Shown: positions 1-64,000 of the stretch, piece by piece
How positions within the stretch are numbered: position 1 is the stretch's first letter
How the letters are laid out: every line of letters starts with the position of its first letter
From: a bacterium
GTDB lineage: Bacteria; Bacillota; Clostridia; Lachnospirales; Lachnospiraceae
Assembly: GCA_963631525.1 (NCBI GenBank)
Contig: CAVGQQ010000002.1
Coordinates: forward strand, 35,843-99,842
Reading direction: 5' to 3'
Length of the DNA stretch: 64,000 nucleotides
Program-made: the position numbers and the translations under genes
Notes under the pieces: generated by a model
Told to the model about the DNA's origin: nothing
The model's database searches: none
Seen by the model: only the letters and a program-made list of their open reading frames with translations

Positions 1-2
1 GT

Positions 3-665
3 ATAGGGATTGGGGATATGTTGGTTGCAAGTACACGAAAATGGTTTCCGATGGCGGATGGAGGGGTTGTGGCATTTCGTAAGGGAGTGGACCGAAAAGC
101 AATTCCACTTGCATCTGCATATGATGAGGCTGTTTATACGCAGATGTTTCTTGCAGTTGCAAGAAACTATTATGGAGAAGCGGAAGCTTATGAAAAATAT
201 CCGGAAATTGAACGCTATGCAAATGCAAAACGTTATCTGGATTTTACACCACGCGCTATGACAGATATATCCAGACGCATATTTTTTCAAAGCAATATCA
301 AAGCCTTAATGGAAAAACGTCGTTTGAATTTTAATTATTTGTATGATTGTCTTTCACATATCAGTCAGATTCAGATTTATGGCGGGCGGATTGAAAAAGA
401 AGACGGAATCATTCCGTTTGGATTTCAGATGGTTGTTCCTGAACGAGAGGAGCTAAAAAAATATTTAATTGCGCATGGTGTGATTCCGGAAATTCAGTGG
501 GTGCTTCCAGATACCTATTATGAACCATCCGGATATGCGCAGTATATGTCAGAACATAGCTTAATGCTACAATGTGATCAGAGATATGGAGAAAAGGAAA
601 TGGCAGTGACATGTCATTGGATCCAAAAGTTTTACAGGGAAGAAAGGAGCAGGAAAAATGTATAA
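3..665 (+). CDS. 5'-truncated PLP-dependent DegT/DnrJ/EryC1/StrS-like aminotransferase (C-terminal part)
   Basis: Frame is open from the window edge (IGIGDMLVASTRKWF). S-x-R-K-W/DGG motif, RRLNF, and the C-terminal LQCDQRY fit DegT-family proteins. Confidence 0.6.
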   Translation: MGIGDMLVASTRKWFPMADGGVVAFRKGVDRKAIPLASAYDEAVYTQMFLAVARNYYGEAEAYEKYPEIERYANAKRYLDFTPRAMTDISRRIFFQSNIKALMEKRRLNFNYLYDCLSHISQIQIYGGRIEKEDGIIPFGFQMVVPEREELKKYLIAHGVIPEIQWVLPDTYYEPSGYAQYMSEHSLMLQCDQRYGEKEMAVTCHWIQKFYREERSRKNV

Positions 666-1611
666 GGTTGTGTTATTAAAACCGCTCCACCCATCAGGGG
701 TGGAGCTTTTGCGTAAGCATGGATGTGCGGTGTTTGTCAGCCGTGGAGTCACAGAAGCTGATTTTATAAAAGATATTCAGGATGCAGATGCAATATTTGT
801 CCGGAATGAACAAATAACGCCACATATGATGGATTCCGCCCCCAAGCTGAAGGTAATTGCCAAGCATGGTGCCGGATATGATAACATAGATGTGGACTAT
901 GCAACGAAAAGGCAGATTCGGGTGGTGTATGTTCCAGGTGGGAATACGGTATCTGTGGCAGAACATGTTTGCATGATGATGCTTGCCTGTGCGAGACGAA
1001 TCAATTATGTGCAGAATCAATTTAGAAGTGGAAATTATGCAGTTCGTTTTACTCTTTCCGATACACATGATCTTGCAGGAGCAACGCTTGGGATTATTGG
1101 TTGTGGACATATTGGCAGGATGGTGGCCAAGAAGGCACGGCAGGGATTTGATATGAAAGTGATAGGATATTCCCGCCATCATAATGAAACAGATTTAGAG
1201 GAGGATGGTATTTTATATAGGAACACGATGGAAGAAGTACTGCATGAAGCGGATTATGTATCAATACACCTTTCATCAACCCCGGAGACTGTTGGAATCA
1301 TAGGGGAAAAAGAGTTGGGAATGATGAAGAAAAGCGCATACCTGATCAATACTGCGCGAGGTAATATTGTGGATGAAAAGTCGCTGATCGCGGCACTAAT
1401 GAATGGAAAAATCATGGGAGCAGGTCTGGATGTATTTGCAGATGAACCAGTAAAGCCAGATAATCCGTTGTTATCTATGGAGCAGGTAATCGTCACACCG
1501 CATGTAGCAGGCATGACGATTGAAACTTCTGAGCGGTTAAGTCGTATTGGGGCAATGGGAATCCTTGAAGTTTTAACTGGTAATCCGGTTGTGACGTATC
1601 CGGTAAATTAA
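658..1611 (+). CDS. D-isomer-specific 2-hydroxyacid dehydrogenase (phosphoglycerate dehydrogenase-like)
   Basis: GAGYDNID, GIIGCGHIG Rossmann motif, LINTARG, GAGLDVF.DEP, TPHVAG. Confidence 0.92.
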   Translation: MYKVVLLKPLHPSGVELLRKHGCAVFVSRGVTEADFIKDIQDADAIFVRNEQITPHMMDSAPKLKVIAKHGAGYDNIDVDYATKRQIRVVYVPGGNTVSVAEHVCMMMLACARRINYVQNQFRSGNYAVRFTLSDTHDLAGATLGIIGCGHIGRMVAKKARQGFDMKVIGYSRHHNETDLEEDGILYRNTMEEVLHEADYVSIHLSSTPETVGIIGEKELGMMKKSAYLINTARGNIVDEKSLIAALMNGKIMGAGLDVFADEPVKPDNPLLSMEQVIVTPHVAGMTIETSERLSRIGAMGILEVLTGNPVVTYPVN

Positions 1612-2922
1612 CCGCAGCGTAAGATATATAACAGAGCCGATCCATGCAAATGGTTCGGCGGCAAAGATACCAACCGGTCCGACCAGATAGGTAATGATAA
1701 ATGCAGAAGAAATGCGGAATATAAACTGCATCAAGCCTGAAAATATTGGAGTCATGACATCTCCCATCCCCTGTAAGATGCTTCGTAAGGCATGATGAAG
1801 ATATAAGATATACAAAGGGCACCCAAGAAAGAATATAAACTGTGTGGCATAGTGAAGAATCTCCGCATAAGTTCCAGGTTCCGCGGAGATAAATAAAGAG
1901 AGCATTTGCTTGTGGAATAACACAATAAGCAGGGTTATAAAGCCAGAAACAACGGCTGATACCCGCAGCCCCGCAGAGATTCCCTGTTTGATGCGCTTGT
2001 CATTTCCTGCACCATAGTTCTGTCCGGTATATGTAAGGAGTGCAGAGGCAATTGCGATGGCTCCCATCTCTACCATGCCATAGTATTTATTAGCGGCTGT
2101 GTATCCGGCAATAAATGTAGAGCCTTGCCGATTTGTCAAATATTGGATAAACAAACCGCTGGTTGCAACGAGACAAAACTGAAATGCCATTGGGAGGGAA
2201 TAACGAAGAATGGATGTTATGACAGCTCCCTTTGGTACAAGATGGTTCTTTGTAAAATGTAGATTTTCATTTTTCAAAAGCCGGATCAGACAAATGACAG
2301 TAGAGACGCCTTGTGCCAACACCGTCGCAATGGCTGCGCTCGTAACACCCCATCCAAACACCAGAACAAAAACAGAATCCAGCAACACATTGGTAATAGA
2401 AGAAACGACCATCGCAATAAAAGGTGTTTTGCTGTCTCCATCTGCACGTAACAGCGCAGAGAGCGTGTTGTAAAAAAGATTCAATGGGATACCAAGATAG
2501 ATGACCCGTAAATAATGGTATGCATCTGTAATAATATCAGAAGGTGTATCTAATATCCTCAATGCAGGCATTGCAACTGCCTGTCCAACCGCGAATAACA
2601 GTATGGACAAAAGAATTGATAGAAAAATGCACATGGCGGATACAGAAAATAGTCCCTCTTTACTCTGTTTGCCCTTTTCCTGTGCGGCTCTGGTACAATA
2701 TCCCATTGTGATTCCGTTGATGATCGAAGTCATAAACCATGCAAGCCAGTCGGCAGAGCCGAGCGCGGCAAGGGCTTTGTAACCAAGCACCTTGCCGACG
2801 ATCATAGCATCTGCCAGCGTGTAAAATTGCTGCATGATATTTCCAAAGATCAGCGGTATTGCAAAACGTGTAATATTTTTCCAGGGAGTTCCTTTTGTCA
2901 TATCCATAAAATCACCTGCCAA
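1573..2922 (-). CDS. MATE family efflux transporter
   Basis: DMTKG..WKNITRFAIPLIFGNIMQQFYTLAD, LRADGDSKTP, many hydrophobic helices. Start may be the ATG near 2907. Confidence 0.9.
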   Translation of the reverse strand: MAGDFMDMTKGTPWKNITRFAIPLIFGNIMQQFYTLADAMIVGKVLGYKALAALGSADWLAWFMTSIINGITMGYCTRAAQEKGKQSKEGLFSVSAMCIFLSILLSILLFAVGQAVAMPALRILDTPSDIITDAYHYLRVIYLGIPLNLFYNTLSALLRADGDSKTPFIAMVVSSITNVLLDSVFVLVFGWGVTSAAIATVLAQGVSTVICLIRLLKNENLHFTKNHLVPKGAVITSILRYSLPMAFQFCLVATSGLFIQYLTNRQGSTFIAGYTAANKYYGMVEMGAIAIASALLTYTGQNYGAGNDKRIKQGISAGLRVSAVVSGFITLLIVLFHKQMLSLFISAEPGTYAEILHYATQFIFFLGCPLYILYLHHALRSILQGMGDVMTPIFSGLMQFIFRISSAFIITYLVGPVGIFAAEPFAWIGSVIYLTLRLIYRIRHNRITS

Positions 2923-2941
2923 TCTGAAATAAATTTATATA

Positions 2942-4216
2942 TTAAGGAAGCAGTTTGTCCAAAACACTGATACAGAAATCAATCTGCTCCTTTGTCACAA
3001 TGCAAGGGGCGATAAAACGAAGGACGTTGGAGTACGTTCCACATTTCAGGAGAATCAAGCCTTCGTCAACGGCTTTGTGCATGGTCTCGGCACAGAGGGC
3101 AGTATCAGGCGCATTTCCTTCCTTTACAAGCTCGATGGCAAGCATCAGACCGATACCACGCACATCTCCGATACAGGAATGCTTTTTCTGCAATGCAAGT
3201 AATTGCTCCTTAAAGTAAATACCCATAGAAGCAGCATTGTCGAGAGCACCATGTTCCAGAACCCCGATGCTTGCAAGTCCGGCTGCACAGGAGACCGGAT
3301 TACCGCCGAAGGTACCTCCATGAGCACCGGAAGGCCACTGTTCCATGATTTCTTTTTTGGCAATGACTGCGGAAAGAGGGAAACCAGCGCCTAATGCCTT
3401 TGCAGTAGACATGATATCCGGCTTTACACCGAAATGTTCATAGGCAAACATTTTACCGGTACGTCCAAATCCAGTTTGTACCTCATCAAAGATGAGCATG
3501 ATTCCATGTGTGTCACAGACATTTCTTACATATTGAACAAATTCCACAGGGGGAACGATATACCCGCCTTCGCCCTGAATTGGTTCCATAATGATTGCTG
3601 CAACCATAGATGGATCTACTAACTGTGAAAACAGGGAATCAAACTGATCAAAATACTGCTTTGGACAATGCACCCCATCGTTTGTGTATGGAGAACGGAA
3701 CAGATTCGGATATTCCAGAAAATAGGTGCTTGGAACCATCGGTTCATAATTTTTGCGGTAGGCAGAATTTGATCCGGTGATGGCTGCGGTTCCCATAGTA
3801 CGTCCGTGGAAAGAACCCTTGAACGAAATGACAGCCGGACGCTTCGTCACATATTTTGCAAGCTTTAAAGCACCTTCGTTTGCTTCAGCGCCAGAATTTG
3901 AGAAATACACCATAGTATCTCCACCGGTCAGTGCAACAAGCTTTTCTGCCAGTTCCACATAGGATTCGTAGTAGACCACATTATGTCCTGCATGAATCAG
4001 CTTATCAATCTGTTCTTTTGCAGCTTTGACTACAGCCGGATGATTGTGCCCCAGATTACATACGGCAACACCACTGGCGAAGTCGAGATATTTTTTCCCG
4101 TCCTCTCCATATAAATAAGAACCTTCTCCTTTGACAACGCCAAGTGTCGTGTAACGACCGGCAACCGGCGGCATAACTTTACAACAGCGTTCATACATGG
4201 TTTCGTTTGTTTCCAT
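2942..4216 (-). CDS. Class-III PLP aminotransferase (4-aminobutyrate/ornithine aminotransferase family)
   Basis: YLDFASG, NSGAEANE, SFHGRT, EPIQGEGG, DEVQTGFGRTG, AKALGAG, HGGTFGGNP. Confidence 0.93.
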   Translation of the reverse strand: METNETMYERCCKVMPPVAGRYTTLGVVKGEGSYLYGEDGKKYLDFASGVAVCNLGHNHPAVVKAAKEQIDKLIHAGHNVVYYESYVELAEKLVALTGGDTMVYFSNSGAEANEGALKLAKYVTKRPAVISFKGSFHGRTMGTAAITGSNSAYRKNYEPMVPSTYFLEYPNLFRSPYTNDGVHCPKQYFDQFDSLFSQLVDPSMVAAIIMEPIQGEGGYIVPPVEFVQYVRNVCDTHGIMLIFDEVQTGFGRTGKMFAYEHFGVKPDIMSTAKALGAGFPLSAVIAKKEIMEQWPSGAHGGTFGGNPVSCAAGLASIGVLEHGALDNAASMGIYFKEQLLALQKKHSCIGDVRGIGLMLAIELVKEGNAPDTALCAETMHKAVDEGLILLKCGTYSNVLRFIAPCIVTKEQIDFCISVLDKLLP

Positions 4217-4269
4217 ATAAATACACCTCCTAATGGTAAATTGTTTATGGCTTGTATTATAACACGATA

Positions 4270-4283
4270 TACTGTATACAGTA
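4270..4283. promoter_or_regulatory. Perfect palindrome TACTGTATACAGTA, putative GntR operator (aminotransferase side)
   Basis: Identical 14-mer also at 4452 and 9426, variant at 8640. Confidence 0.75.
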
Positions 4284-4367
4284 CACTAGGAAAAAGACGA
4301 GTTTTAAAGAAGATAATTAAGTCAAAAAGTGCATTTAAAAAATAAAAGTAAGAAATCACAAAATCAG

Positions 4368-4396
4368 TTGACAATGTGACGGTTGACCTTTATATT
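4368..4396 (+). promoter_or_regulatory. Sigma-A-type promoter of the ABC importer operon
   Basis: TTGACA (4368) - 17 nt - TATATT (4391). Confidence 0.65.
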
Positions 4397-4451
4397 AGCG
4401 CCTAAGGAACGGACAAACAGAAGAAAATAAAGTTCGAATCCTTAAGAACTC

Positions 4452-4465
4452 TACTGTATACAGTA
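4452..4465. promoter_or_regulatory. TACTGTATACAGTA operator in the leader of the ABC importer operon
   Basis: Exact copy of the palindrome at 4270 and 9426. Confidence 0.75.
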
Positions 4466-4503
4466 TTTCAAATACAGAAATACGTAAAACCAAGGAAGAA
4501 AGG

Positions 4504-5439
4504 ATGATGTTTATGAGAAAGAAGATGACAGCATTGGTGATGTCTCTTGCAATGATGGCTACACTTTGTGCCGGATGTGGAGATAAGAAAGAGGAGACCA
4601 CCACCACAGAGGCAACGACAACTGAAGCAAGCACAGAAGCGACAACGACAGAAGCTGCAACCGTCGCAGATGCAACTGCTTCCGATTCAGATTCCGAAGA
4701 GTATCTGACTGGAAATGAGGGGATTTATGAAGGAGAACATTTTATCGTAGGTATGTCGGTTGGCTATACAAACTTTGAAGAGTATGATGCAACAACAGGC
4801 GAGCCGGTCGGTTTGGATATTGATATTCTGAATTATATGGCAAAAGATCTTGGATTTACATATGAGATCTCTGATATGAAGCTTCCACAGATTGTAGCCG
4901 GTTTACAGGCGGAACAGTTGGATCTTTCTATTTCAGGTATGTATGAGACAGAAGAGCGTACCAAGGTTATAGACATGTCAGAAAGTTACCTGACAGCGAA
5001 GTCAGCCATGCTGATTCGTGCGGAGGATGCGGATACAATTAAGTCAACGGCAGATCTGAATGGAAAGACCGTATGTTGTGATGTTGGAGAGGCTTATTAT
5101 GAATCTGTCCTTCCAACAATCGAAGGCGCAACCGTTGTAGAATTTGATGACAATGCATCTTGTATCATGGCTGTACTTGGTGGACAGGCAGATGCCAGAA
5201 TCATTGATGGTGGTGGCGCAAAGAACATCTGTGAGGAGTACAATGGACAGCTTACCTACTTCATGCTGGATGAATCCATGATTCCAGGTATTGATGGAAA
5301 CCATTATTCAATGGGCTTTGTAAAGGGATCTCCGATGAAGGCAGTCTTCGATGCAGAGATTGAGAAGATGAAGAAAAACGGAGAACTGAAGAAGATTATT
5401 GATCAGTGGTTAGGTGAAGGTATGTACGACTTCGACTAA
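4504..5439 (+). CDS. Polar amino-acid ABC transporter substrate-binding lipoprotein
   Basis: Lipobox LCAGC, Thr/Glu-rich linker, SBP family 3 motifs (PVGLDIDI, SISGMYETEER, DLNGKTV). Confidence 0.9.
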   Translation: MMFMRKKMTALVMSLAMMATLCAGCGDKKEETTTTEATTTEASTEATTTEAATVADATASDSDSEEYLTGNEGIYEGEHFIVGMSVGYTNFEEYDATTGEPVGLDIDILNYMAKDLGFTYEISDMKLPQIVAGLQAEQLDLSISGMYETEERTKVIDMSESYLTAKSAMLIRAEDADTIKSTADLNGKTVCCDVGEAYYESVLPTIEGATVVEFDDNASCIMAVLGGQADARIIDGGGAKNICEEYNGQLTYFMLDESMIPGIDGNHYSMGFVKGSPMKAVFDAEIEKMKKNGELKKIIDQWLGEGMYDFD

Positions 5440-5486
5440 TCTTTAAGAAGAAACATAACTACGCTGCTAATGAAGGGAGATTTGCT

Positions 5487-6158
5487 ATGAAATTAAAATT
5501 AGATTTTTCCAGTTTGTGGGCGTATCGGATGAGCTGGGTAAAAGGTCTTGAGAGCACATTACTGGTTACCTTGATTGCATTAGCGGTAGCAGTTGTAATC
5601 GCACTTGTTCTGGCTGCATTCCGCTTATCAAAGATTAAACCATTGAACTGGATTGCATCCATTTACCTGTCGATATTCCGAGGTGTACCGCAGATTGTAC
5701 AGATCATGTTCATCTATTTTGGTATCCCACAGTTAACCGGACATAAGTTTGCACCGTTTGTAGCGGGCTGGCTTGCACTCGGCTTAAATGCCGGTGCATT
5801 CATGTCCGAACTGTTAAGAGGTGGTATTCAAAGTGTTGATTATGGACAAAAAGAAGCGGCTGTTGCAATGGGAATGTCGGGGGCAAGGATACAGTTTGGT
5901 ATTGTGATTCCACAGGCAATCAAATCTATTTTGCCAGGACTGATCAATGAAGTAATTGCGCTGCTCAAGGGTTCTTCTTTGATCTATGCGATCGGTGCAG
6001 CAGAGCTGATGCGAAATACCCAGCTTGTTATATCGTCAACATTCCGAAGCTTTGAATGTTACATTATCATAGGTGTTATTTACTGGATATTGGTTACAAT
6101 TTTGACAACCATCGGCAGAAGAGTAGAAAGGTGGGTGAACAGAAGTGGTCAACGTTAA
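5487..6158 (+). CDS. Polar amino-acid ABC transporter permease
   Basis: [13 protein letters not shown] motif ([12 protein letters not shown]), LLKGSSL. Confidence 0.93.
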
Positions 6159-6867
6159 GGATGTGTATAAAAGATTTGGGGATTTAGAGGTCCTGAAAGG
6201 TATATCACTTGAAGTAAAACAGGGAGAGGTCGTATCCGTGATCGGCTCTTCCGGTTCTGGAAAATCCACGTTACTCCGCTGTATCAATCGACTGGAGGAA
6301 GTAACTTCCGGAGAGATATATTTTGAGGATCAGGAAATCACGGGAGATAAAAAGAATGTGAGGGAATTGCGCAGTAAAATAGGAATGGTATTCCAGAACT
6401 TCAATCTGTTCAAGCATATGACGATTATGAAGAATATGATTTATGCCCAGATGCATGTGAAGAAGGTTCCGAAGGAGGAGGCTGTCGAGAAAGCAAAGGT
6501 GTTGCTGGATCGTGTAGGTCTGTTGGATAAGGCGGATGTGTATCCGGTTACGTTATCCGGTGGTCAGCAACAGCGTGTAGCAATTGCACGGACGCTGGCA
6601 ATGAATCCGGATGTAATCTTATTTGATGAGCCGACTTCTGCACTAGATCCGGAGATGGTCGGAGAAGTTCTGGATGTAATAAAGGATTTGACGAAGACGG
6701 GTATCACGATGATCATCGTCAGTCATGAGATGGCATTTGTCCGTGAGGTTTCAGACCGGGTTGTGTTTTTGGAGCAGGGAGTATTGATTGAAGATGCTCC
6801 GGCAAAAGAGTTTTTTGATCATCCAAAGACAGAGCGGGCAAAAGCATTTTTGGAAAAGATGTTATAA
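6145..6867 (+). CDS. Polar amino-acid ABC transporter ATP-binding protein (GlnQ-like)
   Basis: [29 protein letters not shown]. Confidence 0.95.
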
Positions 6868-6892
6868 GTTATTTTGGGAAGAATGGAGATGA

Positions 6893-7900
6893 ATGACTAT
6901 GGCAATGGTTGCTAGACCGTATGAAGGATTGAATTCAGTCAGCCGATTATTTTCGGCAGAGATAGAGCCATCGTTTTTTGATGCTGCAAAAATGGAAGCG
7001 TACTGGGGCGCACATTGGGGCGTGAACAGTGAGTATGGAAAGCTGAAAGCGGTCTATATGCATCGACCGGGAGAAGAGCTCACAACGATGACAACGAAGG
7101 ATTATGATCCCGAAAGAGATGCATTGATCGGAGAAAATTACAGTTACTACTGGCGCGGACATGAGGCACCAAATATTGAAAAAGCACAGGCACAGCATGA
7201 CTATTTTGCAGATGTGATTCGTTCATACGGAGCCGAGGTTGTCTATACAAAGGATAACCCCATTTATCTTCGAAAGACAGTCAATACACGTGATGTAGCA
7301 GCGGCTGTTCCGGGTGGAGTGATCATCATGCGTCTGGCACCACATATGCGGCGCGGGGAAGAGCTGGTTGCCACGAGAACGCTTGGTGGACGCGGTGTCC
7401 CGATTCTGCACACGATAACAGGCACAGGCATCATGGAAGGTGGCGGTGTACTGGTTATGGATTCCCATCACGTGGCGGTTGCACATTCGCACCGTTGTAC
7501 GCAGGAGGGCATTGCTCAGTTGAAGATGGTTCTGAATCCGATGGATATTGAGGTGATTCCGGTGCCGGTTGGCGGTTACGCAATCCATATTGACAGTCTG
7601 GTATCGTTCATTGGACCAAAGATGGCACTGATCAACACGGAAAAACTGCCGTATTTCTTCATTGAGCGTCTGCAGAAAATGGGATATAAGCTGATTGAGG
7701 TAGAGCCAGATGAAGGCTGGGCGATTAACTGTTTTGTGCTGGAGCCGGGCGTGCTCTGCATGATCGAGGGATATCCGAAGACAAAGGCAAAGCTGGAAGC
7801 AGAGGGCATCAAGGTTATTCCGATTCCGTGGGATGAGAACATCCGTAGCGGTGGCGGCCTGCACTGTGGTACCTGTCCGCTTATGCGGGAATATGTGTAG
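6893..7900 (+). CDS. Amidinotransferase / dimethylarginine dimethylaminohydrolase / arginine deiminase superfamily enzyme
   Basis: SEYGKLKAVYMHRPGEE, NTRD, RRGE, EGGG, HID, and C-terminal GGGLHC with the catalytic Cys. Confidence 0.88.
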   Translation: MTMAMVARPYEGLNSVSRLFSAEIEPSFFDAAKMEAYWGAHWGVNSEYGKLKAVYMHRPGEELTTMTTKDYDPERDALIGENYSYYWRGHEAPNIEKAQAQHDYFADVIRSYGAEVVYTKDNPIYLRKTVNTRDVAAAVPGGVIIMRLAPHMRRGEELVATRTLGGRGVPILHTITGTGIMEGGGVLVMDSHHVAVAHSHRCTQEGIAQLKMVLNPMDIEVIPVPVGGYAIHIDSLVSFIGPKMALINTEKLPYFFIERLQKMGYKLIEVEPDEGWAINCFVLEPGVLCMIEGYPKTKAKLEAEGIKVIPIPWDENIRSGGGLHCGTCPLMREYV

Positions 7901-7929
7901 CGATTAGATATTCTGGGAGGAGGTGTCCT

Positions 7930-8529
7930 ATGAAAAATAATTATGTAGTCACGATTACAAGACAGTTTGGCAGTCTTGGACGACCGATTGCACATCAGTT
8001 GTCGGAGAAGCTTGGAATCGAATATTATGACCGAGATATTGTAGAGACAACGGCAAAGCGCATGAATCAGCGCGTGTCTGTCATCAGTGATGCAGAAGAA
8101 GCAGCAAAGTCTTCCTTCTTCAAGATGCGGTTCCCACTTGGAACAGAGGAAAGCCGGATACAGGATGAAATCTTTGATGTGCAGCAGAAGATCATAACAG
8201 AGCTTGCGGATAAAGAATCCTGTATTATTGTTGGGCGATGCTCAGATTATGTATTGCGTAATTACAAAAATGTCATTCATATTTATATTTATGCGCCATA
8301 TGAGGCGCGCATCAATAATTGCGTGGACTATCTGCATATGACAAGAGAGGATGCCATAAAGGAAATGACAACGGTTGACAAGGCACGTTGTGCATATCAT
8401 GAGAAATATGCAGGCTATGCACCGGATGATTTCAACCACAAAAATTATATGGTGGACAGCAGTGTGCTCGGTGTGGATGGAACCGCAGAGATATTAGCGG
8501 ATATCGTGCGCAAGAAATTCTGCATATAA
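7930..8529 (+). CDS. Cytidylate kinase-like family protein
   Basis: TITRQFGSLG, YYDRDIV, SCIIVGRCSDYVL. Confidence 0.85.
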   Translation: MKNNYVVTITRQFGSLGRPIAHQLSEKLGIEYYDRDIVETTAKRMNQRVSVISDAEEAAKSSFFKMRFPLGTEESRIQDEIFDVQQKIITELADKESCIIVGRCSDYVLRNYKNVIHIYIYAPYEARINNCVDYLHMTREDAIKEMTTVDKARCAYHEKYAGYAPDDFNHKNYMVDSSVLGVDGTAEILADIVRKKFCI

Positions 8530-8560
8530 AACAGCTTCACAAAAAAACTTATATTATAAA

Positions 8561-8592
8561 AGAACAGGCAGCTTAGCGGCTGTCTGTTTTTC
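8561..8592 (+). terminator. Rho-independent terminator
   Basis: AACAGGCAGC-loop-GCTGTCTGTT followed by Ts. Confidence 0.65.
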
Positions 8593-8614
8593 CAAATTTC
8601 GTGAGACCGTATGG

Positions 8615-8653
8615 TTGAAAATACATCTGATATTCAGTATAATGTATACAATA
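8615..8653 (+). promoter_or_regulatory. gntR promoter overlapped by a variant operator
   Basis: TTGAAA-17-TATAAT. TAATGTATACAATA (8640-8653, 12/14 match to the palindrome) overlaps the -10. Confidence 0.6.
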
Positions 8654-8672
8654 AAGACAGGGGGAGTGCATT

Positions 8673-9332
8673 ATGCCAAAATTACCATCTATATCGAAAG
8701 ATACGCTATCGGATAAAGCCTATCATATTATCAAAGAAGCAATTATATCAAACCAGTATAAGCCGGGGGATCTGCTTGTTGAAGAATCGTTGGCAGAGCA
8801 GTTATCAATCAGTCGTACACCAATTCGTGATGCATTGAAGCGGCTGCAGTTCGAACATATCATCAAGCCGAACAGCAATGGCAAACTAGTGGTATCTTCT
8901 GTTTCACTGGAGGATATACAGAATGTGACAGTTGTGCGGTGTAATCTGGAGAGTCTTGCAATCTCTTTGTTGGATGGCAAAATGGATGCTGAAAAGAAGA
9001 AAAAACTGAAAAAGCTGGCGGATAAGTGTGCGGCAATTATGAAAAATGGAATAGAAGGAAAAGCGTTGGAATATCTGGAGGCAGACTATGAGTTTCATAT
9101 GTATATCGCGGAATGTTCCGAAAATTCATTTTTATATGATATGATTGACCGTGTGAATTTTGTTACAAAACGGTTCCATATTTTATCGGGAACATTGGAT
9201 CTTTATATTCAGACGGCATTAGAGGAACATCAGGCAGTTGTGGATGCAATTATGGAAGACCGATATCAGGATGCAGCAGTTGCAATGGTGCGCCACCTGA
9301 ATCAAGTTGGATTAAGAATGCCTATAAAATAG
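8673..9332 (+). CDS. GntR family (FCD domain) transcriptional regulator
   Basis: LAEQLSISRTPIRDAL HTH; DYEFH and EEHQAVVDAI FCD motifs. Confidence 0.93.
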   Translation: MPKLPSISKDTLSDKAYHIIKEAIISNQYKPGDLLVEESLAEQLSISRTPIRDALKRLQFEHIIKPNSNGKLVVSSVSLEDIQNVTVVRCNLESLAISLLDGKMDAEKKKKLKKLADKCAAIMKNGIEGKALEYLEADYEFHMYIAECSENSFLYDMIDRVNFVTKRFHILSGTLDLYIQTALEEHQAVVDAIMEDRYQDAAVAMVRHLNQVGLRMPIK

Positions 9333-9400
9333 AAAAATAATTATAAAATCGAAAGTTTTCAGGTGAAAAAGTTTCAGGAATTCAAAGAACTGTGTCAAGC

Positions 9401-9440
9401 TTGACACGGTTCTTTTTTAACAATATACTGTATACAGTAT
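9401..9440 (+). promoter_or_regulatory. Promoter of rocB-like gene with operator over the -10
   Basis: TTGACA (9401) - 17 - TATACT (9424); ATACTGTATACAGTAT at 9425-9440. Confidence 0.75.
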
Positions 9441-9472
9441 TTAATATACGAAAGCAATAAAGGAGGGATCAT

Positions 9473-11116
9473 ATGGATATATATAGTGAAGTGGAAAAGA
9501 TAACAAAAGAAATGGTTGCCATTCCAAGTGTGAATGGAACTTCTGGCGAAAAGGATATTGGTGTTTATATTGAGAATTATCTGCGCAGTATTCCATATTT
9601 TGCAGAACATCCGGATCAAGTCATTGTAAAACCGTTAAAGGAGGATGCGCTTGGGAGAAGAAATGTATTTGCACTTTTAAAAGGCACGAAAGGTACCTCG
9701 AATCGGACGATTATTTTACATGGACATACAGATACGGTGGGCGTCGAGGATTTTGGTATTTTAAAAGAATATGCATTTGATCCAGACCGGTTATTACAGG
9801 AACTCCCGAAGGTACCGCTTCCAGAGGATGTCCGCAAAGATTTAGAAAGTGGAGATTATATGTTTGGACGGGGCTGTTGTGATATGCAGAGTGGCGACGC
9901 TGTATATATGGCGGTTGCCCGTGATCTGAGTACCCATTTGGAGGATCTGGATGGCAATTTGCTGTTATCTTTTAATCCGGTTGAGGAAAATATGCATACA
10001 GGCATGATCGAAGCGGTTGATTTTCTGATTGAACAGCGGGAAAAAAATGGGCTGAACTATTTGATGGCAATTAACAACGATTATACCTGTCCTTTATATG
10101 TGGGAGATACGCACCAGTATATATACACTGGAACAGTAGGAAAATTACTGCCATGTTTTTATATTCTTGGAAAGAATTCCCATGTTGGACAGTGCTTTGA
10201 GGGATTTGATGCATCTATGGTTGCGGCTGAGCTTGTAAAGCAGATCAATCTCAATACATTATTCTGTGATGCTTATGATAATGAATATTCCCTTCCGCCA
10301 TCTGTTTTAAAGATGAGAGATTTAAAGGATTTTTACAATGTGCAGACGGCACAGGAAGCATTTGTATATTTTAACTATTTTGTCCACAATGCCAGTGTGG
10401 AGGAAATCGTTGATAAATTAACAACAAGTGCAAAAACTGCACTGATTAAAGTTGAAGAGATCATTGAGACAGAATCGAAAAATTATTATGCACTTGCAGG
10501 GATGCATTACGAACGATTATCTTATCAGCCAATGGTTTATACATATGCACAGGTGTATGAGCTGGCAAAGGCGAATTACGAGGGAGATATCGATGCGATG
10601 CTGGATGCATATACAGAGTCTTTGCAGAAATCCGGGACAGACAGCCGGGATATTGCAATGCTTGTGACAAAGAAGGTTACTTCATATGCAAAGGTAAAAT
10701 CTCCTGCGATTGTGCTATTTTTCGCACCGCCATATTGTCCACATAATACGTTAAAATATGAGTGCCCGGAAGAAAAAGCATGTCTTAGTGAGTTGACAGA
10801 GCTTATTACAGAGTTTGGAGAAGAAGAGCAATTGGATTATAAAATTCTGCATTTCTTCCCAAGCCTGAGTGACAGCAGTTACCTGAAAGTAGACGATCCA
10901 CCAGCATCCAGAAAATTGCTGATGGAGAATTTTGTAAAGAAGGATCGTTTGTATCCAGTGGACTTTGATAAAATAGCAGATTTGAATGTATTTGCAATCA
11001 ACTTCGGTACCTATGGAAAAGATGCACATCAGTGGACCGAACGAGTATATAAACCATACACTTTTGGAACCTTGCCGAAGTTGGTCGAGAAAGCGATTTA
11101 TCGTTTTCTTGGATAA
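9473..11116 (+). CDS. rocB: M20 family metallohydrolase, arginine utilization protein RocB-like
   Basis: HGHTDTV, FGRGCCDM, PVEE, IYTGTVGKLLP, SHVGQCFEG, FFPSLSDSSY, GKDAHQWTER; 547 aa. Confidence 0.8.
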   Translation: MDIYSEVEKITKEMVAIPSVNGTSGEKDIGVYIENYLRSIPYFAEHPDQVIVKPLKEDALGRRNVFALLKGTKGTSNRTIILHGHTDTVGVEDFGILKEYAFDPDRLLQELPKVPLPEDVRKDLESGDYMFGRGCCDMQSGDAVYMAVARDLSTHLEDLDGNLLLSFNPVEENMHTGMIEAVDFLIEQREKNGLNYLMAINNDYTCPLYVGDTHQYIYTGTVGKLLPCFYILGKNSHVGQCFEGFDASMVAAELVKQINLNTLFCDAYDNEYSLPPSVLKMRDLKDFYNVQTAQEAFVYFNYFVHNASVEEIVDKLTTSAKTALIKVEEIIETESKNYYALAGMHYERLSYQPMVYTYAQVYELAKANYEGDIDAMLDAYTESLQKSGTDSRDIAMLVTKKVTSYAKVKSPAIVLFFAPPYCPHNTLKYECPEEKACLSELTELITEFGEEEQLDYKILHFFPSLSDSSYLKVDDPPASRKLLMENFVKKDRLYPVDFDKIADLNVFAINFGTYGKDAHQWTERVYKPYTFGTLPKLVEKAIYRFLG

Positions 11117-11135
11117 TCCCCCTCTTCTCACGTGT

Positions 11136-11169
11136 AGGACTGCGCGACTTTACCCGTGCAGTCCTTTTT
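11136..11169 (+). terminator. Rho-independent terminator
   Basis: AGGACTGCGCG...CGTGCAGTCCT followed by TTTT. Confidence 0.7.
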
Positions 11170-11170
11170 A

Positions 11171-11199
11171 AGTGACAAAACTGTCACTTAGTTTGTCAC
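11171..11199 (+). promoter_or_regulatory. Putative response-regulator box AGTGACA-N4-TGTCACT plus an extra TGTCAC half-site
   Basis: Perfect 7-bp inverted repeat upstream of TATAAT (11221); resembles BceR-type TNACA-N4-TGTAA boxes. Confidence 0.55.
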
Positions 11200-11290
11200 G
11201 CCCCCGTAATGTATGTTCGATATAATGTATGTGTAAGCACAGGAAGTCTGTACTTACACATATTTTTTTGATTAACTACGGGGGAGCGAT

Positions 11291-13513
11291 ATGGAAAACT
11301 ACACCAAACTTTCAATCAAATATCTAAAGTTTCAGAAAAAGCGAACCATCCTGACGATCTTGGGTGTTGCCTTAGCGGCGGGAATTCTGTTCGTGATATT
11401 AACCTTGTATTTTAGTAATTTCATCAATACGCGCGATGCGCTTCGCAAGCAGGCGGATTACGAGATCGTGCTTCTGCCGGAGCAAAATCAGGATGTCTCG
11501 GCATTGCTCAAACAGGATTTTGTGAAGAGTGCATATCGTGGCAAATACTACGATTATTATTCGAATGCCTATATTGAAAATGCAATCTACATCAACGTGA
11601 AAAATCCTTACCGGCTGGATGCAAATAAGGAAACCATCGAGCAGACGTATGGTGTGAAAGCACAACTCAATCAACAGCTTGCGGCGTATTATCTGCAGGG
11701 TGATACTGGAAATGATACATATATTATTCTCCTGATGTTTCTGTTTTTGTCGTTCGTGATCGCGGTCATCGGTGTCGGAATCATCCGGACGACGATCCAG
11801 TTGAATACGATGGAGCAGATCAAGGATTACGGAATCCTGCGCTGCATCGGAGCAACACAAGGTCAGCTAAGAAGCATTATATTCCGGATGGGATGCATAC
11901 AGGAGTTGCTTGGAATCCTTGGCGGAGTCGTGATCGGCTTCCCGATTGCATATCTCGTTGGGTTATCGATGAGTATCAAGGTTCGCCCACATGTGCTTCC
12001 ATTTCTGTATGTGCTGATTGTCTTTATCGGAGATCTGTTCTTCGTCATGGATGAGAATGGAAAACTCGTAAAGAAGATTACGCCGATTGAGGCGGTGCGT
12101 GGACAAATGAGTGGAACACGGAAGGTTAAAGGACGCAAGCAAAGCATTTTCGGAAAGCTCTTCGGCGTGCAGGGGGATTATGCATACAAGAATCTGATGA
12201 GCAACAAGCGTCGGTTCCTGAAGACGATTGCGACATTTGCCTTATCAATCGCGGCATTTATCACGATCGCGACAATCTTCACTTCGTTTGTGCAGATGCA
12301 GAAGCAGATTGCACCATCCTATGGCGAGTATCAGGTGTATTTCTTCAATCAGGCAAATGATGAACAAACTGTGGATGCAGTGAAATCGGAACTTCCAAAC
12401 GAGGAGACGCTTACGGAAATTGCACAGAACAAAGAGGTGACGGATGTGAAGGCAGTGTACGCAGCGTCTATGGAGGCTGTAGATTATGATGAGTTCCGGT
12501 CACATTTCACAGAAGATTTCCAGAAGGAAACGATGCAGGGAGAGGTCATTGCGCGAATAAAAGAGAGTGAAAAATATAAGGATAAGGCAGCACCGTCTGA
12601 CCGTGCGAGCGTGATTGGATACGGAGAGGAAGAGTATCGGGAATATGAGTCTTATCTCGTCGAAGGAACGCTGGATGTCGATGAGAACGGAATCGTATTT
12701 GTACAGAATATCGAAGCAACACTTCAGGAAGAGGTGGAGGATGATTCTTATGATGCGATTGATCTGATTACATCAACTGTGGAATATCCGGCGACGGATT
12801 ATAAGCTTGGCGACACGATCGAGCTGAAATGGGGAAATGAGAAGAAAACATATGAGATTCAGGGCATTGTCCGGATTGATAAGGATAAATTACAGACGCA
12901 GGGATTTGTAAAGTGCATCGTTCCACTGACGAACTATTTGCAGATGACTGGTCTTGGAAAATCAGATTCTACGGGCGTGAAATACAAGCTCCGTTCGGAT
13001 AACATTTCCGCTTCGATGACATCGAAGCTGGTGAGCGTGCTGGATAACTCAATGGGGGATTACTCATATCCAGATGCGATCTATTCCGGAGCATTGTTTA
13101 GTACATCGATCAGCGCAATCAAATATATTCTGGCGTTTGTCATTGTAATCCTGAGTGTGAGCTCTTTGAATATCGTCAATACGACGGCGAGCAACCTCTA
13201 CCTGCGGCGGCAGGAATTCGCACAGCTTCGGGCAATCGGCGTGTCGGTGCGGGAGCTTCGGAAGATGGTAATGCTCGAAGGTGTGATCTCTGTTATCTGT
13301 GCGAATATCGTCGGTGATGTGCTTGGATTTGCAGTTATGATGCCGCTTGCCAGAGCTGCACTGGTGCTGTTCATGGTAAAGCTGACATTCCCGGTTATCG
13401 GCGCGGTGATTGGACTTGTGCTTTCGGTACTTGTCATGTGTGGATCGATTTATATACCAATGAAGCGGATGACGAACCGGATTGCAGATGATTTGAATGC
13501 AGCCGGAGATTGA
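11291..13513 (+). CDS. FtsX-like ABC exporter permease (two FtsX domains)
   Basis: KRTILTILGV, YGILRCIGAT, RRQEFAQLRAIG. Confidence 0.9.
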   Translation: MENYTKLSIKYLKFQKKRTILTILGVALAAGILFVILTLYFSNFINTRDALRKQADYEIVLLPEQNQDVSALLKQDFVKSAYRGKYYDYYSNAYIENAIYINVKNPYRLDANKETIEQTYGVKAQLNQQLAAYYLQGDTGNDTYIILLMFLFLSFVIAVIGVGIIRTTIQLNTMEQIKDYGILRCIGATQGQLRSIIFRMGCIQELLGILGGVVIGFPIAYLVGLSMSIKVRPHVLPFLYVLIVFIGDLFFVMDENGKLVKKITPIEAVRGQMSGTRKVKGRKQSIFGKLFGVQGDYAYKNLMSNKRRFLKTIATFALSIAAFITIATIFTSFVQMQKQIAPSYGEYQVYFFNQANDEQTVDAVKSELPNEETLTEIAQNKEVTDVKAVYAASMEAVDYDEFRSHFTEDFQKETMQGEVIARIKESEKYKDKAAPSDRASVIGYGEEEYREYESYLVEGTLDVDENGIVFVQNIEATLQEEVEDDSYDAIDLITSTVEYPATDYKLGDTIELKWGNEKKTYEIQGIVRIDKDKLQTQGFVKCIVPLTNYLQMTGLGKSDSTGVKYKLRSDNISASMTSKLVSVLDNSMGDYSYPDAIYSGALFSTSISAIKYILAFVIVILSVSSLNIVNTTASNLYLRRQEFAQLRAIGVSVRELRKMVMLEGVISVICANIVGDVLGFAVMMPLARAALVLFMVKLTFPVIGAVIGLVLSVLVMCGSIYIPMKRMTNRIADDLNAAGD

Positions 13514-13550
13514 TTGGAGCTTGGTTGAGGCTGGATTGGAGCAGGATTTG

Positions 13551-13846
13551 AGCTGGATTGGGGAGAAAAGCTGAAATAGAGGAAAATTCCCCAATGCGGA
13601 GAAGAAAGAAGCAAGCTGAATTGGGGCAAAATGTTGAAATAGAGGAAAATCCCCCAATGCAGGGTAGAGAGAAGCGAGTTGAATTGGGGTAAAAAGCAGA
13701 AATAGAAGAAAATCCCCCAATGCAGAGGAAAGAAAAGCAAGCTAAATTGGGTGAAAAGCTGAAATAGAGAAAAATCCCCCAATGCAGAGAAGAAAGACGC
13801 AAGATGAATTGGGTAAGAAGTTGAAAAATAGAGAAATTGCTCCAAT
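13551..13846. repeat. Degenerate tandem array of ~63-bp units (about 4.7 copies), each with internal ATTGGG(G)...CCCCAAT inverted repeat
   Basis: Unit starts at 13551, 13614, 13677, 13740, 13802. Confidence 0.9.
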
Positions 13847-13885
13847 AAAGGGAGTAACACAATAAAAATCAGGAGGGAAAACAAC

Positions 13886-14554
13886 ATGGATATTGTAAAG
13901 ATGGAACATGTCACGAAGATATATGGAAGCGGAGACACACGGGTTTGGGCGCTCGATGATGTGAATCTGACCGTGCAAAAAGGAGAAAGTCTGGCAGTGG
14001 TCGGAGCGTCTGGCTCCGGCAAGTCCACACTGCTGCATGTCATGGGAGGTGTCGACACGGTTACGAGTGGAAAGGTAATCGTGGACGACCGGGATATCAC
14101 GACATTGAAGGATGAGGAAATGTCAGTGTTCCGTCGGAGAAAGATTGGATTTGTATTTCAGTCGTATCATCTGATTCCGGTTCTTACCGTGGAAGAGAAT
14201 ATTCAGATGCCGATTCTGTTAGACCACAAGAAGCCGGATCGGGAATACATCGACCATATTATTGAGATGCTCGGCTTGAAGGATCGACGGAAGCATCTGC
14301 CGAACCAGTTGTCCGGTGGACAGCAGCAGCGTGCGGCAATCGCGCGAGCGCTTGCAAACCGTCCATCTCTGATTCTTGCCGATGAACCGACCGGAGCGCT
14401 TGATTCCACAAATGGAAATGAAGTTATGGCGTTACTGCAGGACTCAGTCAAGAAACTGAATCAGACACTTGTGCTGATCACACATAACATCGATCTTGCC
14501 AGAGAGGCGGATCGCATCGTGCGAATCACGGATGGCAAGTTGACAGAGGAGTAA
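13886..14554 (+). CDS. ABC transporter ATP-binding protein (LolD/MacB-like)
   Basis: [27 protein letters not shown]. Confidence 0.95.
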
Positions 14555-14620
14555 AAGACAAGCTGAAAAGATGTGTAGCAACTTGATAAAGTTGCGTGGC
14601 AATATAGAAAAAGGGAGAAA

Positions 14621-15556
14621 ATGATGATGACAAAAAGCAGGATAAAAAAACACAGGTCTTGGACGGCAATCGCTGTAGCTTTGTTGATGATCGTAAGCAT
14701 AGTCGCAAACGTATGTCCGTATTCCGCACAGGCGGCGACACCGAAGGTGCTGGTTTCCAATTACAAAGTATCGGCAACGACGATTTATTCCGGAGATAGC
14801 TTTGATCTGACTTTGGAGATTCAGAACACTTCCAAGAACAAAGTCAGAAACATGAAGGTCACAGTCGCTTCGGAGGGTGGCGAGATTATTCCGGTTTCTG
14901 GAACCGGAAGCGCATATGTGGCAGAGATTGCCGGAAATGAGACGAGCGAGCAGACATTTTCCATGCAGGCGGCAGCAGGACTTGCAGAGAAGACATACAA
15001 GCTTTCGGTGAAGATGGAGTATGAGAATATTTCCGGCGAGGCATTTGAGATGGAGGATACGTTGTATCTGCCCGTGTATCTGAAGCAGCGTGTATCTGTG
15101 ACAGATGTCATGACAGATGATGCGAAGGTCGGCGACGATGTGGAGATCACCGCGCAGGTCAACAACCTTGGCGAGGGTATGCTCTACAATGTAAATGCCC
15201 GCGTGGAAGGAAAACACGTGGAAAAGCAGGAGACATACATCGGCAATATCGACACCGGAAAAAGCGGCAACGTAGACCTTCTGGCAAAGGCAGTCATGGT
15301 GACTGATTTTGAAGAAATGGCGAAGGCAGAGGATTGGATCATCGTGACCTACGAAGACCGGAATGGTAACAAGCACGAAGAAAAGGTGGATGTATCTTTC
15401 TACATTGAGACAGTCGATTACGAAGATCTGGAAGTACTGAAGGAAGCACCGGAGAAGACCGGCCCTGCCACATGGCAGATCATTCTGATCTGCGTCTGCG
15501 TACTTGCAGTCGGTGTATTCGCGGGTGTAACTATCAATAAAAAGCGTTCAAGATAA
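14621..15556 (+). CDS. Membrane-anchored Ig-like/CARDB (COG1361-like) protein
   Basis: Signal peptide ending AQA, beta-rich repeats (GDSFDLTLEIQN, VNNLGEG, YIGNID), C-terminal TM plus KKRSR. Confidence 0.65.
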   Translation: MMMTKSRIKKHRSWTAIAVALLMIVSIVANVCPYSAQAATPKVLVSNYKVSATTIYSGDSFDLTLEIQNTSKNKVRNMKVTVASEGGEIIPVSGTGSAYVAEIAGNETSEQTFSMQAAAGLAEKTYKLSVKMEYENISGEAFEMEDTLYLPVYLKQRVSVTDVMTDDAKVGDDVEITAQVNNLGEGMLYNVNARVEGKHVEKQETYIGNIDTGKSGNVDLLAKAVMVTDFEEMAKAEDWIIVTYEDRNGNKHEEKVDVSFYIETVDYEDLEVLKEAPEKTGPATWQIILICVCVLAVGVFAGVTINKKRSR

Positions 15557-15562
15557 GGTGAA

Positions 15563-16858
15563 ATGGAGGAATCCATGAAATTTATCATGCATTTAACAAT
15601 TCAAAATATCAAGCGCAGAAGAGCGCGAACTATCCTGACTCTCCTTGGCGTGATGATCGGTGTGGTAGCGGTTGTCTCTCTGCTGTCGCTCGGAATGGGC
15701 GTGAAACGGGAACTCCTGCAAGGCTATGGTGATGATGCTTCGATTCGGCAGATCACCGCGCAGATGCAGGAGAACAACCAGAACAAAAAAATGCTCCTGA
15801 CCGACCATACCATAGAGAAACTTGCAAAGCTTGACAAAGTCGCGAATGTCTATCCGCGCTATGAAGTATTTGCGAATATTCAGGTCGGACAATATACAGC
15901 CTATACGAATCTGGTCGGTATCCCTTCGGAGCAGTTATCTGCAATCGCGCTGACCGATGCATCCAGTCTGTCGGAGCATGCCCGGAAACCAGAGATGGTG
16001 ATCGGAAATGCGATGGGATATATGTTCTTCCATGACAACACTATGACCAGCTATCAGGATGGCGATGGGGACTTGAATAAGTGGATTGGGGAGAAAGCAA
16101 AGGTCTCACTTGGACTTGGCGAAAATGAGATCACAGATCGTCTGACGATTGCAGGTGTGATGCAGGGGGATGTGGATGCTTTCAGCGAGCAGTCCCAGAC
16201 GGTGTATTGTGACTTGGATGTGCTACGCTCCTATTTGAAGAAGCATGCGGCGCAGGGAAGCGTCGTGCTTGGACAGCCGGTCGATAAGAACGGAAATGCG
16301 TATACCTCGTGGGTGTACTCAAGCGTAGTTGTCGAAGTTGGCAAGATGGAAGACGTTGAGTTTGTTGTCAAGAAATTACAGGATATGGGGTATCAGACAA
16401 CAAATATGAAGGAATACCGTGATACCGCGATGCGTACCGTGCGGATGTTAGAGCTGCTGTTAGGAGGCATCGGACTCATTTCCTTCCTCGTTGCGGCAAT
16501 TGGTATCAGCAACACAATGACAACTGCCGTTTATGACCGGGTTGCCGAGATTGGAACTTTGAAGGTGCTCGGCTGTGAGAAGCGCGAATTGATGGCGATG
16601 ATCTTATTGGAAGCAGGGATTTATGGACTTGTCGGAGGCGCGTGTGGCGTGCTGTTATCGCTGCTTTTTGGAAAGATTATCAACCGGATCGCGGTATCGG
16701 CATTGCTTTTAGAAGCAGGCACGAAGATTGCTGTGATCACGCCAAAGCTTGCATTATCGGCAGTCGGAATGGCGATGTTACTTGGAACAATTGCAGGTTA
16801 TTTCCCATCACGATGGGCGGCAAAGTTATCACCGCTTACGGCGATGCGGAGAGATTGA
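15563..16858 (+). CDS. MacB/FtsX-family ABC permease
   Basis: RTILTLLGVMIGV, GISNTM, EIGTLKVLG, YFPSRWAAKLSP. Confidence 0.9.
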   Translation: MEESMKFIMHLTIQNIKRRRARTILTLLGVMIGVVAVVSLLSLGMGVKRELLQGYGDDASIRQITAQMQENNQNKKMLLTDHTIEKLAKLDKVANVYPRYEVFANIQVGQYTAYTNLVGIPSEQLSAIALTDASSLSEHARKPEMVIGNAMGYMFFHDNTMTSYQDGDGDLNKWIGEKAKVSLGLGENEITDRLTIAGVMQGDVDAFSEQSQTVYCDLDVLRSYLKKHAAQGSVVLGQPVDKNGNAYTSWVYSSVVVEVGKMEDVEFVVKKLQDMGYQTTNMKEYRDTAMRTVRMLELLLGGIGLISFLVAAIGISNTMTTAVYDRVAEIGTLKVLGCEKRELMAMILLEAGIYGLVGGACGVLLSLLFGKIINRIAVSALLLEAGTKIAVITPKLALSAVGMAMLLGTIAGYFPSRWAAKLSPLTAMRRD

Positions 16859-16972
16859 TAAATAAGAAATGTGACGTATCATCTGAAATGGTGGTGCGTC
16901 TTTTTCATATTGATGATATAATAACCAATATGGTTGGTAAATTATGAAGTAATATAGAAGGAATCGGGGATT

Positions 16973-17662
16973 ATGGCACATAAGATATTGATGGTGGAGG
17001 ACGATTTCGCCCTCGCAATGGGAACGGAATATGCGCTTACTTCGGAGGGCTATGCGGTGGCAACCGCGGGGAATCTGGCACAGGCACGTGAGAAATTCGA
17101 CGATAGCATCGACCTTGTGCTGTTGGATGTGATGCTGCCGGATGGAACGGGATTTGAGTTTTGCAAGGAACTTCGTGAGAAGAAAAGCGATGTACCGATT
17201 ATATTTCTGACGGCGGTTGCAGAGGAAGCAAATATTGTCCAAGGACTGGAACTGGGGGCGGACGATTATGTGACGAAACCGTATCGCGTGAAGGAATTGC
17301 TGGCGCGGGTAGCAGTGAATATCCGGCGTTATGCGCAGGCACGGCAGACGAGCCAAGAAAATAGCAATCGTGTTGTGACATTTGGAAATACGACCTTCGA
17401 CGGTGAAGCATTTGTTCTGACACAGCATGGTGAGAAGCTTGATTGTACGACGAGCGAGCTGCGTTTGTTACGGTTTTTATTGCAGCACCGTGGACAGGTA
17501 ATCAGCCGGAGTGCAATCATGGAACAGCTCTATGATATTGATGGAGAATTCTTTGAGGACAATACACTTTCGGTTTATATCAAACGGCTTCGACAGAAGC
17601 TGGGCGAGGATGGTACATACATTGAGACAGTGCGTGGAATGGGATACCGCTTCCGCAAGTGA
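16973..17662 (+). CDS. OmpR-family response regulator
   Basis: VEDD, LLDVMLPDG, GADDYVTKP, IETVRGMGY. Confidence 0.95.
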   Translation: MAHKILMVEDDFALAMGTEYALTSEGYAVATAGNLAQAREKFDDSIDLVLLDVMLPDGTGFEFCKELREKKSDVPIIFLTAVAEEANIVQGLELGADDYVTKPYRVKELLARVAVNIRRYAQARQTSQENSNRVVTFGNTTFDGEAFVLTQHGEKLDCTTSELRLLRFLLQHRGQVISRSAIMEQLYDIDGEFFEDNTLSVYIKRLRQKLGEDGTYIETVRGMGYRFRK

Positions 17663-17717
17663 TTGTGAGTATACATGTGGGTGATAGAGTTCGAAGGTAA
17701 ACTGTAAAAATATAGAT

Positions 17718-18755
17718 ATGCAGGCAAAAAGTTACGAATTACAACAATTTCATAAACGATTTTTCATGTACGGTGGGATTGCGTACATTGTCTATGCAGC
17801 TTTTGCTGCATTAGTTCTGTGGTTGCGTGGCTGGCAGTTATGGGTGACACTGTTGCTTGGCTGTCTGCTGCTTGGAAGTGCCTATGTGGCAGGGCGTCGT
17901 TCGATCGGCACCATGAGCCGGGAGCTGCGGGCAATCGTCGATATCATGAATCAGATTCTCGAAGCACCAGAACAGGTTCCGGCAGAACCATATAAGCAGG
18001 GCGAGCTTGGAGAACTATATACGAATCTGTACAAGCTGGTGCAGGCATTAAAGGAGAGTAACCGCAAGGAGCAGGAGGAAAAAATCTTTTTGCGGGATAT
18101 TATGTCGGATATTTCCCATCAGTTGAAAACACCGCTTGCGTCGCTCACGGTATTTCTGGATCTTTTATATGACGGGCGTGTGCCAGATGTAGATAAGCAG
18201 AAGCAGATGCTCTTAGAATCGAAGAATCAGGTCAGCCGGATGGAGTGGATGGTACTGTCCATGTTGAAGCTTGCGCGTATCGAGGCAGGCGCTATCCAGT
18301 TTGAGAAGCGTCCGTGCAGCCTGTATGCGCTTGTGGCACAGGCGAAGGAGAGTGTTGCATATCTGACGGAGAAACGCGGGCAGCAGATTGACGTACAGAT
18401 CGACGAGAAACAGATGCTTGTCTGCGACGGAGATTGGCTGACCGAAGCAATCATTAATTTGCTGAAAAATGCATCGGACTATTCCGGCGAGCAGACAACC
18501 ATTCATATCTGGACTGAAGACAATCCGATGTACACGCGTATTTATGTGAAGGATGAGGGTTGCGGCATCGCGGAGTCCGAACTTAAAAATATATTCAAAC
18601 GCTTCTATCGTATCAACAAAGAGGTCAATCCGAACAGTGTCGGAATCGGTCTTTCCCTGACGAAATCCATTGTTGAGGGCATGGGCGGTAAGATCTCAGT
18701 ACGAAGCGAGCTTGGCAGCTATACGCAGTTTATTCTGACGTTTGTGCATACATAA
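17718..18755 (+). CDS. Intramembrane-sensing-type histidine kinase
   Basis: Two adjacent TM helices with almost no external loop, SHQLKTPL, NLLKNA, DEGCGI, GIGL. Confidence 0.93.
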   Translation: MQAKSYELQQFHKRFFMYGGIAYIVYAAFAALVLWLRGWQLWVTLLLGCLLLGSAYVAGRRSIGTMSRELRAIVDIMNQILEAPEQVPAEPYKQGELGELYTNLYKLVQALKESNRKEQEEKIFLRDIMSDISHQLKTPLASLTVFLDLLYDGRVPDVDKQKQMLLESKNQVSRMEWMVLSMLKLARIEAGAIQFEKRPCSLYALVAQAKESVAYLTEKRGQQIDVQIDEKQMLVCDGDWLTEAIINLLKNASDYSGEQTTIHIWTEDNPMYTRIYVKDEGCGIAESELKNIFKRFYRINKEVNPNSVGIGLSLTKSIVEGMGGKISVRSELGSYTQFILTFVHT

Positions 18756-19011
18756 ATATATTCGAGGGTATGTAGTTATTTTCTTCACAAAAACTCTTGC
18801 CATTTTCCCTATGCTATGTTACTTTAAATAAAAGCATTAGATTTCAAATTCTATTTTATGGGAAACCATATCTAATATTCTTAGAATCCAAGAACTTCGA
18901 TGCTTTGAATTCACATTACAACATAAGCAGAGAGGAAATGGACTTTTGGGAATAAAGCATAGTTGTTTTCTCCTGCGCAGCGAGCAATAAGCTCAGAAAA
19001 GGAGGAACAGC

Positions 19012-19980
19012 ATGGGTAGAAAAAGAGCAAAACATGCGATGAAAAGGGTGGCAAAGAGAGGAAATGCGGTAGAGGTATTGACTGCAAATCGGGAGTATAA
19101 GGATACGGTGTTTCGAATGTTATTTTCGGATAAGAAGGAATTGCTATCCTTATATAATGCACTGAATGGTACGAATTATGAATCACCAGAAGATCTGGAG
19201 ATTACAACTCTGAAAAATGCGATATACATGACGGCGAAAAATGACATTTCGTGTGTAATTGATATGCGACTCAATCTGTATGAGCATCAGTCAACGGTAA
19301 ATCCGAATATCCCGCTCAGAGATCTGGATTATGTGGCACGGACATTTTCTCTGCTCTATAGAGATGCTGACATTTATTCACCACGTATTATTCGGTTACC
19401 GAATCCAAAGTTCATCGTGTTTTATAATGGATTGGAGAAACAGCCGGCAAGACGCGAATATCGACTTTCCGATGCATATGCAAATGTAGAGGAACATCCT
19501 AGTTTGGAGTTGATCGTCGTTCAGTTGAATATCAATCCGGGATATAACGATGAACTTCTTATAAGTTGTCCTACGTTGTGGGGCTATATGAAATTTGTGG
19601 AGAAAATTCGAGAAAATCAGAAAACAATGCCTCTTACAGATGCAGTGACATGTGCGGTGAATGCATGCATTCAAGAGGGCATATTGGCAGATTTCTTGAA
19701 GAAACATAAATCAGAGGTGATTGCTATGAGTTTATATGAATATGATGAGAAAAAGCATGAACGAACTATGATGGACATTGGACGGGAACAGGGAGAAACA
19801 CGTAAATTAGTCAATCAGATTATAAAGAAAGTGCAAAAACAGAAGACTCTGGAACAGATTGCGGATGAGTTGGAGGAAGATACGGAAACGATTTTACCTC
19901 TGTATGATGCGGTTATTCAATCGGCACCAGATTATAATATAGAAGCGATTACGGATGCAGTAGCAGGCATGCGGATTTAG
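19012..19980 (+). CDS. Rpn-like PD-(D/E)XK nuclease / putative transposase family protein
   Basis: YKDTVFRMLF, KNDISC, LYEHQSTVNPN.PLR, FIVFYNG. Start may be the ATG at 19039. Confidence 0.75.
   Translation: MGRKRAKHAMKRVAKRGNAVEVLTANREYKDTVFRMLFSDKKELLSLYNALNGTNYESPEDLEITTLKNAIYMTAKNDISCVIDMRLNLYEHQSTVNPNIPLRDLDYVARTFSLLYRDADIYSPRIIRLPNPKFIVFYNGLEKQPARREYRLSDAYANVEEHPSLELIVVQLNINPGYNDELLISCPTLWGYMKFVEKIRENQKTMPLTDAVTCAVNACIQEGILADFLKKHKSEVIAMSLYEYDEKKHERTMMDIGREQGETRKLVNQIIKKVQKQKTLEQIADELEEDTETILPLYDAVIQSAPDYNIEAITDAVAGMRI
19726..19980 (+). CDS. Putative nested in-frame small protein (Rpn-S-like, 84 aa)
   Basis: GAGGTG SD (19714-19719) 6 nt before an in-frame ATG. Confidence 0.45.
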   Translation: MSLYEYDEKKHERTMMDIGREQGETRKLVNQIIKKVQKQKTLEQIADELEEDTETILPLYDAVIQSAPDYNIEAITDAVAGMRI

Positions 19981-20062
19981 CAGAAAACATTTGAGTTATT
20001 CCAATCAAAGTGTTACACTCATAGAGAAGTATTGCGGCAAAGCAGGTAAATGAGGTGTAGAA

Positions 20063-20374
20063 ATGGAACAGACAGACGGAAAGTGGATGTCTCTGATCGG
20101 GGCATACATGATCGTAAAAGGAATTGTCAATCTGATATTGGGATTTTCGGTTGGAAATATTGTGACGCTGCTGATCAGTGGTGTACTTGCATTTCTGATC
20201 ATCAAGGGCGTACCTTATATGAATTATGTAACTGGTGCGTATCTGGCGCTGATGAGCGTGATACATATCATCCCGAATATTCAGGGACATCATTGGTTTT
20301 ATCTGGCAGAGGGGATTATTGATCTGATTGCAGCGGTTGTGTTGTTTACAAGCGGAAGAACCAAGGAATCATAA
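20063..20374 (+). CDS. Small multi-TM hypothetical membrane protein
   Basis: GAGGTG RBS, four hydrophobic segments. Confidence 0.7.
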   Translation: MEQTDGKWMSLIGAYMIVKGIVNLILGFSVGNIVTLLISGVLAFLIIKGVPYMNYVTGAYLALMSVIHIIPNIQGHHWFYLAEGIIDLIAAVVLFTSGRTKES

Positions 20375-20383
20375 AGCGAAAAT

Positions 20384-20420
20384 AAAAACATGGAGGGAGT
20401 ATAAATCCTGCCATGTTTTT
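20384..20420 (+). terminator. Rho-independent terminator
   Basis: AAAAACATGG...CCATGTTTTT. Confidence 0.6.
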
Positions 20421-20528
20421 CGTTTCTTTATAGTAATGCGTGGAAATTGTGCGTTTCTTGTATAATAGAACCGATCTCCTACATAGCATGAATTATTTAA
20501 TCAATAAATAAAAAAATGGAGCGAGAAA

Positions 20529-21119
20529 ATGAACGAACGATTAGACAAACAGATGGATTTTATTCGGGAAATTGACAAGGAGAAATTCATTACCCGGATG
20601 ACGAAGTTAACGGATGGAAAGCGGCGAGAAAATGATGCAGAGCATGCATGGCACATGGCAATCATGACGATTCTGCTTTCCGAATATGCAAATGAGAAGA
20701 TCGACGTGTTGCGGACGGTCACGATGCTTCTGATCCACGATCTGGTGGAGATCGATGCTGGAGATACTTACGCCTATGACGAGGAAGGCAAGAAGACGCA
20801 GGAAGCGCGGGAGAAGAAAGCGGCAGACCGCATCTACAATCTGCTACCAGAGGATCAGGCGAAGAAACTGTATGATATCTGGTTGGAGTTCGAGGCGAAG
20901 GAGACACCGGAAGCGAAGTTTGCACGGGCGATGGACAACCTGCAGCCGATGATGCTTACCGCAAGTACGGGCGGCTTTGACTGGAAAGACCGGGGCGTGC
21001 GCGCGGACCAGGTGATGAAGCGCAACGAGATTACGACGGAAGGTTCGAAAACGTTGTGGGATTATGCATACGAGAATTTCCTGAAGCCGAATATCGAGAA
21101 CGGAAATCTGCAGTCGTGA
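20529..21119 (+). CDS. HD domain phosphohydrolase
   Basis: ENDAEHAWH, LIHDLVEIDAGD, DNLQP. Confidence 0.92.
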   Translation: MNERLDKQMDFIREIDKEKFITRMTKLTDGKRRENDAEHAWHMAIMTILLSEYANEKIDVLRTVTMLLIHDLVEIDAGDTYAYDEEGKKTQEAREKKAADRIYNLLPEDQAKKLYDIWLEFEAKETPEAKFARAMDNLQPMMLTASTGGFDWKDRGVRADQVMKRNEITTEGSKTLWDYAYENFLKPNIENGNLQS

Positions 21120-21218
21120 CAGCATGAGACTCAAAATGTGCATGACATATGACTATCAGAGAATATGGAATTAGAAAAGAAAAAATAGAATTGCTAGATA
21201 TAATGGAGGCGAAACATC

Positions 21219-22616
21219 GTGTCCGGAGAGACAACAAAAAAGAAGAAAAAATATGAGATTGATATGTGCAACGGCGCCATCCTGCCGAAGCTGCTTGCAT
21301 TTACGCTGCCACTGATGTGTTCGAGTGTATTGCAGCTTTTATTCAACGCAGCAGATATCATCGTTGTTGGAAACTTTGCAGGGGATACGGCGCTTGCAGC
21401 AGTCGGAAGCAACACAGCGCTCATCAATCTGCTGACGAACTTTTTTCTGGGACTGTCAATTGGTGCAAATGTACTGGTGGCGCGGTTCTATGGTGCGAAG
21501 GCAGAGGAAGATGTCAGCGATACCGTACATACGGCGATGCTTTTGAGTGTTTTCAGCGGAATCATTTTGACTGTGATCGGTTGTATCGGAGCGAGACAGA
21601 TTCTGATCTGGATGCAGACACCAGAGGATGTACTTCCACTTGCGACAACGTATCTGCGCATTTATTTTATAGGTATGACATCCATGATGGTATATAACTT
21701 CGGTAGTGCCATCTTACGTGCGGTTGGAGATACGAAACGACCGTTGTATTACCTGTCAGCGGCAGGTGTTATCAATATTGGACTGAACCTGCTTTTTGTA
21801 ATCGTGTTCCGTATGAGCGTGGCAGGTGTTGCACTGGCGACGGTTATCTCTGAGACGATCTCTGCCAGTCTGGTCATCCGTTGTATGATGAAGGAGAAGG
21901 GCAGTATCCGTCTGACACCATCCAAGCTTCGCATTCATCCGAAGCGGTTTGCAGAGATTCTGAGGATCGGACTTCCGGCGAGTCTGCAGGGCGTGATTTT
22001 TGCGATATCAAATGTCATTATCCAGTCATCCGTCAATTCTTTTGGTTCGACGGTCGTTGCCGGAAATTCTGCGGCAAGTAATATCGAGGGCTTCGTGTAT
22101 GTGTCGATGAACTCCTTTTATCAGGGTACGATCAGCTTCACGAGCCAGAATGTCGGCGCGGGCAAATATGAGCGTGTGAATAAGATTTTATTTACGGCAC
22201 AGGCATGTGTGATCGTGACTGGGCTGGTGCTTGGCAATCTGGCGGTATTTTTCGGAACGGATCTGCTTGGATTTTATACGAGGAGTGCGGCTGTAAAAGT
22301 GGCAGGCATGAATCGATTAAAGATTATATGTACAGTCTATGCGCTGTGTGGTATTATGGATGTCATGGTTGGCTCGCTGCGCGGGCTTGGATATTCCGTG
22401 ATGCCGACGATTGTATCGCTGATCGGTGCCTGTGGACTCCGGCTGCTGTGGATATTTACATTTTTCCGTATGTACGAGCAGTTCCATACACCGCAGTCGC
22501 TGTATCTGACGTATCCAGTCAGCTGGATTATCACGATATGCGCACATGTGGTCTGCTTCATTATCGTGCGGCGTAAGATAAGCAGGCGATTGAAGACACA
22601 GAGCGCGGCACAGTAA
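21219..22616 (+). CDS. MATE family efflux transporter
   Basis: IDMCNG.ILPKLL.F.LPL, LRAVGDTKRP. Confidence 0.92.
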   Translation: MSGETTKKKKKYEIDMCNGAILPKLLAFTLPLMCSSVLQLLFNAADIIVVGNFAGDTALAAVGSNTALINLLTNFFLGLSIGANVLVARFYGAKAEEDVSDTVHTAMLLSVFSGIILTVIGCIGARQILIWMQTPEDVLPLATTYLRIYFIGMTSMMVYNFGSAILRAVGDTKRPLYYLSAAGVINIGLNLLFVIVFRMSVAGVALATVISETISASLVIRCMMKEKGSIRLTPSKLRIHPKRFAEILRIGLPASLQGVIFAISNVIIQSSVNSFGSTVVAGNSAASNIEGFVYVSMNSFYQGTISFTSQNVGAGKYERVNKILFTAQACVIVTGLVLGNLAVFFGTDLLGFYTRSAAVKVAGMNRLKIICTVYALCGIMDVMVGSLRGLGYSVMPTIVSLIGACGLRLLWIFTFFRMYEQFHTPQSLYLTYPVSWIITICAHVVCFIIVRRKISRRLKTQSAAQ

Positions 22617-22737
22617 TGCACAAACATATTTGGCATGTGGTATTCGATGATGCAGATAATGCTGACGGTACATGCGTATGCAGAAAATATTTCTGGGAAT
22701 AAATAAGATATAAATTTTAATATAAAGGAGACTTACG

Positions 22738-23385
22738 ATGAAACAGGGTATCATATTTGACATGGATGGCACATTGTGGGATTCTGCGGATGGTGTCGCA
22801 AAGTCGTGGACACAGGTAATTCAAAATGAGTATAAGAAGGACATGAATATCACGGAAGCGGATGTGAAAGCTGTGATGGGAAAAACGATGGATGTGATCG
22901 CACAGATCGTATTTCCGGAACTTGATAAGGAAGCGCAGCAGGCACTTCTGGCAAAATGCTGTGACTGGGAGAATGAGTATCTCCGCAGAAATGGCGGCAA
23001 GCTGTTTCCAGAGCTGGAGGATACACTGAAGAAGCTCAAGGAGAACTATCATTTATATATCGTAAGCAACTGCCAGAGTGGCTATATCGAGGCATTTCTG
23101 GACTATTATAATTTTGGACAGTATTTTGAAGATATTGAATGTTATGGAAATAACGAGAAGAGCAAGGGGGATAATATCCGTCTTGTGATGAATCGAAATG
23201 GTCTGGAGCAGACAATCTATGTCGGAGATATTCAGGGCGATTACGATGCGACGATGCAGGCAGGTGCGACTTTCATCCATGCAAAGTATGGATTTGGAAC
23301 GATCAATACAGAGGTTGCAGAAATCGAGAAGTTCAGTGATCTTCCAGAAGTTGCTGCTAAGGTATTTCAGGGTATGGAAGCATAA
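22738..23385 (+). CDS. HAD family hydrolase
   Basis: IIFDMDGTLWDS, IVSN, YVGDIQGD. Confidence 0.92.
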   Translation: MKQGIIFDMDGTLWDSADGVAKSWTQVIQNEYKKDMNITEADVKAVMGKTMDVIAQIVFPELDKEAQQALLAKCCDWENEYLRRNGGKLFPELEDTLKKLKENYHLYIVSNCQSGYIEAFLDYYNFGQYFEDIECYGNNEKSKGDNIRLVMNRNGLEQTIYVGDIQGDYDATMQAGATFIHAKYGFGTINTEVAEIEKFSDLPEVAAKVFQGMEA

Positions 23386-23443
23386 CTGACCTATAACAGG
23401 ATGACTGTTGTGTGTATGATGAGAGAAGAGGGAGACTGGTAGA

Positions 23444-24247
23444 TTGGAACAGACGATGCAGGCAGAAAAAACAGAAGATACACGTACGGGGATTACAGGT
23501 AGTACGCTGAAGATTATTGCCATGATCACGATGCTGATTGATCACATCGGAGCGACAATCGTGTTGCAGCTTGTCCAGCGCAGTCCCAATAGCTTTGACG
23601 CGCTTGGAAATGTGCGTATGACAGGGATGGTGATCCTGTATTATATTCTGCGTGGAATCGGCAGACTTGCATTTCCAATCTTTATCTTTCTGTTGCTGGA
23701 GGGATTTCAGTATACACACAACCGGTTTCTCTATATTGGACGACTGCTGCTTTTTGCGGTTATTTCGGAGGTCCCGTTTGACCTGGCGGTGAATTTGTCT
23801 GCAAAATGGATCTTGCAGGGACATTTTCTCGAATTTACCAGTCAGAATGTATTCTTTACATTGGCAATCGGCATGATCGTGCTGACGGCGCTGGAGGGCT
23901 TGCGTGCCCAGCAGATGGATACGATCTTAAAAACGATTCTGATCGTTGGCGTGGTTGCACTTGGGGCGGCACTTGCGTATGCTCTGCATACCGATTATGG
24001 TGCAATCGGCGTGTTGGCAATCTGTACGGCGTATGGATTCCGGAATCAAAAAAAGGAACTGCGGATGGCAGCTCCCTGTGTTGTATTATCGGTATTAAAT
24101 ATGTCAGAATTATGCGCGCTTGTGGATGCAGGCATCGTGCATTTCTATAATGGAAAACGCGGCTTGAAACTAAAATGGGTATTTTACATATTCTATCCAC
24201 TGCATTTACTGATTCTTGCCGGCATCTGTATAGTGCTTTTTAAATAG
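23444..24247 (+). CDS. TraX family membrane protein (putative acyltransferase)
   Basis: LKIIAMITMLIDHIG, GRLAFPIF, SEVPFD, QNVFFTL, YNGKRG, FYPLHL. Confidence 0.88.
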   Translation: MEQTMQAEKTEDTRTGITGSTLKIIAMITMLIDHIGATIVLQLVQRSPNSFDALGNVRMTGMVILYYILRGIGRLAFPIFIFLLLEGFQYTHNRFLYIGRLLLFAVISEVPFDLAVNLSAKWILQGHFLEFTSQNVFFTLAIGMIVLTALEGLRAQQMDTILKTILIVGVVALGAALAYALHTDYGAIGVLAICTAYGFRNQKKELRMAAPCVVLSVLNMSELCALVDAGIVHFYNGKRGLKLKWVFYIFYPLHLLILAGICIVLFK

Positions 24248-24253
24248 GAAATA

Positions 24254-25513
24254 TTATGCATAATTATTATACATCAGACCACTGTAAACAGACTGCGTAT
24301 ACGTTGTGGTCTGTTTTTCTTTTGCGTTTGGATATGTCACGATCAGGCGGTCGATATAAGCGAGCGGATCTAAGGTCAGACGATTCACTGCTTTTCCGAT
24401 ATCTGCGCGCAGACTGGAATTATCTCCAAACAAAGTATTCAACGTGTCGTACGAAACGCCATTTGCCTGTTCCGCATCAAACTGCATGCGGTGATCCTCG
24501 CCAACGGTGATTCCGATGGAGGCAAGCTGTTCTTCGTGGCGTGTGACGATGCCGGAGATATCGTGGTAGAGATTCCGGCTGCCGATGGACGTTGGCCCGC
24601 TCTCCTCAGAGAGGGTAACCAACTGATTATAAGCATCAGTAAAGTTCGTCATCTGATCGACAAGCAGACTTTTGTCCGGCGTGAACTGCACATTTACCGG
24701 TGTATCGGTGACCTTGTGAAAATCAAATTCCGCAACCTGATTGATTGAGATATGGTTGGAGGTTGAGGAATGCACAAGATCGTTGATATAAAACCGTGCA
24801 TTTTCCGGGTAGGTCTGTACCTGATCGAGTCCGAACGTATCGATCACATCTGTGCCTTGTTTTTTATTGAATGTAAAATATAAGGAAGAGACAGTTTCTG
24901 GCGTGCCTGTATCCGTAGATGCAAGCAAGAGTGCGCTTGTATTTCCTTCCTTTATAATAGAAGCGTGTATATCAATATGTCTGCGGTTGATCTGATCGGC
25001 AAGCTGTTCCTGCAGCGACAGGTTTGTATCGTCGCTGGAGACGGACAATGTAAATGGAAGATTTCCGTGCATCGTCTGCATGGAGAAGCTGTAGCTGCCC
25101 GGTGCGAGTGCTGTGCCATCGGAATCAAGATAAGTTCCCACATTGACCTGCTCGCTGGCAAGCTGGTCGATCTGCAGTGTCATATGATCCGGGAGTTCGC
25201 CGGATGCATGTGCGCGGAAAGAACCGGATACGGCATCCGAATTGTCCGTGAAGATCTGTTTCTTCGTGTAAAGCTCACTGTCCGGATTGGCAAGCTGGTC
25301 GGTGATGTCACGCAGGGTTAACGCCTGTTCCTTGATATCAATCATATGCTCCTGTCTTGATTCCGAGAGGGAAACCAGATAGAGTGGTGACGACTGATTG
25401 TATTTGGAAATGCTGTTATAAACAGCTTTGAGTTCGGAAGCCTTGTGCGTGCGCGTGCGACGCTTTGGTACGAGATCATGGTTTAAATAATTGTACACTT
25501 GTGATATATTCAT
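24254..25513 (-). CDS. Flagellar cap FliD-like protein (orphan)
   Basis: QLASEQVN, NARFYIN..HSSTSNHISIN, FTDAYNQL, LASIGI. AAAGGAGG SD precedes the ATG at 25513. Confidence 0.6.
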   Translation of the reverse strand: MNISQVYNYLNHDLVPKRRTRTHKASELKAVYNSISKYNQSSPLYLVSLSESRQEHMIDIKEQALTLRDITDQLANPDSELYTKKQIFTDNSDAVSGSFRAHASGELPDHMTLQIDQLASEQVNVGTYLDSDGTALAPGSYSFSMQTMHGNLPFTLSVSSDDTNLSLQEQLADQINRRHIDIHASIIKEGNTSALLLASTDTGTPETVSSLYFTFNKKQGTDVIDTFGLDQVQTYPENARFYINDLVHSSTSNHISINQVAEFDFHKVTDTPVNVQFTPDKSLLVDQMTNFTDAYNQLVTLSEESGPTSIGSRNLYHDISGIVTRHEEQLASIGITVGEDHRMQFDAEQANGVSYDTLNTLFGDNSSLRADIGKAVNRLTLDPLAYIDRLIVTYPNAKEKQTTTYTQSVYSGLMYNNYA

Positions 25514-25717
25514 ATAAGAAGGCCTCCTTTCCCAATATAATTGCATTGTTATAATTAAATATATTATAAATATCGTAAAAATTCAACTTTTTCCTTGACT
25601 TTATATGCATGTTTTGTTATTCTAAAGCTTGCGATGGAAGAGGTCCTTTTTTTTTGCACGAAAAAATAGGATTCTAAGATGTCATCTGTGAAAAAATAAA
25701 TATGGAGGTGGACAGTT

Positions 25718-25867
25718 GTGCGTGTAAAAATTACATTGGCATGTCAGGATTGTAAACAGCGTAATTACAATATGACAAAGGATAAGAAAACGCATCCAGA
25801 CAGAATGGAAACAAAGAAGTATTGTAAGTTCTGTAAGAAGCACACGATGCACAAGGAAACAAAGTAA
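25718..25867 (+). CDS. rpmG: 50S ribosomal protein L33 (below ORF-track cutoff)
   Basis: GTG start after [56 protein letters not shown]. Confidence 0.97.
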
Positions 25868-25882
25868 TCGGAGGAGTAGTCT

Positions 25883-26092
25883 ATGTCAAAAAAAGAAGAG
25901 ACTTCTTCACCTTCCTTGAAGAGAAGCTGGTTTCAGGAGCTGAAAGCAGAGTTCGGCAAGGTCACCTGGCCGACAAAGGACAAGCTCGTGAGACAGTCTG
26001 CGGCTGTAATCGTGATTTCCGTAATACTCGGATTTATCATTGCAGGTGTGGATTACCTGTTACAGATCGGTTTAACTTATATTGTTGGTTAG
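25883..26092 (+). CDS. secE: Preprotein translocase subunit SecE
   Basis: ELKAEFGKVTWP plus one TM; rpmG-secE-nusG synteny. Confidence 0.95.
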   Translation: MSKKEETSSPSLKRSWFQELKAEFGKVTWPTKDKLVRQSAAVIVISVILGFIIAGVDYLLQIGLTYIVG

Positions 26093-26104
26093 GTAGGTGA
26101 ATGT

Positions 26105-26692
26105 ATGTCAGAACTATTCGAAAACGAAGCTGCAACATCTGGAACACCGGAAAGCGGAATTCCGACCGATGGTGAGGCAAGATGGTATGTAGCTCATACC
26201 TACTCAGGTTATGAGAACAAGGTGAAAAATGATATCGAGAAGACTGTTGAAAACAGAAAGCTTCAAGAGCAAATCCTTGAGGTAACCGTACCGGTTCAGG
26301 AGGTAATTGAGACAACAAAGACAGGCGCGAAAAAGACAGTTCAGAGAAAGTTGTTTCCGGGTTATGTTCTGGTTCATATGTATATGAACGATGTTACATG
26401 GTATGTAGTTCGTAACACACGGGGTGTTACAGGATTTGTAGGTCCGGAATCCAAGCCGGTTCCACTCACGGAACGCGAAATGCGTGCAATGGGTATCGTG
26501 ACTGAGGCACCGGTGGTACACATTGATGTGGAGATTGGTGATCAGATCAAGGTGATTACCGGAGCTTGGGAAGGCAATGTTGCTGTTGTTAAGGCAATTA
26601 GCGAGAGCAAGAGAACCGTAACCATTGACGTTGACATTTTCGGACGTGCTACATCTGTTGAGATTGGATTTGGAGATATCCAGAAGATGTAA
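26105..26692 (+). CDS. nusG: Transcription termination/antitermination factor NusG
   Basis: WYVAHTYSGYENKV, FPGYVLV, VRNTRGVTGFVG, KOW domain. Confidence 0.97.
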   Translation: MSELFENEAATSGTPESGIPTDGEARWYVAHTYSGYENKVKNDIEKTVENRKLQEQILEVTVPVQEVIETTKTGAKKTVQRKLFPGYVLVHMYMNDVTWYVVRNTRGVTGFVGPESKPVPLTEREMRAMGIVTEAPVVHIDVEIGDQIKVITGAWEGNVAVVKAISESKRTVTIDVDIFGRATSVEIGFGDIQKM

Positions 26693-26713
26693 GAGGTTTA
26701 GGAGGTAGCTATA

Positions 26714-27139
26714 ATGGCTAAGAAAGTAGAAGGATATATTAAATTACAGATTCCTGCAGGAAAGGCAACACCTGCACCACCTGTTGGTCCTGCACTTGGA
26801 CAGCACGGTGTTAACATTGTACAGTTCACAAAGGAGTTTAACGCAAGAACTGCTGATCAGGGCGATATGATCATCCCTGTTGTAATCACAGTTTATGCAG
26901 ATAAGAGTTTCAGCTTTGTAACTAAGACTCCACCGGCAGCAGTACTGCTTAAGAAGGCGTGCGGCCTTAAGTCAGCATCTGCAGCACCGAACAAGACAAA
27001 GGTTGCAAAGATTTCTAAGGTTAAGGTTCAGGAGATCGCTGAGCTGAAGATGCCAGACCTGAATGCAGCAAGCCTTGAGGCTGCTATGAGCATGATCGCT
27101 GGTACAGCTCGTTCTATGGGAATCGAAGTTGAGGACTAA
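26714..27139 (+). CDS. rplK: 50S ribosomal protein L11
   Basis: [18 protein letters not shown]. Confidence 0.99.
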
Positions 27140-27151
27140 TAAGAAATAATC

Positions 27152-27179
27152 GTAGGAGGGTCGCTCCCGCAAAAACTAC
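27152..27179 (+). promoter_or_regulatory. Putative L1 autogenous-control RNA element
   Basis: GTAG-GAGGG-TCGC-TCCC-GCAAAAA-CTAC stem with an asymmetric internal loop next to the rplA SD; resembles the L1-binding motif. Confidence 0.6.
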
Positions 27180-27194
27180 AGGAGGTTTATTTGA

Positions 27195-27884
27195 ATGAAA
27201 ACAGGTAAGAGATATTCAGAAGCTGCAAAGCTTATTGAAAAGACAAAAACATATGACTTAGAAGAGGCTGTTGCACTCGTTAAGAAAACAGCCAGCGCAA
27301 AGTTTGATGAGACAATCGAAGCTCACTTCCGTTTGGGCGTAGATGGTCGTCATGCAGACCAGCAGGTTCGTGGTGCAGTTGTTCTTCCTCACGGAACAGG
27401 TAAGACTGTAAAGGTTCTCGTATTTGCTAAGGGTAACAAGGTAGACGAGGCTCTTGCAGCAGGCGCTGATTACGCAGGTGGAGATGAGCTTGTACCAAAG
27501 ATCCAGAACGAAGGCTGGTTGGATTTTGATGTTGTTGTTGCTACACCAGATATGATGGGTGTTGTTGGACGTCTTGGTCGTGTCCTTGGACCAAAGGGCT
27601 TGATGCCAAATCCAAAGGCTGGTACAGTTACTATGGACGTAACAAAGGCAATCAACGATATTAAGGCTGGTAAGATTGAGTACAGACTTGATAAGTCAAA
27701 CATTATCCATGTGCCAATTGGAAAGGCTTCTTTCACAGAGGAGCAGTTAACAGACAACTTCCAGACTTTAATAGATGCAGTTGTTAAGGCTAAGCCGGCA
27801 GCAGCAAAGGGACAGTACATTAAGAGCTTGGTAGTAGCTTCTACAATGGGCCCTGGCGTAAAGCTGAACGTTACAAAGTACTAG
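27195..27884 (+). CDS. rplA: 50S ribosomal protein L1
   Basis: [33 protein letters not shown]. Confidence 0.99.
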
Positions 27885-27902
27885 GATTTAGCCACAACAG
27901 AG

Positions 27903-27951
27903 AAAAGAGTGTGAATGGATTCCGACACGGAGTGCATACGCACTCTTTTTT
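27903..27951 (+). terminator. Terminator after rplA
   Basis: AAAAGAGTGTG...CGCACTCTTTTTT. Confidence 0.7.
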
Positions 27952-28032
27952 CTTGCTTTTCAGACGCAATAATAGTAAAATTAAAGTACTTGAGACATCG
28001 AGAAAGTAATTTATACCAAGGGGGTACAGACA

Positions 28033-28278
28033 ATGGAAAAGGAACAGATTGTAACGAAACTTACGGAAGTGATTCATGATGTGTTGCCGGAATTGGATGA
28101 GGTAGATATGCATGCAAATATGGTAAACGAATATGGAGTAAATTCCGTATCTTTGATCCGCCTGCTTGTAGCAGCAGAAAGCAAGTTTGATATTTCATTT
28201 ACCGATTACGAGCTTGCACTCAGCGATTACGATTCGTTCAGTGATATCGCAGCATTGATAGCAGAAAAATTAGCATAG
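28033..28278 (+). CDS. Acyl/peptidyl carrier protein
   Basis: 81 aa, acidic, GVNSVSLIRL (phosphopantetheine Ser), ESKFDISF. Confidence 0.85.
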   Translation: MEKEQIVTKLTEVIHDVLPELDEVDMHANMVNEYGVNSVSLIRLLVAAESKFDISFTDYELALSDYDSFSDIAALIAEKLA

Positions 28279-28296
28279 ATTGGGAGGAACAGTAAA

Positions 28297-29352
28297 ATGG
28301 CAGATATGAAAAAATTACCAGTAACATATCCAATGATTACATCTTGGCAGTGGCATGCAACACTGTTTTCCATTCTCTCAGATGATGAGAATGCAAAGAA
28401 ATGGATTTTCAGTAACTACATTCAACTTCGTTGCTACAACATTCAGGAGATCTTCACAGGCGACGATATGCTTCTCGCAGATATGATGCCAGGAAGCAGC
28501 GCATTGAAGCAGTGTCCTTATTTGATGTTCTCGCTTCTTACCAAAGAGCAGATTCAGAGCTATTGTGGAAACATCATTGACTTCATCATTAAGACAATCG
28601 ATCTGAATGGATATGTATACGGCGTATTTGATGAGGCAAAGATTTTGTGTGATGCAGAGGTTGATTACAAGTTCCCTCATGAGTTGTTCATCTATGGCTA
28701 TAACAGAGATGAAGAGATCTTCTATGTAGGAGATTTCACATTCCAGGATCATTATTCTTATAACACAGTCAGCTTCTCTGACCTGGAGCGTGGCTATGAG
28801 GTTATCACAGAGCAGGATGACCATGTATTTAAGGATGATCACAAGGGCGGCCGTGGATTGTATGTTGTTATGAAGAATACCGAGCATCCAATCTATGAAG
28901 TGGATATCGAGCTGATCAAGCAGACAATCAGTGAGTATCTGAATTCACAGGATACAAAGGATCATTTCCGTATGTTGCGTAACCGTTTTGATGATACAAC
29001 ATTTGGTATCAAGGTTTATGACAAGGTGCTTGCACAGATTGAGAAGCAGCTGCATGCAGAGGAGCCAGACTTCGATATCCGTGCATTGCATGTGATGTAT
29101 GACCATAAGGTTTTGATGTTAGAGCGTATTAAGTATTTGATGAATCATGGATTCCTGAAATACAACGAGGATACGATCAACGAGTACCAGACAGTTGTCC
29201 GCAATATGCTGACCGCTCGTAACTTGCTTGTCCGTATCTCTATTACAGGCGAGATTGAGTCCTCAGTCAGATTCAAGACATATCTTGATGCAGCAAAGGA
29301 GAAGGAGATCAGTATCCTCTTCCGTATTCTTGCAGAACTGGAAGATAAATAA
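28297..29352 (+). CDS. Hypothetical protein, possibly BtrH-like (papain-fold acyltransferase)
   Basis: HELFIYGYN..EEIFYVGD strand motif typical of NlpC/C39/BtrH-like folds; lies between ACP and PPTase. Confidence 0.5.
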   Translation: MADMKKLPVTYPMITSWQWHATLFSILSDDENAKKWIFSNYIQLRCYNIQEIFTGDDMLLADMMPGSSALKQCPYLMFSLLTKEQIQSYCGNIIDFIIKTIDLNGYVYGVFDEAKILCDAEVDYKFPHELFIYGYNRDEEIFYVGDFTFQDHYSYNTVSFSDLERGYEVITEQDDHVFKDDHKGGRGLYVVMKNTEHPIYEVDIELIKQTISEYLNSQDTKDHFRMLRNRFDDTTFGIKVYDKVLAQIEKQLHAEEPDFDIRALHVMYDHKVLMLERIKYLMNHGFLKYNEDTINEYQTVVRNMLTARNLLVRISITGEIESSVRFKTYLDAAKEKEISILFRILAELEDK

Positions 29353-29353
29353 T

Positions 29354-29986
29354 ATGACAAAGATTCATGTATTGGTTGTAAAAGTAAATCGTGAATACAT
29401 AGAACAACATTTTGATGAATTGGTCGAACGATTATACCCGGAACGAAAGTCCCGGGTATTGGCTTTTCGTAGGCGGGAACCGGCATATACATCGATTGTA
29501 GCAGGTTTATTGTTGCAGACGCTCGTAGAAGAGACGCTTGGCATTCCCCCACAGGCATTGATACTCGAAAAAAATGAGAATGGAAAGCCGACGGTACAGG
29601 GACATCCGGAGTTTTATTTTAATCTCTCCCATGCGGGCGATTATGTCGTGCTGGCGCACGGAGATGCGCCTTTGGGCGTCGATATCGAGCAAATACGCGC
29701 ACAGAACCTGCATGTTGCAAAACGATGCTATACAGAGGCGGAATACGCGTATGTGACCGAGGGCGATGCGGATGAACGCTTTTTCTATTTGTGGACGATG
29801 AAAGAGTCATATCTGAAGCTTACGGGCGATGGCATTAGTGTACCACTAAATTCTTTTGAGATTGATCCTCTCCAGCAGGTAGTAAAAGGAACGCCTTACC
29901 GGTATTTTATGCGCCGTATGGATGATTATTGGCTTGCTGTATGTGCAGGTGAGGAATGTGAGATAACCTATGCCAATAGGATGTGA
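29354..29986 (+). CDS. Sfp-type 4'-phosphopantetheinyl transferase
   Basis: NENGKP, FNLSHAG, LGVDIE, LWTMKESYLK.TG.G. ATG directly after the upstream stop. Confidence 0.92.
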   Translation: MTKIHVLVVKVNREYIEQHFDELVERLYPERKSRVLAFRRREPAYTSIVAGLLLQTLVEETLGIPPQALILEKNENGKPTVQGHPEFYFNLSHAGDYVVLAHGDAPLGVDIEQIRAQNLHVAKRCYTEAEYAYVTEGDADERFFYLWTMKESYLKLTGDGISVPLNSFEIDPLQQVVKGTPYRYFMRRMDDYWLAVCAGEECEITYANRM

Positions 29987-30106
29987 CGTGAGATTGTAGA
30001 ATCATGTAGGAGCTGATTCAGAAAAAATCGCGTAATTTGCAGAAATCACTTGACAATCACTGAAATCTACGATAGAATATCATCTGTTGTGAGAAACAAC
30101 ACAGAT

Positions 30107-30180
30107 GCGGTCGTAGCTCAGCTGGATAGAGCACTTGGCTACGGACCAAGGTGTCGGGAGTTCGAATCTTCTCGGCCGCA
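30107..30180 (+). tRNA. tRNA-Arg(ACG)
   Basis: Cloverleaf; anticodon arm CTTGG-CTACGGA-CCAAG; GTTCGAAT T-loop; CCA not encoded. Confidence 0.95.
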
Positions 30181-30183
30181 TAT

Positions 30184-30217
30184 AAAAAGCTTTCCAATTT
30201 ATTGGGGAGCTTTTTTT
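30184..30217 (+). terminator. Terminator after tRNA-Arg
   Basis: AAAAAGCTTTCC...GGGGAGCTTTTTTT. Confidence 0.7.
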
Positions 30218-30236
30218 GATTATAAACAAGGCAGAT

Positions 30237-30531
30237 AAGACGAGAGATTCGATCTTTGATTTTATATTTAATATGCGAGCCCTCAAAATGTAAATACGGA
30301 TGACATATGCAACAAATTCTCGAGCAGACCATTGGAGCACATCAGCACTTAACGAGGAAAGTGACAATTCGTAGAATTGATACTTTGCGAGTTTAGTGTC
30401 TGCTATGTGCGGAAGTGAGCGGGAGCGTGTCTGCGGAGGATTCTGTTGCATATGTCATCCGTGTTAATTAGATTAGAGTTGGCTCGCATTCCAAACTAAA
30501 AATAAAAAGACGATCGAATCTCGATCGTCTT
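30237..30531. repeat. ~295-bp long imperfect palindrome (MITE-like element or structured RNA)
   Basis: Nested complementary blocks, including a perfect 19-bp pair at 30296-30314 / 30444-30462. Confidence 0.8.
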
Positions 30532-30536
30532 GCGAA

Positions 30537-30609
30537 CTGGGCTACCAGGATTCGAACCTGGAAAATGCTGGAGTCAGAGTCCAGTGCCTTACCATTTGGC
30601 GATAGCCCA
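30537..30609 (-). tRNA. tRNA-Gln(CTG)
   Basis: Reverse complement TGGGCTATCGCCAAATGGTAAGGCA-CTGGA-CTCTGAC-TCCAG...GGTTCGAATCC...TAGCCCAG. Confidence 0.95.
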
Positions 30610-30871
30610 TCATTATGAAGTTCGGAGACTCTTTTGTGTCTCACAAGATGGTATTATATTACATGTCTTTTAAAATTGCAAGCCTTTTTTGAAAAAAATT
30701 TACAAAAAGTTGAAACATACTACAATTCCGCCTACTTGTCAGGAATTGGATAAATAATTGTTTGACAAACGGAAACAAATACTATATGATTGCTTACGTT
30801 GAACGCTAGGAGAAAACAAAGATTTTTGTAAATCAATTGCGTAGTGAACAACCATTTGAAAGGAAGTAAGT

Positions 30872-31222
30872 ATGAGCAGCGTAATATATGTGGTTCCGTG
30901 GGCCATTTGTGATACAGAAAGCATATATGTGAAGAAAGTCAAGGGTGACGATGTACAGGTGCCGGAGAAGGGCAGCGAGTTTAATTCCTGGTGCATCCGA
31001 AACGTGATTGCAAGTCCGGATCGCAGAACAAAGGATACGTATGCGATTGTGGATGTATTCAATGGCTATAAGGAAAAGATGAATGAGAAAGGTATGTCTG
31101 TGTTCTCGCTTACCAATTCGCAGGATGTATTGGAGAATCTGGGATTTGTGAAGGCAGATGAGACAGAGGCATCATTTATAAAGAATAAAGTATTGAAGTT
31201 GAATAAGGACAAGAAAAAATAG
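30872..31222 (+). CDS. Hypothetical protein
   Basis: AAAGGAAG RBS; 116-aa ORF filling the gap; no recognised motif. Confidence 0.7.
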   Translation: MSSVIYVVPWAICDTESIYVKKVKGDDVQVPEKGSEFNSWCIRNVIASPDRRTKDTYAIVDVFNGYKEKMNEKGMSVFSLTNSQDVLENLGFVKADETEASFIKNKVLKLNKDKKK

Positions 31223-31264
31223 ACCACGCATGTTTGTGGTCTATTTTTTAGAAAGTAGGAAAAT

Positions 31265-32104
31265 ATGATAGAAATTGGAAAATGGAATGATTTGAAAGTC
31301 ATTCGTTCGAAAGATTTTGGCATATACCTCGGTGAAGAGGACAGTGCAACCGCAGATACGGTGCTGCTTCCGAGAAAACAGGTGCCAGAGGGCGTGAAAG
31401 CGGGTGCATCCCTGCGCGTGTTTATTTACCGCGATTCACAGGATCGGATCATCGCAACAACGAATACACCGTTGATTACCGTAGGTGAAGTGAAGAAGCT
31501 TCAGGTCAAGAGTGTGACAAGCTTGGGAGCGTTTATGGATTGTGGACTGGAGCGGGATGTGCTGCTCCCATTTAAGGAACAGACAGCGAAGGTGGAAGCT
31601 GGAAAGTCCTATCTGGTGCGGATGTATGTGGATAAATCTGGACGTTTGGCAGTATCAATGAAGATTGGAAAAGAATTGCAGCCGATCGAGGGCTACGAGG
31701 AAGGGCAGGATTTCGTTGGAACCGTGTATGAGTTCAAGAAGGACTTTGGTGCATTTGTTGCAATCGACGACAAATATCCGGGACTGATCTATACAAGCGA
31801 ATTGTATGCGCCGGTACGTGTCGGTGATGAAGTGCACGGCAGGATTGTGAAGATTCGTCCCGATGGAAAGGCAGACCTTGCCTTACGGAAGCTCGCGTAT
31901 GCGCAGATGGAAGAGGACAGCGAGATGGTATATGCCGTTATAAAAAGCTATAAGGGTGTTTTGCCATTTACAGATAAGGCAGATAAGGATATAATCAAGA
32001 AAGAGTTCGGACTCAGTAAGAACGCGTTTAAGCGCGCCTGTGGACGTCTTTTAAAAGAAGGAAAGATCCGCATTACAGAGAAGACCATCGAACTTGTTGA
32101 TTAG
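31265..32104 (+). CDS. S1 RNA-binding domain protein (CvfB/YitL family)
   Basis: VLLPRKQ, VFIYRDSQDR, GAFMDCGLERD, FGLSKNAFKRA.GRL. Confidence 0.9.
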   Translation: MIEIGKWNDLKVIRSKDFGIYLGEEDSATADTVLLPRKQVPEGVKAGASLRVFIYRDSQDRIIATTNTPLITVGEVKKLQVKSVTSLGAFMDCGLERDVLLPFKEQTAKVEAGKSYLVRMYVDKSGRLAVSMKIGKELQPIEGYEEGQDFVGTVYEFKKDFGAFVAIDDKYPGLIYTSELYAPVRVGDEVHGRIVKIRPDGKADLALRKLAYAQMEEDSEMVYAVIKSYKGVLPFTDKADKDIIKKEFGLSKNAFKRACGRLLKEGKIRITEKTIELVD

Positions 32105-32131
32105 ATAATAGTTACAGGAGGTACTTATATT

Positions 32132-32512
32132 ATGAAGACAGTGATTCAGACACCAAAGGCACCGGCAGCAATTGGACCATATTCGCAGGCAATTGCAGTT
32201 GGAGATATGATTTATACATCAGGCATGATTCCGATCATTCCAGAAACAGGTGAGCTTGAGACAGGCGATATCAAGGCACAGGCAAAGCAGGCAATTGGAA
32301 ACCTGATCGCATTGTTGAACGAGGCAGGCAGTGATGCAGATCATGTGGTAAAGACAACCGTATTCATCAAGGATATGAATGATTTTGCTGCTGTAAATGA
32401 GGTATATGCTACATTTTTTGAAAAGGACTGCCCTGCACGTTCCTGCGTAGAGGTTGCAAGACTTCCGAAAGATGTGAAGATTGAAATCGAGGCAATTGCA
32501 CTCAAAAAATAA
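32132..32512 (+). CDS. ridA: RidA family reactive intermediate deaminase
   Basis: APAAIGPYSQA, VVKTTVF, PARSCVEVARLP. Confidence 0.93.
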   Translation: MKTVIQTPKAPAAIGPYSQAIAVGDMIYTSGMIPIIPETGELETGDIKAQAKQAIGNLIALLNEAGSDADHVVKTTVFIKDMNDFAAVNEVYATFFEKDCPARSCVEVARLPKDVKIEIEAIALKK

Positions 32513-32642
32513 TAAAATAAACATTTTGAACAGTTAAAACAAGCAAAATCGCTCGATTATGCTATTTTCTGCTTGCATAATTACATATGCGTGGTAAAAT
32601 AAAGGGCAGATAATACGCATGAGGGAAAGGAAGTAATAGATC

Positions 32643-33665
32643 ATGAGCAAAAATATTGATTGGTCTTCACTTGGCTTTGGCTATGTGCAGACAGACAAGC
32701 GTTTCGTATCAAACTACAAGAATGGTGCATGGGATGACGGTGTGCTGACAGAGGATGCTACAATTAATCTGAGTGAGTGTGCCGGTGTACTTCAGTATGC
32801 ACAGACATGTTTTGAAGGTTTGAAGGCATATACAACAGAGAAGGGACAGATCGTTATTTTCCGTCCTGACTTAAATGCATCCCGTATGGCAGATTCCTGC
32901 AAGCGTCTGGAGATGCCTGTATACCCAGAGGATAAGTGGGTAGATGCAATCGTAAAGACGGTTGAGGCTAATATTGACTGGGTACCACCATATGGTTCTG
33001 GAGCAACTCTTTATATCCGTCCATATATGTTTGGTAGCAACCCTGTTATCGGTGTAAAGCCAGCAGATGAGTATCAGTTCCGTGTATTCTGTACACCAGT
33101 TGGCCCTTACTTCAAGGGTGGTGCAAAGCCAATCGTAATCCGTGTCAGTGATTATGACCGTGCAGCACCTCATGGAACAGGACATATCAAGGCTGGATTG
33201 AATTACGCTATGAGTTTGTATCCAATCGTAGATGCACATAATCAGGGATTTGCTGAGAATATGTATCTTGATGCTGCAACACGTACAAAGGTAGAGGAGA
33301 CAGGTGGAGCAAACTTCATCTTCGTCACAAAGGATGGCACTTTGGTAACACCGAAGTCAGACAGTATCCTTCCTTCTATCACACGTCGTTCTTTGATGGT
33401 AGTTGCAGAGAAGTACCTTGGCATGAAGGTAGAGCACAGAGAAGTTTACTTCGATGAGGTTAAGGACTTCGCAGAGTGTGGTCTGTGTGGTACAGCCGCA
33501 GTTATCTCTCCAGTTGGAAAGATTAACGATCACGGCAAGGAAATCTGCTTCCCAAGCGGTATGGAAGAGATGGGACCATATACAAAGAAGCTGTATGACG
33601 CTCTGACAGGTATCCAGATGGGACGTATCGAGGCACCAGAAGGCTGGATCAAGGTAATCAAATAA
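32643..33665 (+). CDS. ilvE: Branched-chain amino acid aminotransferase
   Basis: YAQTCFEGLKAY, LYIRP, K.GLNYA, EETGGANF, ILPSITRRS, GTAAVISP. Confidence 0.95.
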   Translation: MSKNIDWSSLGFGYVQTDKRFVSNYKNGAWDDGVLTEDATINLSECAGVLQYAQTCFEGLKAYTTEKGQIVIFRPDLNASRMADSCKRLEMPVYPEDKWVDAIVKTVEANIDWVPPYGSGATLYIRPYMFGSNPVIGVKPADEYQFRVFCTPVGPYFKGGAKPIVIRVSDYDRAAPHGTGHIKAGLNYAMSLYPIVDAHNQGFAENMYLDAATRTKVEETGGANFIFVTKDGTLVTPKSDSILPSITRRSLMVVAEKYLGMKVEHREVYFDEVKDFAECGLCGTAAVISPVGKINDHGKEICFPSGMEEMGPYTKKLYDALTGIQMGRIEAPEGWIKVIK

Positions 33666-33668
33666 TTT

Positions 33669-34697
33669 ATGAATAAAAAAATATTAACCATCACAATTCC
33701 CTGCTACAATTCGCAGGACTATATGAAAAAGTGCGTCGATCACGCATTGCTTGGTGGCGAACTAGTAGAAATATTGATCGTAGATGATGGCTCTACAGAT
33801 GACACTGCGAAGATTGCAGATGCCTATGCAGAGAAATATCCGACAATTATAAAGGCAATTCATAAAGAAAATGGTGGGCATGGCGATGCGGTGAATACCG
33901 GTATCGCTCATGCAACCGGAGTCTATTTCAAGGTCGTTGACAGTGATGACTGGCTTGACAAGGAAGCTTATAAGCAGGTGCTGAAGGTCTTGAAGAAGCT
34001 TGTGGAAGATGAGAAGGATTTAGATGTCCTGCTCTCCAACTATATCTATGACAAGGTAGAACGCCGGAAGAAGCGTGTCATGCGTTATCACGGTGCTTTG
34101 CCGGAAAAACGGATCATCAGTTGGGAAGACAGCCGGATTCGGTTCAACAAGTTCCAGTATGTACTGATGCATTCGGTGATTTACCGGACACAGTTGCTGA
34201 AGGACTGCGGACTGAAGCTTCCAAAGCATACATTTTATGTGGATAATCTCTATATCTTTGAACCGATGATCCATGTGAAGAAGCTGATGTATTTAAATGT
34301 CGACCTGTATCACTATTATATTGGCAGAGAAGGACAGTCGGTCAATGAGAAGACGATGATGAAGCGGATTGATCAGCAGATGCTGGTGAACCGGACGCTG
34401 ATTCAGTTTTTCAGTGAGAACCGAAAAGACCTTCCACCACAGATGTACCGCTTCTTGTTCCAGTACTTGGATATGATGATGTGTGTTGCATCGAGTATCT
34501 GTATTGTATCGAAAGACAAGGAACTGTATAAGAAGAAAAAAGAGCTGTGGAAGTATCTGAAGGATACGGATGCAGAATTATACAAGGAGCTTCGAACAAC
34601 ATTGTTTGGTATTGTGTTCAATCTGCACGGACCAACCGGCAGATGGTTTGCAAGAACCGGATATCGTCTGTTCCAGAAGTTGTTCGGATTTAATTAA
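33669..34697 (+). CDS. Glycosyltransferase family 2
   Basis: IPCYN, VDDGSTD, KENGGHG, VDSDDW. Confidence 0.92.
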   Translation: MNKKILTITIPCYNSQDYMKKCVDHALLGGELVEILIVDDGSTDDTAKIADAYAEKYPTIIKAIHKENGGHGDAVNTGIAHATGVYFKVVDSDDWLDKEAYKQVLKVLKKLVEDEKDLDVLLSNYIYDKVERRKKRVMRYHGALPEKRIISWEDSRIRFNKFQYVLMHSVIYRTQLLKDCGLKLPKHTFYVDNLYIFEPMIHVKKLMYLNVDLYHYYIGREGQSVNEKTMMKRIDQQMLVNRTLIQFFSENRKDLPPQMYRFLFQYLDMMMCVASSICIVSKDKELYKKKKELWKYLKDTDAELYKELRTTLFGIVFNLHGPTGRWFARTGYRLFQKLFGFN

Positions 34698-34707
34698 AAC
34701 AAAAAAT

Positions 34708-34749
34708 AAAAATTCCGAAGTTTGTTTATAACAGACTTCGGAATTTTTT
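34708..34749. terminator. Bidirectional terminator
   Basis: AAAAATTCCGAAGT...ACTTCGGAATTTTTT between convergent genes. Confidence 0.75.
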
Positions 34750-34754
34750 GTTTA

Positions 34755-35393
34755 TCACTGTTTCTTTCTGTCCCAAGGGATCACATAGACGATCGGATAG
34801 AGGATCGCTGCCATTGCAAATGCACCGATGACATCCCACACGGAATGTTGCTTCAAAAACATCGTAGATAAGATAATCAGGATACCAATGATTGTTGCAA
34901 TCGCCTTGATCCATGTTTTATTCTTCATACCCTTACTTTTATATAGGGCGACGAGACAGCCGAGCGTGTTGAAGACATGTAAGCTTGGGAACACGTTTGT
35001 GCTTGTATCGGTCTTGTACAGCATCTGTACGAGCTTGGCGCACAGATTGTTGCGGTAGGAGATATCCTGTCGCAGATCTAAACCGTTATGCCAGAGCGTG
35101 CATATGATCAGGAAAATCGTCATGCCGCTGAACAGATACGCACAGCACTGGTAATATTCTTTCTTTGAGTAGAAAAACTCGTATCCGACAATCGCTGGAA
35201 CGAACAAAAACCACATAAAATACGGAATAATAAAATATTCACAGAACGGAATCTTGTAATCAATTGGCATCGATACAAGATGAAAATCCGTTGTCACTGT
35301 TTTTTCCAGCCAGACAAACCAAGGCATGTAAAAAACGATGTAGAGAAGTGTCCATATGTGGTTGTACCTTTTGATAAATTCTCTTGCGTTCAT
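34755..35393 (-). CDS. PAP2-superfamily membrane phosphatase/phosphotransferase
   Basis: NVFPSLHV and KQHSVWD motifs, several TM helices. Confidence 0.85.
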   Translation of the reverse strand: MNAREFIKRYNHIWTLLYIVFYMPWFVWLEKTVTTDFHLVSMPIDYKIPFCEYFIIPYFMWFLFVPAIVGYEFFYSKKEYYQCCAYLFSGMTIFLIICTLWHNGLDLRQDISYRNNLCAKLVQMLYKTDTSTNVFPSLHVFNTLGCLVALYKSKGMKNKTWIKAIATIIGILIILSTMFLKQHSVWDVIGAFAMAAILYPIVYVIPWDRKKQ

Positions 35394-35406
35394 GCGCTAC
35401 ATTATA

Positions 35407-37017
35407 TCATGCTTCTTCGGAATGTGCAATCGCAGCGCCAACAAATCCTAAGAATAATGGATGTGCTTTGTTCGGACGGCTCTTGAATTCCGGATGTGCC
35501 TGTGTTCCGATGAACCAAGGGTGATCTGGGAGTTCAATCATCTCTACGATATGACCATCTGGAGATAAACCGGACAGAAGCATACCGTGATCAGTCAGTA
35601 CCTTTCTGTAATCGTTATTTACCTCATAACGATGTCTGTGACGCTCGTTGATATGATCCGTACCATATAACTGGTATGCTTTGGAATTCTTATCAAGTAC
35701 ACAAGGATAAGAACCAAGTCTTAATGTTCCGCCTAAGTCTGTGACACCATTCTGATCAGGCATGATATGGATAACCTGATGGCTGGAGCTTGGGTTAAAC
35801 TCGGAGCTGTTTGCATCTGGATAACCGACAACATTTCTCATGAACTCCACAATTGTAAGCTGCATACCAAGGCATAAGCCGAGGTAAGGAATCTTATTTT
35901 CACGCGCATAGGTGATTGCTTCGATCATGCCTTCGATACCACGGTCACCGAAACCGCCAGGTACCAAGATACCGGATACATCGCCTAAGATCTCTGCGAC
36001 ATTTTCTTTCGTTACAAGCTCAGAATCCACCCATTTGATCTCGACGTCTGCACGATGTGCCACGCCGGCATGCTTCAGGGATTCTACAACAGAGATGTAA
36101 GCGTCGTGCAGGCTGACATATTTTCCAACTAAAGCTATACGTACCTTCTTCTGTGGATGTTTCCAGTTGTCCACCATAGCAATCCAGTCATCAAGATCTG
36201 GATTTGGACATGGAATATGGAGACATTTGCAGGCTGCATCGGCAAGCTTTTCATGCTCCATAGCAAGTACCACTTCATATAATACATCTACGTCCAGATT
36301 CTGGATGACACATTCGCTAGGAACGTTACAGAAGCTGGCAATCTTATCTTTAATTGCTTTGTCTAACGGAAGGTCGGAACGGCAAACCAAGATATCCGGC
36401 TGGATACCAAGTGACTGGCAGGTCTTTACACTTGCCTGTGTCGGCTTTGTCTTCAGTTCACCGGATGATTTTAAGTAAGGAATCAGTGTGACGTGGATCA
36501 TGATGCAATTCTCATGTCCAACATCCAACTGGAACTGACGGATGGCTTCCATGTACGGCTGGCTCTCAATATCGCCGACAGTACCGCCAACTTCGATGAT
36601 CGCAATCTCATCGTCCTTTGCGTCTGGATTGCGATAGAAACGATCTTTGATTTCGTTTGTAATATGAGGGATGATCTGAACGGTATGACCGCCGAAGTCA
36701 CCACGACGCTCCTTGTTCAGGATGCTCCAGTAAACCTTTCCTGTTGTCACGTTGGAACCCTTGTTCAGACTCTCGTCGATAAAACGCTCGTAGTGTCCAA
36801 GATCCAGATCGGTTTCTGCACCGTCATCTGTTACAAATACTTCACCATGCTGAATTGGGTTCATGGTTCCTGGGTCCATATTGACATATGGATCAAATTT
36901 CTGGCTGATTACTTTGTAGCCGCGCGCCTTCAACAGACGTCCCAATGATGCCGCGGTAATACCTTTACCGAGACCGGATACAACGCCGCCAGTGACAAAA
37001 ATGTACTTTACTGCCAT
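35407..37017 (-). CDS. pyrG: CTP synthase
   Basis: [42 protein letters not shown]. Confidence 0.99.
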
Positions 37018-37113
37018 AGCTCATTCCTCTTTCCGTTTGATTTTTATATTTTCATTCTTTTTGCTTTAGAAAAATTCAAAAATCATTATAAACGAAAAGG
37101 AAAACGAAGTCAA

Positions 37114-38070
37114 TTACAAATGGTTAGAATAAAACATAAGCTGAAAGATACGGTTGTCCTTTTTATCCTGTCGGAACAAATACTTACCGGATTTGCCCAT
37201 TTTTCGATAGGACTTCACGTCCTGATACTTTGTAAGAATATGTAAGAATTTTTTTTTCTCCTCCGGCACATTGTAGATACGTTCAAATGCTTGTGCCTGT
37301 CTGGAAATATGACCGCCATTTGTACGGCTCTGCTTCAGACGGCGGAAGAATCTGGAACAGCCGGAAGGGGCTGCGCCGAGTGTATTCCCTGCGTGCTGGC
37401 GATACTTATAATGAGCGGTACTGTCATAGTATACTTCGCCGAAGCAGGATGCTACAAGATATAGCCACCAGTCGTGCATATAAACATCCTGAGGCATACT
37501 GATCCGGATATAAGACATAAGTGCCTGATTGAATACGATGCCGGCACCGCGGGCGATGTTTTCAAGCAATGCATTCCGGAAGTCCGGAATCAGTTCCTTC
37601 CCTACGGTCTGCATGGATTCCGGAAGTAGATTTAATGTGTCGTCGGTATTCCATGCATCACAACAGTAGAGGAGCGGTGTCGCAAAGACACGAAGCTGAG
37701 AGTCGTTTTTCTTTTTTTTCGGGGATTTTGCCTTTCGCATCTGTTCGAGCTTCCGGCAGGCGATAAAAAGTTTATCCTCATCCCACACATCATCCTGATC
37801 GGAGAGGGCGTAAAAATCCACATCCGGGTCGGATAATTCAAACAGGCGAAAAAAAGAAGCGATAACGCCATGATTTTCGCCACATACGTATTGAATGTTT
37901 TCGTGGAGTGCAGTATAGGCGCGCAGGATATCCACAGTGCCATCCGTAGAACCATCGTCACGGACGAACAGCTTCACGGCAACATTTTTCTGATTTAAGA
38001 TACTATCTAATTGTTCTTTCAAATAAGCTTCACCGTTGTAAGTGGATAACAGAACCTGAACTGTATACAT
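37114..38070 (-). CDS. Glycosyltransferase family 2 (rhamnosyltransferase-like)
   Basis: LLSTYNGE.YL.EQLDSI, RDDGSTD, SDQDDVW, MHDWW, YRQH. AAAGGAG SD before the ATG at 38070. Confidence 0.9.
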   Translation of the reverse strand: MYTVQVLLSTYNGEAYLKEQLDSILNQKNVAVKLFVRDDGSTDGTVDILRAYTALHENIQYVCGENHGVIASFFRLFELSDPDVDFYALSDQDDVWDEDKLFIACRKLEQMRKAKSPKKKKNDSQLRVFATPLLYCCDAWNTDDTLNLLPESMQTVGKELIPDFRNALLENIARGAGIVFNQALMSYIRISMPQDVYMHDWWLYLVASCFGEVYYDSTAHYKYRQHAGNTLGAAPSGCSRFFRRLKQSRTNGGHISRQAQAFERIYNVPEEKKKFLHILTKYQDVKSYRKMGKSGKYLFRQDKKDNRIFQLMFYSNHL

Positions 38071-38102
38071 AACACACTCCTTTATAGATATAAAACTGCA
38101 GA

Positions 38103-39281
38103 TCATTTATCGGTCAGATCTGCATAGATTGTTGTCATAAGCCTGTGTACAAGTGAAATATCAAAATATTTTCTGCAGTTTGTGTAGTTTTCCTGCCCAA
38201 GTGTCTGTGCAAGCTTCTCGTTATCAAGAATTTCATCTATCTTTGCAGCATAGGCATCCGCATCCTTTGTCGGAAGGAGATAATGTCTCCCCGCAGCATG
38301 TGGTTCTGATGCAAGCAGATCACGGTTCCCGCGGATATCCGATGCAATGATCGGGAGTCCGGCTGCCATCGCCTGCATAACCGCGACGGATAATCCTTCT
38401 TGAAAGCTTGTAAATAAAAACAGATCGGAGCAACGGTACAGATCCAGCACATCCGTATGATAGCCGGGGAAAAATACACGATTCCCAACCTGTAACTCCT
38501 GTGCAAGCTGTGTGAGTGATTCGGCGAGAATGCCTTTTCCACAGATGGCAAGAATCGCATCATCATGGTTGGATCTGGCAAATGCGCGGATTGCGGTCTC
38601 TACATTTTTCCGCGGAATCAGTTCCGCAACGGTCAGTATAATCTTCTTGTCGGAAGGCAGACCGAACCGCTGGCATACATCCGATTTGTTGACATGGATG
38701 GAGGCAATTGCATCTGTATCCACACCAACCCCCGGTACATAATGAACATTTGGGTGATGGAATCGCCGCTTGGCTGCCTGATAATCCTCCTGGTTCAAGG
38801 TAATCAGGCAATCTGTTATGTGCGATAGCCATTTTTCAACATTGTAATAGAGCACATAGCTTTTTAACCCTGCCCCATGGAAAAAATGGAATCCATGGAC
38901 AAAATAGATGACTTTGGTGCCCTCTGATCTGCGGAATCCTTTTGCTGCCAGTCTGCCGACCACACCGCCGAAAGGTGTCTGCGTATGAACGATCCGGCAG
39001 GGATGGCTTTCCATATATTTTTTTAAAATCCGAATGGATTTGAAAGCCTTCCCAAGCTCGGTTACTTTCCGTGGAATTGGCAAATCAATGATGTCGATAT
39101 TCTGTGCGGCAAGCTCACCCGCAAATGCCCGGATGCGTTCTGCGGTGCTGGAATTGCCTTCTTTAAAATTTGCTGCAACGGTAACCGTATATCCCATATC
39201 CCGAAGGATGACAAGGTTATCCTTATTAAAATGATCAATCATTGATGCGGAATTCGCAATCAATAACGCGCGCTTTTCCAT
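38103..39281 (-). CDS. Glycosyltransferase family 4
   Basis: HTQTPFGG, HGFHF, ELIPRKN, SFQEGL..AVMQAMAAGLP. Confidence 0.92.
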   Translation of the reverse strand: MEKRALLIANSASMIDHFNKDNLVILRDMGYTVTVAANFKEGNSSTAERIRAFAGELAAQNIDIIDLPIPRKVTELGKAFKSIRILKKYMESHPCRIVHTQTPFGGVVGRLAAKGFRRSEGTKVIYFVHGFHFFHGAGLKSYVLYYNVEKWLSHITDCLITLNQEDYQAAKRRFHHPNVHYVPGVGVDTDAIASIHVNKSDVCQRFGLPSDKKIILTVAELIPRKNVETAIRAFARSNHDDAILAICGKGILAESLTQLAQELQVGNRVFFPGYHTDVLDLYRCSDLFLFTSFQEGLSVAVMQAMAAGLPIIASDIRGNRDLLASEPHAAGRHYLLPTKDADAYAAKIDEILDNEKLAQTLGQENYTNCRKYFDISLVHRLMTTIYADLTDK

Positions 39282-39336
39282 ACAATATCCTGCCTGTTCC
39301 TTATAGTGCTGACTCTATATGCCGGTACATGCATAT

Positions 39337-40176
39337 TTATTTGGATTCTATGGAAAGATATTCTGGAAGAATCCATGCGTTGGTGTAAGAATCTATAATA
39401 TTGTTTGCCTCATCTGCAGTTATTTCTTTCCGGGAGTCATTGCCTGAATATACCTGATACCATGTTTCTGTACCATCATCGGTTGTCACGCATGCAACAG
39501 ATTGGATATTATTGATGCTTCCACCGAATACGGTATAGTAATCGTACTGGAATTCTGTTGCACTGTTAGACCCCATGGCGGAGATATAATAGACATTATC
39601 CTCTGCCTGATACCCAATATTCAGCAGACTTCGCTCGTGTGCGGTAATGAGCTTTGCCGCTGTGCTGCCATTGTAGGTCCAGACATCATAAACAGACTTG
39701 CCGGAGGTATCTTTCGGGTTACCAATGATCAGCTCGAGATATCCGTCGTTATCCATATCAATAAGCGCGGCACCGATATCCTCAAATGAAGCTGTGTCAG
39801 AGGTCTTGAATAAAGGACAGATATCCGCATCTAAGCATTTGGCATAATCCCAATTTTCTGAGATAGCTGTCCGATACTTATCAAGTATGGATTTGTATAC
39901 ATTCTGCATGTAATAAGAGCTGGTATCCCCCTCAACAGGTGTAATCTCTCCGGGATTGCCGGACTGCGTTGTTGCGGCAGCCTCCGTGTTGTCAACAGTC
40001 TGGCTTTCGGTTGCAGCCTGCGTTGTGCTTGTCGTACTGCTGTCAGTTTCTGTTGTAAGCTGCTGGGTTGTCTGCGTGCCAGTTGTCTGTCCGCCGGATG
40101 CGCCCTCGCCACATCCACTGAGAGCGCATGCATTTAATGCCAGAAGACATGTGATAATTGCGATTTTTTTCTTCAT
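39337..40176 (-). CDS. Hypothetical lipoprotein
   Basis: Lipobox LSGC, Thr/Gln-rich linker, DMDNDGYLE Ca-binding-like loop. Confidence 0.75.
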   Translation of the reverse strand: MKKKIAIITCLLALNACALSGCGEGASGGQTTGTQTTQQLTTETDSSTTSTTQAATESQTVDNTEAAATTQSGNPGEITPVEGDTSSYYMQNVYKSILDKYRTAISENWDYAKCLDADICPLFKTSDTASFEDIGAALIDMDNDGYLELIIGNPKDTSGKSVYDVWTYNGSTAAKLITAHERSLLNIGYQAEDNVYYISAMGSNSATEFQYDYYTVFGGSINNIQSVACVTTDDGTETWYQVYSGNDSRKEITADEANNIIDSYTNAWILPEYLSIESK

Positions 40177-40441
40177 AAATATATAAGCTCCTTTCGAGAT
40201 GATAATGAAGTATTCACTTCAAAAATTCTATCATTAAAAATAACATAATACTCAAAAAATAGCAATAGATCATCGGTCTGGGTGTCCGGAGATTTATTCC
40301 CAAATAGCAACGTTTTTAATTGTATTTTGCGGAATTCCGGATGACATCCGGATAAAAGAGTTTCTTTCTATGGAAATTTGAATTGATTTTTCAGGGTATC
40401 TGTGCTATCATGTCAAATGTTGGATTGATTTCCAATTTTAT

Positions 40442-40515
40442 CGGTGCGTGGCTCAGCTTGGTAGAGCGCTGCGTTCGGGACGCAGAGGTCGTGGGTTCGA
40501 ATCCCGTCGCACCGA
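40442..40515 (+). tRNA. tRNA-Pro(CGG)
   Basis: CGGTGCG acceptor stem; anticodon arm CTGCG-TTCGGGA-CGCAG; GGTTCGAATCC. Confidence 0.95.
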
Positions 40516-40554
40516 TTTTTTGTACTCTTTTTTAGGAGGAAAGGAGGAATTGGC

Positions 40555-41229
40555 ATGAAATTATTACTTGCAGAAGATGAAGTGGATATGTCCGAGGCGC
40601 TGGTCGATATTCTTACCTATCACAAGTATACGGTGGATGCTGTATTTGATGGGGAAGAAGCACTCGATTATGCAACGATCGGCGAATATGATGGCATTAT
40701 ATTGGATATCATGATGCCGAAACTGAGTGGATTAGAAGTGTTGCAGAAGTTGCGAAGCCGAGGTGACCGGACACCGGTGTTGCTGCTTACGGCAAAGGCA
40801 GAGGTCGAAGACCGGATTGCTGGACTGGATATGGGGGCAGACGATTATCTTCCGAAACCATTTGCGATGGGCGAGCTTCTTGCGCGTATCCGAGCAATGC
40901 TCCGGCGCAAGGAAGAGTTTACCCCAGATATCGTGAAATGTGGCGATCTGTCACTCAATATGCACACCTATGAATTAAGTGGAAATGGACAGTCGTTTGT
41001 ATTGCCGAAGCTGGAATATCAGTTGATGGAAGTTTTTATGCTCAATCAGGGTATTTATATGTCAACGGAAAGCTTGCTGGAAAAAGTATGGGGCTTTGAC
41101 ACGGACGCCGAGGTTGGCGTTGTCTGGGTGTATATTTCATATCTACGGAAACGGCTACAGGCGTTAAATGTACATGTGGAGATTCAGGCAAAACGAGGAA
41201 TCGGATACCGGCTTATAGAGGTGGAGTAA
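40555..41229 (+). CDS. OmpR-family response regulator
   Basis: LAEDE, ILDIMMP, GADDYLPKPF, VWVYISYLRK, KRGIGY. Confidence 0.95.
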   Translation: MKLLLAEDEVDMSEALVDILTYHKYTVDAVFDGEEALDYATIGEYDGIILDIMMPKLSGLEVLQKLRSRGDRTPVLLLTAKAEVEDRIAGLDMGADDYLPKPFAMGELLARIRAMLRRKEEFTPDIVKCGDLSLNMHTYELSGNGQSFVLPKLEYQLMEVFMLNQGIYMSTESLLEKVWGFDTDAEVGVVWVYISYLRKRLQALNVHVEIQAKRGIGYRLIEVE

Positions 41230-41230
41230 A

Positions 41231-42610
41231 TTGGTTAAGACGTTACAGAAGAAGTTCATAATCACAGCGATGATTGCAATTACGGTGCTGCTCGTTGTGA
41301 CGCTAGGTGCGGTCAACGTATTCAATATCAGCCGGCTTCGAAACGAGATGAACAATACGCTTACCATGCTTGTCGAAAATGATGGAATGCGACCGGGGGA
41401 TAACGCCGGCAATCCGCAGCTTGCAACGGTGACGGATGGAATGCAGGAGCCGCCAGCGGCAAATGGGACAGATCAGAATCAGATGGAAGTACCAGATGGC
41501 GTGATGATACCGGATGCTGGGTCGACAGATAATCAGCCAGAACCGCCGGAAGCAAAGGATGACAAACGTCCGAATCTCTTCAACCCGGAGATTAGCGAGG
41601 ACATGGCGATGGCGGCACGATATTTCCTTGTGCGGTTCGATATGGATGGACAGATCGTCTATACAGATGTAAATAATATATCTTCCGTGGATGAGGAGAC
41701 CGCCAATGCATATGCGAGTGAAGTCTATGCGTCTGGAAAGACCTCAGGCAAGAAAGAAGAGTTTCGTTACAGAGTGCAGGCATCGAAAGATGGACGCGGC
41801 ACGAATATTGTATTTTTGAATGTTGGCAGTGACCGGCAATCCATGCTGGCGGTGCTGCTTATATCCAGTCTGATATTTGTCGTTGGCTGGGGCTTGATGT
41901 TACTTTTGGTGATTGCACTTTCCAAGCGTGCGATCCGACCGATCGCAGAGAATCTGGAGAAGCAGAAGCAATTTGTCACAGATGCAGGACATGAGATCAA
42001 GACGCCACTTGCGATTATTCTCGCGAACACAGAAGCGATGGAGCTACATAACGGTGAGAGCAAATGGAGCAAGAACATTCGCAAACAGACCGAGCGTCTG
42101 TCGGGACTGATGAAGAACCTGCTTACGCTGGCACGGATGGAAGAAGGAACGGCACCAGTCATGATGACCGATCTGGATATGAGCAAGCTTACAAAAGAAG
42201 TGGCGGATTCGTTCGTGGAATCTGTGAAACTGAAACAGATTGAGTTGCAGACGAAGATTGCTTCGGATATCAAATTGCATGCAAACCGCGAGGAGATGAC
42301 ACAGCTTCTTACGATCTTGCTGGACAATGCGATTAAATATTCCATCGAGCAGACAGACATTGTGTTTACGCTTGCCAAGCGAGGCAAGGAAGTAACGCTT
42401 AGCTGTGAAAATACATGCGAGAAGCTGCCAGATGTGGAAGCAGACCGGCTCTTCGATCGCTTTTACCGTTCGGATGTGGCACGTACGCAGAAGAGTGGTG
42501 GCTACGGCATCGGACTTTCCGTTGCCCGTGCCATCGTACAAAACCACAAAGGAAAAATTACTGCGGAGTACAAGGACGGCAATCGGATTGTGTTCAAAGT
42601 AGAAATATAA
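41231..42610 (+). CDS. Sensor histidine kinase
   Basis: Two TMs flanking an extracellular region with a Pro/acidic insert; DAGHEIKTPL, LLDNAIKY, GYGIGL. Confidence 0.94.
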   Translation: MVKTLQKKFIITAMIAITVLLVVTLGAVNVFNISRLRNEMNNTLTMLVENDGMRPGDNAGNPQLATVTDGMQEPPAANGTDQNQMEVPDGVMIPDAGSTDNQPEPPEAKDDKRPNLFNPEISEDMAMAARYFLVRFDMDGQIVYTDVNNISSVDEETANAYASEVYASGKTSGKKEEFRYRVQASKDGRGTNIVFLNVGSDRQSMLAVLLISSLIFVVGWGLMLLLVIALSKRAIRPIAENLEKQKQFVTDAGHEIKTPLAIILANTEAMELHNGESKWSKNIRKQTERLSGLMKNLLTLARMEEGTAPVMMTDLDMSKLTKEVADSFVESVKLKQIELQTKIASDIKLHANREEMTQLLTILLDNAIKYSIEQTDIVFTLAKRGKEVTLSCENTCEKLPDVEADRLFDRFYRSDVARTQKSGGYGIGLSVARAIVQNHKGKITAEYKDGNRIVFKVEI

Positions 42611-42614
42611 GAAG

Positions 42615-42645
42615 AAAGAGAGGATCTGGATTGATCCTCTCTTTT
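42615..42645. terminator. Bidirectional terminator
   Basis: AAAGAGAGGATC-loop-GATCCTCTCTTTT. Confidence 0.75.
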
Positions 42646-42675
42646 CACGTGTGTTTAAAGATATCTTTTTATGGA

Positions 42676-42870
42676 TTATTGCTTTTGGGATAATAAAGCC
42701 TTTAAATGTGCAATTTCTTCCTTTGATTGCTGTAATTCAATTTCCGCCTGTTTTTGTTTGGCTTCCGCTTGTTTCCGTATCTCTTTTTCCTGAGCGACCT
42801 GATCCTGCAGTTCTTCAATCATGTATTTCACTGTATTTTTATCTGCAATTTTTAATGCCTCTGAAAACAT
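42676..42870 (-). CDS. Putative nested in-frame small protein (Rpn-S-like, 64 aa coiled coil)
   Basis: GAGGAGGTGGT SD (42875-42885, minus strand) just before an in-frame ATG at 42870. Confidence 0.55.
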   Translation of the reverse strand: MFSEALKIADKNTVKYMIEELQDQVAQEKEIRKQAEAKQKQAEIELQQSKEEIAHLKALLSQKQ

Positions 42871-43722
42871 GTGAACCACCTCCTCAGGTTTATTTACATA
42901 TGAACTCATTTCATGGAATATTGTTTTACTCCATGAATAGCGTCTGATTACGCGTTCTACATCTGCCATTGTCTCTGCGGTCAGGATAGAGAGCCAGCCT
43001 CCCAAGTTATTCATGTCGCAATTAACAGTTTCCAAAGTATCTGAATTCTTATCATTAGTATATACGTTTTGGCAGAATACATCAAGTGCAATTAAAAAGT
43101 ATTCCTGTAGCAGATCCATCTTAAGCCCAGTGTCAAAACGGGTTTTGCCGTGATGAATGTATGCGCCATGCAATAGTGGATCTTTAAAATTGGTACCTGT
43201 TTTTTCGTAAAGAACGATGGTGTAAACTTTCTTCATGTCAGAATACTTAAATCCCGTTTTCTTCTTCAATCGGGTGTATTCGCGGAGCAGCAGGTCAGAA
43301 GAGTAGCAGGATATGCGTTCTGCTGTGAACATGTATGGAAGTTTCTGAATTTCAACATTGGCAAGTGAGCCATCACTTAACCGGACAATGATATCCATAA
43401 TCAGCAGGGAATCAACAGATATGGCAGTATTTTCTGATGGAAGAATTTGTTCCACTACAACGGATTCGCCAAGAATTGCGCTAAGCAGATGAGACAGCCA
43501 ATCTGGATGTCTGTCTGGGTGAAACATACATTTGAAGAATGGATCGTAAGTGAGCGGCATTGTTTTCTTGCCGGTCATGTAATCATCGAAGCGTTTCTTC
43601 CATGTTTCGTCGAGCAAGATATAGTCTGCATACAGATTATTCTGTTTCATAGCTTCTTCAAGTTTGTTTACAGTTGGATAGAATGTGTTCAGTGGTTCCT
43701 TGGTTACTGTTTCATTAGTCAT
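42676..43722 (-). CDS. Rpn-like PD-(D/E)XK nuclease family transposase
   Basis: LTYDPFFK.MF, IMDIIVRL.DGSLANVEIQK, VYTIVLYE, C-terminal coiled coil. Confidence 0.8.
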   Translation of the reverse strand: MTNETVTKEPLNTFYPTVNKLEEAMKQNNLYADYILLDETWKKRFDDYMTGKKTMPLTYDPFFKCMFHPDRHPDWLSHLLSAILGESVVVEQILPSENTAISVDSLLIMDIIVRLSDGSLANVEIQKLPYMFTAERISCYSSDLLLREYTRLKKKTGFKYSDMKKVYTIVLYEKTGTNFKDPLLHGAYIHHGKTRFDTGLKMDLLQEYFLIALDVFCQNVYTNDKNSDTLETVNCDMNNLGGWLSILTAETMADVERVIRRYSWSKTIFHEMSSYVNKPEEVVHMFSEALKIADKNTVKYMIEELQDQVAQEKEIRKQAEAKQKQAEIELQQSKEEIAHLKALLSQKQ

Positions 43723-43980
43723 AAGCTTGTCCTCCTAAAAAAGCAAATTTCACATGTAAAAGTACAGTTGTTAATGAGTAATAATTAAAATTTGCGCGCA
43801 AAGGGTAATAATTGTATTCGAAGAATCGAATAGAAAAATCGAATAGAAAAATTTAAATCAATAGACTGTTACCGAACTACGCTATGAACGAGCGCTTCTC
43901 GACAACAAAGAAACCTTATCATGAATTAAGTATGGATGTAAAGAGCTTTTTCAAAATGCAACAAATTGTTGCATTTTTGT

Positions 43981-44015
43981 TTTCTAAGGTAAATTTAAGG
44001 TAGCCCCCGTATACT
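43981..44015 (+). promoter_or_regulatory. OmpR-type direct-repeat box TAAGGT-N5-TAAGGT plus TATACT -10 of the VTC operon
   Basis: 11-bp period; 28/35 identical to 58291-58325 (minus strand). Confidence 0.7.
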
Positions 44016-44071
44016 CATTATCAGAGCAGGAAATCCTGCAACGATACGAGACAAGATCTGGAGGTGAGACT

Positions 44072-44752
44072 ATGAATTACAGACACGAACTAAAGCATGA
44101 GATAACTTATGGCGATATGCTTTGTCTGCGCGGACGCCTGAATGCGGTCGCACATGCAGACGCACACGGCGATCATGGAAAATATCACATTCGCAGCCTG
44201 TATTTTGACAATCTGTACGATAAAGCGTTTATGGAGAAGATTAACGGCGTGAACTGCAGGGAGAAATACCGCCTGCGCTATTACGATGGCGATACATCTG
44301 TGATCCATCTGGAGAAAAAATCGAAGATCAACGGACTATCCTGCAAACAGAGTGTGCAGGTGACTGCAGAGCAGGTGACACAGATTCTGCGTGGCGATGT
44401 CGCGTGGCTTCAGGAGTCAGAAGAACCACTGCTGCGGGAATTCTACACGAAGCTTGTGAATCAGGGTCTGCGACCGAAGACGATCGTCGATTATACGCGG
44501 GAAGCATTTACCTATGCGCCCGGAAATGTGCGGGTGACGATGGACTACGATATACGAACCGGCATGTATGGATTGGATTTCCTGAATGCAGAATGTGTCA
44601 CGCTTCCGATTATCGAGAATCACCGGATTCTGGAAGTGAAATGGGACGCATACCTGCCGGATTGTATCCGTAGTGCAGTCCAGCTTGGAAATCAGGGCAC
44701 GCAGAGCTTCTCGAAATATGCGGCGTGCCGGGCATATGAATATGCCGGTTAG
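44072..44752 (+). CDS. VTC (polyphosphate polymerase) domain protein
   Basis: RHELKH, IRSLYFD, REKYRLRYY, LEKKSK, VDYTREA, RVTMD, ILEVKW, FSKY. Confidence 0.92.
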   Translation: MNYRHELKHEITYGDMLCLRGRLNAVAHADAHGDHGKYHIRSLYFDNLYDKAFMEKINGVNCREKYRLRYYDGDTSVIHLEKKSKINGLSCKQSVQVTAEQVTQILRGDVAWLQESEEPLLREFYTKLVNQGLRPKTIVDYTREAFTYAPGNVRVTMDYDIRTGMYGLDFLNAECVTLPIIENHRILEVKWDAYLPDCIRSAVQLGNQGTQSFSKYAACRAYEYAG

Positions 44753-44800
44753 GAACAACAGATAAAAAGAGAATGACAGGAAGAAAAAAGGAGGAACCCT

Positions 44801-45469
44801 ATGGGATTTGGAGATATTTTTAAGTCAAGTTTTTTGGAGAATATAGCGAGCGTGAGTATTCTGGATATGGTGATTGCACTGGTGCTTGCATTTGGAATCG
44901 GTATGTTTATTTTCTTTGTCTATAAGAAGACGTACTCCGGTGTGATGTATGCGCCGGGATTTGGTGTGACGCTGGTCGCACTCACGATGATCACAACCGT
45001 TGTGATCTTAGCCGTAACCTCGAACGTCGTGTTGTCACTTGGTATGGTCGGTGCACTTTCAATCGTGCGTTTCCGTGCGGCAATCAAAGATCCGCTTGAT
45101 ATCGCATTTTTGTTCTGGTCGATTGCAGTCGGCATCGTGCTTGCGGCAGGTATGCTTCCACTTGCACTGATCGGAAGTATTTTCATTGGCGTGATGCTTC
45201 TCGTATTTGTCAACCGGAAATCACATGTACATCCATACATTCTGATCGTACAGTGTGACGGACACGACAGCGAGGTGAAGGTGCGCGAGTTCATGGAGAA
45301 GCAGGTGAAAAAATGCGTAGTCAAAAGCAAGGTCGCACAGCCGGGACATGTGGAGCTGAATCTGGAGGTGCGCATGAAGGATGACAATGCAGACTTTGTA
45401 AATATTTTGTCAGAAATGGATGGCGTGAGCAGTGCATCGCTTGTCAGCTTCAACGGAGAGTATTTGTAG
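44801..45469 (+). CDS. DUF4956 family membrane protein
   Basis: SLGMVGALSIVRFR..IKDP; canonical partner of the VTC gene. Confidence 0.9.
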   Translation: MGFGDIFKSSFLENIASVSILDMVIALVLAFGIGMFIFFVYKKTYSGVMYAPGFGVTLVALTMITTVVILAVTSNVVLSLGMVGALSIVRFRAAIKDPLDIAFLFWSIAVGIVLAAGMLPLALIGSIFIGVMLLVFVNRKSHVHPYILIVQCDGHDSEVKVREFMEKQVKKCVVKSKVAQPGHVELNLEVRMKDDNADFVNILSEMDGVSSASLVSFNGEYL

Positions 45470-45507
45470 GCAGCGCATGGAAGAAAGAACTTTAAGGAGG
45501 TGATGCG

Positions 45508-47445
45508 ATGTCGACCAGCAAACATATTGACAAGATTTGCTGTATCATTTTGATATTTACCATTCTGATCACGGTCGTGTTCTGCAATGCGGAGAGTCTG
45601 GGCGTGAATAAGCTCCCGATTACGATGGGATATGAGAAGAAGCTGTTTGATACATCGAAGGTGCATACGATCGATATTGTGATGGACGATTGGGATTCTT
45701 TTATCGATGGCTGTGAGGACGAGGAATACGTGTCCTGTGCAGTTGTAATTGACAACGAAGCCTATAAAAATGTTGCGATCCGTGCAAAGGGCAATACATC
45801 CTTAAGCTCGGTTGCCGCTTATGGCAATGACCGGTACAGCTTCAAGATTGAGTTCGACCATTACGACAGCGGCAAAAGCTATCATGGTCTGGATAAATTA
45901 TCACTCAACAATATCATTCAGGATAATACATACATGAAGGACTACCTGTGCTACCAGATGATGGGCTATATGGGCGTGGATGCGCCGCTTTGCAGCTATG
46001 TCTGGATCACAGTTAATGGGGAAGCGTGGGGGTTGTATCTCGCAGTTGAAGGCGTGGAGGACAGCTTCTTAGAGCGAAACTACGGCACTTCATATGGAGA
46101 ACTGTATAAGCCGGATAGCCAGTCGATGGGCGGCGGTCGTGGAAATGGTGCGGATATCTCTGAGACGGAACTAGCTGAACAATTTCTGGGTGGTGACACA
46201 GCGAGTGACAGTGATGCAACTGTAGATGGACAGAAAATGCAACCACCAGATGGAGATTTCGCAGGTGGACAGGAAATGCAGCCACCGGATGGAGATTCCG
46301 CGGGTGGACAGGATATACAGAAACCAGATGGAGATTCTTCAGATGGACAGAAGATGGAACCACCGACAGGTACGGAGTCGGACGGTCAGAAAATGCAGAG
46401 ACCAGATGGTGATATGGGCGATAAGCAAGGCGGACCGGGCGGCGGCATGGGAAGTGACGATGTGTCACTCATCTATTCGGATGATGAATATAGCAGCTAC
46501 AGCAATATCTTCGATAACGCCAAGACGGATATTACCGATGAGGATAAAGACCGCCTGATCGCTTCGCTGAAGTCTCTGAATGAGAATTCAGATATCGAAG
46601 ATGTGGTAAATGTAGACGAGGTAATACGGTATTTCGTCGTACATAATTTCGTCTGCAACTTCGATAGCTATACTGGTTCGATGATACATAATTACTATCT
46701 GTACGAAGAAGATGGACAGCTTTCGATGATTCCGTGGGATTACAATCTCGCCTTTGGCGGATTCTCAGCGGGCGGCGGAGGCAGTGATTCGGCAACACAG
46801 ATGGTGAACTATCCGATCGATACACCGGTATCTGGTGGAACGGTAGATTCCCGCCCGATGCTTGCATGGATCTTTGCGGATGAGAACTACACAGAACTGT
46901 ATCACACGTATTTTGATACATTTATCTCCGAATATTTTGAAAGCGGATATTTCGAGAATCTGATCACAGAGACGGAGAACCTGATTGCTTCTTATGTGGA
47001 GCAGGATCCGACGAAATTCTGTACCTACGAAGAGTTCGAGACAGGTGTGGATACGTTGAAATCGTTCTGCCTGCTTCGGGCAGAGAGCATTCGCGGACAG
47101 TTGGATGGCACGATTCCATCCACAAGTGATGGGCAGCAGGAAGATGATTCTACACTCGTCGATGTTTCATCCATTTCCCTTACGGATATGGGAAGCATGG
47201 GACATGGCGGCGGTACACCGGGCGATGGTGACCGACCAGATATGTCGGATGAGAACGGAGGACAGACGCCGGGCGATGGCGAGCGACCGGATATGCCGGA
47301 CGAGAATGGAGGACAGATGCCGGACGATGGCAACAGACCGGATATGCCAGATGGCAATGGCGGAACACCGCCAGAACGACCGGATGGAGATAACGGACAG
47401 ATGCCGGGAGGAACTCGAACGCAGCAAAATGAAAATGAAGATTAG
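45508..47445 (+). CDS. CotH kinase family protein
   Basis: AIRAKGNTSL, SFKIEFDHY, GLDKLSLNN, GLYLAVE, DSY...HNYYLY, IPWDYNLAFG. Confidence 0.9.
   Translation: MSTSKHIDKICCIILIFTILITVVFCNAESLGVNKLPITMGYEKKLFDTSKVHTIDIVMDDWDSFIDGCEDEEYVSCAVVIDNEAYKNVAIRAKGNTSLSSVAAYGNDRYSFKIEFDHYDSGKSYHGLDKLSLNNIIQDNTYMKDYLCYQMMGYMGVDAPLCSYVWITVNGEAWGLYLAVEGVEDSFLERNYGTSYGELYKPDSQSMGGGRGNGADISETELAEQFLGGDTASDSDATVDGQKMQPPDGDFAGGQEMQPPDGDSAGGQDIQKPDGDSSDGQKMEPPTGTESDGQKMQRPDGDMGDKQGGPGGGMGSDDVSLIYSDDEYSSYSNIFDNAKTDITDEDKDRLIASLKSLNENSDIEDVVNVDEVIRYFVVHNFVCNFDSYTGSMIHNYYLYEEDGQLSMIPWDYNLAFGGFSAGGGGSDSATQMVNYPIDTPVSGGTVDSRPMLAWIFADENYTELYHTYFDTFISEYFESGYFENLITETENLIASYVEQDPTKFCTYEEFETGVDTLKSFCLLRAESIRGQLDGTIPSTSDGQQEDDSTLVDVSSISLTDMGSMGHGGGTPGDGDRPDMSDENGGQTPGDGERPDMPDENGGQMPDDGNRPDMPDGNGGTPPERPDGDNGQMPGGTRTQQNENED
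46225..46413 (+). repeat. 39-bp coding repeat x5 (DGQKMQPPDGDxx)
   Basis: Visible in both DNA and protein. Confidence 0.8.
47215..47367 (+). repeat. 51-bp coding repeat x3 (TPGDGERPDMPDENGGQ)
   Basis: Visible in both DNA and protein. Confidence 0.8.
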
Positions 47446-47495
47446 CATAAATTAGTCTGTAATCCCAGTAAATTCAACACTGAAAACGATTTCAC

Positions 47496-47530
47496 AAGAT
47501 GGTAAATCTTTCGATTTGCCATCTTTTTTT
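47496..47530 (+). terminator. Terminator of the VTC operon
   Basis: AAGATGGTAAATC-loop-GATTTGCCATCTT followed by Ts. Confidence 0.75.
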
Positions 47531-47582
47531 ATGCATGTAACGGAAATTAAATGACGAAAATTCCAAGGATTATAACATATGC

Positions 47583-47598
47583 GTGAAATGGTTTTCAC
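47583..47598. promoter_or_regulatory. LacI/cre-like palindrome GTGAAA-TGGT-TTTCAC upstream of metK
   Basis: 6-bp inverted arms; related TGAAAACGATTTCA at 47481-47494. Confidence 0.4.
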
Positions 47599-47675
47599 AT
47601 TCACAGATTTATTTTTGTGCCTGACGCGATTATGATAGCCCTAACAAAAAACAAAGAGAAAAGGAGTACAGGCGT

Positions 47676-48869
47676 ATGGGAAAATTATTTACATCAGAAT
47701 CAGTAACAGAAGGACATCCGGATAAGATTGCGGATCAGATCTCCGATGCAATTTTAGATGCATTACTCGAGCAGGACCCTTATTCCAGAGTGGCAGCAGA
47801 AACGACAGTTGCAACGGGTATTGCATTAGTCGTTGGTGAGATCACAACAAAGGCATATGTCGATATTGCGAAAATAGCAAGAGACACAATCCGGGAGATC
47901 GGCTACGTGAATAACGTGGATGGATACAACGCAAATTCGATTGCGGTGCTTACATCCATTGATGAGCAGTCAGCTGATATTGCACTTGGTGTGGATCAGG
48001 CGTTTGAGTCAAAACAGGATGGTGCAACTGAGGATTTTGGAACAGGAGCAGGAGATCAGGGAATTATCTTTGGATATGCAACCGATGAGACACCGGAATA
48101 TCTTCCACCGGCAATTTCGTTTGCACACAGACTGACAAGACAGCTCACAAAAGTAAGAAAGGATGGCACGCTTCCATATCTCCGACCGGATGGAAAGTCA
48201 CAGGTGACAGTGGAATTTGGCGAAGACGGACAGACAGTAAAGCGGATTCATACAATTGTTATTTCAACCCAGCATGCGGAGGAGATAAGTCTGGAGCAGA
48301 TCCGGAAGGATGTGATTGAATATGTGATCAAGCCGGTGATACCTGCGGAGCTTCTGGATGAAGATACCATTTATTATGTGAATCCAACCGGGAGATTTGT
48401 AATCGGAGGACCTCAGGGCGATTCCGGACTGACCGGAAGAAAAATCATTGTGGATACCTATGGTGGAACCGGACGTCATGGTGGCGGTGCTTTCTCCGGA
48501 AAAGATCCAACAAAGGTCGATCGTTCTGCCGCTTATGCAGCCAGATGGGTAGCAAAGAATCTAGTCGCTGCAGGCGTGGCGAAGAAAATTGAGCTGGAGC
48601 TCGCGTATGCGATTGGTGTGGCGAAGCCGGTGTCGATAGCAGTGGAAACATTTGGAACGGGGGTAATCAGTGATGAAAAAATTGTGGAGATTATTGAAAA
48701 TGTATTCGATCTTCGACCAGCAGCGATCATTGATGCGCTGGATCTTAGAAGACCAATCTATAAGCAGACTGCAGCGTATGGACATTTTGGGCGCAATGAT
48801 ATCGACTTACCTTGGGAACACCTGGATAAGGTAGCGGAGATAAAGGCATATGAAGAAAAAAATATTTGA
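47676..48869 (+). CDS. metK: S-adenosylmethionine synthetase
   Basis: [43 protein letters not shown]. Confidence 0.98.
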
Positions 48870-49605
48870 GAAAATAGAACAGATTCTTCCGATCATCCTG
48901 CTTTTGCTCATCTGGTATCTGGTAACGGAACGGGAAGTCTATAACAGCCTTCTGTTCCCAAAGCTGTCGCAGGTGTGGGAGTCCGCATTTCAGAAGATAA
49001 AGGATGGAACGCTTCTGCTTGCGATTGGAATCAGTCTGCGGCGCGTGTTGCTTGGCTATATCGTTGCAGCACTTGTCGGAATTACACTGGGAATTGTGAT
49101 TGGCTTGTCGAAGCATATGTACAGAATCACGGATCTGATCATTCAGATCCTGAAGCCGATTCCGCCGATCGCATGGATTCCACTTACGATTCTGTGGATG
49201 GGGATCGGGGAAAATTCAAAGGTCTTTCTGATATTTTTAGGTGGATTTTTCACGATATTGCTGAATACACTTGATGGAATCCGCTATACCGATGCGAAGC
49301 TTCTGGAGGTTGCACGGGTGATGGAGACACCGAAGCCAAAATATATTTTTCGGCTTGTGATACCTGCAGCGTTTCCGTCAATATTTACAGGGCTGCGCGT
49401 GGCGATGGGAACCTGTTGGACGTGTGTGGTTGCAGCGGAGCTGGTAGCTTCGAGCAGCGGCGTAGGATATATGATTTCCAATGCGCGGAATTTCGGACAG
49501 CTGGATGTCGTGATTGTAGGAATGATAGCGATTGGTATCGTAGGAAAAATCATGGACGTTATCTTAAAACTGGTCGAGAGGAGGGTGCTTAGTTGGAATT
49601 ATTAG
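48850..49605 (+). CDS. Sulfonate/nitrate-type ABC permease (SsuC/TauC-like)
   Basis: [24 protein letters not shown]; overlaps the end of metK by 20 nt. Confidence 0.92.
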
Positions 49606-50363
49606 GGAAAAATTATGTGAATGTCGAAGGCATCAGCAAAAGCTTCGGAGACACATGCATTTTGTCGGATATTCAGTTTCATGTATCAAAAGGCGAATTT
49701 ATATGTATCGTCGGGAGCAGCGGCTGTGGGAAAAGCACTCTTCTACGGAGTCTGTCCGGGTTAGATACGGATTATGAGGGACAGATTCTGGTAGATAAAA
49801 AAGAAGTGACAAAGCCGACGAAAAAAATCGGTTATATCTTTCAGGAGAACCGGTTGTTTCCGTGGATGACTGTGGAGGAAAATGTAGGCTTTTCTCTGGA
49901 TAGCGGTAGCAGGGAAGAAAGAAGAAATAAGGTGCGCGAGGCAATCCGGATGGTTGGACTGGAACCGGCTGCAAAGCAATATCCGAAGACACTATCCGGA
50001 GGTATGGCGCAACGCGCCAACATAGCGCGGACACTTGTGAACAAGCCAGAGGTTTTGTTGTTGGACGAACCATTTGGCGCGCTCGATGCTTTTACGAAAA
50101 TCAATCTTCAGGAGAAATTATGTGAGATCCGGAGTGTGGAAGGAACGACGATGATCATGGTGACACATGATATCGAAGAGGCGGTGTACCTTGCCGACCG
50201 GATCATCATTTTAGATAAAAATCCTGGTGTTATAAAGAAAATTGTGAACGTGGATCTGCCGAGACCAAGGGATCGGAATAGCAACTATTTTAATGATCTG
50301 CGCAAAGAGATTTATGGATACTTCTTCGAGACGAAAGAAATCGTGGAAGATTACAATATTTAG
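49593..50363 (+). CDS. Sulfonate/nitrate-type ABC ATP-binding protein (SsuB/TauB-like)
   Basis: GSSGCGKST, FQENRLFPW, LSGGMAQR, LDEPFGALDAFT; TTG start with GAGGAGG SD. Confidence 0.93.
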   Translation: MELLGKNYVNVEGISKSFGDTCILSDIQFHVSKGEFICIVGSSGCGKSTLLRSLSGLDTDYEGQILVDKKEVTKPTKKIGYIFQENRLFPWMTVEENVGFSLDSGSREERRNKVREAIRMVGLEPAAKQYPKTLSGGMAQRANIARTLVNKPEVLLLDEPFGALDAFTKINLQEKLCEIRSVEGTTMIMVTHDIEEAVYLADRIIILDKNPGVIKKIVNVDLPRPRDRNSNYFNDLRKEIYGYFFETKEIVEDYNI

Positions 50364-50372
50364 CAGGAGGAA

Positions 50373-51374
50373 ATGCATATGAGAAAAATGAGAAAATTAT
50401 TCGCATTGATGACGGGAGCGGTTTTGCTGGTAGGTATGATTTCCGGATGTGGCAAGGCTGAGAAAGCAGTGGATAAGGCGCAGACACAGACGTTAAATCT
50501 GGCGATTCAGCCAGCCGTCGGATTTCTGCCATTATATATTATGCGGGATGAGCAATTGATCGAGAAGGCGCTCGCAGATGCTGGCTATGATGTGAAAGTG
50601 ACCTATACAGAATACGAATCTGGTCCACCGGAAAACGAAGCATTTGCGGCAGGGCTTGTAGATATCGGAATCATGGGAAATGTACCGGCGCTGTCAGGAA
50701 TTGCATCCGGACAGGACAGAAAGCTGATTGGGATTGCATATAACGGAGAGGCGACGGAGGCGATTATCGTGCCAAAGGATTCAGATATAAAAACGGTTGC
50801 AGATTTGAAGGGGAAGAAGATTGGATTGGTAGTCGGCTCCATCGCGCAGAATCTGGTATCAGCAGTATTCGAGGAAAATAATCTGAAATTCAGTGACGTA
50901 GAATTTGTGAATCTGTCTGCCGGAGAGCAGCCGCAGGCACTTGCAAATGGACAGGTCGATGCGGTAGCGGTATGGGAGCCTACGATTTCCAAACTGACGG
51001 CAGATGGAAGTAATGTGGTACTGGCAGATGGAACCGGCGTATTTCTGGGTGAGAATCCGATTATCGCAAGGGGCGAATACATAGAGAAGAATCCGGAGAT
51101 CGTTCAGATCTATATGGATACCTATAAGAAAGCAGCAGAGCTGCTGGCAGCGGACACGGAAAAATATGCGGAGCAATACAGTGATTATTTTGGATTGGAT
51201 ACATCCATTATACGTTCGGCTCTGGCAAATGCGAAGCAACCGATCGCAATTACAGATGCGGATGTGACAGATCTTCAGAAGACGGCAGATTTCCTCAAGA
51301 GTGAAAATCTGGCAACAAAGGAGATCAAGGTGGAAGACTATGTTGATTTCACATTTAGTGAAGGCTTGAAGTAA
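50373..51374 (+). CDS. Aliphatic sulfonate-type ABC substrate-binding lipoprotein (SsuA-like)
   Basis: Lipobox ISGC, ESGPP.NEA..AG.VDIG, DLKGKKIG, GQVDAVAVWEP. Confidence 0.88.
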   Translation: MHMRKMRKLFALMTGAVLLVGMISGCGKAEKAVDKAQTQTLNLAIQPAVGFLPLYIMRDEQLIEKALADAGYDVKVTYTEYESGPPENEAFAAGLVDIGIMGNVPALSGIASGQDRKLIGIAYNGEATEAIIVPKDSDIKTVADLKGKKIGLVVGSIAQNLVSAVFEENNLKFSDVEFVNLSAGEQPQALANGQVDAVAVWEPTISKLTADGSNVVLADGTGVFLGENPIIARGEYIEKNPEIVQIYMDTYKKAAELLAADTEKYAEQYSDYFGLDTSIIRSALANAKQPIAITDADVTDLQKTADFLKSENLATKEIKVEDYVDFTFSEGLK

Positions 51375-51385
51375 GGAGGCAGTCT

Positions 51386-52666
51386 ATGGTAGAAGCAAGA
51401 GACAAAGAATGGCGGAAAAAAGAACCATCTTTAAGGGAAGTAACACAGAAATATCCGGACATGCCGGCAAGCTGGATCTTAAAAGCAGATATCCAGAGAC
51501 GGGGACTCTGGTATGCACCGAATGCAGTTGCACAGATTGATCCGGCGGTGCACGCAGTCCATCAGGATGGAAAAGATCTGTTCCGTAACAGTGTGGATTT
51601 TGTACCGGAAGGATTGATCTGGAATGATGGAAGCTATCTGATTGCGAACTTTGATTTTGACCAGGAGCATCCGGCAAGAGATCCATATATTGTTGATTTT
51701 GTCGATGGAAAATATGTGATTATAGATGAAGGTGATATTCTCTCGGATTTTCAGGGATTTTGGGAGAAGCCGGATTTCTATAACAAAAAAGCATCCAACG
51801 GAGAACCGTTAAGCACTTATGTGCAGGCAAGACCGCAGCGTATAGAAGTCAGTGTAAATAAATACTGCCATTTCTGGGATTGCCCGAAGGAAGGCTGCAA
51901 ATACTGCCCGCTTTCCCCATCCTTCAAAGCGAGTGGAGCAACGGAGGAACAAAGCGAGCTTCAATATATGCGGGAGGCTTTCGAGGAGGCATTTAAGCAG
52001 AAGGGCAGATTTACGCAGGTTCTGTTGACTGGTGGTTCGATTCTGTCCGGTGAGGAATTATTTGATGATGAACTGGAGAGCTATATCCGGGTGTTGAAGA
52101 TGATAGGCGAGTTCTTCCCGGGAAGAAGGTTTCCATCGCAGTTGATCTCGTCTGCATTCAGTGAGCGACAATTAGAGCGGCTGTATAATGAAACGGGACT
52201 CACGATGTACACGACAGACATTGAGGTATTTGACAAGGAAAAATTCAACTGGATCTGCTCGGGAAAAGCGAATAAGCTTGGGTATGACGAGTGGAAACGC
52301 CGGTTAATTGCAGCGGTTGATATATTTGGACAGGGGAATGTAACATCTGGTGCCGTGCTTGGAACCGAGCTTGCGACACCGCATGGATTTATCTCGGAGG
52401 ATGAAGCATATGAGCATGTTGTCGAGGAAGCAGAGAGCATCATATCGCACGGCATCGCGCTCGCTGCCAATATATGGCGACCGACGCCGAAATCAATCTT
52501 CCAGAATCAGGTTTCTCCGACGCTTGATTATTTTGTAAGGGTGTACAGGGAGTTTGACCGCTTACAGCGAAAATACATCACGAATCCATATAACGATGAT
52601 TTCCGGCGATGCGGTGCACATGTAGGACTGGATCTGATGCGGACATATGAGGAGGTGCAGCGATGA
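51386..52666 (+). CDS. Radical SAM protein with non-canonical Cys motif
   Basis: CHFWDCPKEGCKYC (CX9CX2C or CX4CX2C), LTGGS (GGE-equivalent), DIEVFD..F..ICSGK. Confidence 0.8.
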   Translation: MVEARDKEWRKKEPSLREVTQKYPDMPASWILKADIQRRGLWYAPNAVAQIDPAVHAVHQDGKDLFRNSVDFVPEGLIWNDGSYLIANFDFDQEHPARDPYIVDFVDGKYVIIDEGDILSDFQGFWEKPDFYNKKASNGEPLSTYVQARPQRIEVSVNKYCHFWDCPKEGCKYCPLSPSFKASGATEEQSELQYMREAFEEAFKQKGRFTQVLLTGGSILSGEELFDDELESYIRVLKMIGEFFPGRRFPSQLISSAFSERQLERLYNETGLTMYTTDIEVFDKEKFNWICSGKANKLGYDEWKRRLIAAVDIFGQGNVTSGAVLGTELATPHGFISEDEAYEHVVEEAESIISHGIALAANIWRPTPKSIFQNQVSPTLDYFVRVYREFDRLQRKYITNPYNDDFRRCGAHVGLDLMRTYEEVQR

Positions 52667-53118
52667 GTGTGTTAAATAAAGAATTGACAGAGTGGATCAA
52701 TGATCCGACGTCCTTGAAATCACTGGCAACCGTAAGTCGGGAAGGAGTTCCGCATGTGGCATATAAGGGAAGCCTGCATGTGGAGGATGATCATATCGTA
52801 TTTTATGATCTGATCCAGAGTTCCCAGACCAATAAAAATCTGGTGCATGCAATCTGGTTTAACGGAACTGTCGCTGTCAATATTTTGACAGTGGATAAGC
52901 GGAGCTTCTTAATCCTTGGAAAACCGGTGAAATCTGTGACGGCAGGGAAAGGCTTTGAGAAAGTGTATGTAAAGATGCAGGAAGAAAAAGGAACCGATGT
53001 GGAACTGTCTGCAATCTGGTATATCGAGCCTTTGCAGATTCGGGAGGAAACCTATGCGGCAAGACGGGATGAGGAAGAACACAAATATCCATATATCCGC
53101 CATCTGGACAGAGTGTGA
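52663..53118 (+). CDS. Pyridoxamine 5'-phosphate oxidase-like FMN-binding protein
   Basis: LATVSREGVPHV, SQTNKNL; ATGA overlap with the radical SAM stop. Confidence 0.8.
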   Translation: MSVLNKELTEWINDPTSLKSLATVSREGVPHVAYKGSLHVEDDHIVFYDLIQSSQTNKNLVHAIWFNGTVAVNILTVDKRSFLILGKPVKSVTAGKGFEKVYVKMQEEKGTDVELSAIWYIEPLQIREETYAARRDEEEHKYPYIRHLDRV

Positions 53119-53209
53119 GAATGTGCTTGCAGATTTTACCAAAATCGTCTACAATAATACCATACTAAACAAGTAGGATAAATAGGAATACAAAAAGAAG
53201 GGATGTAGG

Positions 53210-54283
53210 ATGTCTGTAATACAAATCGCGAAAATGGCTGGAACCTCGCCGGCGACGGTTTCGAGAATACTGAATAATCCGGAGTATCATTGTTCAGATC
53301 CTGCAGTCCGGGATAAGGTGTGGAAGGCTGCAATGGAGCTTAATTATGTGCCAAATGAAGCAGCCCGCAATCTGAAACGGGGAACGGAAATCGCGCAGGA
53401 TAAAGTGCGCTATATACAGGTGCTAATGACACGGACTGAGCAAAGCAACACAGATCCTTTCTTTACAGAGGTGTTGCGTGTGGTGGAATCGGAGATCCAC
53501 AGGAATTCCTGCATATTATCCCATGTCTGGTATATGTCTGTCTTTTCGAACGACAAACAGTGCCGGTTAAATAATCTGAATCATCTGGTGGAAGATCTGC
53601 ATCAGGAAACCGAAGGAAAAAGTGATGGCCTGATCGTGATCGGACGATGCAACAAGGAGGCTTTGCGTTATCTGAAGCAGCGGTTTAAGAATCTGGTGTC
53701 GATCAACCGGAATTCCACGAACCGGGAGATCGATGAGGTAACCTGCGATGGCAGAAAAATAGCGACAACAGCGGTGGAGTATCTGGTTGAAAAGGGACAC
53801 AACGATATTGGTTATGTCGGGGAATGTCACGGCGAGTCCCGTTATAAAGGATATGTGGATACCCTGATGCGGCATGAATTAGAACTTAATCCAGCTTATA
53901 TATTTGAGACTAAACAGACGGAAAAAGCAGGGTTTGAGATCATGGAAAAGATACTAAAATCCGACGATATTCCAACTGCAATCTACTGTGCCAATGATAT
54001 TACTGCGATCGGTATGCTCAAAGCATTGGAGAAAATCAAGAAGAAATATTTTAATATTTCTATCATTTCCAGTGATGATATTGAACAGGCGCAGTTTACA
54101 AAACCGATGCTTACGACGGTTGCCCTGCCAAAGGTGGAGATGGGGAGATTCGCGGTATATCTGCTCATAGACCGAATCAATGGAAACCATGCTTCTGTCA
54201 CGACGATGGAGCTCGAAGGACGGCTGGTTATCCGTGAGAGCTGTGTCGACATTCAGGATAGCTGGTGGAATTATTCGATTTAA
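53210..54283 (+). CDS. LacI family transcriptional regulator
   Basis: IAKMAGTSPATVSRILN, YVPNEAARNL, PTAIYCAND, PMLTTV. Confidence 0.93.
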   Translation: MSVIQIAKMAGTSPATVSRILNNPEYHCSDPAVRDKVWKAAMELNYVPNEAARNLKRGTEIAQDKVRYIQVLMTRTEQSNTDPFFTEVLRVVESEIHRNSCILSHVWYMSVFSNDKQCRLNNLNHLVEDLHQETEGKSDGLIVIGRCNKEALRYLKQRFKNLVSINRNSTNREIDEVTCDGRKIATTAVEYLVEKGHNDIGYVGECHGESRYKGYVDTLMRHELELNPAYIFETKQTEKAGFEIMEKILKSDDIPTAIYCANDITAIGMLKALEKIKKKYFNISIISSDDIEQAQFTKPMLTTVALPKVEMGRFAVYLLIDRINGNHASVTTMELEGRLVIRESCVDIQDSWWNYSI

Positions 54284-54339
54284 GATTCAAACTTATAATA
54301 GAAAAGTCCAGAATGTAAATCAAAGCAACAATTTAAGTG

Positions 54340-54394
54340 AATCAACCGGAAAAACTGTGAATGAAAAGACCAGTCGTTTCCGGTTGATTTTTTT
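54340..54394 (+). terminator. Putative terminator hairpin
   Basis: AATCAACCGGAAA...TTTCCGGTTGATT followed by Ts. Confidence 0.6.
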
Positions 54395-54465
54395 AGGTTT
54401 CTATTGTATGTTTGACATAATTTGAAGGCAGGAATCTCATAATACAATAGAAAGAGAGTGAAGCA

Positions 54466-55137
54466 ATGAATATATTTGATGTCGTAGGACCTGTGATGGT
54501 CGGACCGTCGAGCTCCCATACCGCAGGTGCTGTAAAAATAGGATATATCAGTCGGAAGCTGCTGGGCGAACAGCCGGTTTCCGCGCGGATTTTGTTATAT
54601 GGAAGCTTTCTGACAACCGGAAAAGGACATGGTACACGGAAAGCACTTGTGGCTGGTTTGCTTGGAATGCAGCCGGACGATGCGCGGATTCCGCAGGCGT
54701 TGGAGCTTGCCGAAGAACAGGGCATACAGATCGAATTTGGAGAGGCGCAGTTAAAGGAAGCGCACCCAAACACGGCGCAGCTTTTTCTGCAGGGGCAGGA
54801 TGGCAGAAGCCTGGAGATCATCGGGCAGTCACTGGGCGGCTCCCGGATTAATATTGCTGAGATCGATGGAATCGAGACGAATTTCTCCGGTGATTATCCG
54901 ACACTTGTTGTACACAATCAGGATCAGCCGGGACACGTGGCAGAAGTAACGTCGATGCTTTCGCACAAAGGCGTGAACATTGCGTACATGCAGTTGTACC
55001 GTTCCAGCCGTGGCGGAGAGGCGGTTATGGTCGTGGAATGTGATCAGGAAATTCCGAAGGAGGGCATTGACTGGTTGAAGAAAGTCGAGGGTGTGAAGAA
55101 GGTGACATACCTTAGTATAGGAGGCGATGCGAAATGA
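54466..55137 (+). CDS. sdaAB: L-serine dehydratase, Fe-S dependent, beta subunit
   Basis: GPVMVGPSSSHTAGA, TGKGHGT, HPNT, C-terminal ACT domain. Confidence 0.95.
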   Translation: MNIFDVVGPVMVGPSSSHTAGAVKIGYISRKLLGEQPVSARILLYGSFLTTGKGHGTRKALVAGLLGMQPDDARIPQALELAEEQGIQIEFGEAQLKEAHPNTAQLFLQGQDGRSLEIIGQSLGGSRINIAEIDGIETNFSGDYPTLVVHNQDQPGHVAEVTSMLSHKGVNIAYMQLYRSSRGGEAVMVVECDQEIPKEGIDWLKKVEGVKKVTYLSIGGDAK

Positions 55138-56000
55138 TAACGTATCATTCGATTCAGGATATATTGGAGCTGTGCGAGAAAGAACAGATGGAGTTCTGGC
55201 AGGTGATCGAACACGCGGATATGGAAGAACGTGCGGTAACAGAAGAGGCTTCCTATGCGAAGATGCAGAGCATGTATGAGGCGATGCGGCATGCGGATGC
55301 AACCTATGATGCAAAGCTTACATCAGCCTCCGGTCTGGTTGGCGGCGATGGCGAGAAGCTTCGCGCATACAACGAAGCGGGGAAGAATCTCTGCGGCGAC
55401 TTCTTAGGTCTGGTGATGGAGAAGGCAATCAAGATGGCAGAAGGAAATGCATGCATGCGCCGGATCGTTGCGGCGCCGACGGCGGGTTCGTGCGGCGTGA
55501 TTCCGGCAGTGTTCCTGACGGCAGAGGAGAAGCTTGCGTGTTCGGAAGAACAGATGGTGGCTGCGATGTACATTTCCGCAGGGGTAGGTGCCGTGATTGC
55601 GGAAAATGCTTCGATTGCCGGGGCGTCTGGCGGCTGTCAGGCAGAGATCGGTTCTGCATCTGCGATGGCAGCGGCAGGGCTATGCTTCCTGCAGGGAGGC
55701 ACGAACGAGATGATTGCAAATGCGGCCGCGCTGGCGCTTAAAAATATGCTTGGCCTTGCCTGTGATCCGGTCTGCGGGTTAGTGGAAGTGCCATGTGTGA
55801 AACGGAATGTCGCCGGAGCTGTCAACGCGGTAAGTGCGGCACAGCTATCTTTGGCAGGAATCAAGAGCGCGATTCCTGTGGATGAAGTGATCGATGCAAT
55901 GCGTAGAATCGGAAATGAAATGTCTCCGAACATAAAAGAAACGGGTCAGGGTGGACTTGCAACCACCCCGACCGCGATTCAAATAGGAAAGAGTTTATAA
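55134..56000 (+). CDS. sdaAA: L-serine dehydratase, Fe-S dependent, alpha subunit
   Basis: APTAGSCG, GGCQAEIG, GLACDPV.GLVEVPCVKRN. Confidence 0.95.
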   Translation: MITYHSIQDILELCEKEQMEFWQVIEHADMEERAVTEEASYAKMQSMYEAMRHADATYDAKLTSASGLVGGDGEKLRAYNEAGKNLCGDFLGLVMEKAIKMAEGNACMRRIVAAPTAGSCGVIPAVFLTAEEKLACSEEQMVAAMYISAGVGAVIAENASIAGASGGCQAEIGSASAMAAAGLCFLQGGTNEMIANAAALALKNMLGLACDPVCGLVEVPCVKRNVAGAVNAVSAAQLSLAGIKSAIPVDEVIDAMRRIGNEMSPNIKETGQGGLATTPTAIQIGKSL

Positions 56001-56021
56001 TTGTGAAGAAATATTTATTGT

Positions 56022-58262
56022 TTAAGGCTGTGTGACAGCATAATCCGAAAAGCTTGTGGTCGATTCGGCGTCACTTGTATCAACGGAGGTACTGTAGCTG
56101 TCGACGGTGATCGTATAGCTGCTTGTACCCTGTACATAGACTGTGCCATCGGTACCGACAATCGTAACGGTCTTGCCGCTTGCATCGGTGATCGTTCCGG
56201 CACAGTAGAGATTTGTCAGTGTGCTGTCTCCAGTTACTGTCCAGGTGCTTCCTTTTTCGATATAGACATTGCAGTAGCCGTCGCCGCCATTTCCGGCATA
56301 GGTCTCATCGTCGGTAATGGCACCTGTGAGTGTGCTTTCACCGGTCATGTAGAAATCAAGCTGGCTGATGGAATCCCAGATCACGTCGCCTTCCATAGCC
56401 TGATCGATGGCAGTGAATTTACAATCGGCACCGTTGGAACCGGAAGTTCCCCAGCCACGCTGGTTGTTGTTGCCGGTACAACGAAGGAAGAAGTCGTTGT
56501 CATCCGCATAGGTGATGTCTACATCATTTAAGATAAATGTGGACTCGGTATTGGTCGTGTAGAACATACCGCCATTTTTCGCAGTCAGGCTGCCGCCGTC
56601 CATCTCAAATGTACTGTTACCAACTTCTGAATCACCAGACATGCTCTGGTATAAAATCACATTCCAAGTGCAGTCGTTCTGACTGTCGTCTGACATATTT
56701 CCGGTCAGATCGGTATCAAACAAACGAAGTGAATTTAATCCCTCGATACAGACCGCTTCGGAACCATTTGCGGTAAGCGTTGCATCGTTGATGGCGATAT
56801 CAGCAGTGCTGTATACGGCAGGGGAACCCGTTCCGTTTGAGGTATAGGTTCCGCCATCGACAACCATCGTTCCGCCGCCACGATCGCTACGGATAGCGGC
56901 AGAGGAGTTACCGTCTGTCTCTACATTGAGATCCCATGCGTAGAGGGTTCCACCGCCAGCCGCGTGGATACCACCGGCTGTATTTCCGGTAGTCTTAATT
57001 GTGGAATCGGAGATGTAGACCGTACCGTCACCGTAGGCAAATGCGCCAGCAGCACCGTCGGCATCGGTTGTGATCGTACTGTTCGTAATCGTTGTCTGTC
57101 CGTCGGTTGTAAGGATTGCTGCACCGACACCATAGAAGCTGGAATTATCGCCGCCGCTGCTTTCTTCGGAAGATCTTGTGACGGTAATGTTATTCAGCTT
57201 TACATTTGCGCCATCGTACACATGGATGGCGTTTTCGTCGGTGCCTGTGGACTCAAATGTCTCGCCGTCCACGTCAGCATCGGTTGTATATTCCGAGACA
57301 GCATCGTAGCTTTCCACTCCACCGGAGTTTCCGCCGCCCGGCTGTCCCGGAGCACCTCCACCAGCATTTCCATTCGAAATCACAATGACGGTTACGGTTC
57401 CGCCATCATCGAAGGTTACCTGTATTGTGTCACCGACTTGGATATCTGTCAGGGATGCGTCGGTGGAAGTTGCCATGTCACCACCCGGAGCATTACCGGA
57501 AGGAGCTTCGCCGTCTGGCATTTCCGGAGGCGTGTTGCTGTCAGAATTGTTATCGGAATTGCTGTCACCAGACTGCCCACCGTTACCAGAAGGGGCTTCG
57601 CCATCTGGTTTCTCCGGAGGCGTGTTGCTGTCGGAACTGCTGTCATCAGACTGTCCGCCATTATCAGAAGGTGCTTCACCATCTGGTTTCTCCGGAGGCG
57701 TGTTGCTGTCGGAACTGCTGTCATCAGACTGTCCGCCATTATCAGAAGGTGCTTCACCATCTGGTTTCTCCGGAGGCGTGTTGCTGTCGGAACTGCTGTC
57801 ATCAGACTGTCCGCCATTATCAGAAGGAGCTTCGCCATTCGGCATTTCCGGAGGTGTGTTGCTGTCTGAACTGTTATCACCAGACTGTCCGCCGTTATCG
57901 GAAGGAGCTTCACCATCCGGCATCTCCGGTGGAGTATTGGAACTGTCATCGCCAGACATTTCTGGTGGCTGTCCCATGCCCTCGCGGGTAATCTCTACAT
58001 CATCATTTACGGTAAAGGAGATGTCATCCTCTTCGCCTTCCGGTGTCATGGAAATCGTATCACCATCAATCTCGGTTACCTCACCGGAGATTGTCTGTCC
58101 TGCATAGCTGTTTCCTTCCTTGACTGCCTCCGTCGGTGTTGCCTCACTGGTTGTTGTCGATTCTGTTTTATTTGCACATCCGCCAAGCAGGGCAGTTGCA
58201 AGCATCGTTACTGTTACAAGTGGTAAAATGGATTTTTTCTTCATAAAATCACGTCCTTTCAA
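56022..58262 (-). CDS. Lipoprotein with acidic Pro/Gly repeats and a C-terminal beta-helix (adhesin/carbohydrate-binding-like) domain
   Basis: Lipobox LGGC; SFYGVGAAIL, SAAIRSDRGGG, SPAVYST, WTVTGDSTLTNL beta-helix-type repeats. Confidence 0.75.
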   Translation of the reverse strand: MKGRDFMKKKSILPLVTVTMLATALLGGCANKTESTTTSEATPTEAVKEGNSYAGQTISGEVTEIDGDTISMTPEGEEDDISFTVNDDVEITREGMGQPPEMSGDDSSNTPPEMPDGEAPSDNGGQSGDNSSDSNTPPEMPNGEAPSDNGGQSDDSSSDSNTPPEKPDGEAPSDNGGQSDDSSSDSNTPPEKPDGEAPSDNGGQSDDSSSDSNTPPEKPDGEAPSGNGGQSGDSNSDNNSDSNTPPEMPDGEAPSGNAPGGDMATSTDASLTDIQVGDTIQVTFDDGGTVTVIVISNGNAGGGAPGQPGGGNSGGVESYDAVSEYTTDADVDGETFESTGTDENAIHVYDGANVKLNNITVTRSSEESSGGDNSSFYGVGAAILTTDGQTTITNSTITTDADGAAGAFAYGDGTVYISDSTIKTTGNTAGGIHAAGGGTLYAWDLNVETDGNSSAAIRSDRGGGTMVVDGGTYTSNGTGSPAVYSTADIAINDATLTANGSEAVCIEGLNSLRLFDTDLTGNMSDDSQNDCTWNVILYQSMSGDSEVGNSTFEMDGGSLTAKNGGMFYTTNTESTFILNDVDITYADDNDFFLRCTGNNNQRGWGTSGSNGADCKFTAIDQAMEGDVIWDSISQLDFYMTGESTLTGAITDDETYAGNGGDGYCNVYIEKGSTWTVTGDSTLTNLYCAGTITDASGKTVTIVGTDGTVYVQGTSSYTITVDSYSTSVDTSDAESTTSFSDYAVTQP
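57493..57932 (-). repeat. 78-bp coding tandem repeat, about 6 copies (PPEKPDGEAPSDNGGQSDDSSSDSNT)
   Basis: Central copies are near-identical at DNA level. Confidence 0.9.
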
Positions 58263-58290
58263 ATTCGTTTTGTTTTTGTTTACAATACGA

Positions 58291-58325
58291 AGTATAGGGG
58301 ACGAACCTTAAATCAACCTTAGAAA
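58291..58325 (-). promoter_or_regulatory. Second TAAGGT-N5-TAAGGT box plus TATACT -10
   Basis: Reverse complement TTTCTAAGGTTGATTTAAGGTTCGTCCCCTATACT; 28/35 identical to 43981-44015. Confidence 0.7.
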
Positions 58326-58439
58326 TAAAATGTCGATAATAATTTCTTGTCTTTTTCAATGAAAAAAAATATACTTTTACCATAGAGGGAAAATTCGACA
58401 CCTTTATAGAATATGCGGATAGAGAATTGGAGGAATTGT

Positions 58440-60350
58440 ATGAAAAGATCATTTTTTAGAATATTATTTGCGTGTTTTATAGTTTTGCTGCTTGTACCTG
58501 TTGTGCGGGCAAGGGCTATGAGCATTTATATAGATCTGGCGATTATTGGCGAAGCGGATCTGACTTTGGAGGTTGAGTCAGGTGACAGCATTGATAATGT
58601 GAAACAGAAAATTCGGGATGCTGGAATTTCTACAGATGGAAAGTGTCTTTATTTTGGAGATATATTACTCGCAGACGGTCGTACTCTTGCAGACTATAAC
58701 ATTCAAAAACAAAGTAAACTGCGATTGTCAGATGAATTTGTGGTATCGGATGCTTCCGAATTATCCAATGCGGTTGATTCGGCTGCGGCGAAAATAAAAC
58801 TGATGTCAGATATAGAAATACCGACATGTATATTGATCAAAAGAACGGTTACGTTAGATCTCAATGGTTATGTTATGAAGGCGGACGGAAGTTGTAATGT
58901 AATCCAGATAGTGAGTGGGGGAAACCTGACGATTGTGGATGGAAATCCAACCTCAGAGCATACATTCCGTGAGAACAATGAAGGTTTATGGGTGATTGCT
59001 GCCGGTGGGAATAAGCTCGTTTATGGAGGTGTTATTACAGGAGGTAATTCCCCAGCCGGAGGCGGCGTGTATGTTGCAGAGGGAGGCACTTTCACCATGC
59101 AGGGTGGAAATATCGTTGGATGCAGCGCCAGAGAAGGCGGTGGTGTGTATGTAGAGGGAAGTTTTTCTATGTCAGGTGGAACGATTTCTGGGTGTCTTGC
59201 CAGAGCAGACAGGGACGATACAAGAGGTGGAGGTATTTGTAATTTTGGAAATACAACTTTGATTGCGACGGCGAAGATTCAAGGATGTCGTGCAATCGCA
59301 AGCGATGTGTATGGATTTGAAGGTGGAGGACTGTATAGTGTAAGAAACTTAATAATTTGTGATGAAGTGACGATTACCGGTTGTAAAGCGAATGAGTGGA
59401 ATAGATCCATGCAGGTTGGAAGCGATGGAAAAAATCAGATTTCAGGCGGCATATTCGACGATGGAGTTGAAATAGATTCAGGTGGAAATTTATCTGTGAC
59501 AGGCGGAATCTTCAATGGACCGGTAAGAAATAGAAATGTGATTTCAGATGGAATGTTTAATGATGTAGTAAATAATGATGGCACGATTTGCGGTGGTACA
59601 TTCAATGGAACGGTTACGAATGTAAAGGGGAGAAGTCATGGCATTATTTCAGGCGGCGTTTTCAATGCGCCTGTGATAAATGAAACGTGTATTCCAGAAC
59701 CAGAAAATACGCCGGGACAGATTTCGGGTGGAACGTTCAAAGGTGGGATTACCGGGGCGTATATTGTAACTTTTGACGCGGATGGAGGCACAGAATGTCC
59801 AGCGCAGGTGCTGGCAAATGTTCCAGCAAAAAAACCAGAAAATCCAACGAAAAATGGATATATTTTTGAAGGGTGGTACAGGAATGACGTGCCATATGAT
59901 TTTACGATACCTGTAACAGAATCGGTGACCTTAAAGGCAAGGTGGAAGATCTGTAATCATGCAGGAAGTGAAGTACAGCCAGATTGTACATCGTCAGCAG
60001 TCTGTACAATCTGTGGAGAGAAGTTTGACACACGGGAACATAGGAATCTTAAGCATTTTCCGGCGCAAACGGCTACGGTCAATGCAGAGGGAAATATTGA
60101 ATACTGGTATTGCAATGCATGTAATAGATATTATAGTGATGCGGCTGCAACGAAAGAAATTGGGAAAGCAGATACTATAATAAAGAAAACGGATGTAACA
60201 GAAAGAAATGTAACAGATGCGAACAATTCAGAGGGAAACAAAAGCCCGGATACTGGTGATTGCGATGTAATTGGGATGATGCTCTTGCTTCTTCTCAGCG
60301 GTTTGGGTGTGGTCAATATGGTAATCCAGCGGAAGAAGAATGAGAAATAG
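58440..60350 (+). CDS. Sortase-anchored surface protein: signal peptide, ubiquitin-like domain, beta-helix repeats, InlB B-repeat, Cys/His repeats, SPDTG sorting signal
   Basis: GGAGG SD before the ATG at 58440; signal peptide ending [33 protein letters not shown] repeats; VTFDADGG...[19 protein letters not shown] + TM + RKKNEK. Confidence 0.85.
58518..58727 (+). other. Eukaryote-like ubiquitin domain (70 aa)
   Basis: Manual alignment to ubiquitin residues 1-69 gives about 36 identities. Confidence 0.9.
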
Positions 60351-60357
60351 CAGCATT

Positions 60358-61383
60358 TTACTTCTCATCCTTCTTCCGTACTGCCAGTGCCGGAACCAGT
60401 CCGATCACGAAAGGTACGATCCATGTAAATAACCGGTAGACTACGAGGGCAGCAGCTACGGCATCGCCGTCCGGAATGACGCAGGCGAAGAACAACGCGA
60501 ATACAAAGTCCAGTGTACCGACACCGGATGGTGCCAGCATAACACAGCCAACCATGTTGCAGACGGCAGTAAGCCCCAGACAGGTTGCAACTGTAACAGA
60601 ATAACTTCCAGCAAAGAAGATTCCCGGAATTGCATACCAGCATGCGAATTTGAAGAAATCCAAGCCGACCACAGTCAGGAACAACCGCTTGTCTTTCCAT
60701 ACAAGACGTCCCTGATCCTGCAGATAGTCGATGGAAACCTGTGCCTTATCCAACAGCGGATACAGACGGTTCTTAGGTTTCACAAGCTTTCGTGCCAGTT
60801 TCATGATCAGGTCGGAGAATTTCTTTGAGACTGTTAATATAAATAAGAACAAGCAGATCAACGAAATCACAACTGCTCCGGCAAACATATACCATGCGTA
60901 TTTGCGGATGCCGCTGTGACCGCTCAGAATCAGAAGGATAAATGACACAACACCAAAGATTCCGATTGCGATTTTCTGGAATGTGTACTGTGCGATGGAC
61001 ATACCAGTTCCTGTGCTCACACGGATGCCATGCAGATTATAATAATAAAGCTGTGCGACACCGGTTCCGCTTCCAAGTGTTGCAATCCGGTAAAATGTAC
61101 ACAGATATGCGCAGGTGATTCCCTGCCATACAGATAAGCGATGGTCGCAGGTGTTCGTCATTGCACTGATGATGCAGCCCTCGGCGATGAAATACAGATT
61201 TCCAAGCAGCAGACACACGATCAGCTTCCATACAGGCGTTATCTGGATTTCTTCCATGGCTTCCTGCATCAGATCCTGATTTTTATAGCATACAAAAGCA
61301 ATCAGCGCAAAAATTACCAACCATTTTGCGATGCTTTTCAATATTGTTTTCTGACTTTTATCTGCCTGCTTTGTAACTTCCAT
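60358..61383 (-). CDS. Lysylphosphatidylglycerol synthase TM / flippase-like (UPF0104) membrane protein
   Basis: ATLGSGTG..QLYY, APSGVGTLD, YRLFTW; many TM helices. Confidence 0.82.
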   Translation of the reverse strand: MEVTKQADKSQKTILKSIAKWLVIFALIAFVCYKNQDLMQEAMEEIQITPVWKLIVCLLLGNLYFIAEGCIISAMTNTCDHRLSVWQGITCAYLCTFYRIATLGSGTGVAQLYYYNLHGIRVSTGTGMSIAQYTFQKIAIGIFGVVSFILLILSGHSGIRKYAWYMFAGAVVISLICLFLFILTVSKKFSDLIMKLARKLVKPKNRLYPLLDKAQVSIDYLQDQGRLVWKDKRLFLTVVGLDFFKFACWYAIPGIFFAGSYSVTVATCLGLTAVCNMVGCVMLAPSGVGTLDFVFALFFACVIPDGDAVAAALVVYRLFTWIVPFVIGLVPALAVRKKDEK

Positions 61384-61468
61384 CTGTTTTCCCCCATCAT
61401 ATGGAAATAATAGATAATAGCGTTATTTTATTATGTTTGTCCGATCTTTGCAAGATATATTCCTGTTT

Positions 61469-61496
61469 TCACATTTTTCTCACAAATACATACAAT
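61469..61496 (+). promoter_or_regulatory. Mother-cell sigma-E/sigma-K-type promoter of the cotJ operon
   Basis: TCACATT ... CATACAAT (AC-N16-CATAnnnT). Confidence 0.5.
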
Positions 61497-61530
61497 GAAG
61501 TATACAAAGAGAATGTTTGAGGTAACCATT

Positions 61531-61833
61531 TTGGATTCTTATAGAAATTATGGTTGCGGCAGAGGTCGCAACATGAATCCGCGCGGCACAAATGGCGGCT
61601 ATCCGTATTCTGGTTCCAGTCGCTGCGTTATGCCGGGCGATGCAATGTGCCGGAAACCAGTCATGCCGGATTGCGGCTGTGGTGACAAAAACGAACATAT
61701 GCGTCATATGCCGGTTGGCATAGGCTATGTTCCAATGCAAAAATGGGAGGAAATGTACGATCCTGCGACGGCACTGTGTCAGGGCACCGCGTTTCCTTCT
61801 CTGAATCTGATTTTCTGTGGGAAGAGGGGGTAA
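61531..61833 (+). CDS. cotJA: Spore coat associated protein CotJA
   Basis: PVGIGYVPMQKWEEMYD...ALCQGTAFPSL; TTG start after GAGGT. Confidence 0.88.
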   Translation: MDSYRNYGCGRGRNMNPRGTNGGYPYSGSSRCVMPGDAMCRKPVMPDCGCGDKNEHMRHMPVGIGYVPMQKWEEMYDPATALCQGTAFPSLNLIFCGKRG

Positions 61834-61839
61834 CGGATC

Positions 61840-62106
61840 ATGAAACCTATGTGCAAAGCAGAGCTTCGACAGTTTATCGATCAGGTTTCATTTATGATCG
61901 ATGATATTACCTTATTCTTAGATACGCACCCGGACTGCAGGGAAGCAGTCGACGCATACAATCATTTCAAGATGATGCGGTGCGAAGCAGTATCTGACTA
62001 TGTAAAGCAGTACGGTCCGCTCAATCGTTACGATGTGGACACGTGTGAAGATTGGAATGCATGGATCGATGGTCCATGGCCTTGGGAAGGAGCGTGTGGT
62101 TGTTAA
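61840..62106 (+). CDS. cotJB: Spore coat protein CotJB
   Basis: LFLDTHP, QYGPL, WIDGPWPWE. Confidence 0.93.
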   Translation: MKPMCKAELRQFIDQVSFMIDDITLFLDTHPDCREAVDAYNHFKMMRCEAVSDYVKQYGPLNRYDVDTCEDWNAWIDGPWPWEGACGC

Positions 62107-62205
62107 ATGTGGATTTATGAAAAGAGACTTCAATGTCCTGTGAATATCAAGGAGACAAATGCGAAGCTGGCGCAGGCGATAATTTCACAATACGGCGGTC
62201 TGTAG
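62107..62205 (+). pseudogene. cotJC: 5' fragment of cotJC (manganese catalase family) interrupted by an integrated element
   Basis: MWIYEKRLQCPVNIKETNAKLAQAIISQYGG then L-stop, where the family continues QYGG-PDGEL. Confidence 0.88.
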
Positions 62206-62220
62206 ACGTTTGCTAATGGG
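62178..62220 (+). other. Putative att junction (host arm - GGCGGTC core - element arm)
   Basis: CotJC similarity ends at 62200; the element arm TGTAGACGTTTGCTAATGGG is echoed at 62287-62305. Confidence 0.7.
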
Positions 62221-62321
62221 TATGTTTTTTATCCGCATTTTTAGCGGAATCAAATTTCACCCATATGCGAATATGTATCGACCGCCATAGACAATTACTA
62301 ATGGGAACTTATTTATTCTTG

Positions 62322-63776
62322 TTATGGGATAAAGAAGAACTCCATTGTATCAGCTTCTTTGTCGTAAACAATGTGATCCACGATTGAATTGATCGCTGCC
62401 GCTTTCTCTGCATCGGTTTTGGCATTAACAATTGCATCATGCACTGTATTGACGACATCCGGCGTGACAGTTGTATGTTGTTTGGCATGTTTAGCTTCTG
62501 AAACCGATAATTCCTTTAAGTGCGTGATTTCAGCTTCTAATTTTTCTTTATTTGCTTTATATTCCTCCAACGTATCGATACCATTTACGTAAGCTTCTTT
62601 TACACGACCAAGCTTCGCCTTGACGCTTGCGATCTGTTTTGCAATCGTTGCTTCATCTTGGCTAAACGGTATGATTGGTGCTATTGTTTTAATGCTTTTA
62701 TTTTCTATCACATTTAATAATCCGTCAACAACATATTGTTCTGCCTTGCTTACTAAAATGCTGTTTCTTGTTGTACACATACCCTTGACATAACGATAGC
62801 AGACGAAACTAGGATATGTTCGACCTGATTTTGATGCAGGACCTCTTTGATATGCAAGGGAACCTCCGCACATAGGACATTTCAAAAGACCGGAGAGCCA
62901 ATGCCGGTGAATATCAGTTCTTTTTTTATGAGTATATGCATACTTGGATGTTATTTCGGCGTATCTATTTTGTGCTGCATTCCACAAATCTTGAGATATA
63001 AGTGGGGGATGCTTGCCGTCGCGAATGATTTCTTCTCCGACATGAGGGGTAGTGCGTCGGCTGGTCGAGCTGTTCCAACGAATTTTTCCAATATAAAACG
63101 GATTTTGAATCATATCCGTAATATTTCGGCTTTCCCACCGGTTACCATGCCGTGTACGATATCCAAGCGAATTGATTGTTGATGCAATGTTTGTTATAGA
63201 AGCATGCTCTATAGCGAACATGTAAAAGCAGCGTTGAACCATGACCGCATAATAGTCGTCGATTTGAGGGATTGTATCGGGACCCCGTTCCTTTATATAT
63301 CCAATTGGAACATTTGAATTATATCCACCCTGGAGGGCTTTCTGAGCCATACCACGTCGGACTTCTTCAGATAGCCGAATAGAATAGTATTCGTCCATCC
63401 ATTCAAATATTCGTTCAATCAGTTTGCCAACGGGTCCATCCGGAAGTGGCTCGGAAACGGATATAACATCTACATGGTTCTTTTTCAGTAAGGACTTATA
63501 GACGATTGATTCTTCTTGATTTCTTGCGAACCGGGAAAACTTCCACACCAAAATGGCATCGTAGGGATGTTCCTTGGATTTTGCCATAGCAATCATTTCT
63601 TTGAAATGTGGACGTATTTTCACAAATTTTCCGGATGTTCCGAGATCTTGATAGATATCGACAACGATCATGTCGTGAGCTGCAGCATACTCTTTGAGAA
63701 GTCGGATCTGGGCTTCCGGCGAGTATTCTTCTTGTGAATCCGTAGAAACTCTGATATACAAGCATACAGTTTTCAT
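62322..63776 (-). CDS. Large serine recombinase (integrase)
   Basis: YIRVSTDSQ (catalytic Ser), D.GTSG, VWKFSRFARN, NPFYIG, HPPLIS, LSGLLKCPMCG zinc ribbon, coiled coil. Confidence 0.96.
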   Translation of the reverse strand: MKTVCLYIRVSTDSQEEYSPEAQIRLLKEYAAAHDMIVVDIYQDLGTSGKFVKIRPHFKEMIAMAKSKEHPYDAILVWKFSRFARNQEESIVYKSLLKKNHVDVISVSEPLPDGPVGKLIERIFEWMDEYYSIRLSEEVRRGMAQKALQGGYNSNVPIGYIKERGPDTIPQIDDYYAVMVQRCFYMFAIEHASITNIASTINSLGYRTRHGNRWESRNITDMIQNPFYIGKIRWNSSTSRRTTPHVGEEIIRDGKHPPLISQDLWNAAQNRYAEITSKYAYTHKKRTDIHRHWLSGLLKCPMCGGSLAYQRGPASKSGRTYPSFVCYRYVKGMCTTRNSILVSKAEQYVVDGLLNVIENKSIKTIAPIIPFSQDEATIAKQIASVKAKLGRVKEAYVNGIDTLEEYKANKEKLEAEITHLKELSVSEAKHAKQHTTVTPDVVNTVHDAIVNAKTDAEKAAAINSIVDHIVYDKEADTMEFFFIP

Positions 63777-63885
63777 AAAATATCACTCCTTATACAATTT
63801 TGAAATTGTACAATCGAGAGCCTTATGATATAATATGCTTGCTTAGGGCATTATATCAAAGGCTTAGGCTCTAGATGTACTGCTG

Positions 63886-63920
63886 AATCCCTCGTGTTCC
63901 CGCACGGGGGATTTTATTTT
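63886..63920 (+). terminator. Terminator-like hairpin upstream of the integrase, T-tail on the plus strand
   Basis: AATCCCTCGTG-TTCCCG-CACGGGGGATT-TTATTTT. Confidence 0.6.
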
Positions 63921-64000
63921 TAATCGTGTTTAATCAATTTTTTATTTTGAGAATATTTGTTCTAAAAACATTCTAAATTTTGTTTTCTTACGAATTGGTT

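Follow-up and report, generated by a model that had tools for sequence, protein, structure and literature searches.

The locus lies within a window of 64,000 nt, the whole stretch of DNA that was analysed, and all coordinates are positions in that window (Table 1). Six tightly coupled ORFs led by metK, described in the initial annotation, were all found again at the places reported there, and the five successive junctions from metK to the split-barrel gene (overlaps of 20 and 13 nt, gaps of 9 and 11 nt, and a 4-nt ATGA overlap) agree as well. That annotation had seen no SAM riboswitch, and an Rfam scan of 47300–54500 concurs: it returned neither a SAM riboswitch nor a T-box, only two sub-threshold chance matches, and likewise no TPP riboswitch. 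The lacI-type gene that follows the operon and the operator and box elements had not been listed before.

Table 1. Features of the metK–lacI region (positions in the 64,000-nt window).
Feature	Position	Strand	Basis or remark
Distal LacI-type operator-like palindrome	47481..47494		Pattern match
Intrinsic terminator-like hairpin closing upstream cotH-like gene	47496..47525	+	13-pair stem, T tail
Proximal LacI-type operator-like site	47584..47597		Ends 10 nt before predicted -35 hexamer
Predicted promoter	47608..47636	+	Weak -35 TTTATT, 17-nt spacer, -10 TATGAT
metK, second copy, operon-specific clade by sequence	47676..48869	+	TIGR01034, 581 bits > 309
ABC permease, SsuC/TauC type	48850..49605	+	PF00528; best NCBIfam matches SaoP/TauC/SsuC, all below cut-off
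ABC ATPase, SsuB/NrtD type	49593..50363	+	TTG start; Pfam and NCBIfam matches
Lipoprotein substrate-binding protein, SsuA family	50373..51374	+	TIGR01728, 206 > 163.5; start may be the second ATG, 50379
Variant radical SAM enzyme, CX9CX2C	51386..52666	+	NF045502, 170 > 125
Split-barrel (PNPOx/HupZ-like) partner, predicted enzyme subunit	52663..53118	+	Fold, predicted complex, fused forms
Box common to cysK, metY, metN and sulfate operon; putative CymR site	53158..53181		Precedes lacI
LacI-family regulator, probable operon regulator	53210..54283	+	Adjacent in 7/20 loci; co-occurs with operators

The radical SAM enzyme had been described as carrying the cysteine string CHFWDCPKEGCKYC in place of CX3CX2C. 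The string is present, but its second cysteine, C166, proved incidental: across the 67 rows of alignment A1, C161 is found in 67, C171 in 66 and C174 in 67, while the C166 column holds mostly K, T, V or R, and Cys occurs in only 3 of 113 homologues with a nine-residue spacer. Because C166 is not conserved, the motif is better written as CX9CX2C (C161/C171/C174); sister clades carry CX8CX2C. C291 is invariant, and a C-terminal DxxRxCxxH motif (D404-R407-C409-H412) is conserved. The enzyme is not matched by Pfam PF04055, and a PDB sequence search gave no close structure. Its model (pLDDT 90.5) has the radical SAM barrel fold, with Foldseek matches to LipA/BioB (E 3e-8), a VIA alignment to HydG (Z 16.2, rmsd 3.9, 247 aligned) and the maturases HydG, HydE and LipA among its fold neighbours. 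By its three-cysteine motif and modelled barrel it is assigned to the radical SAM superfamily. Its score against NF045502 (variant_rSAM), set beside the 425–462 bits of IsrB-motif proteins, places its clade as a peripheral subfamily of that family.

The last gene of the operon was initially annotated as an FMN-binding protein. The split-barrel fold holds, with matches to HupZ (E 1.6e-7) and a Desulfovibrio FMN-binding protein (E 1.3e-5); the Pfam PNPOx_N score of 24.8 bits is below the cut-off of 28.1, so that the assignment extends to the fold only. No close structure was returned by a PDB sequence search, and an N-terminal motif common to the protein and HupZ is variable among relatives. A complex with the radical SAM enzyme was predicted with a score of 0.90, against 0.00 for the best control; contacts agree to at least 96% between runs, and the pLDDT of the partner is at least 89. 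Among solved pairs 116 of 157 scored as high as this mark, as did 2 of 215 mismatched ones, counts that apply only roughly here. Most invariant residues of the partner fall within the predicted interface, and five proteins among the relatives are fusions of enzyme and partner. The split-barrel protein is thus predicted to bind the enzyme as a subunit.

The designation of the importer as sulfonate-type is supported by its binding protein, which clears the SsuA cut-off of TIGR01728 (Table 1). Its closest solved structures are the SsuA proteins of E. coli and Xanthomonas (E 1e-32), and its best Pfam match is NMT1. In a manual alignment count, four of five pocket residues of Xanthomonas SsuA (Gln36, Gly68, Gly86 and Trp185) are kept as Q46, G84, G102 and W201; the fifth, Ser141, aligns with I157, beside which lies S156. 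The importer of one Lachnospiraceae isrBHDK cluster is 53/69/60% identical to that of the operon (binding protein 53%). Outside the closest clade, binding proteins of the family are only 20–36% identical and several are without the SsuA Gln or Trp, so substrates probably differ across the family.

A check for another, housekeeping-type metK, proposed in the initial annotation, located one on contig C22, 65% identical to the operon gene. In the MetK tree, where the 99% identical copies of L001 and L002 stood in for the operon MetK, the operon gene is by sequence a second copy in an operon-specific clade. A further metK copy exists in every one of the 21 distinct genomes in which the gene adjoins that of the enzyme (in one case a contig-end fragment; one genome is fragmented). 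Of seven genomes where the enzyme has no adjacent metK, six have a single copy; the remaining one carries two, the second of them in the isr cluster. MetK proteins of the same clade, 81–93% identical to the operon MetK, occur in three of the four Lachnospiraceae IsrB-type clusters examined. An altered substrate for this MetK was considered and dropped, as the active-site motifs look canonical by eye beside those of E. coli.

Conservation of the neighbourhood, another point raised at the outset, was borne out: the module (MetK, radical SAM enzyme, split-barrel partner and SsuABC-type importer) is kept in 18–19 of 20 related loci. MetK is full-length in 18 and a contig-edge fragment in one more; the partner and the binding protein are present in 19 each, and the permease and the ATPase in 18 each. 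No further conserved enzyme was found in the locus across these relatives. An independent phylum sample had the importer in all five other genomes with the enzyme's subfamily, and partner, MetK and Ssu permease in none of ten NF045502 loci of other clades (nine genomes). Tandem paralogues of the enzyme recur, every one accompanied by a partner or binding protein of its own (L006, L007, L013, L014, L057 and L058). A plasmid search found two distant Streptomyces relatives, and the one opened had no importer or metK nearby; an ESM Atlas search led to unnamed or generic clusters only. No paper on this radical SAM subfamily was found in open-access full-text literature, and there is a modest chance that it has been characterised before.

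The regulatory elements were assessed in the window and in relatives. Paired operator-like sites, about 90–120 bp apart, are also present in L001–L003, L008, L009, L011 and L018. In the window alone, the matches do not exceed chance expectation, 3 being reached in 16 of 100 shuffles. The spacing between operator and promoter held in 13/13 hand-picked discovery loci; among 13 held-out regions, sites were found in only three and the spacing partly fits in one (L080). A simple promoter scan performed near chance (19 sites against 13.8 ± 3.2), and the promoter of Table 1 is absent from its list. With a pattern built from the discovery loci, a single operator site occurs in only 13 of 1004 upstream regions and a pair only at metK, which makes a global CcpA site unlikely as the sole reading. 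The box before lacI, a putative CymR site named by its context, ranks 4th among 999 non-training upstream regions with a matrix of six sites from which operon-like variants were excluded (an earlier, partly circular matrix ranked it 1st). In 7 of 20 loci a box of this kind scores within the top 3% upstream of metK; directly before the operon metK there is none (score 5.2, top 11.5%, earlier matrix), and it is absent before lacI in 4/8 loci and in 3/4 stand-alone lacI orthologues. Orthologues of lacI directly precede Rrf2 or Rrf2-cysK in G704 and G711. In Bacillus subtilis, the global cysteine repressor CymR gates YtlI, a local activator of an organosulfur-utilisation operon; a comparable cascade here, proposed from sequence alone, would differ in that its local regulator is of the LacI family and not LysR. 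RNA runs, of which at most 10% of words were shared, proved to be contigs of relatives and were uninformative as to expression.

The sulfur-assimilation setting proposed for the operon is consistent with its surroundings, as sulfur genes and the sulfur-regulon box accompany the module. Neighbours in relatives include cysK, a cysE-like acetyltransferase, Rrf2, metY, sulfite reductase, and SuyB-like, sulfolactate-dehydrogenase-like and DUF2292/OscA-like genes. Sulfur genes recur among the 36 + 38 neighbours scanned, which included no thiamine genes. A sulfite-reductase domain is present in 25 of 28 module genomes and in 73 of 150 genomes of the family, kin among these not being independent. The genome of the host, a gut-type anaerobe, carries a full sulfur assimilation operon on contig C29; since it can assimilate sulfate, the metK operon is not its only sulfur route.

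SsuABC with SsuD/SsuE and TauABC with TauD serve aerobic sulfonate assimilation. The operon has the importer class in common with them and, by inference, the purpose of supplying sulfite for assimilation; it differs in having no monooxygenase or dioxygenase, and in their place an oxygen-sensitive radical SAM enzyme. Glycyl radical enzymes had been regarded as the sole characterised anaerobic precedent, a statement that has to be given up, as IsrB is genetically tied to anaerobic isethionate desulfonation (PMC11423573). The absence of a glycyl radical enzyme from the locus was reproduced by a Pfam scan; the genome's single PF02901 gene is on contig C65. For the sulfolyases IslA/IseG and HpsG, which act with activases, the proposed reaction is a radical elimination that releases sulfite from a 2-hydroxysulfonate (PMC13450708). 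This chemistry serves as the model for the mechanism suggested below, with the difference that those enzymes recycle their radical, whereas the operon system appears to consume SAM.

The closer comparison is IsrB of the isethionate reductase IsrBHDK, which acts with SsuCAB in Rhodobacter capsulatus; without IsrB, Rhodobacter cannot use isethionate anaerobically (PMC11423573; the system is reviewed in PMC13474568). Figure S4 of PMC11423573 shows IsrB with CX8CX2C and the same flanking motifs as the enzyme, and a profile-profile comparison gave a probability of 100 (E 4.6e-40, 22% identity). Identity to IsrB-type proteins is 23–24%, with 24% (E 4e-19) for one such gene that belongs to a nifH/D/K-like cluster. 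Common features are NF045502 membership, widened cysteine spacing, the ICxGK cysteine, an SsuABC-type importer and an anaerobic sulfur assimilation context. In contrast, the IsrB signatures YSNEC and TGGFIPE are missing, DxxRxCxxH stands at the C-terminus instead, and the operon has a LacI-family regulator and its own split-barrel partner, which in some relatives is fused to the enzyme, and no NifH/D/K-like genes by Pfam scan of the locus. In the host genome (100% complete by markers, 189 contigs) neither PF00148 (nitrogenase component-1) nor a match to the IsrB-type profile A3 at 1e-60 was found. As judged from these signatures and gene contents, the enzyme is related to IsrB only distantly and is not IsrB itself. 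Of the 29 module genomes, 11 do have nitrogenase-fold genes, which in L019 lie at a distance of about 7 kb. A search of 400 genomes with an IsrB-motif protein returned only four relatives (32–38%), in neighbourhoods that, by size and clustering, are without nitrogenase-like genes. IsrB needs IsrHDK, and whether it cleaves the C–S bond or activates IsrHDK was left open (PMC11423573); the lyase or activator role is also open in PMC13474568. Homology of 23–24% therefore does not fix the reaction of the enzyme. Nor would replacement of IsrHDK by the partner be a clean swap, because a split-barrel gene, from a different family, is also present in three of the four Lachnospiraceae IsrB-type clusters. 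Two of the four have an MTA/SAH-nucleosidase-family gene.

The initial annotation had held that an unconserved neighbourhood, a sole metK or membership of the enzyme in a characterised family with an unrelated role would speak against it, and none of these was found. We consider it reasonably likely that the operon specifies an oxygen-independent, SAM-consuming radical desulfonation for sulfur assimilation. A 5'-deoxyadenosyl radical would abstract H from the carbon adjacent to the one that bears the sulfonate, which is C2 in an isethionate-, DHPS- or taurine-like substrate. Expulsion of sulfite would leave a product radical, to be quenched either by a single electron or by a conserved cysteine, C291 or C409. 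Each turnover would cost one SAM, which the dedicated MetK would remake, and the sulfite would be taken on by the sulfite reductase, CysK and MetY that the genome itself encodes. A CymR-type repressor would gate the LacI-family gene, the product of which would bind just upstream of the weak -35 and activate the operon.

The same sulfur-scavenging role could be served with a sulfate ester or sulfamate as substrate, H abstraction beside O or N giving sulfite and an aldehyde or imine. SsuA-type pockets hold the oxyanion mostly via backbone NH groups, the related isr cluster of G715 includes a sulfatase, and the radical SAM gene before the lacI orthologue in G704 presumably resembles anaerobic sulfatase maturases. 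A radical SAM enzyme cleaving sulfamate or sulfate has reportedly been published, although no paper on one was found in open-access full-text literature; moreover, IsrB, the sole genetically tested relative, acts in sulfonate use and the SuyB-like and sulfolactate-dehydrogenase-like neighbours in relatives are of sulfonate type, so this substrate class is unlikely, if worth keeping in mind. Quite unlikely is a radical SAM protein that is not a lyase and acts as an activase or cofactor builder, modifying the partner or another cellular enzyme. Activation is named as an option for IsrB (PMC11423573), the predicted tight complex could be that of enzyme and protein substrate, and the fold neighbours include maturases; however, a dedicated MetK is easier to reconcile with a high turnover of SAM than with activation as a single event, tandem paralogues with their own partner or binding protein are expected of substrate-specific catalysts, and the locus offers no other conserved enzyme.

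Catabolism of a sugar-like compound for carbon or energy, under ordinary LacI repression and with sulfur release incidental or absent, would account for the LacI-family regulator, the paired cre-like operators and the lack of a sulfur box directly before the operon metK. It is very improbable, given that no downstream carbon-catabolic enzymes lie at the locus, that lacI orthologues directly precede sulfur-related genes in two genomes (see above), and that one SAM per substrate would presumably be a poor energy strategy. Still more far-fetched is salvage or remodelling of a thiamine, pyrimidine or other cofactor precursor (an NMT1/THI5-class ligand): the NMT1 match and a fold resembling ThiH/BioB-class cofactor enzymes are set against the above-cut-off placement of the binding protein in SsuA by NCBIfam, the lack of a TPP riboswitch in the scan and a scanned neighbourhood in which sulfur genes, not thiamine genes, recur.

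A more far-reaching form of the desulfonation reading can be put forward tentatively. The enzyme and its partner may constitute a stand-alone two-subunit radical SAM C–S lyase that uses one SAM per sulfonate and has no need of a glycyl radical or of a nitrogenase-like protein; IsrB-family enzymes would then be the real catalysts of anaerobic assimilatory desulfonation. The paralogues would have adapted to different sulfonates of the gut, and a LacI-family activator, itself under CymR, would switch them on. If desulfonation is correct, it adds an oxygen-free route to sulfonate sulfur in gut and rumen Firmicutes, distinct from the respiratory glycyl-radical routes. With only 6 of 301 family genomes as carriers, the new route is probably of modest ecological weight. 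As a relative of IsrB that has one small predicted subunit and no nitrogenase, the enzyme would also be a much simpler system than Isr for the study of radical SAM C–S cleavage.

An ORF check of the window confirmed the six-gene order and junctions of the initial annotation. The operon runs from metK (assigned by TIGR01034) through an SsuC-type permease, an SsuB-type ATPase and an SsuA-family binding protein (TIGR01728, 206 > 163.5) to a radical SAM enzyme and a split-barrel partner, and is divided from the preceding gene by a terminator-like hairpin. An Rfam search returned no riboswitch, in keeping with the earlier statement that no SAM riboswitch is visible. The cotH-family and lipoprotein products of the flanks (Table) both carry repetitive acidic Gly/Pro-rich stretches.

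Table. Positions of features in the window and in loci of relatives (L numbers; genome and contig in brackets)
Feature	Locus	Position	Remark
Transposase-like gene	window	42676-43722	PF12784, PD-(D/E)XK nuclease family; 4 kb upstream of operon
cotH-family gene	window	44072-47445	with two small genes upstream of it; flanks operon
LacI-type operators	window	47481-47494, 47584-47597	upstream of metK
Terminator-like hairpin	window	47496-47525	
Operon	window	47676-53118	
Radical SAM enzyme	window	51386-52666	
Partner	window	52663-53118	
Box	window	53158-53181	before lacI
lacI	window	53210-54283	
L-serine dehydratase beta and alpha genes	window	54466-56000	after lacI; adjacency retained only in closest loci, L001-L003
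Lipoprotein gene	window	56022-58262	long, low-complexity; other flank
Sulfolactate-dehydrogenase-like, aminotransferase, threonine-synthase-like (PRK08197) set	L011	9996-13472	beside or within importer genes
Same set	L012	1749-8005	as L011; joined by glycerol-dehydrogenase-like gene
Same set	L020	3875-15951	as L012
NifB-type radical SAM gene and nitrogenase-like (Mar/Nfa-like) gene	L019	15066-17239	few kb past module and cysK
Double-cubane-type reductase with activase (HGD-D, BcrAD_BadFG) and sulfite reductase	L064	521-6485	inserted in operon
Enzyme and partner relatives	L081	5467-10117	after ECF-type transporter in place of SsuABC
isrBHDK-type cluster, MetK, sulfatase	L142 (G715:C61)	9641-19894	genome also has window-type module
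isrBHDK-type cluster	L146		with nucleosidase-family gene
Isr-type cluster	L154 (G585:C1)	2155-19948	2-3 IsrB paralogues, every one with a binding protein of its own nearby; sulfate assimilation operon directly downstream
Isr-type cluster	L156 (G570:C16)		paralogues as in L154
tRNA-like sequence	L004	~4040-4230	between predicted promoter and metK
tRNA-like sequence	L005	1-212	as L004

The enzyme is recognised by NF045502 alone (170 > 125). Its cysteine motif is non-canonical, as noted from the sequence, and reads CX9CX2C; C166 is incidental and lies outside it. All 67 aligned homologues (the query and 66 selected among the 120 best of 428 matches) retain C291 and the C-terminal motif D404-R407-C409-H412 unchanged. 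The model (pLDDT 90.5) has a radical SAM barrel, with HydG, LipA, HydE and NosL as nearest folds at 11-18% identity, and searches by structure and PDB sequence found no close solved relative. Several genomes carry tandem sets of two or three enzyme paralogues.

The 151-residue partner, which gives a sub-threshold PNPOx_N match, was assigned a HupZ/FMN-type split-barrel fold and is predicted to form a complex with the enzyme (score 0.90 against 0.00 for the best control; contact agreement at least 96%; partner pLDDT at least 89). This score mark was attained by 116/157 solved pairs and 2/215 mismatched pairs, counts that apply here only roughly because the job was run with custom alignments and with ligands. 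Six of the 11 invariant partner residues (N59, W65, F66, G95, Y102, L115) lie on the predicted interface, and PDB sequence searches found no comparable complex. In five longer enzyme homologues, leaving out two short chimeric-looking records, the partner domain forms a C-terminal fusion (E 8e-12 to 1e-3). Given the ECF-type transporter in L081, the substrates of this fused-form clade may differ.

The neighbourhood proved to be conserved across 20 genome loci, with full-length MetK, permease and ATPase each in 18/20 and partner and binding protein each in 19/20; absences fall mostly on short contigs. Gene order is shuffled, and a LacI gene is found in 7/20. In a phylum sample, 15/401 genomes passed the NF045502 cut-off; the five others with this enzyme subfamily all have the importer, while partner, MetK and Ssu permease are all missing at the ten loci that belong to other clades. 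The subfamily is patchy, occurring in 6/301 family genomes.

The second metK that the initial annotation had proposed to look for is present on host contig C22, 65% identical to the operon copy. Where metK adjoins the enzyme (21 distinct genomes), every genome has a further copy (one a contig-end fragment, and one from a fragmented assembly), against a single copy in 6/7 genomes without metK there. In the MetK tree, 19/47 rows form one clade of operon copies (100/99), from Lachnospiraceae, an Oscillospiraceae and a Treponema, separate from housekeeping copies. The position of three further operon copies, which do not group with this clade and have long and uncertain branches, hints at repeated recruitment of metK but is no proof of it.

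The nearest known system is Isr. Extracts of PMC11423573 report that anaerobic growth on isethionate requires isrB, isrHDK and ssuCAB, that these suffice for it in a second host, and (Fig. S4) that IsrB has a CX8CX2C motif with flanking motifs matching the family of the window enzyme. The IsrB signature occurs in four proteins found by the enzyme-family profile (NF045502 scores 425-462), and an alignment of the enzyme profile to the IsrB-type profile spans 342 columns, with a probability of 100 and 22% identity. One genome (G715) has an IsrB-type gene, whose product shares 24% identity with the window enzyme, together with permease, ATPase, sulfatase, operon-clade MetK and nifH/D/K-like genes. 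With three further family genomes, four IsrB-type clusters were examined, of which three have the operon MetK clade, two a nucleosidase-family gene and three a split-barrel gene from a family other than that of the partner; the importer of one (G570) is 53/69/60% identical to that of the window. Since searches of the host genome detected neither an IsrB-type gene (profile search, 1e-60) nor a nitrogenase component-1 domain, the module is a sister system of Isr rather than a member. That domain is missing from 18/29 module genomes.

Genes adjoining relatives of the module include cysK, a cysE-like gene, Rrf2, metY, sulfite reductase, SuyB-like and sulfolactate-dehydrogenase-like genes and a DUF2292/OscA-like small ORF. 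Host contig C29 encodes sulfate uptake, APS reductase, CysN, sulfite reductase and sulfhydrylases. A sulfite-reductase domain is present in 25/28 module genomes vs 73/150 family genomes, sets unlike in make-up and containing non-independent kin. The PRK08197-containing set possibly represents a DHPS/sulfolactate/cysteate branch, and the L064 insert a possible alternative electron supply.

Gene content, conservation, the extra MetK clade, homology to IsrB and a host genome in which no nitrogenase-like partner was found are supported directly. Desulfonation of a sulfonate by the enzyme is the reading we somewhat favour. The enzyme would eliminate sulfite by a radical route, modelled on the glycyl-radical sulfolyases as extracts of PMC13450708 describe them, and would spend SAM stoichiometrically. 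The binding protein retains 4/5 pocket residues named in PMC3839906, but binding proteins diverge strongly across the family. A sulfate ester or sulfamate as substrate is improbable, though the likeliest of the alternatives; that the enzyme is an activase is rather less probable, and roles of the operon outside sulfur metabolism are slightly less so again.

The box occurs in the host genome upstream of metY, metN, the sulfate operon and cysK, the last adjoining the sole Rrf2 gene; extracts of PMC3828012 place cymR beside cysK in Clostridium and the ssu genes under CymR in Bacillus. A matrix from six sites, with metN held out, ranked metN first and the window lacI fourth among 999 upstream regions. 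It marks 4/8 lacI and 7/20 operon upstream regions, and did not mark a box before the window metK. At 13 hand-picked, partly closely related loci, the proximal of the LacI-type operators stops 10 nt short of a -35 hexamer, followed after 17 nt by a 5/6 or 6/6 -10; this arrangement is expected at 1.3% by position and was seen in 4/166 genome-wide matches. A held-out test was weak (sites in 3/13 regions, one partly fitting). A LacI orthologue was found for 11/13 operator loci and 0/8 operator-less loci. A CymR-LacI cascade may govern the operon; in it, LacI would bind ahead of a weak -35 and act as an activator.

In L006, L007, L016, L019, L020 and L064, the sequence before metK contains a conserved leader motif and, after it, a terminator-like hairpin. 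This element is also found at L154, L157 and L057, IsrB-type clusters being among the carriers. It is absent from the window, occurs in loci without LacI operators, often just 3' of a DUF2292/OscA-like small ORF, and seems to be a second control that acts at the RNA level.

Follow-up and report, generated by a model that had tools for sequence, protein, structure and literature searches.

A eukaryote-type ubiquitin domain at the predicted tip of a wall-anchored surface protein of a clostridial bacterium, and related proteins in several bacterial phyla

Introduction

Ubiquitin is usually treated as a eukaryotic hallmark, with BfUbb of Bacteroides fragilis presented as the bacterial exception in the papers searched. 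B. fragilis was still named as the "only bacterium known" to have ubiquitin in 2018 (PMC6194340), and bacterial ubiquitin was extended to B. ovatus in 2024. A gene in a 64,000-nucleotide stretch of a Lachnospiraceae genome (the whole analysed stretch, hereafter called the window) raises the question of what a ubiquitin domain would be doing at the outer end of a bacterial surface protein. The original prediction, made from the sequence alone, described such a protein as a single Firmicute case. Here, we asked whether the domain is ubiquitin, whether the gene is genuine, how far the architecture extends, and which function is best compatible with it.

Results

The gene and its leader

The gene lies at 58440..60350 (+) and encodes a protein of 636 aa. 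Its open frame spans 58413..60350 (+), and ATG 58440 is taken as the true start because a Shine-Dalgarno sequence, GGAGG, can be read at 58429..58433 (+), 6 nt 5' of it, and because the representative of its database cluster (P0111, 636 aa) likewise begins with MKRS. Nine promoter-like sites were counted, an uninformative number next to the 5.7 +/- 2.2 of shuffled sequence, and a terminator scan returned none. By inspection, the first 26 aa (58440..58517, +) form a Sec-type signal peptide, with a basic n-region (MKRSFFR), a 15-residue hydrophobic core, and a c-region, RARA, that places A at both -3 and -1. The predicted signal-peptidase site, a motif reading, falls between ARA and the ubiquitin Met1 (58518), so that cleavage would expose Met1 exactly as originally proposed. 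Beyond the leader come, in this order, ubiquitin, a stalk modelled as a beta-solenoid, a single Flg_new/InlB-B repeat, a module with conserved Cys and His, and the SPDTG motif, which is followed by a transmembrane segment and a basic tail.

Identity and fold of the ubiquitin domain

The domain occupies 58518..58730 (+), that is, mature residues 1-71. Against a Pfam cut-off of 25.4 bits, PF00240 scored 36.0 bits with the whole protein and 41.1 bits with the domain alone, and an HMM scan of genomes with the same family gave 40.3 bits. Mono-ubiquitin from the PDB was matched by phmmer with an E value of 2e-14 (56 bits; 33 of 58 aligned residues identical), and 39 of 71 aligned positions agreed with a ubiquitin unit of fungal type from P0023. 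The AF2 model of the domain (pLDDT 87.1) shows the order beta-beta-alpha-beta-beta-3(10)-beta, and all of the best 50 PDB matches listed by Foldseek were to ubiquitin, 49 of them with a TM score of 0.80-0.85 and an rmsd of 1.1-2.9 A; the full-length model again retrieved ubiquitin. NCBIfam holds no model for this tip. A homologue search with residues 30-170 was dominated by eukaryotic polyubiquitins, leaving only the protein's own cluster, P0111, as useful, and homologue searches were thereafter confined to prokaryotes. Profile scores, alignments and predicted fold thus give solid support to a true eukaryote-type ubiquitin domain rather than a ThiS/MoaD-like fold, in agreement with the original prediction, whose count of 36 matches in 69 positions was also right.

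Alignments to PDB ubiquitin and to the P0023 unit confirmed that K27, K29 and K63 are kept and that I44 is replaced by Y, K48 by I and H68 by R, and showed in addition K6 to D, R42 to C and V70 to S; K33 is deleted, the beta1-beta2 loop is longer by 2 residues, and the L8 loop is remodelled. The canonical L8/I44/H68/V70 patch and the full set of chain-forming lysines are therefore not present, K6, K33 and K48 being lost. Across an alignment of the 53-sequence stalk family, Y44 is invariant, which bears out the remodelled I44 patch; in contrast, the Ile at position 48 stands for the window's protein only and fails as a family trait, the column reading K in 33 sequences, R in 19 and I in this one. 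Within the gut subfamily, the four patch positions have become, respectively, a loop, Y, one of Q, R or W, and T or S, while the conserved face consists of the alpha1 helix and the 52-64 loop. Replacement of the classical patch together with conservation of this other face argues that the tip of the gut subfamily probably has a partner other than the classical ubiquitin-binding domains. The LRGG tail is missing as predicted: the chain (...KLRLSDEF...) runs on in frame into the stalk. As read from its sequence, the domain lacks the Gly-Gly needed for conjugation and so cannot be conjugated, and its last strand is continuous with the stalk.

Stalk, Cys/His module and wall anchor

The stalk (58731..59747, +) carries GGG/ISGGxF-type repeats, and the AF2 model draws it as a beta-solenoid, with many short strands between residues 127 and 445 (pLDDT 58-93 in 10-residue blocks; the full-length model is mediocre, with a mean pLDDT of 66.5). 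A single strand, residues 101-111, leads from ubiquitin beta5 into the stalk with no linker. Pectate_lyase_5 scored 14.2 bits on the stalk, below its Pfam cut-off of 24.3, and Foldseek with the full-length model gave no stalk match better than the ubiquitin matches; an Atlas match, in which the start of the stalk resembles a "pectate lyase-like adhesive domain", serves as a lead only. The stalk is followed by a Flg_new (Listeria-Bacteroides, InlB B-type) repeat at 59760..59939 (+), residues 450-509, recognised by PF09479 (E 4.5e-14; 52.8 bits, cut-off 27) and TIGR02543 (31 bits, cut-off 20.95). The conserved Cys/His-rich module at 59949..60167 (+) reached the cut-off of no Pfam family; in the 53 sequences its conserved region, 514-570, contains the invariant columns C514, C525, C531, C534, H543, C567 and C570. 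Finally, a sortase-type sorting signal can be read at 60243..60350 (+), made of SPDTG, about 17 hydrophobic residues and RKKNEK before the stop. The same genome has 3 sortase genes (PF04203 above cut-off) and 4 other ORFs that end in (S/V/L)P(Q/K)TGD, a transmembrane segment and a basic tail (SPQTGD twice, VPKTGD and LPQTGD). The in-frame fusion of ubiquitin to these successive modules is thus upheld, and the sortase-anchored design at the level of motifs: the protein is predicted to be secreted and held by a C-terminal sortase-type wall anchor, with ubiquitin at the end farthest from the wall.

A genuine gene on a variable cassette

A chimeric assembly at the domain borders, named in the original prediction as what would overturn it, was looked for and not found. 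An independent 5889-nt contig spans 58300-60387 without gaps, and the borders between leader, ubiquitin and stalk are bridged by two further independent runs. An orthologue with 94% identity occurs in G009, a congeneric genome assembled as one contig. When the stalk alone (residues 106-600) was the query, 119 of its 120 best homologues likewise contained PF00240, and the architecture recurs on a complete Paenibacillus chromosome (L027). Eukaryotic sequence does contaminate such collections (a eukaryote-type Ub-S27a gene, L022, sits on a 3.4-kb contig in a bacterial MAG), but contamination, or a chimera of ubiquitin and bacterial surface-protein genes, is refuted here by the homologues from many assemblies, the Paenibacillus chromosome, the independent contigs bridging every border and a GC3 that fits the bacterial host, and its probability is negligible.

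Blastn of the flanks and alignment of the junctions delimited a 2-kb presence/absence cassette at 58326..60355 that contains the complete gene together with the sequence upstream of it. It is present in this genome and in G009; two relatives have about 43 bp (G017) and about 126 bp (G028) at the site, and a third (G460) carries another cassette of 6.9 kb, with a two-component system and an ABC transporter. The left breakpoint, at about 58326, is common to the relatives. Because the gene is missing from the site in these three close relatives and turned up in just 3 of the 400 genomes that sampled the class, it is dispensable, and relatives lacking exactly this cassette are natural knock-outs. 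We also considered, and rejected, that the cassette derives from a mobile element, as no repeats, integrase or att-like features were seen at the junction; the serine recombinase encoded at 62322-63776 is part of a distinct insertion within cotJC. The carrier is described as a spore-forming gut-type bacterium. Runs labelled gut or feces contain a small share of the sequence and may come from relatives, and these labels were not used as habitat evidence; no RNA run was listed with the gene.

The neighbouring genes encode a serine dehydratase, a lipoprotein without Pfam match, an LPG_synthase_TM protein and CotJA/CotJB. No E1/E2/E3- or JAB-like genes were found in the flanks and no immunity-like gene adjoins the locus. 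Among 89 flanking ORFs of 18 loci no neighbour was conserved, a TetR-family gene lying directly upstream in two loci only (L009 and L011). Hence, neither these loci nor the gene's own flanks offer a conserved neighbour that points to the partner of the tip.

Signal peptide-ubiquitin proteins in other phyla

Searches of prokaryotes yielded 56 related loci with a ubiquitin domain, a number that, like the signature itself, is ascertainment-biased, since the loci were found largely with one peptide pattern, IDNVKQKI. A query-independent HMM scan added 3 ORFs in 2 other genomes, all 3 with a leader directly before Met1. By a crude rule, ubiquitin residue 1 is immediately preceded by a leader and a small-x-small junction in 44 of the 56 loci. 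The set spans Bacillota, Proteobacteria, Bacteroidota and Actinobacteria, and its anchors are typical of each lineage (sortase motif, SLH, autotransporter barrel, IPTL-CTERM and T9SS tail). PF00240 exceeded its cut-off in each of the 30 loci run through Pfam, where it was accompanied by an SLH anchor (the Paenibacillus member), an autotransporter beta-domain (4 loci), IPTL-CTERM (2), a T9SS tail (1), Flg_new or Ig-like modules; LRR, choline-binding and CHB_HEX_C folds also occur downstream in the set. Ubiquitin is the sole globular passenger of the autotransporter forms, immediately precedes an anchor of the T9SS or PEP type in others, and is found as a stand-alone leader-plus-ubiquitin protein in three loci (L018, L033 and L037). 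The Firmicute case of the original prediction is thus real, but the larger picture had been missed, namely that it is one instance of a cross-phylum architecture. Many members from outside the gut match ubiquitin at 58-67 of 72 residues (80-93% identity), and the window's protein is among the most diverged. According to record titles, many carriers live free in fresh water, soil or the sea. One clostridial copy scored best against Entamoeba ubiquitin and another against chain 5xy3_m, which we take to be Trichomonas; these matches hint at separate acquisitions of ubiquitin from different protists. Literature searches for proteins with a signal peptide followed by ubiquitin returned the stand-alone Bacteroides BfUbb/BUbb only, so that surface proteins of this kind, present in many phyla, are apparently undescribed so far.

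Selection on the domain

The GC3 of the domain ranges from 0.10 to 0.93 and tracks the GC content of the locus (r 0.98, 35 loci); codon usage is thus adapted to each host. In 609 of 703 pairs, pS was at least 0.6, with a median pN of 0.128; because the Nei-Gojobori pS exceeds 1 for some pairs of opposite codon bias, these values serve the claim of saturation only and not dN/dS. Synonymous sites are saturated, yet the protein has changed little, which argues for strong purifying selection on the ubiquitin domain. Many lineages have also kept the exposed L8/I44/H68/V70 despite this saturation. Within the 53-sequence family, the alignment makes the ubiquitin tip the best-conserved part of the protein, with a median identity to the window's protein of 63%, compared with 54% for the stalk, 48% for Flg_new, 40% for the Cys module and 33% for the leader.

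Discussion

Taken together, these data lead us to favour, at roughly even confidence, a displayed, non-conjugatable ubiquitin that acts as a binding or mimicry tip on a stalk. The beta-solenoid, Flg_new repeat and Cys module would hold ubiquitin away from the wall, and the tip would bind, or mimic toward, a partner on another cell, be it a host, a protist or another bacterium. The common denominator of the bacterial set would be that ubiquitin is exported and then retained at the cell surface. Because ubiquitin is the only passenger in some lineages, its display itself appears to be the selected trait.

A bolder and clearly less probable proposal is that surface display of ubiquitin is a widespread strategy, assembled repeatedly with at least five anchoring systems and with separate acquisitions from protists, that engages the ubiquitin-recognising machinery of eukaryotic hosts and grazers. 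Display might then redirect how an engulfed bacterium is processed, or help it adhere to the host or grazer; purifying selection would keep the domain close to ubiquitin, and the gut stalk family would be a derived branch with a new partner.

Considerably less probable than a binding or mimicry tip is that the domain is a structural cap or folding aid, recruited only because it is very stable and folds fast, so that as an N-terminal plug it would seed or shield the solenoid end, with no ligand of its own. The modelled strand that joins ubiquitin beta5 to the stalk and the loss of the classical patch in the gut subfamily would fit such a cap equally well, and N-terminal fusions have precedents, as eukaryotes fuse ubiquitin to ribosomal proteins in this way (the contaminating Ub-S27a gene is an example). 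However, there would be nothing to cap in lineages where ubiquitin is the sole passenger or adjoins its anchor, and the folds that follow it elsewhere (Ig-like, LRR, choline-binding, CHB_HEX_C) are unrelated to one another. Nor would a mere plug be expected to be the most conserved part of the protein, or to retain the exposed patch in so many lineages.

We consider it improbable that the tip, released or on contact, poisons competitors through an essential envelope protein. Like many weapon genes, the gene sits on a cassette that varies between strains or species, and the set includes the stand-alone forms described above. BfUbb and BoUbb, which have leaders and lack Gly-Gly, kill related Bacteroides by way of ButCD import and a periplasmic PPIase, according to excerpts of PMC11467351 and PMC5705921. 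The window's domain, in contrast, is continuous with an anchored remainder of about 535-540 aa that has no evident processing site, and no immunity-like gene was found at the locus or conserved across loci. Moreover, the carrier and its likely competitors are presumably without an outer membrane, and such monoderms would offer no TonB/SusCD import route.

Slightly less credible still is a camouflage in which a coat of conserved eukaryotic self-antigen blunts antibodies or grazers. Anti-ubiquitin antibodies recognise BfUbb (excerpts of PMC3352274), its antigenic mimicry is discussed in the accessible parts of PMC3352274 and PMC6194340, and the near-identity of many non-gut members to ubiquitin would suit such a role, but the window's protein is too diverged to mimic a self epitope well, and the many free-living carriers never meet antibodies.

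With ubiquitin as a part of surface proteins in at least four phyla, joined to lineage-specific anchors, its export by bacteria is no longer the oddity of a single species but a question of general reach. Should the displayed tip have a eukaryotic partner, commensal and environmental bacteria would possess a new kind of factor for interacting with hosts or grazers; a bacterial partner would widen BfUbb-type antagonism beyond Bacteroides.

Among known systems, the Bil/Bub and ThiS/MoaD-type operons share with the window's protein a beta-grasp fold in a bacterium; they are cytoplasmic, end in a C-terminal Gly, adjoin E1/E2/JAB genes and resemble ubiquitin only remotely in sequence, none of which applies here. 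Compared by description, BfUbb/BUbb are closer: eukaryote-type ubiquitin in a gut bacterium, a leader directly before it (28 residues in BfUbb, in the accessible text of PMC3352274), loss of Gly-Gly, and an accessory gene found in only some strains. BfUbb is, however, a free protein of about 76 aa that ends in Cys, is released (OMV/supernatant) and, once imported by ButCD, targets a periplasmic PPIase (excerpts of PMC11467351), whereas the window's domain forms the N-terminal end of a mature chain of 610 aa with a predicted Gram-positive-type wall anchor, its further residues and sorting signal setting it apart from small, stand-alone released proteins. Eukaryotic ubiquitin and its Ub-S27a and Ub-L40 fusions share PF00240, the fold, the level of identity given above and the head-first arrangement. 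The window's domain differs from them in its predicted export, its changed K6, K33, K48 and I44 patch, the lack of E1/E2/E3 genes nearby, and the missing LRGG, because of which neither DUB cleavage nor E1 activation would be expected. The remainder of the protein is most like the internalin-like, sortase-anchored Flg_new/InlB-B proteins, which likewise combine a leader, a modular beta-rich stalk, a Flg_new repeat and a sorting signal, and whose function sits in the distal, N-terminal domain; in the window's protein the sorting motif is SPDTG rather than LPXTG, and the distal position is taken not by an LRR or lectin-type domain but by ubiquitin.

Identity and layout of the ubiquitin surface protein

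The open frame at 58413..60350 (+) most likely starts at the ATG at 58440, which is preceded by a GGAGG at 58429-58433 and coincides with the start of the database cluster containing the protein (P0111; 636 aa, beginning MKRS). The first 26 residues read as a Sec leader, with a basic n-region, 15 hydrophobic residues and an RARA motif placing Ala at -3 and -1, and the following residue (58518) aligns with Met1 of ubiquitin. A leader with the Met1 equivalent right behind it had been proposed from the sequence, and this arrangement holds, cleavage at that point being predicted. The domain itself scored above the Pfam PF00240 cut-off of 25.4 bits, both in the whole protein (36.0 bits) and as a 70-residue piece alone (41.1 bits). 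Its best match among all PDB sequences by phmmer was mono-ubiquitin (E 2e-14, 56 bits), with 33 of 58 aligned residues identical, while 39 of 71 aligned positions were identical to a fungal-type ubiquitin unit taken out of the stored protein P0023, in line with the roughly 36 of 69 counted by hand in the original prediction. The AF2 domain model (37-row alignment; mean pLDDT 87.1) shows the order beta-beta-alpha-beta-beta-3(10)-beta, and all 50 Foldseek matches listed against PDB were ubiquitin, 49 of them at TM 0.80-0.85; the full-length model gave the same ubiquitin matches. The domain is thus a genuine, eukaryote-like ubiquitin in both identity and fold, as had been claimed. The residue calls made earlier were likewise read in the alignments: K27, K29 and K63 are retained, and I44->Y, K48->I and H68->R are substituted. 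Further differences are K6->D, R42->C and V70->S, the loss of K33 and a beta1-beta2 loop extended by 2 residues. The LRGG tail is missing, the chain entering the next domain directly, as anticipated.

The predicted in-frame run into GGG/ISGGxF repeats, an InlB-B-type repeat, a Cys/His module and SPDTG could be located part by part. In the AF2 full-length model (mean pLDDT 66.5), one strand (residues 101-111) joins ubiquitin beta5 to the stalk, and an array of short strands (residues 127-445) is modelled as a solenoid carrying the GGG/ISGGxF repeats. The start of the stalk resembles the Pfam 'pectate lyase-like adhesive domain' below cut-off, a lead also given by an Atlas match. There follow a Flg_new/InlB-B-type repeat assigned by Pfam (residues 450-509), a module with invariant Cys/His columns in the family alignment and, by reading, a C-terminus of SPDTG, a hydrophobic segment and RKKNEK. 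Since the genome holds 3 sortase genes and 4 more ORFs with (S/V/L)P(Q/K)TGD, a TM segment and a basic tail at their C-terminus, sortase anchoring of the protein is plausible.

The join between ubiquitin and surface protein is not an assembly artefact

When a stalk-only query (residues 106-600) was run against 5.8 billion proteins, PF00240 was also found in 119 of the 120 best matches. Among the 121 sequences read (query included), 15 are of the same 636-aa SPDTG type, and about 105 belong to a longer type (827-972 aa; junctions include AHA|MPIY), in which a C-terminal TM anchor replaces the sortase motif. An independent run supplied a contig of 5889 nt that spans 58300-60387 gap-free, and contigs of two further runs bridge the leader/ubiquitin/stalk borders. 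The one-contig genome G009, of the same genus, carries an orthologue whose ubiquitin domain is 94% identical, in a syntenic locus of about 92% nucleotide identity. We therefore give an artefactual origin of the join practically no credence.

An accessory cassette at a variable site

The gene is flanked by serine dehydratase genes, a lipoprotein gene without Pfam match (56022-58262, minus), an LPG_synthase_TM gene (60358-61383, minus) and cotJA/cotJB; no E1, E2 or JAB gene was found among these neighbours. The segment 58326-60355 behaves as a clean presence/absence cassette between species of the genus: in G017, whose flanks match at 90-96% identity, some 43 bp stand in its place, and in G028 about 126 bp, the lipoprotein gene missing too. 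At the same intergenic site G460 holds another, 6.9-kb cassette (L070 1706-8579; response regulator, histidine kinase, lipoprotein, ABC ATPase and large permease genes), which marks the site as a hot spot for accessory cassettes; the left breakpoint is common to the compared relatives. Of 36 further genomes of the genus, 3 gave a match with the window domain as query, as did 0 of 24 genomes from other families of the order.

Two further features of the locus deserve mention. The divergent lipoprotein has an LLGGC lipobox, about five tandem 26-aa Pro/Asp/Ser-rich repeats, varying in number among relatives, and a Gly/Thr-rich beta-type C-terminal part. Downstream, cotJC starts at 62109 right after cotJA/cotJB and breaks at about 62200, with foreign DNA beyond, including a large serine recombinase gene (62322-63776, minus; Resolvase, Recombinase and Zn_ribbon_recom). 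Synteny with four relatives stops at 62198-62200 and the G009 counterpart ORF has 213 aa. The arrangement resembles an intervening element of the skin type that interrupts a sporulation gene.

Leader-ubiquitin proteins across phyla

Pattern and tblastn scanning of one genome per prokaryote species yielded 56 loci, a count that, like the IDNVKQKI signature, is biased because most loci were found through that peptide. By a crude rule, ubiquitin residue 1 directly follows a hydrophobic leader and its small-x-small junction in 44 of the 56, and about 10 have no leader; PF00240 was above cut-off in all 30 loci run against Pfam. Gut Bacillota forms combine ubiquitin with Flg_new, CHB_HEX_C, choline-binding repeats or CBM_X2 and, by reading, (S/N)P(K/Q)TGD-type tails. 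Pfam identified an SLH anchor with an Ig-like domain on a complete Paenibacillus chromosome (L027), an autotransporter beta-domain with ubiquitin as sole globular passenger (L019, L021, L044 and L058), IPTL-CTERM (L025 and L031) and a T9SS tail (L047). Actinobacterial forms have Ig-like modules and LPXTG-like tails, the latter by reading, and leader-ubiquitin proteins stand alone at L018, L033 and L037. In databases these proteins are nameless or automatically called 'hypothetical protein' or 'InlB B-repeat-containing'. A query-independent PF00240 HMM scan was positive in 3 of 400 genomes drawn evenly across the class, the window genome among them, and in 0 of 14 control genomes; its 3 extra ORFs all have a leader directly before Met1.

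The leader-then-ubiquitin design is not universal. In G020, of the same genus, a weak ubiquitin-like domain (L067, frame near local 5687; 41% identity, E 3e-5) is internal in a frame of 1221 aa, where it follows a Flg_new repeat and is not at the mature N-terminus. Four actinobacterial forms (L041, L042, L045 and L052) start at the ubiquitin Met without a leader and continue for 130-300 aa (Big_3_5 in L052); they may represent a cytoplasmic or otherwise exported branch. In nine proteobacterial proteins (L021, L024, L025, L026, L028, L031, L032, L038 and L051) a conserved segment of ~20 residues, …I(T/Q)S…G(M/F)(V/T)F(K/T/R)S…, precedes the leader; either an extension of the signal region or the in-frame reading of an element upstream may account for it. 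In gut Bacillota, the ubiquitin surface-protein gene directly follows a gene for a TetR-family regulator at L009 (3216-3908) and L011 (3304-3909), and more Flg_new surface-protein genes adjoin at L009, L014 and L059.

Selection and history

Across 38 canonical-length bacterial domains (703 pairs), GC3 ranges from 0.10 to 0.93 and tracks locus GC (r 0.98 over 35 loci), the synonymous difference proportion is at least 0.6 in 609 pairs, and the median non-synonymous proportion is 0.128. This fit to the locus, with high synonymous and low non-synonymous change, argues that the domains are long-standing genome residents held near ubiquitin by purifying selection, not recent contaminants.

Leads, as opposed to a phylogeny, hint at several donor lineages. 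One G071 copy scored highest against Entamoeba histolytica ubiquitin (4gu2; 137.2 bits, canonical ubiquitin 130.8), and the G122 copy against chain 5xy3_m, 'Ubiquitin, putative' (108.3 vs 103.5 bits), from an entry that we take to be a Trichomonas ribosome. G071 has two tandem genes (L061 1240-2381), each encoding a leader, a near-canonical ubiquitin and an unannotated domain of ~85-95 aa with no anchor; the ubiquitins still end LRLRG/LRLRN, differ by a pS of 0.48, and one is nearest to Entamoeba ubiquitin among PDB entries. A eukaryote-type Ub-S27a fusion gene (L022 482-940; GC3 0.75 in a 45% GC locus) belongs to a contig of 3.4 kb that was assigned to a Lachnospiraceae MAG, which is why we consider this contig probable eukaryotic contamination; as its G20, S22 and Q28 changes also occur in gut Bacillota tips, it is a possible clue to a donor lineage.

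Proposed working

A working can be proposed from observed features: the identity and fold of the domain, the architecture, the lack of a conjugation tail, an anchoring motif for which the genome encodes fitting enzymes and sister substrates, the pattern of conservation and the accessory status. The leader would be cut at ARA|M and the mature protein attached to the wall, which would place ubiquitin at the distal tip. Because ubiquitin alone is shared by unrelated stalks and by five systems of anchoring, and is sometimes the only passenger, its display would be the selected function, and we favor a binding or mimicry role, which has about an even chance of being correct. That ubiquitin merely caps the stalk as a purely structural element is unlikely; antagonism of the BfUbb kind is more doubtful again, and antigenic camouflage the least probable of these functions.

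As to what a binding tip might meet, median identities to the window protein in the 53-sequence stalk family, its aligned relatives, are 63% for ubiquitin, 54% for the stalk, 48% for Flg_new, 40% for the Cys module and 33% for the leader. The tyrosines Y4 and Y44 never vary, while Q, R or W occupies position 68 and T or S position 70; many canonical-length bacterial domains keep L8, I44, H68 and V70. Other residues thus take the place of the classical hydrophobic patch in the gut family, and helix alpha1 together with loop 52-64 forms the invariant face, for which reason a classical ubiquitin-binding domain is an improbable partner. The original reading of a non-conjugatable mimic displayed on a stalk stands in part: identity, fold, architecture and the absent tail bear it out, and wall display is deduced. 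The K48->Ile change is private to this genome, position 48 being K33/R19/I1 in the family.

Relation to known systems

In the openly accessible full-text literature searched, we found no description of ubiquitin fused to anchored surface proteins; the top 100 bacterial BfUbb matches saved with PMC11467351 lie outside this scope. The BfUbb/BUbb papers (PMC3352274, PMC3463472, PMC5705921, PMC11467351) and the beta-grasp and toxin surveys (PMC1949818, PMC1779556, PMC3482391) present bacterial ubiquitin as stand-alone BfUbb/BoUbb only, and PMC9704523 and PMC12617251 likewise describe no such fusion. Secreted bacterial ubiquitin is the known kind, and the predicted surface-anchored, cross-phylum phenomenon is apparently a broader and hitherto undescribed one.
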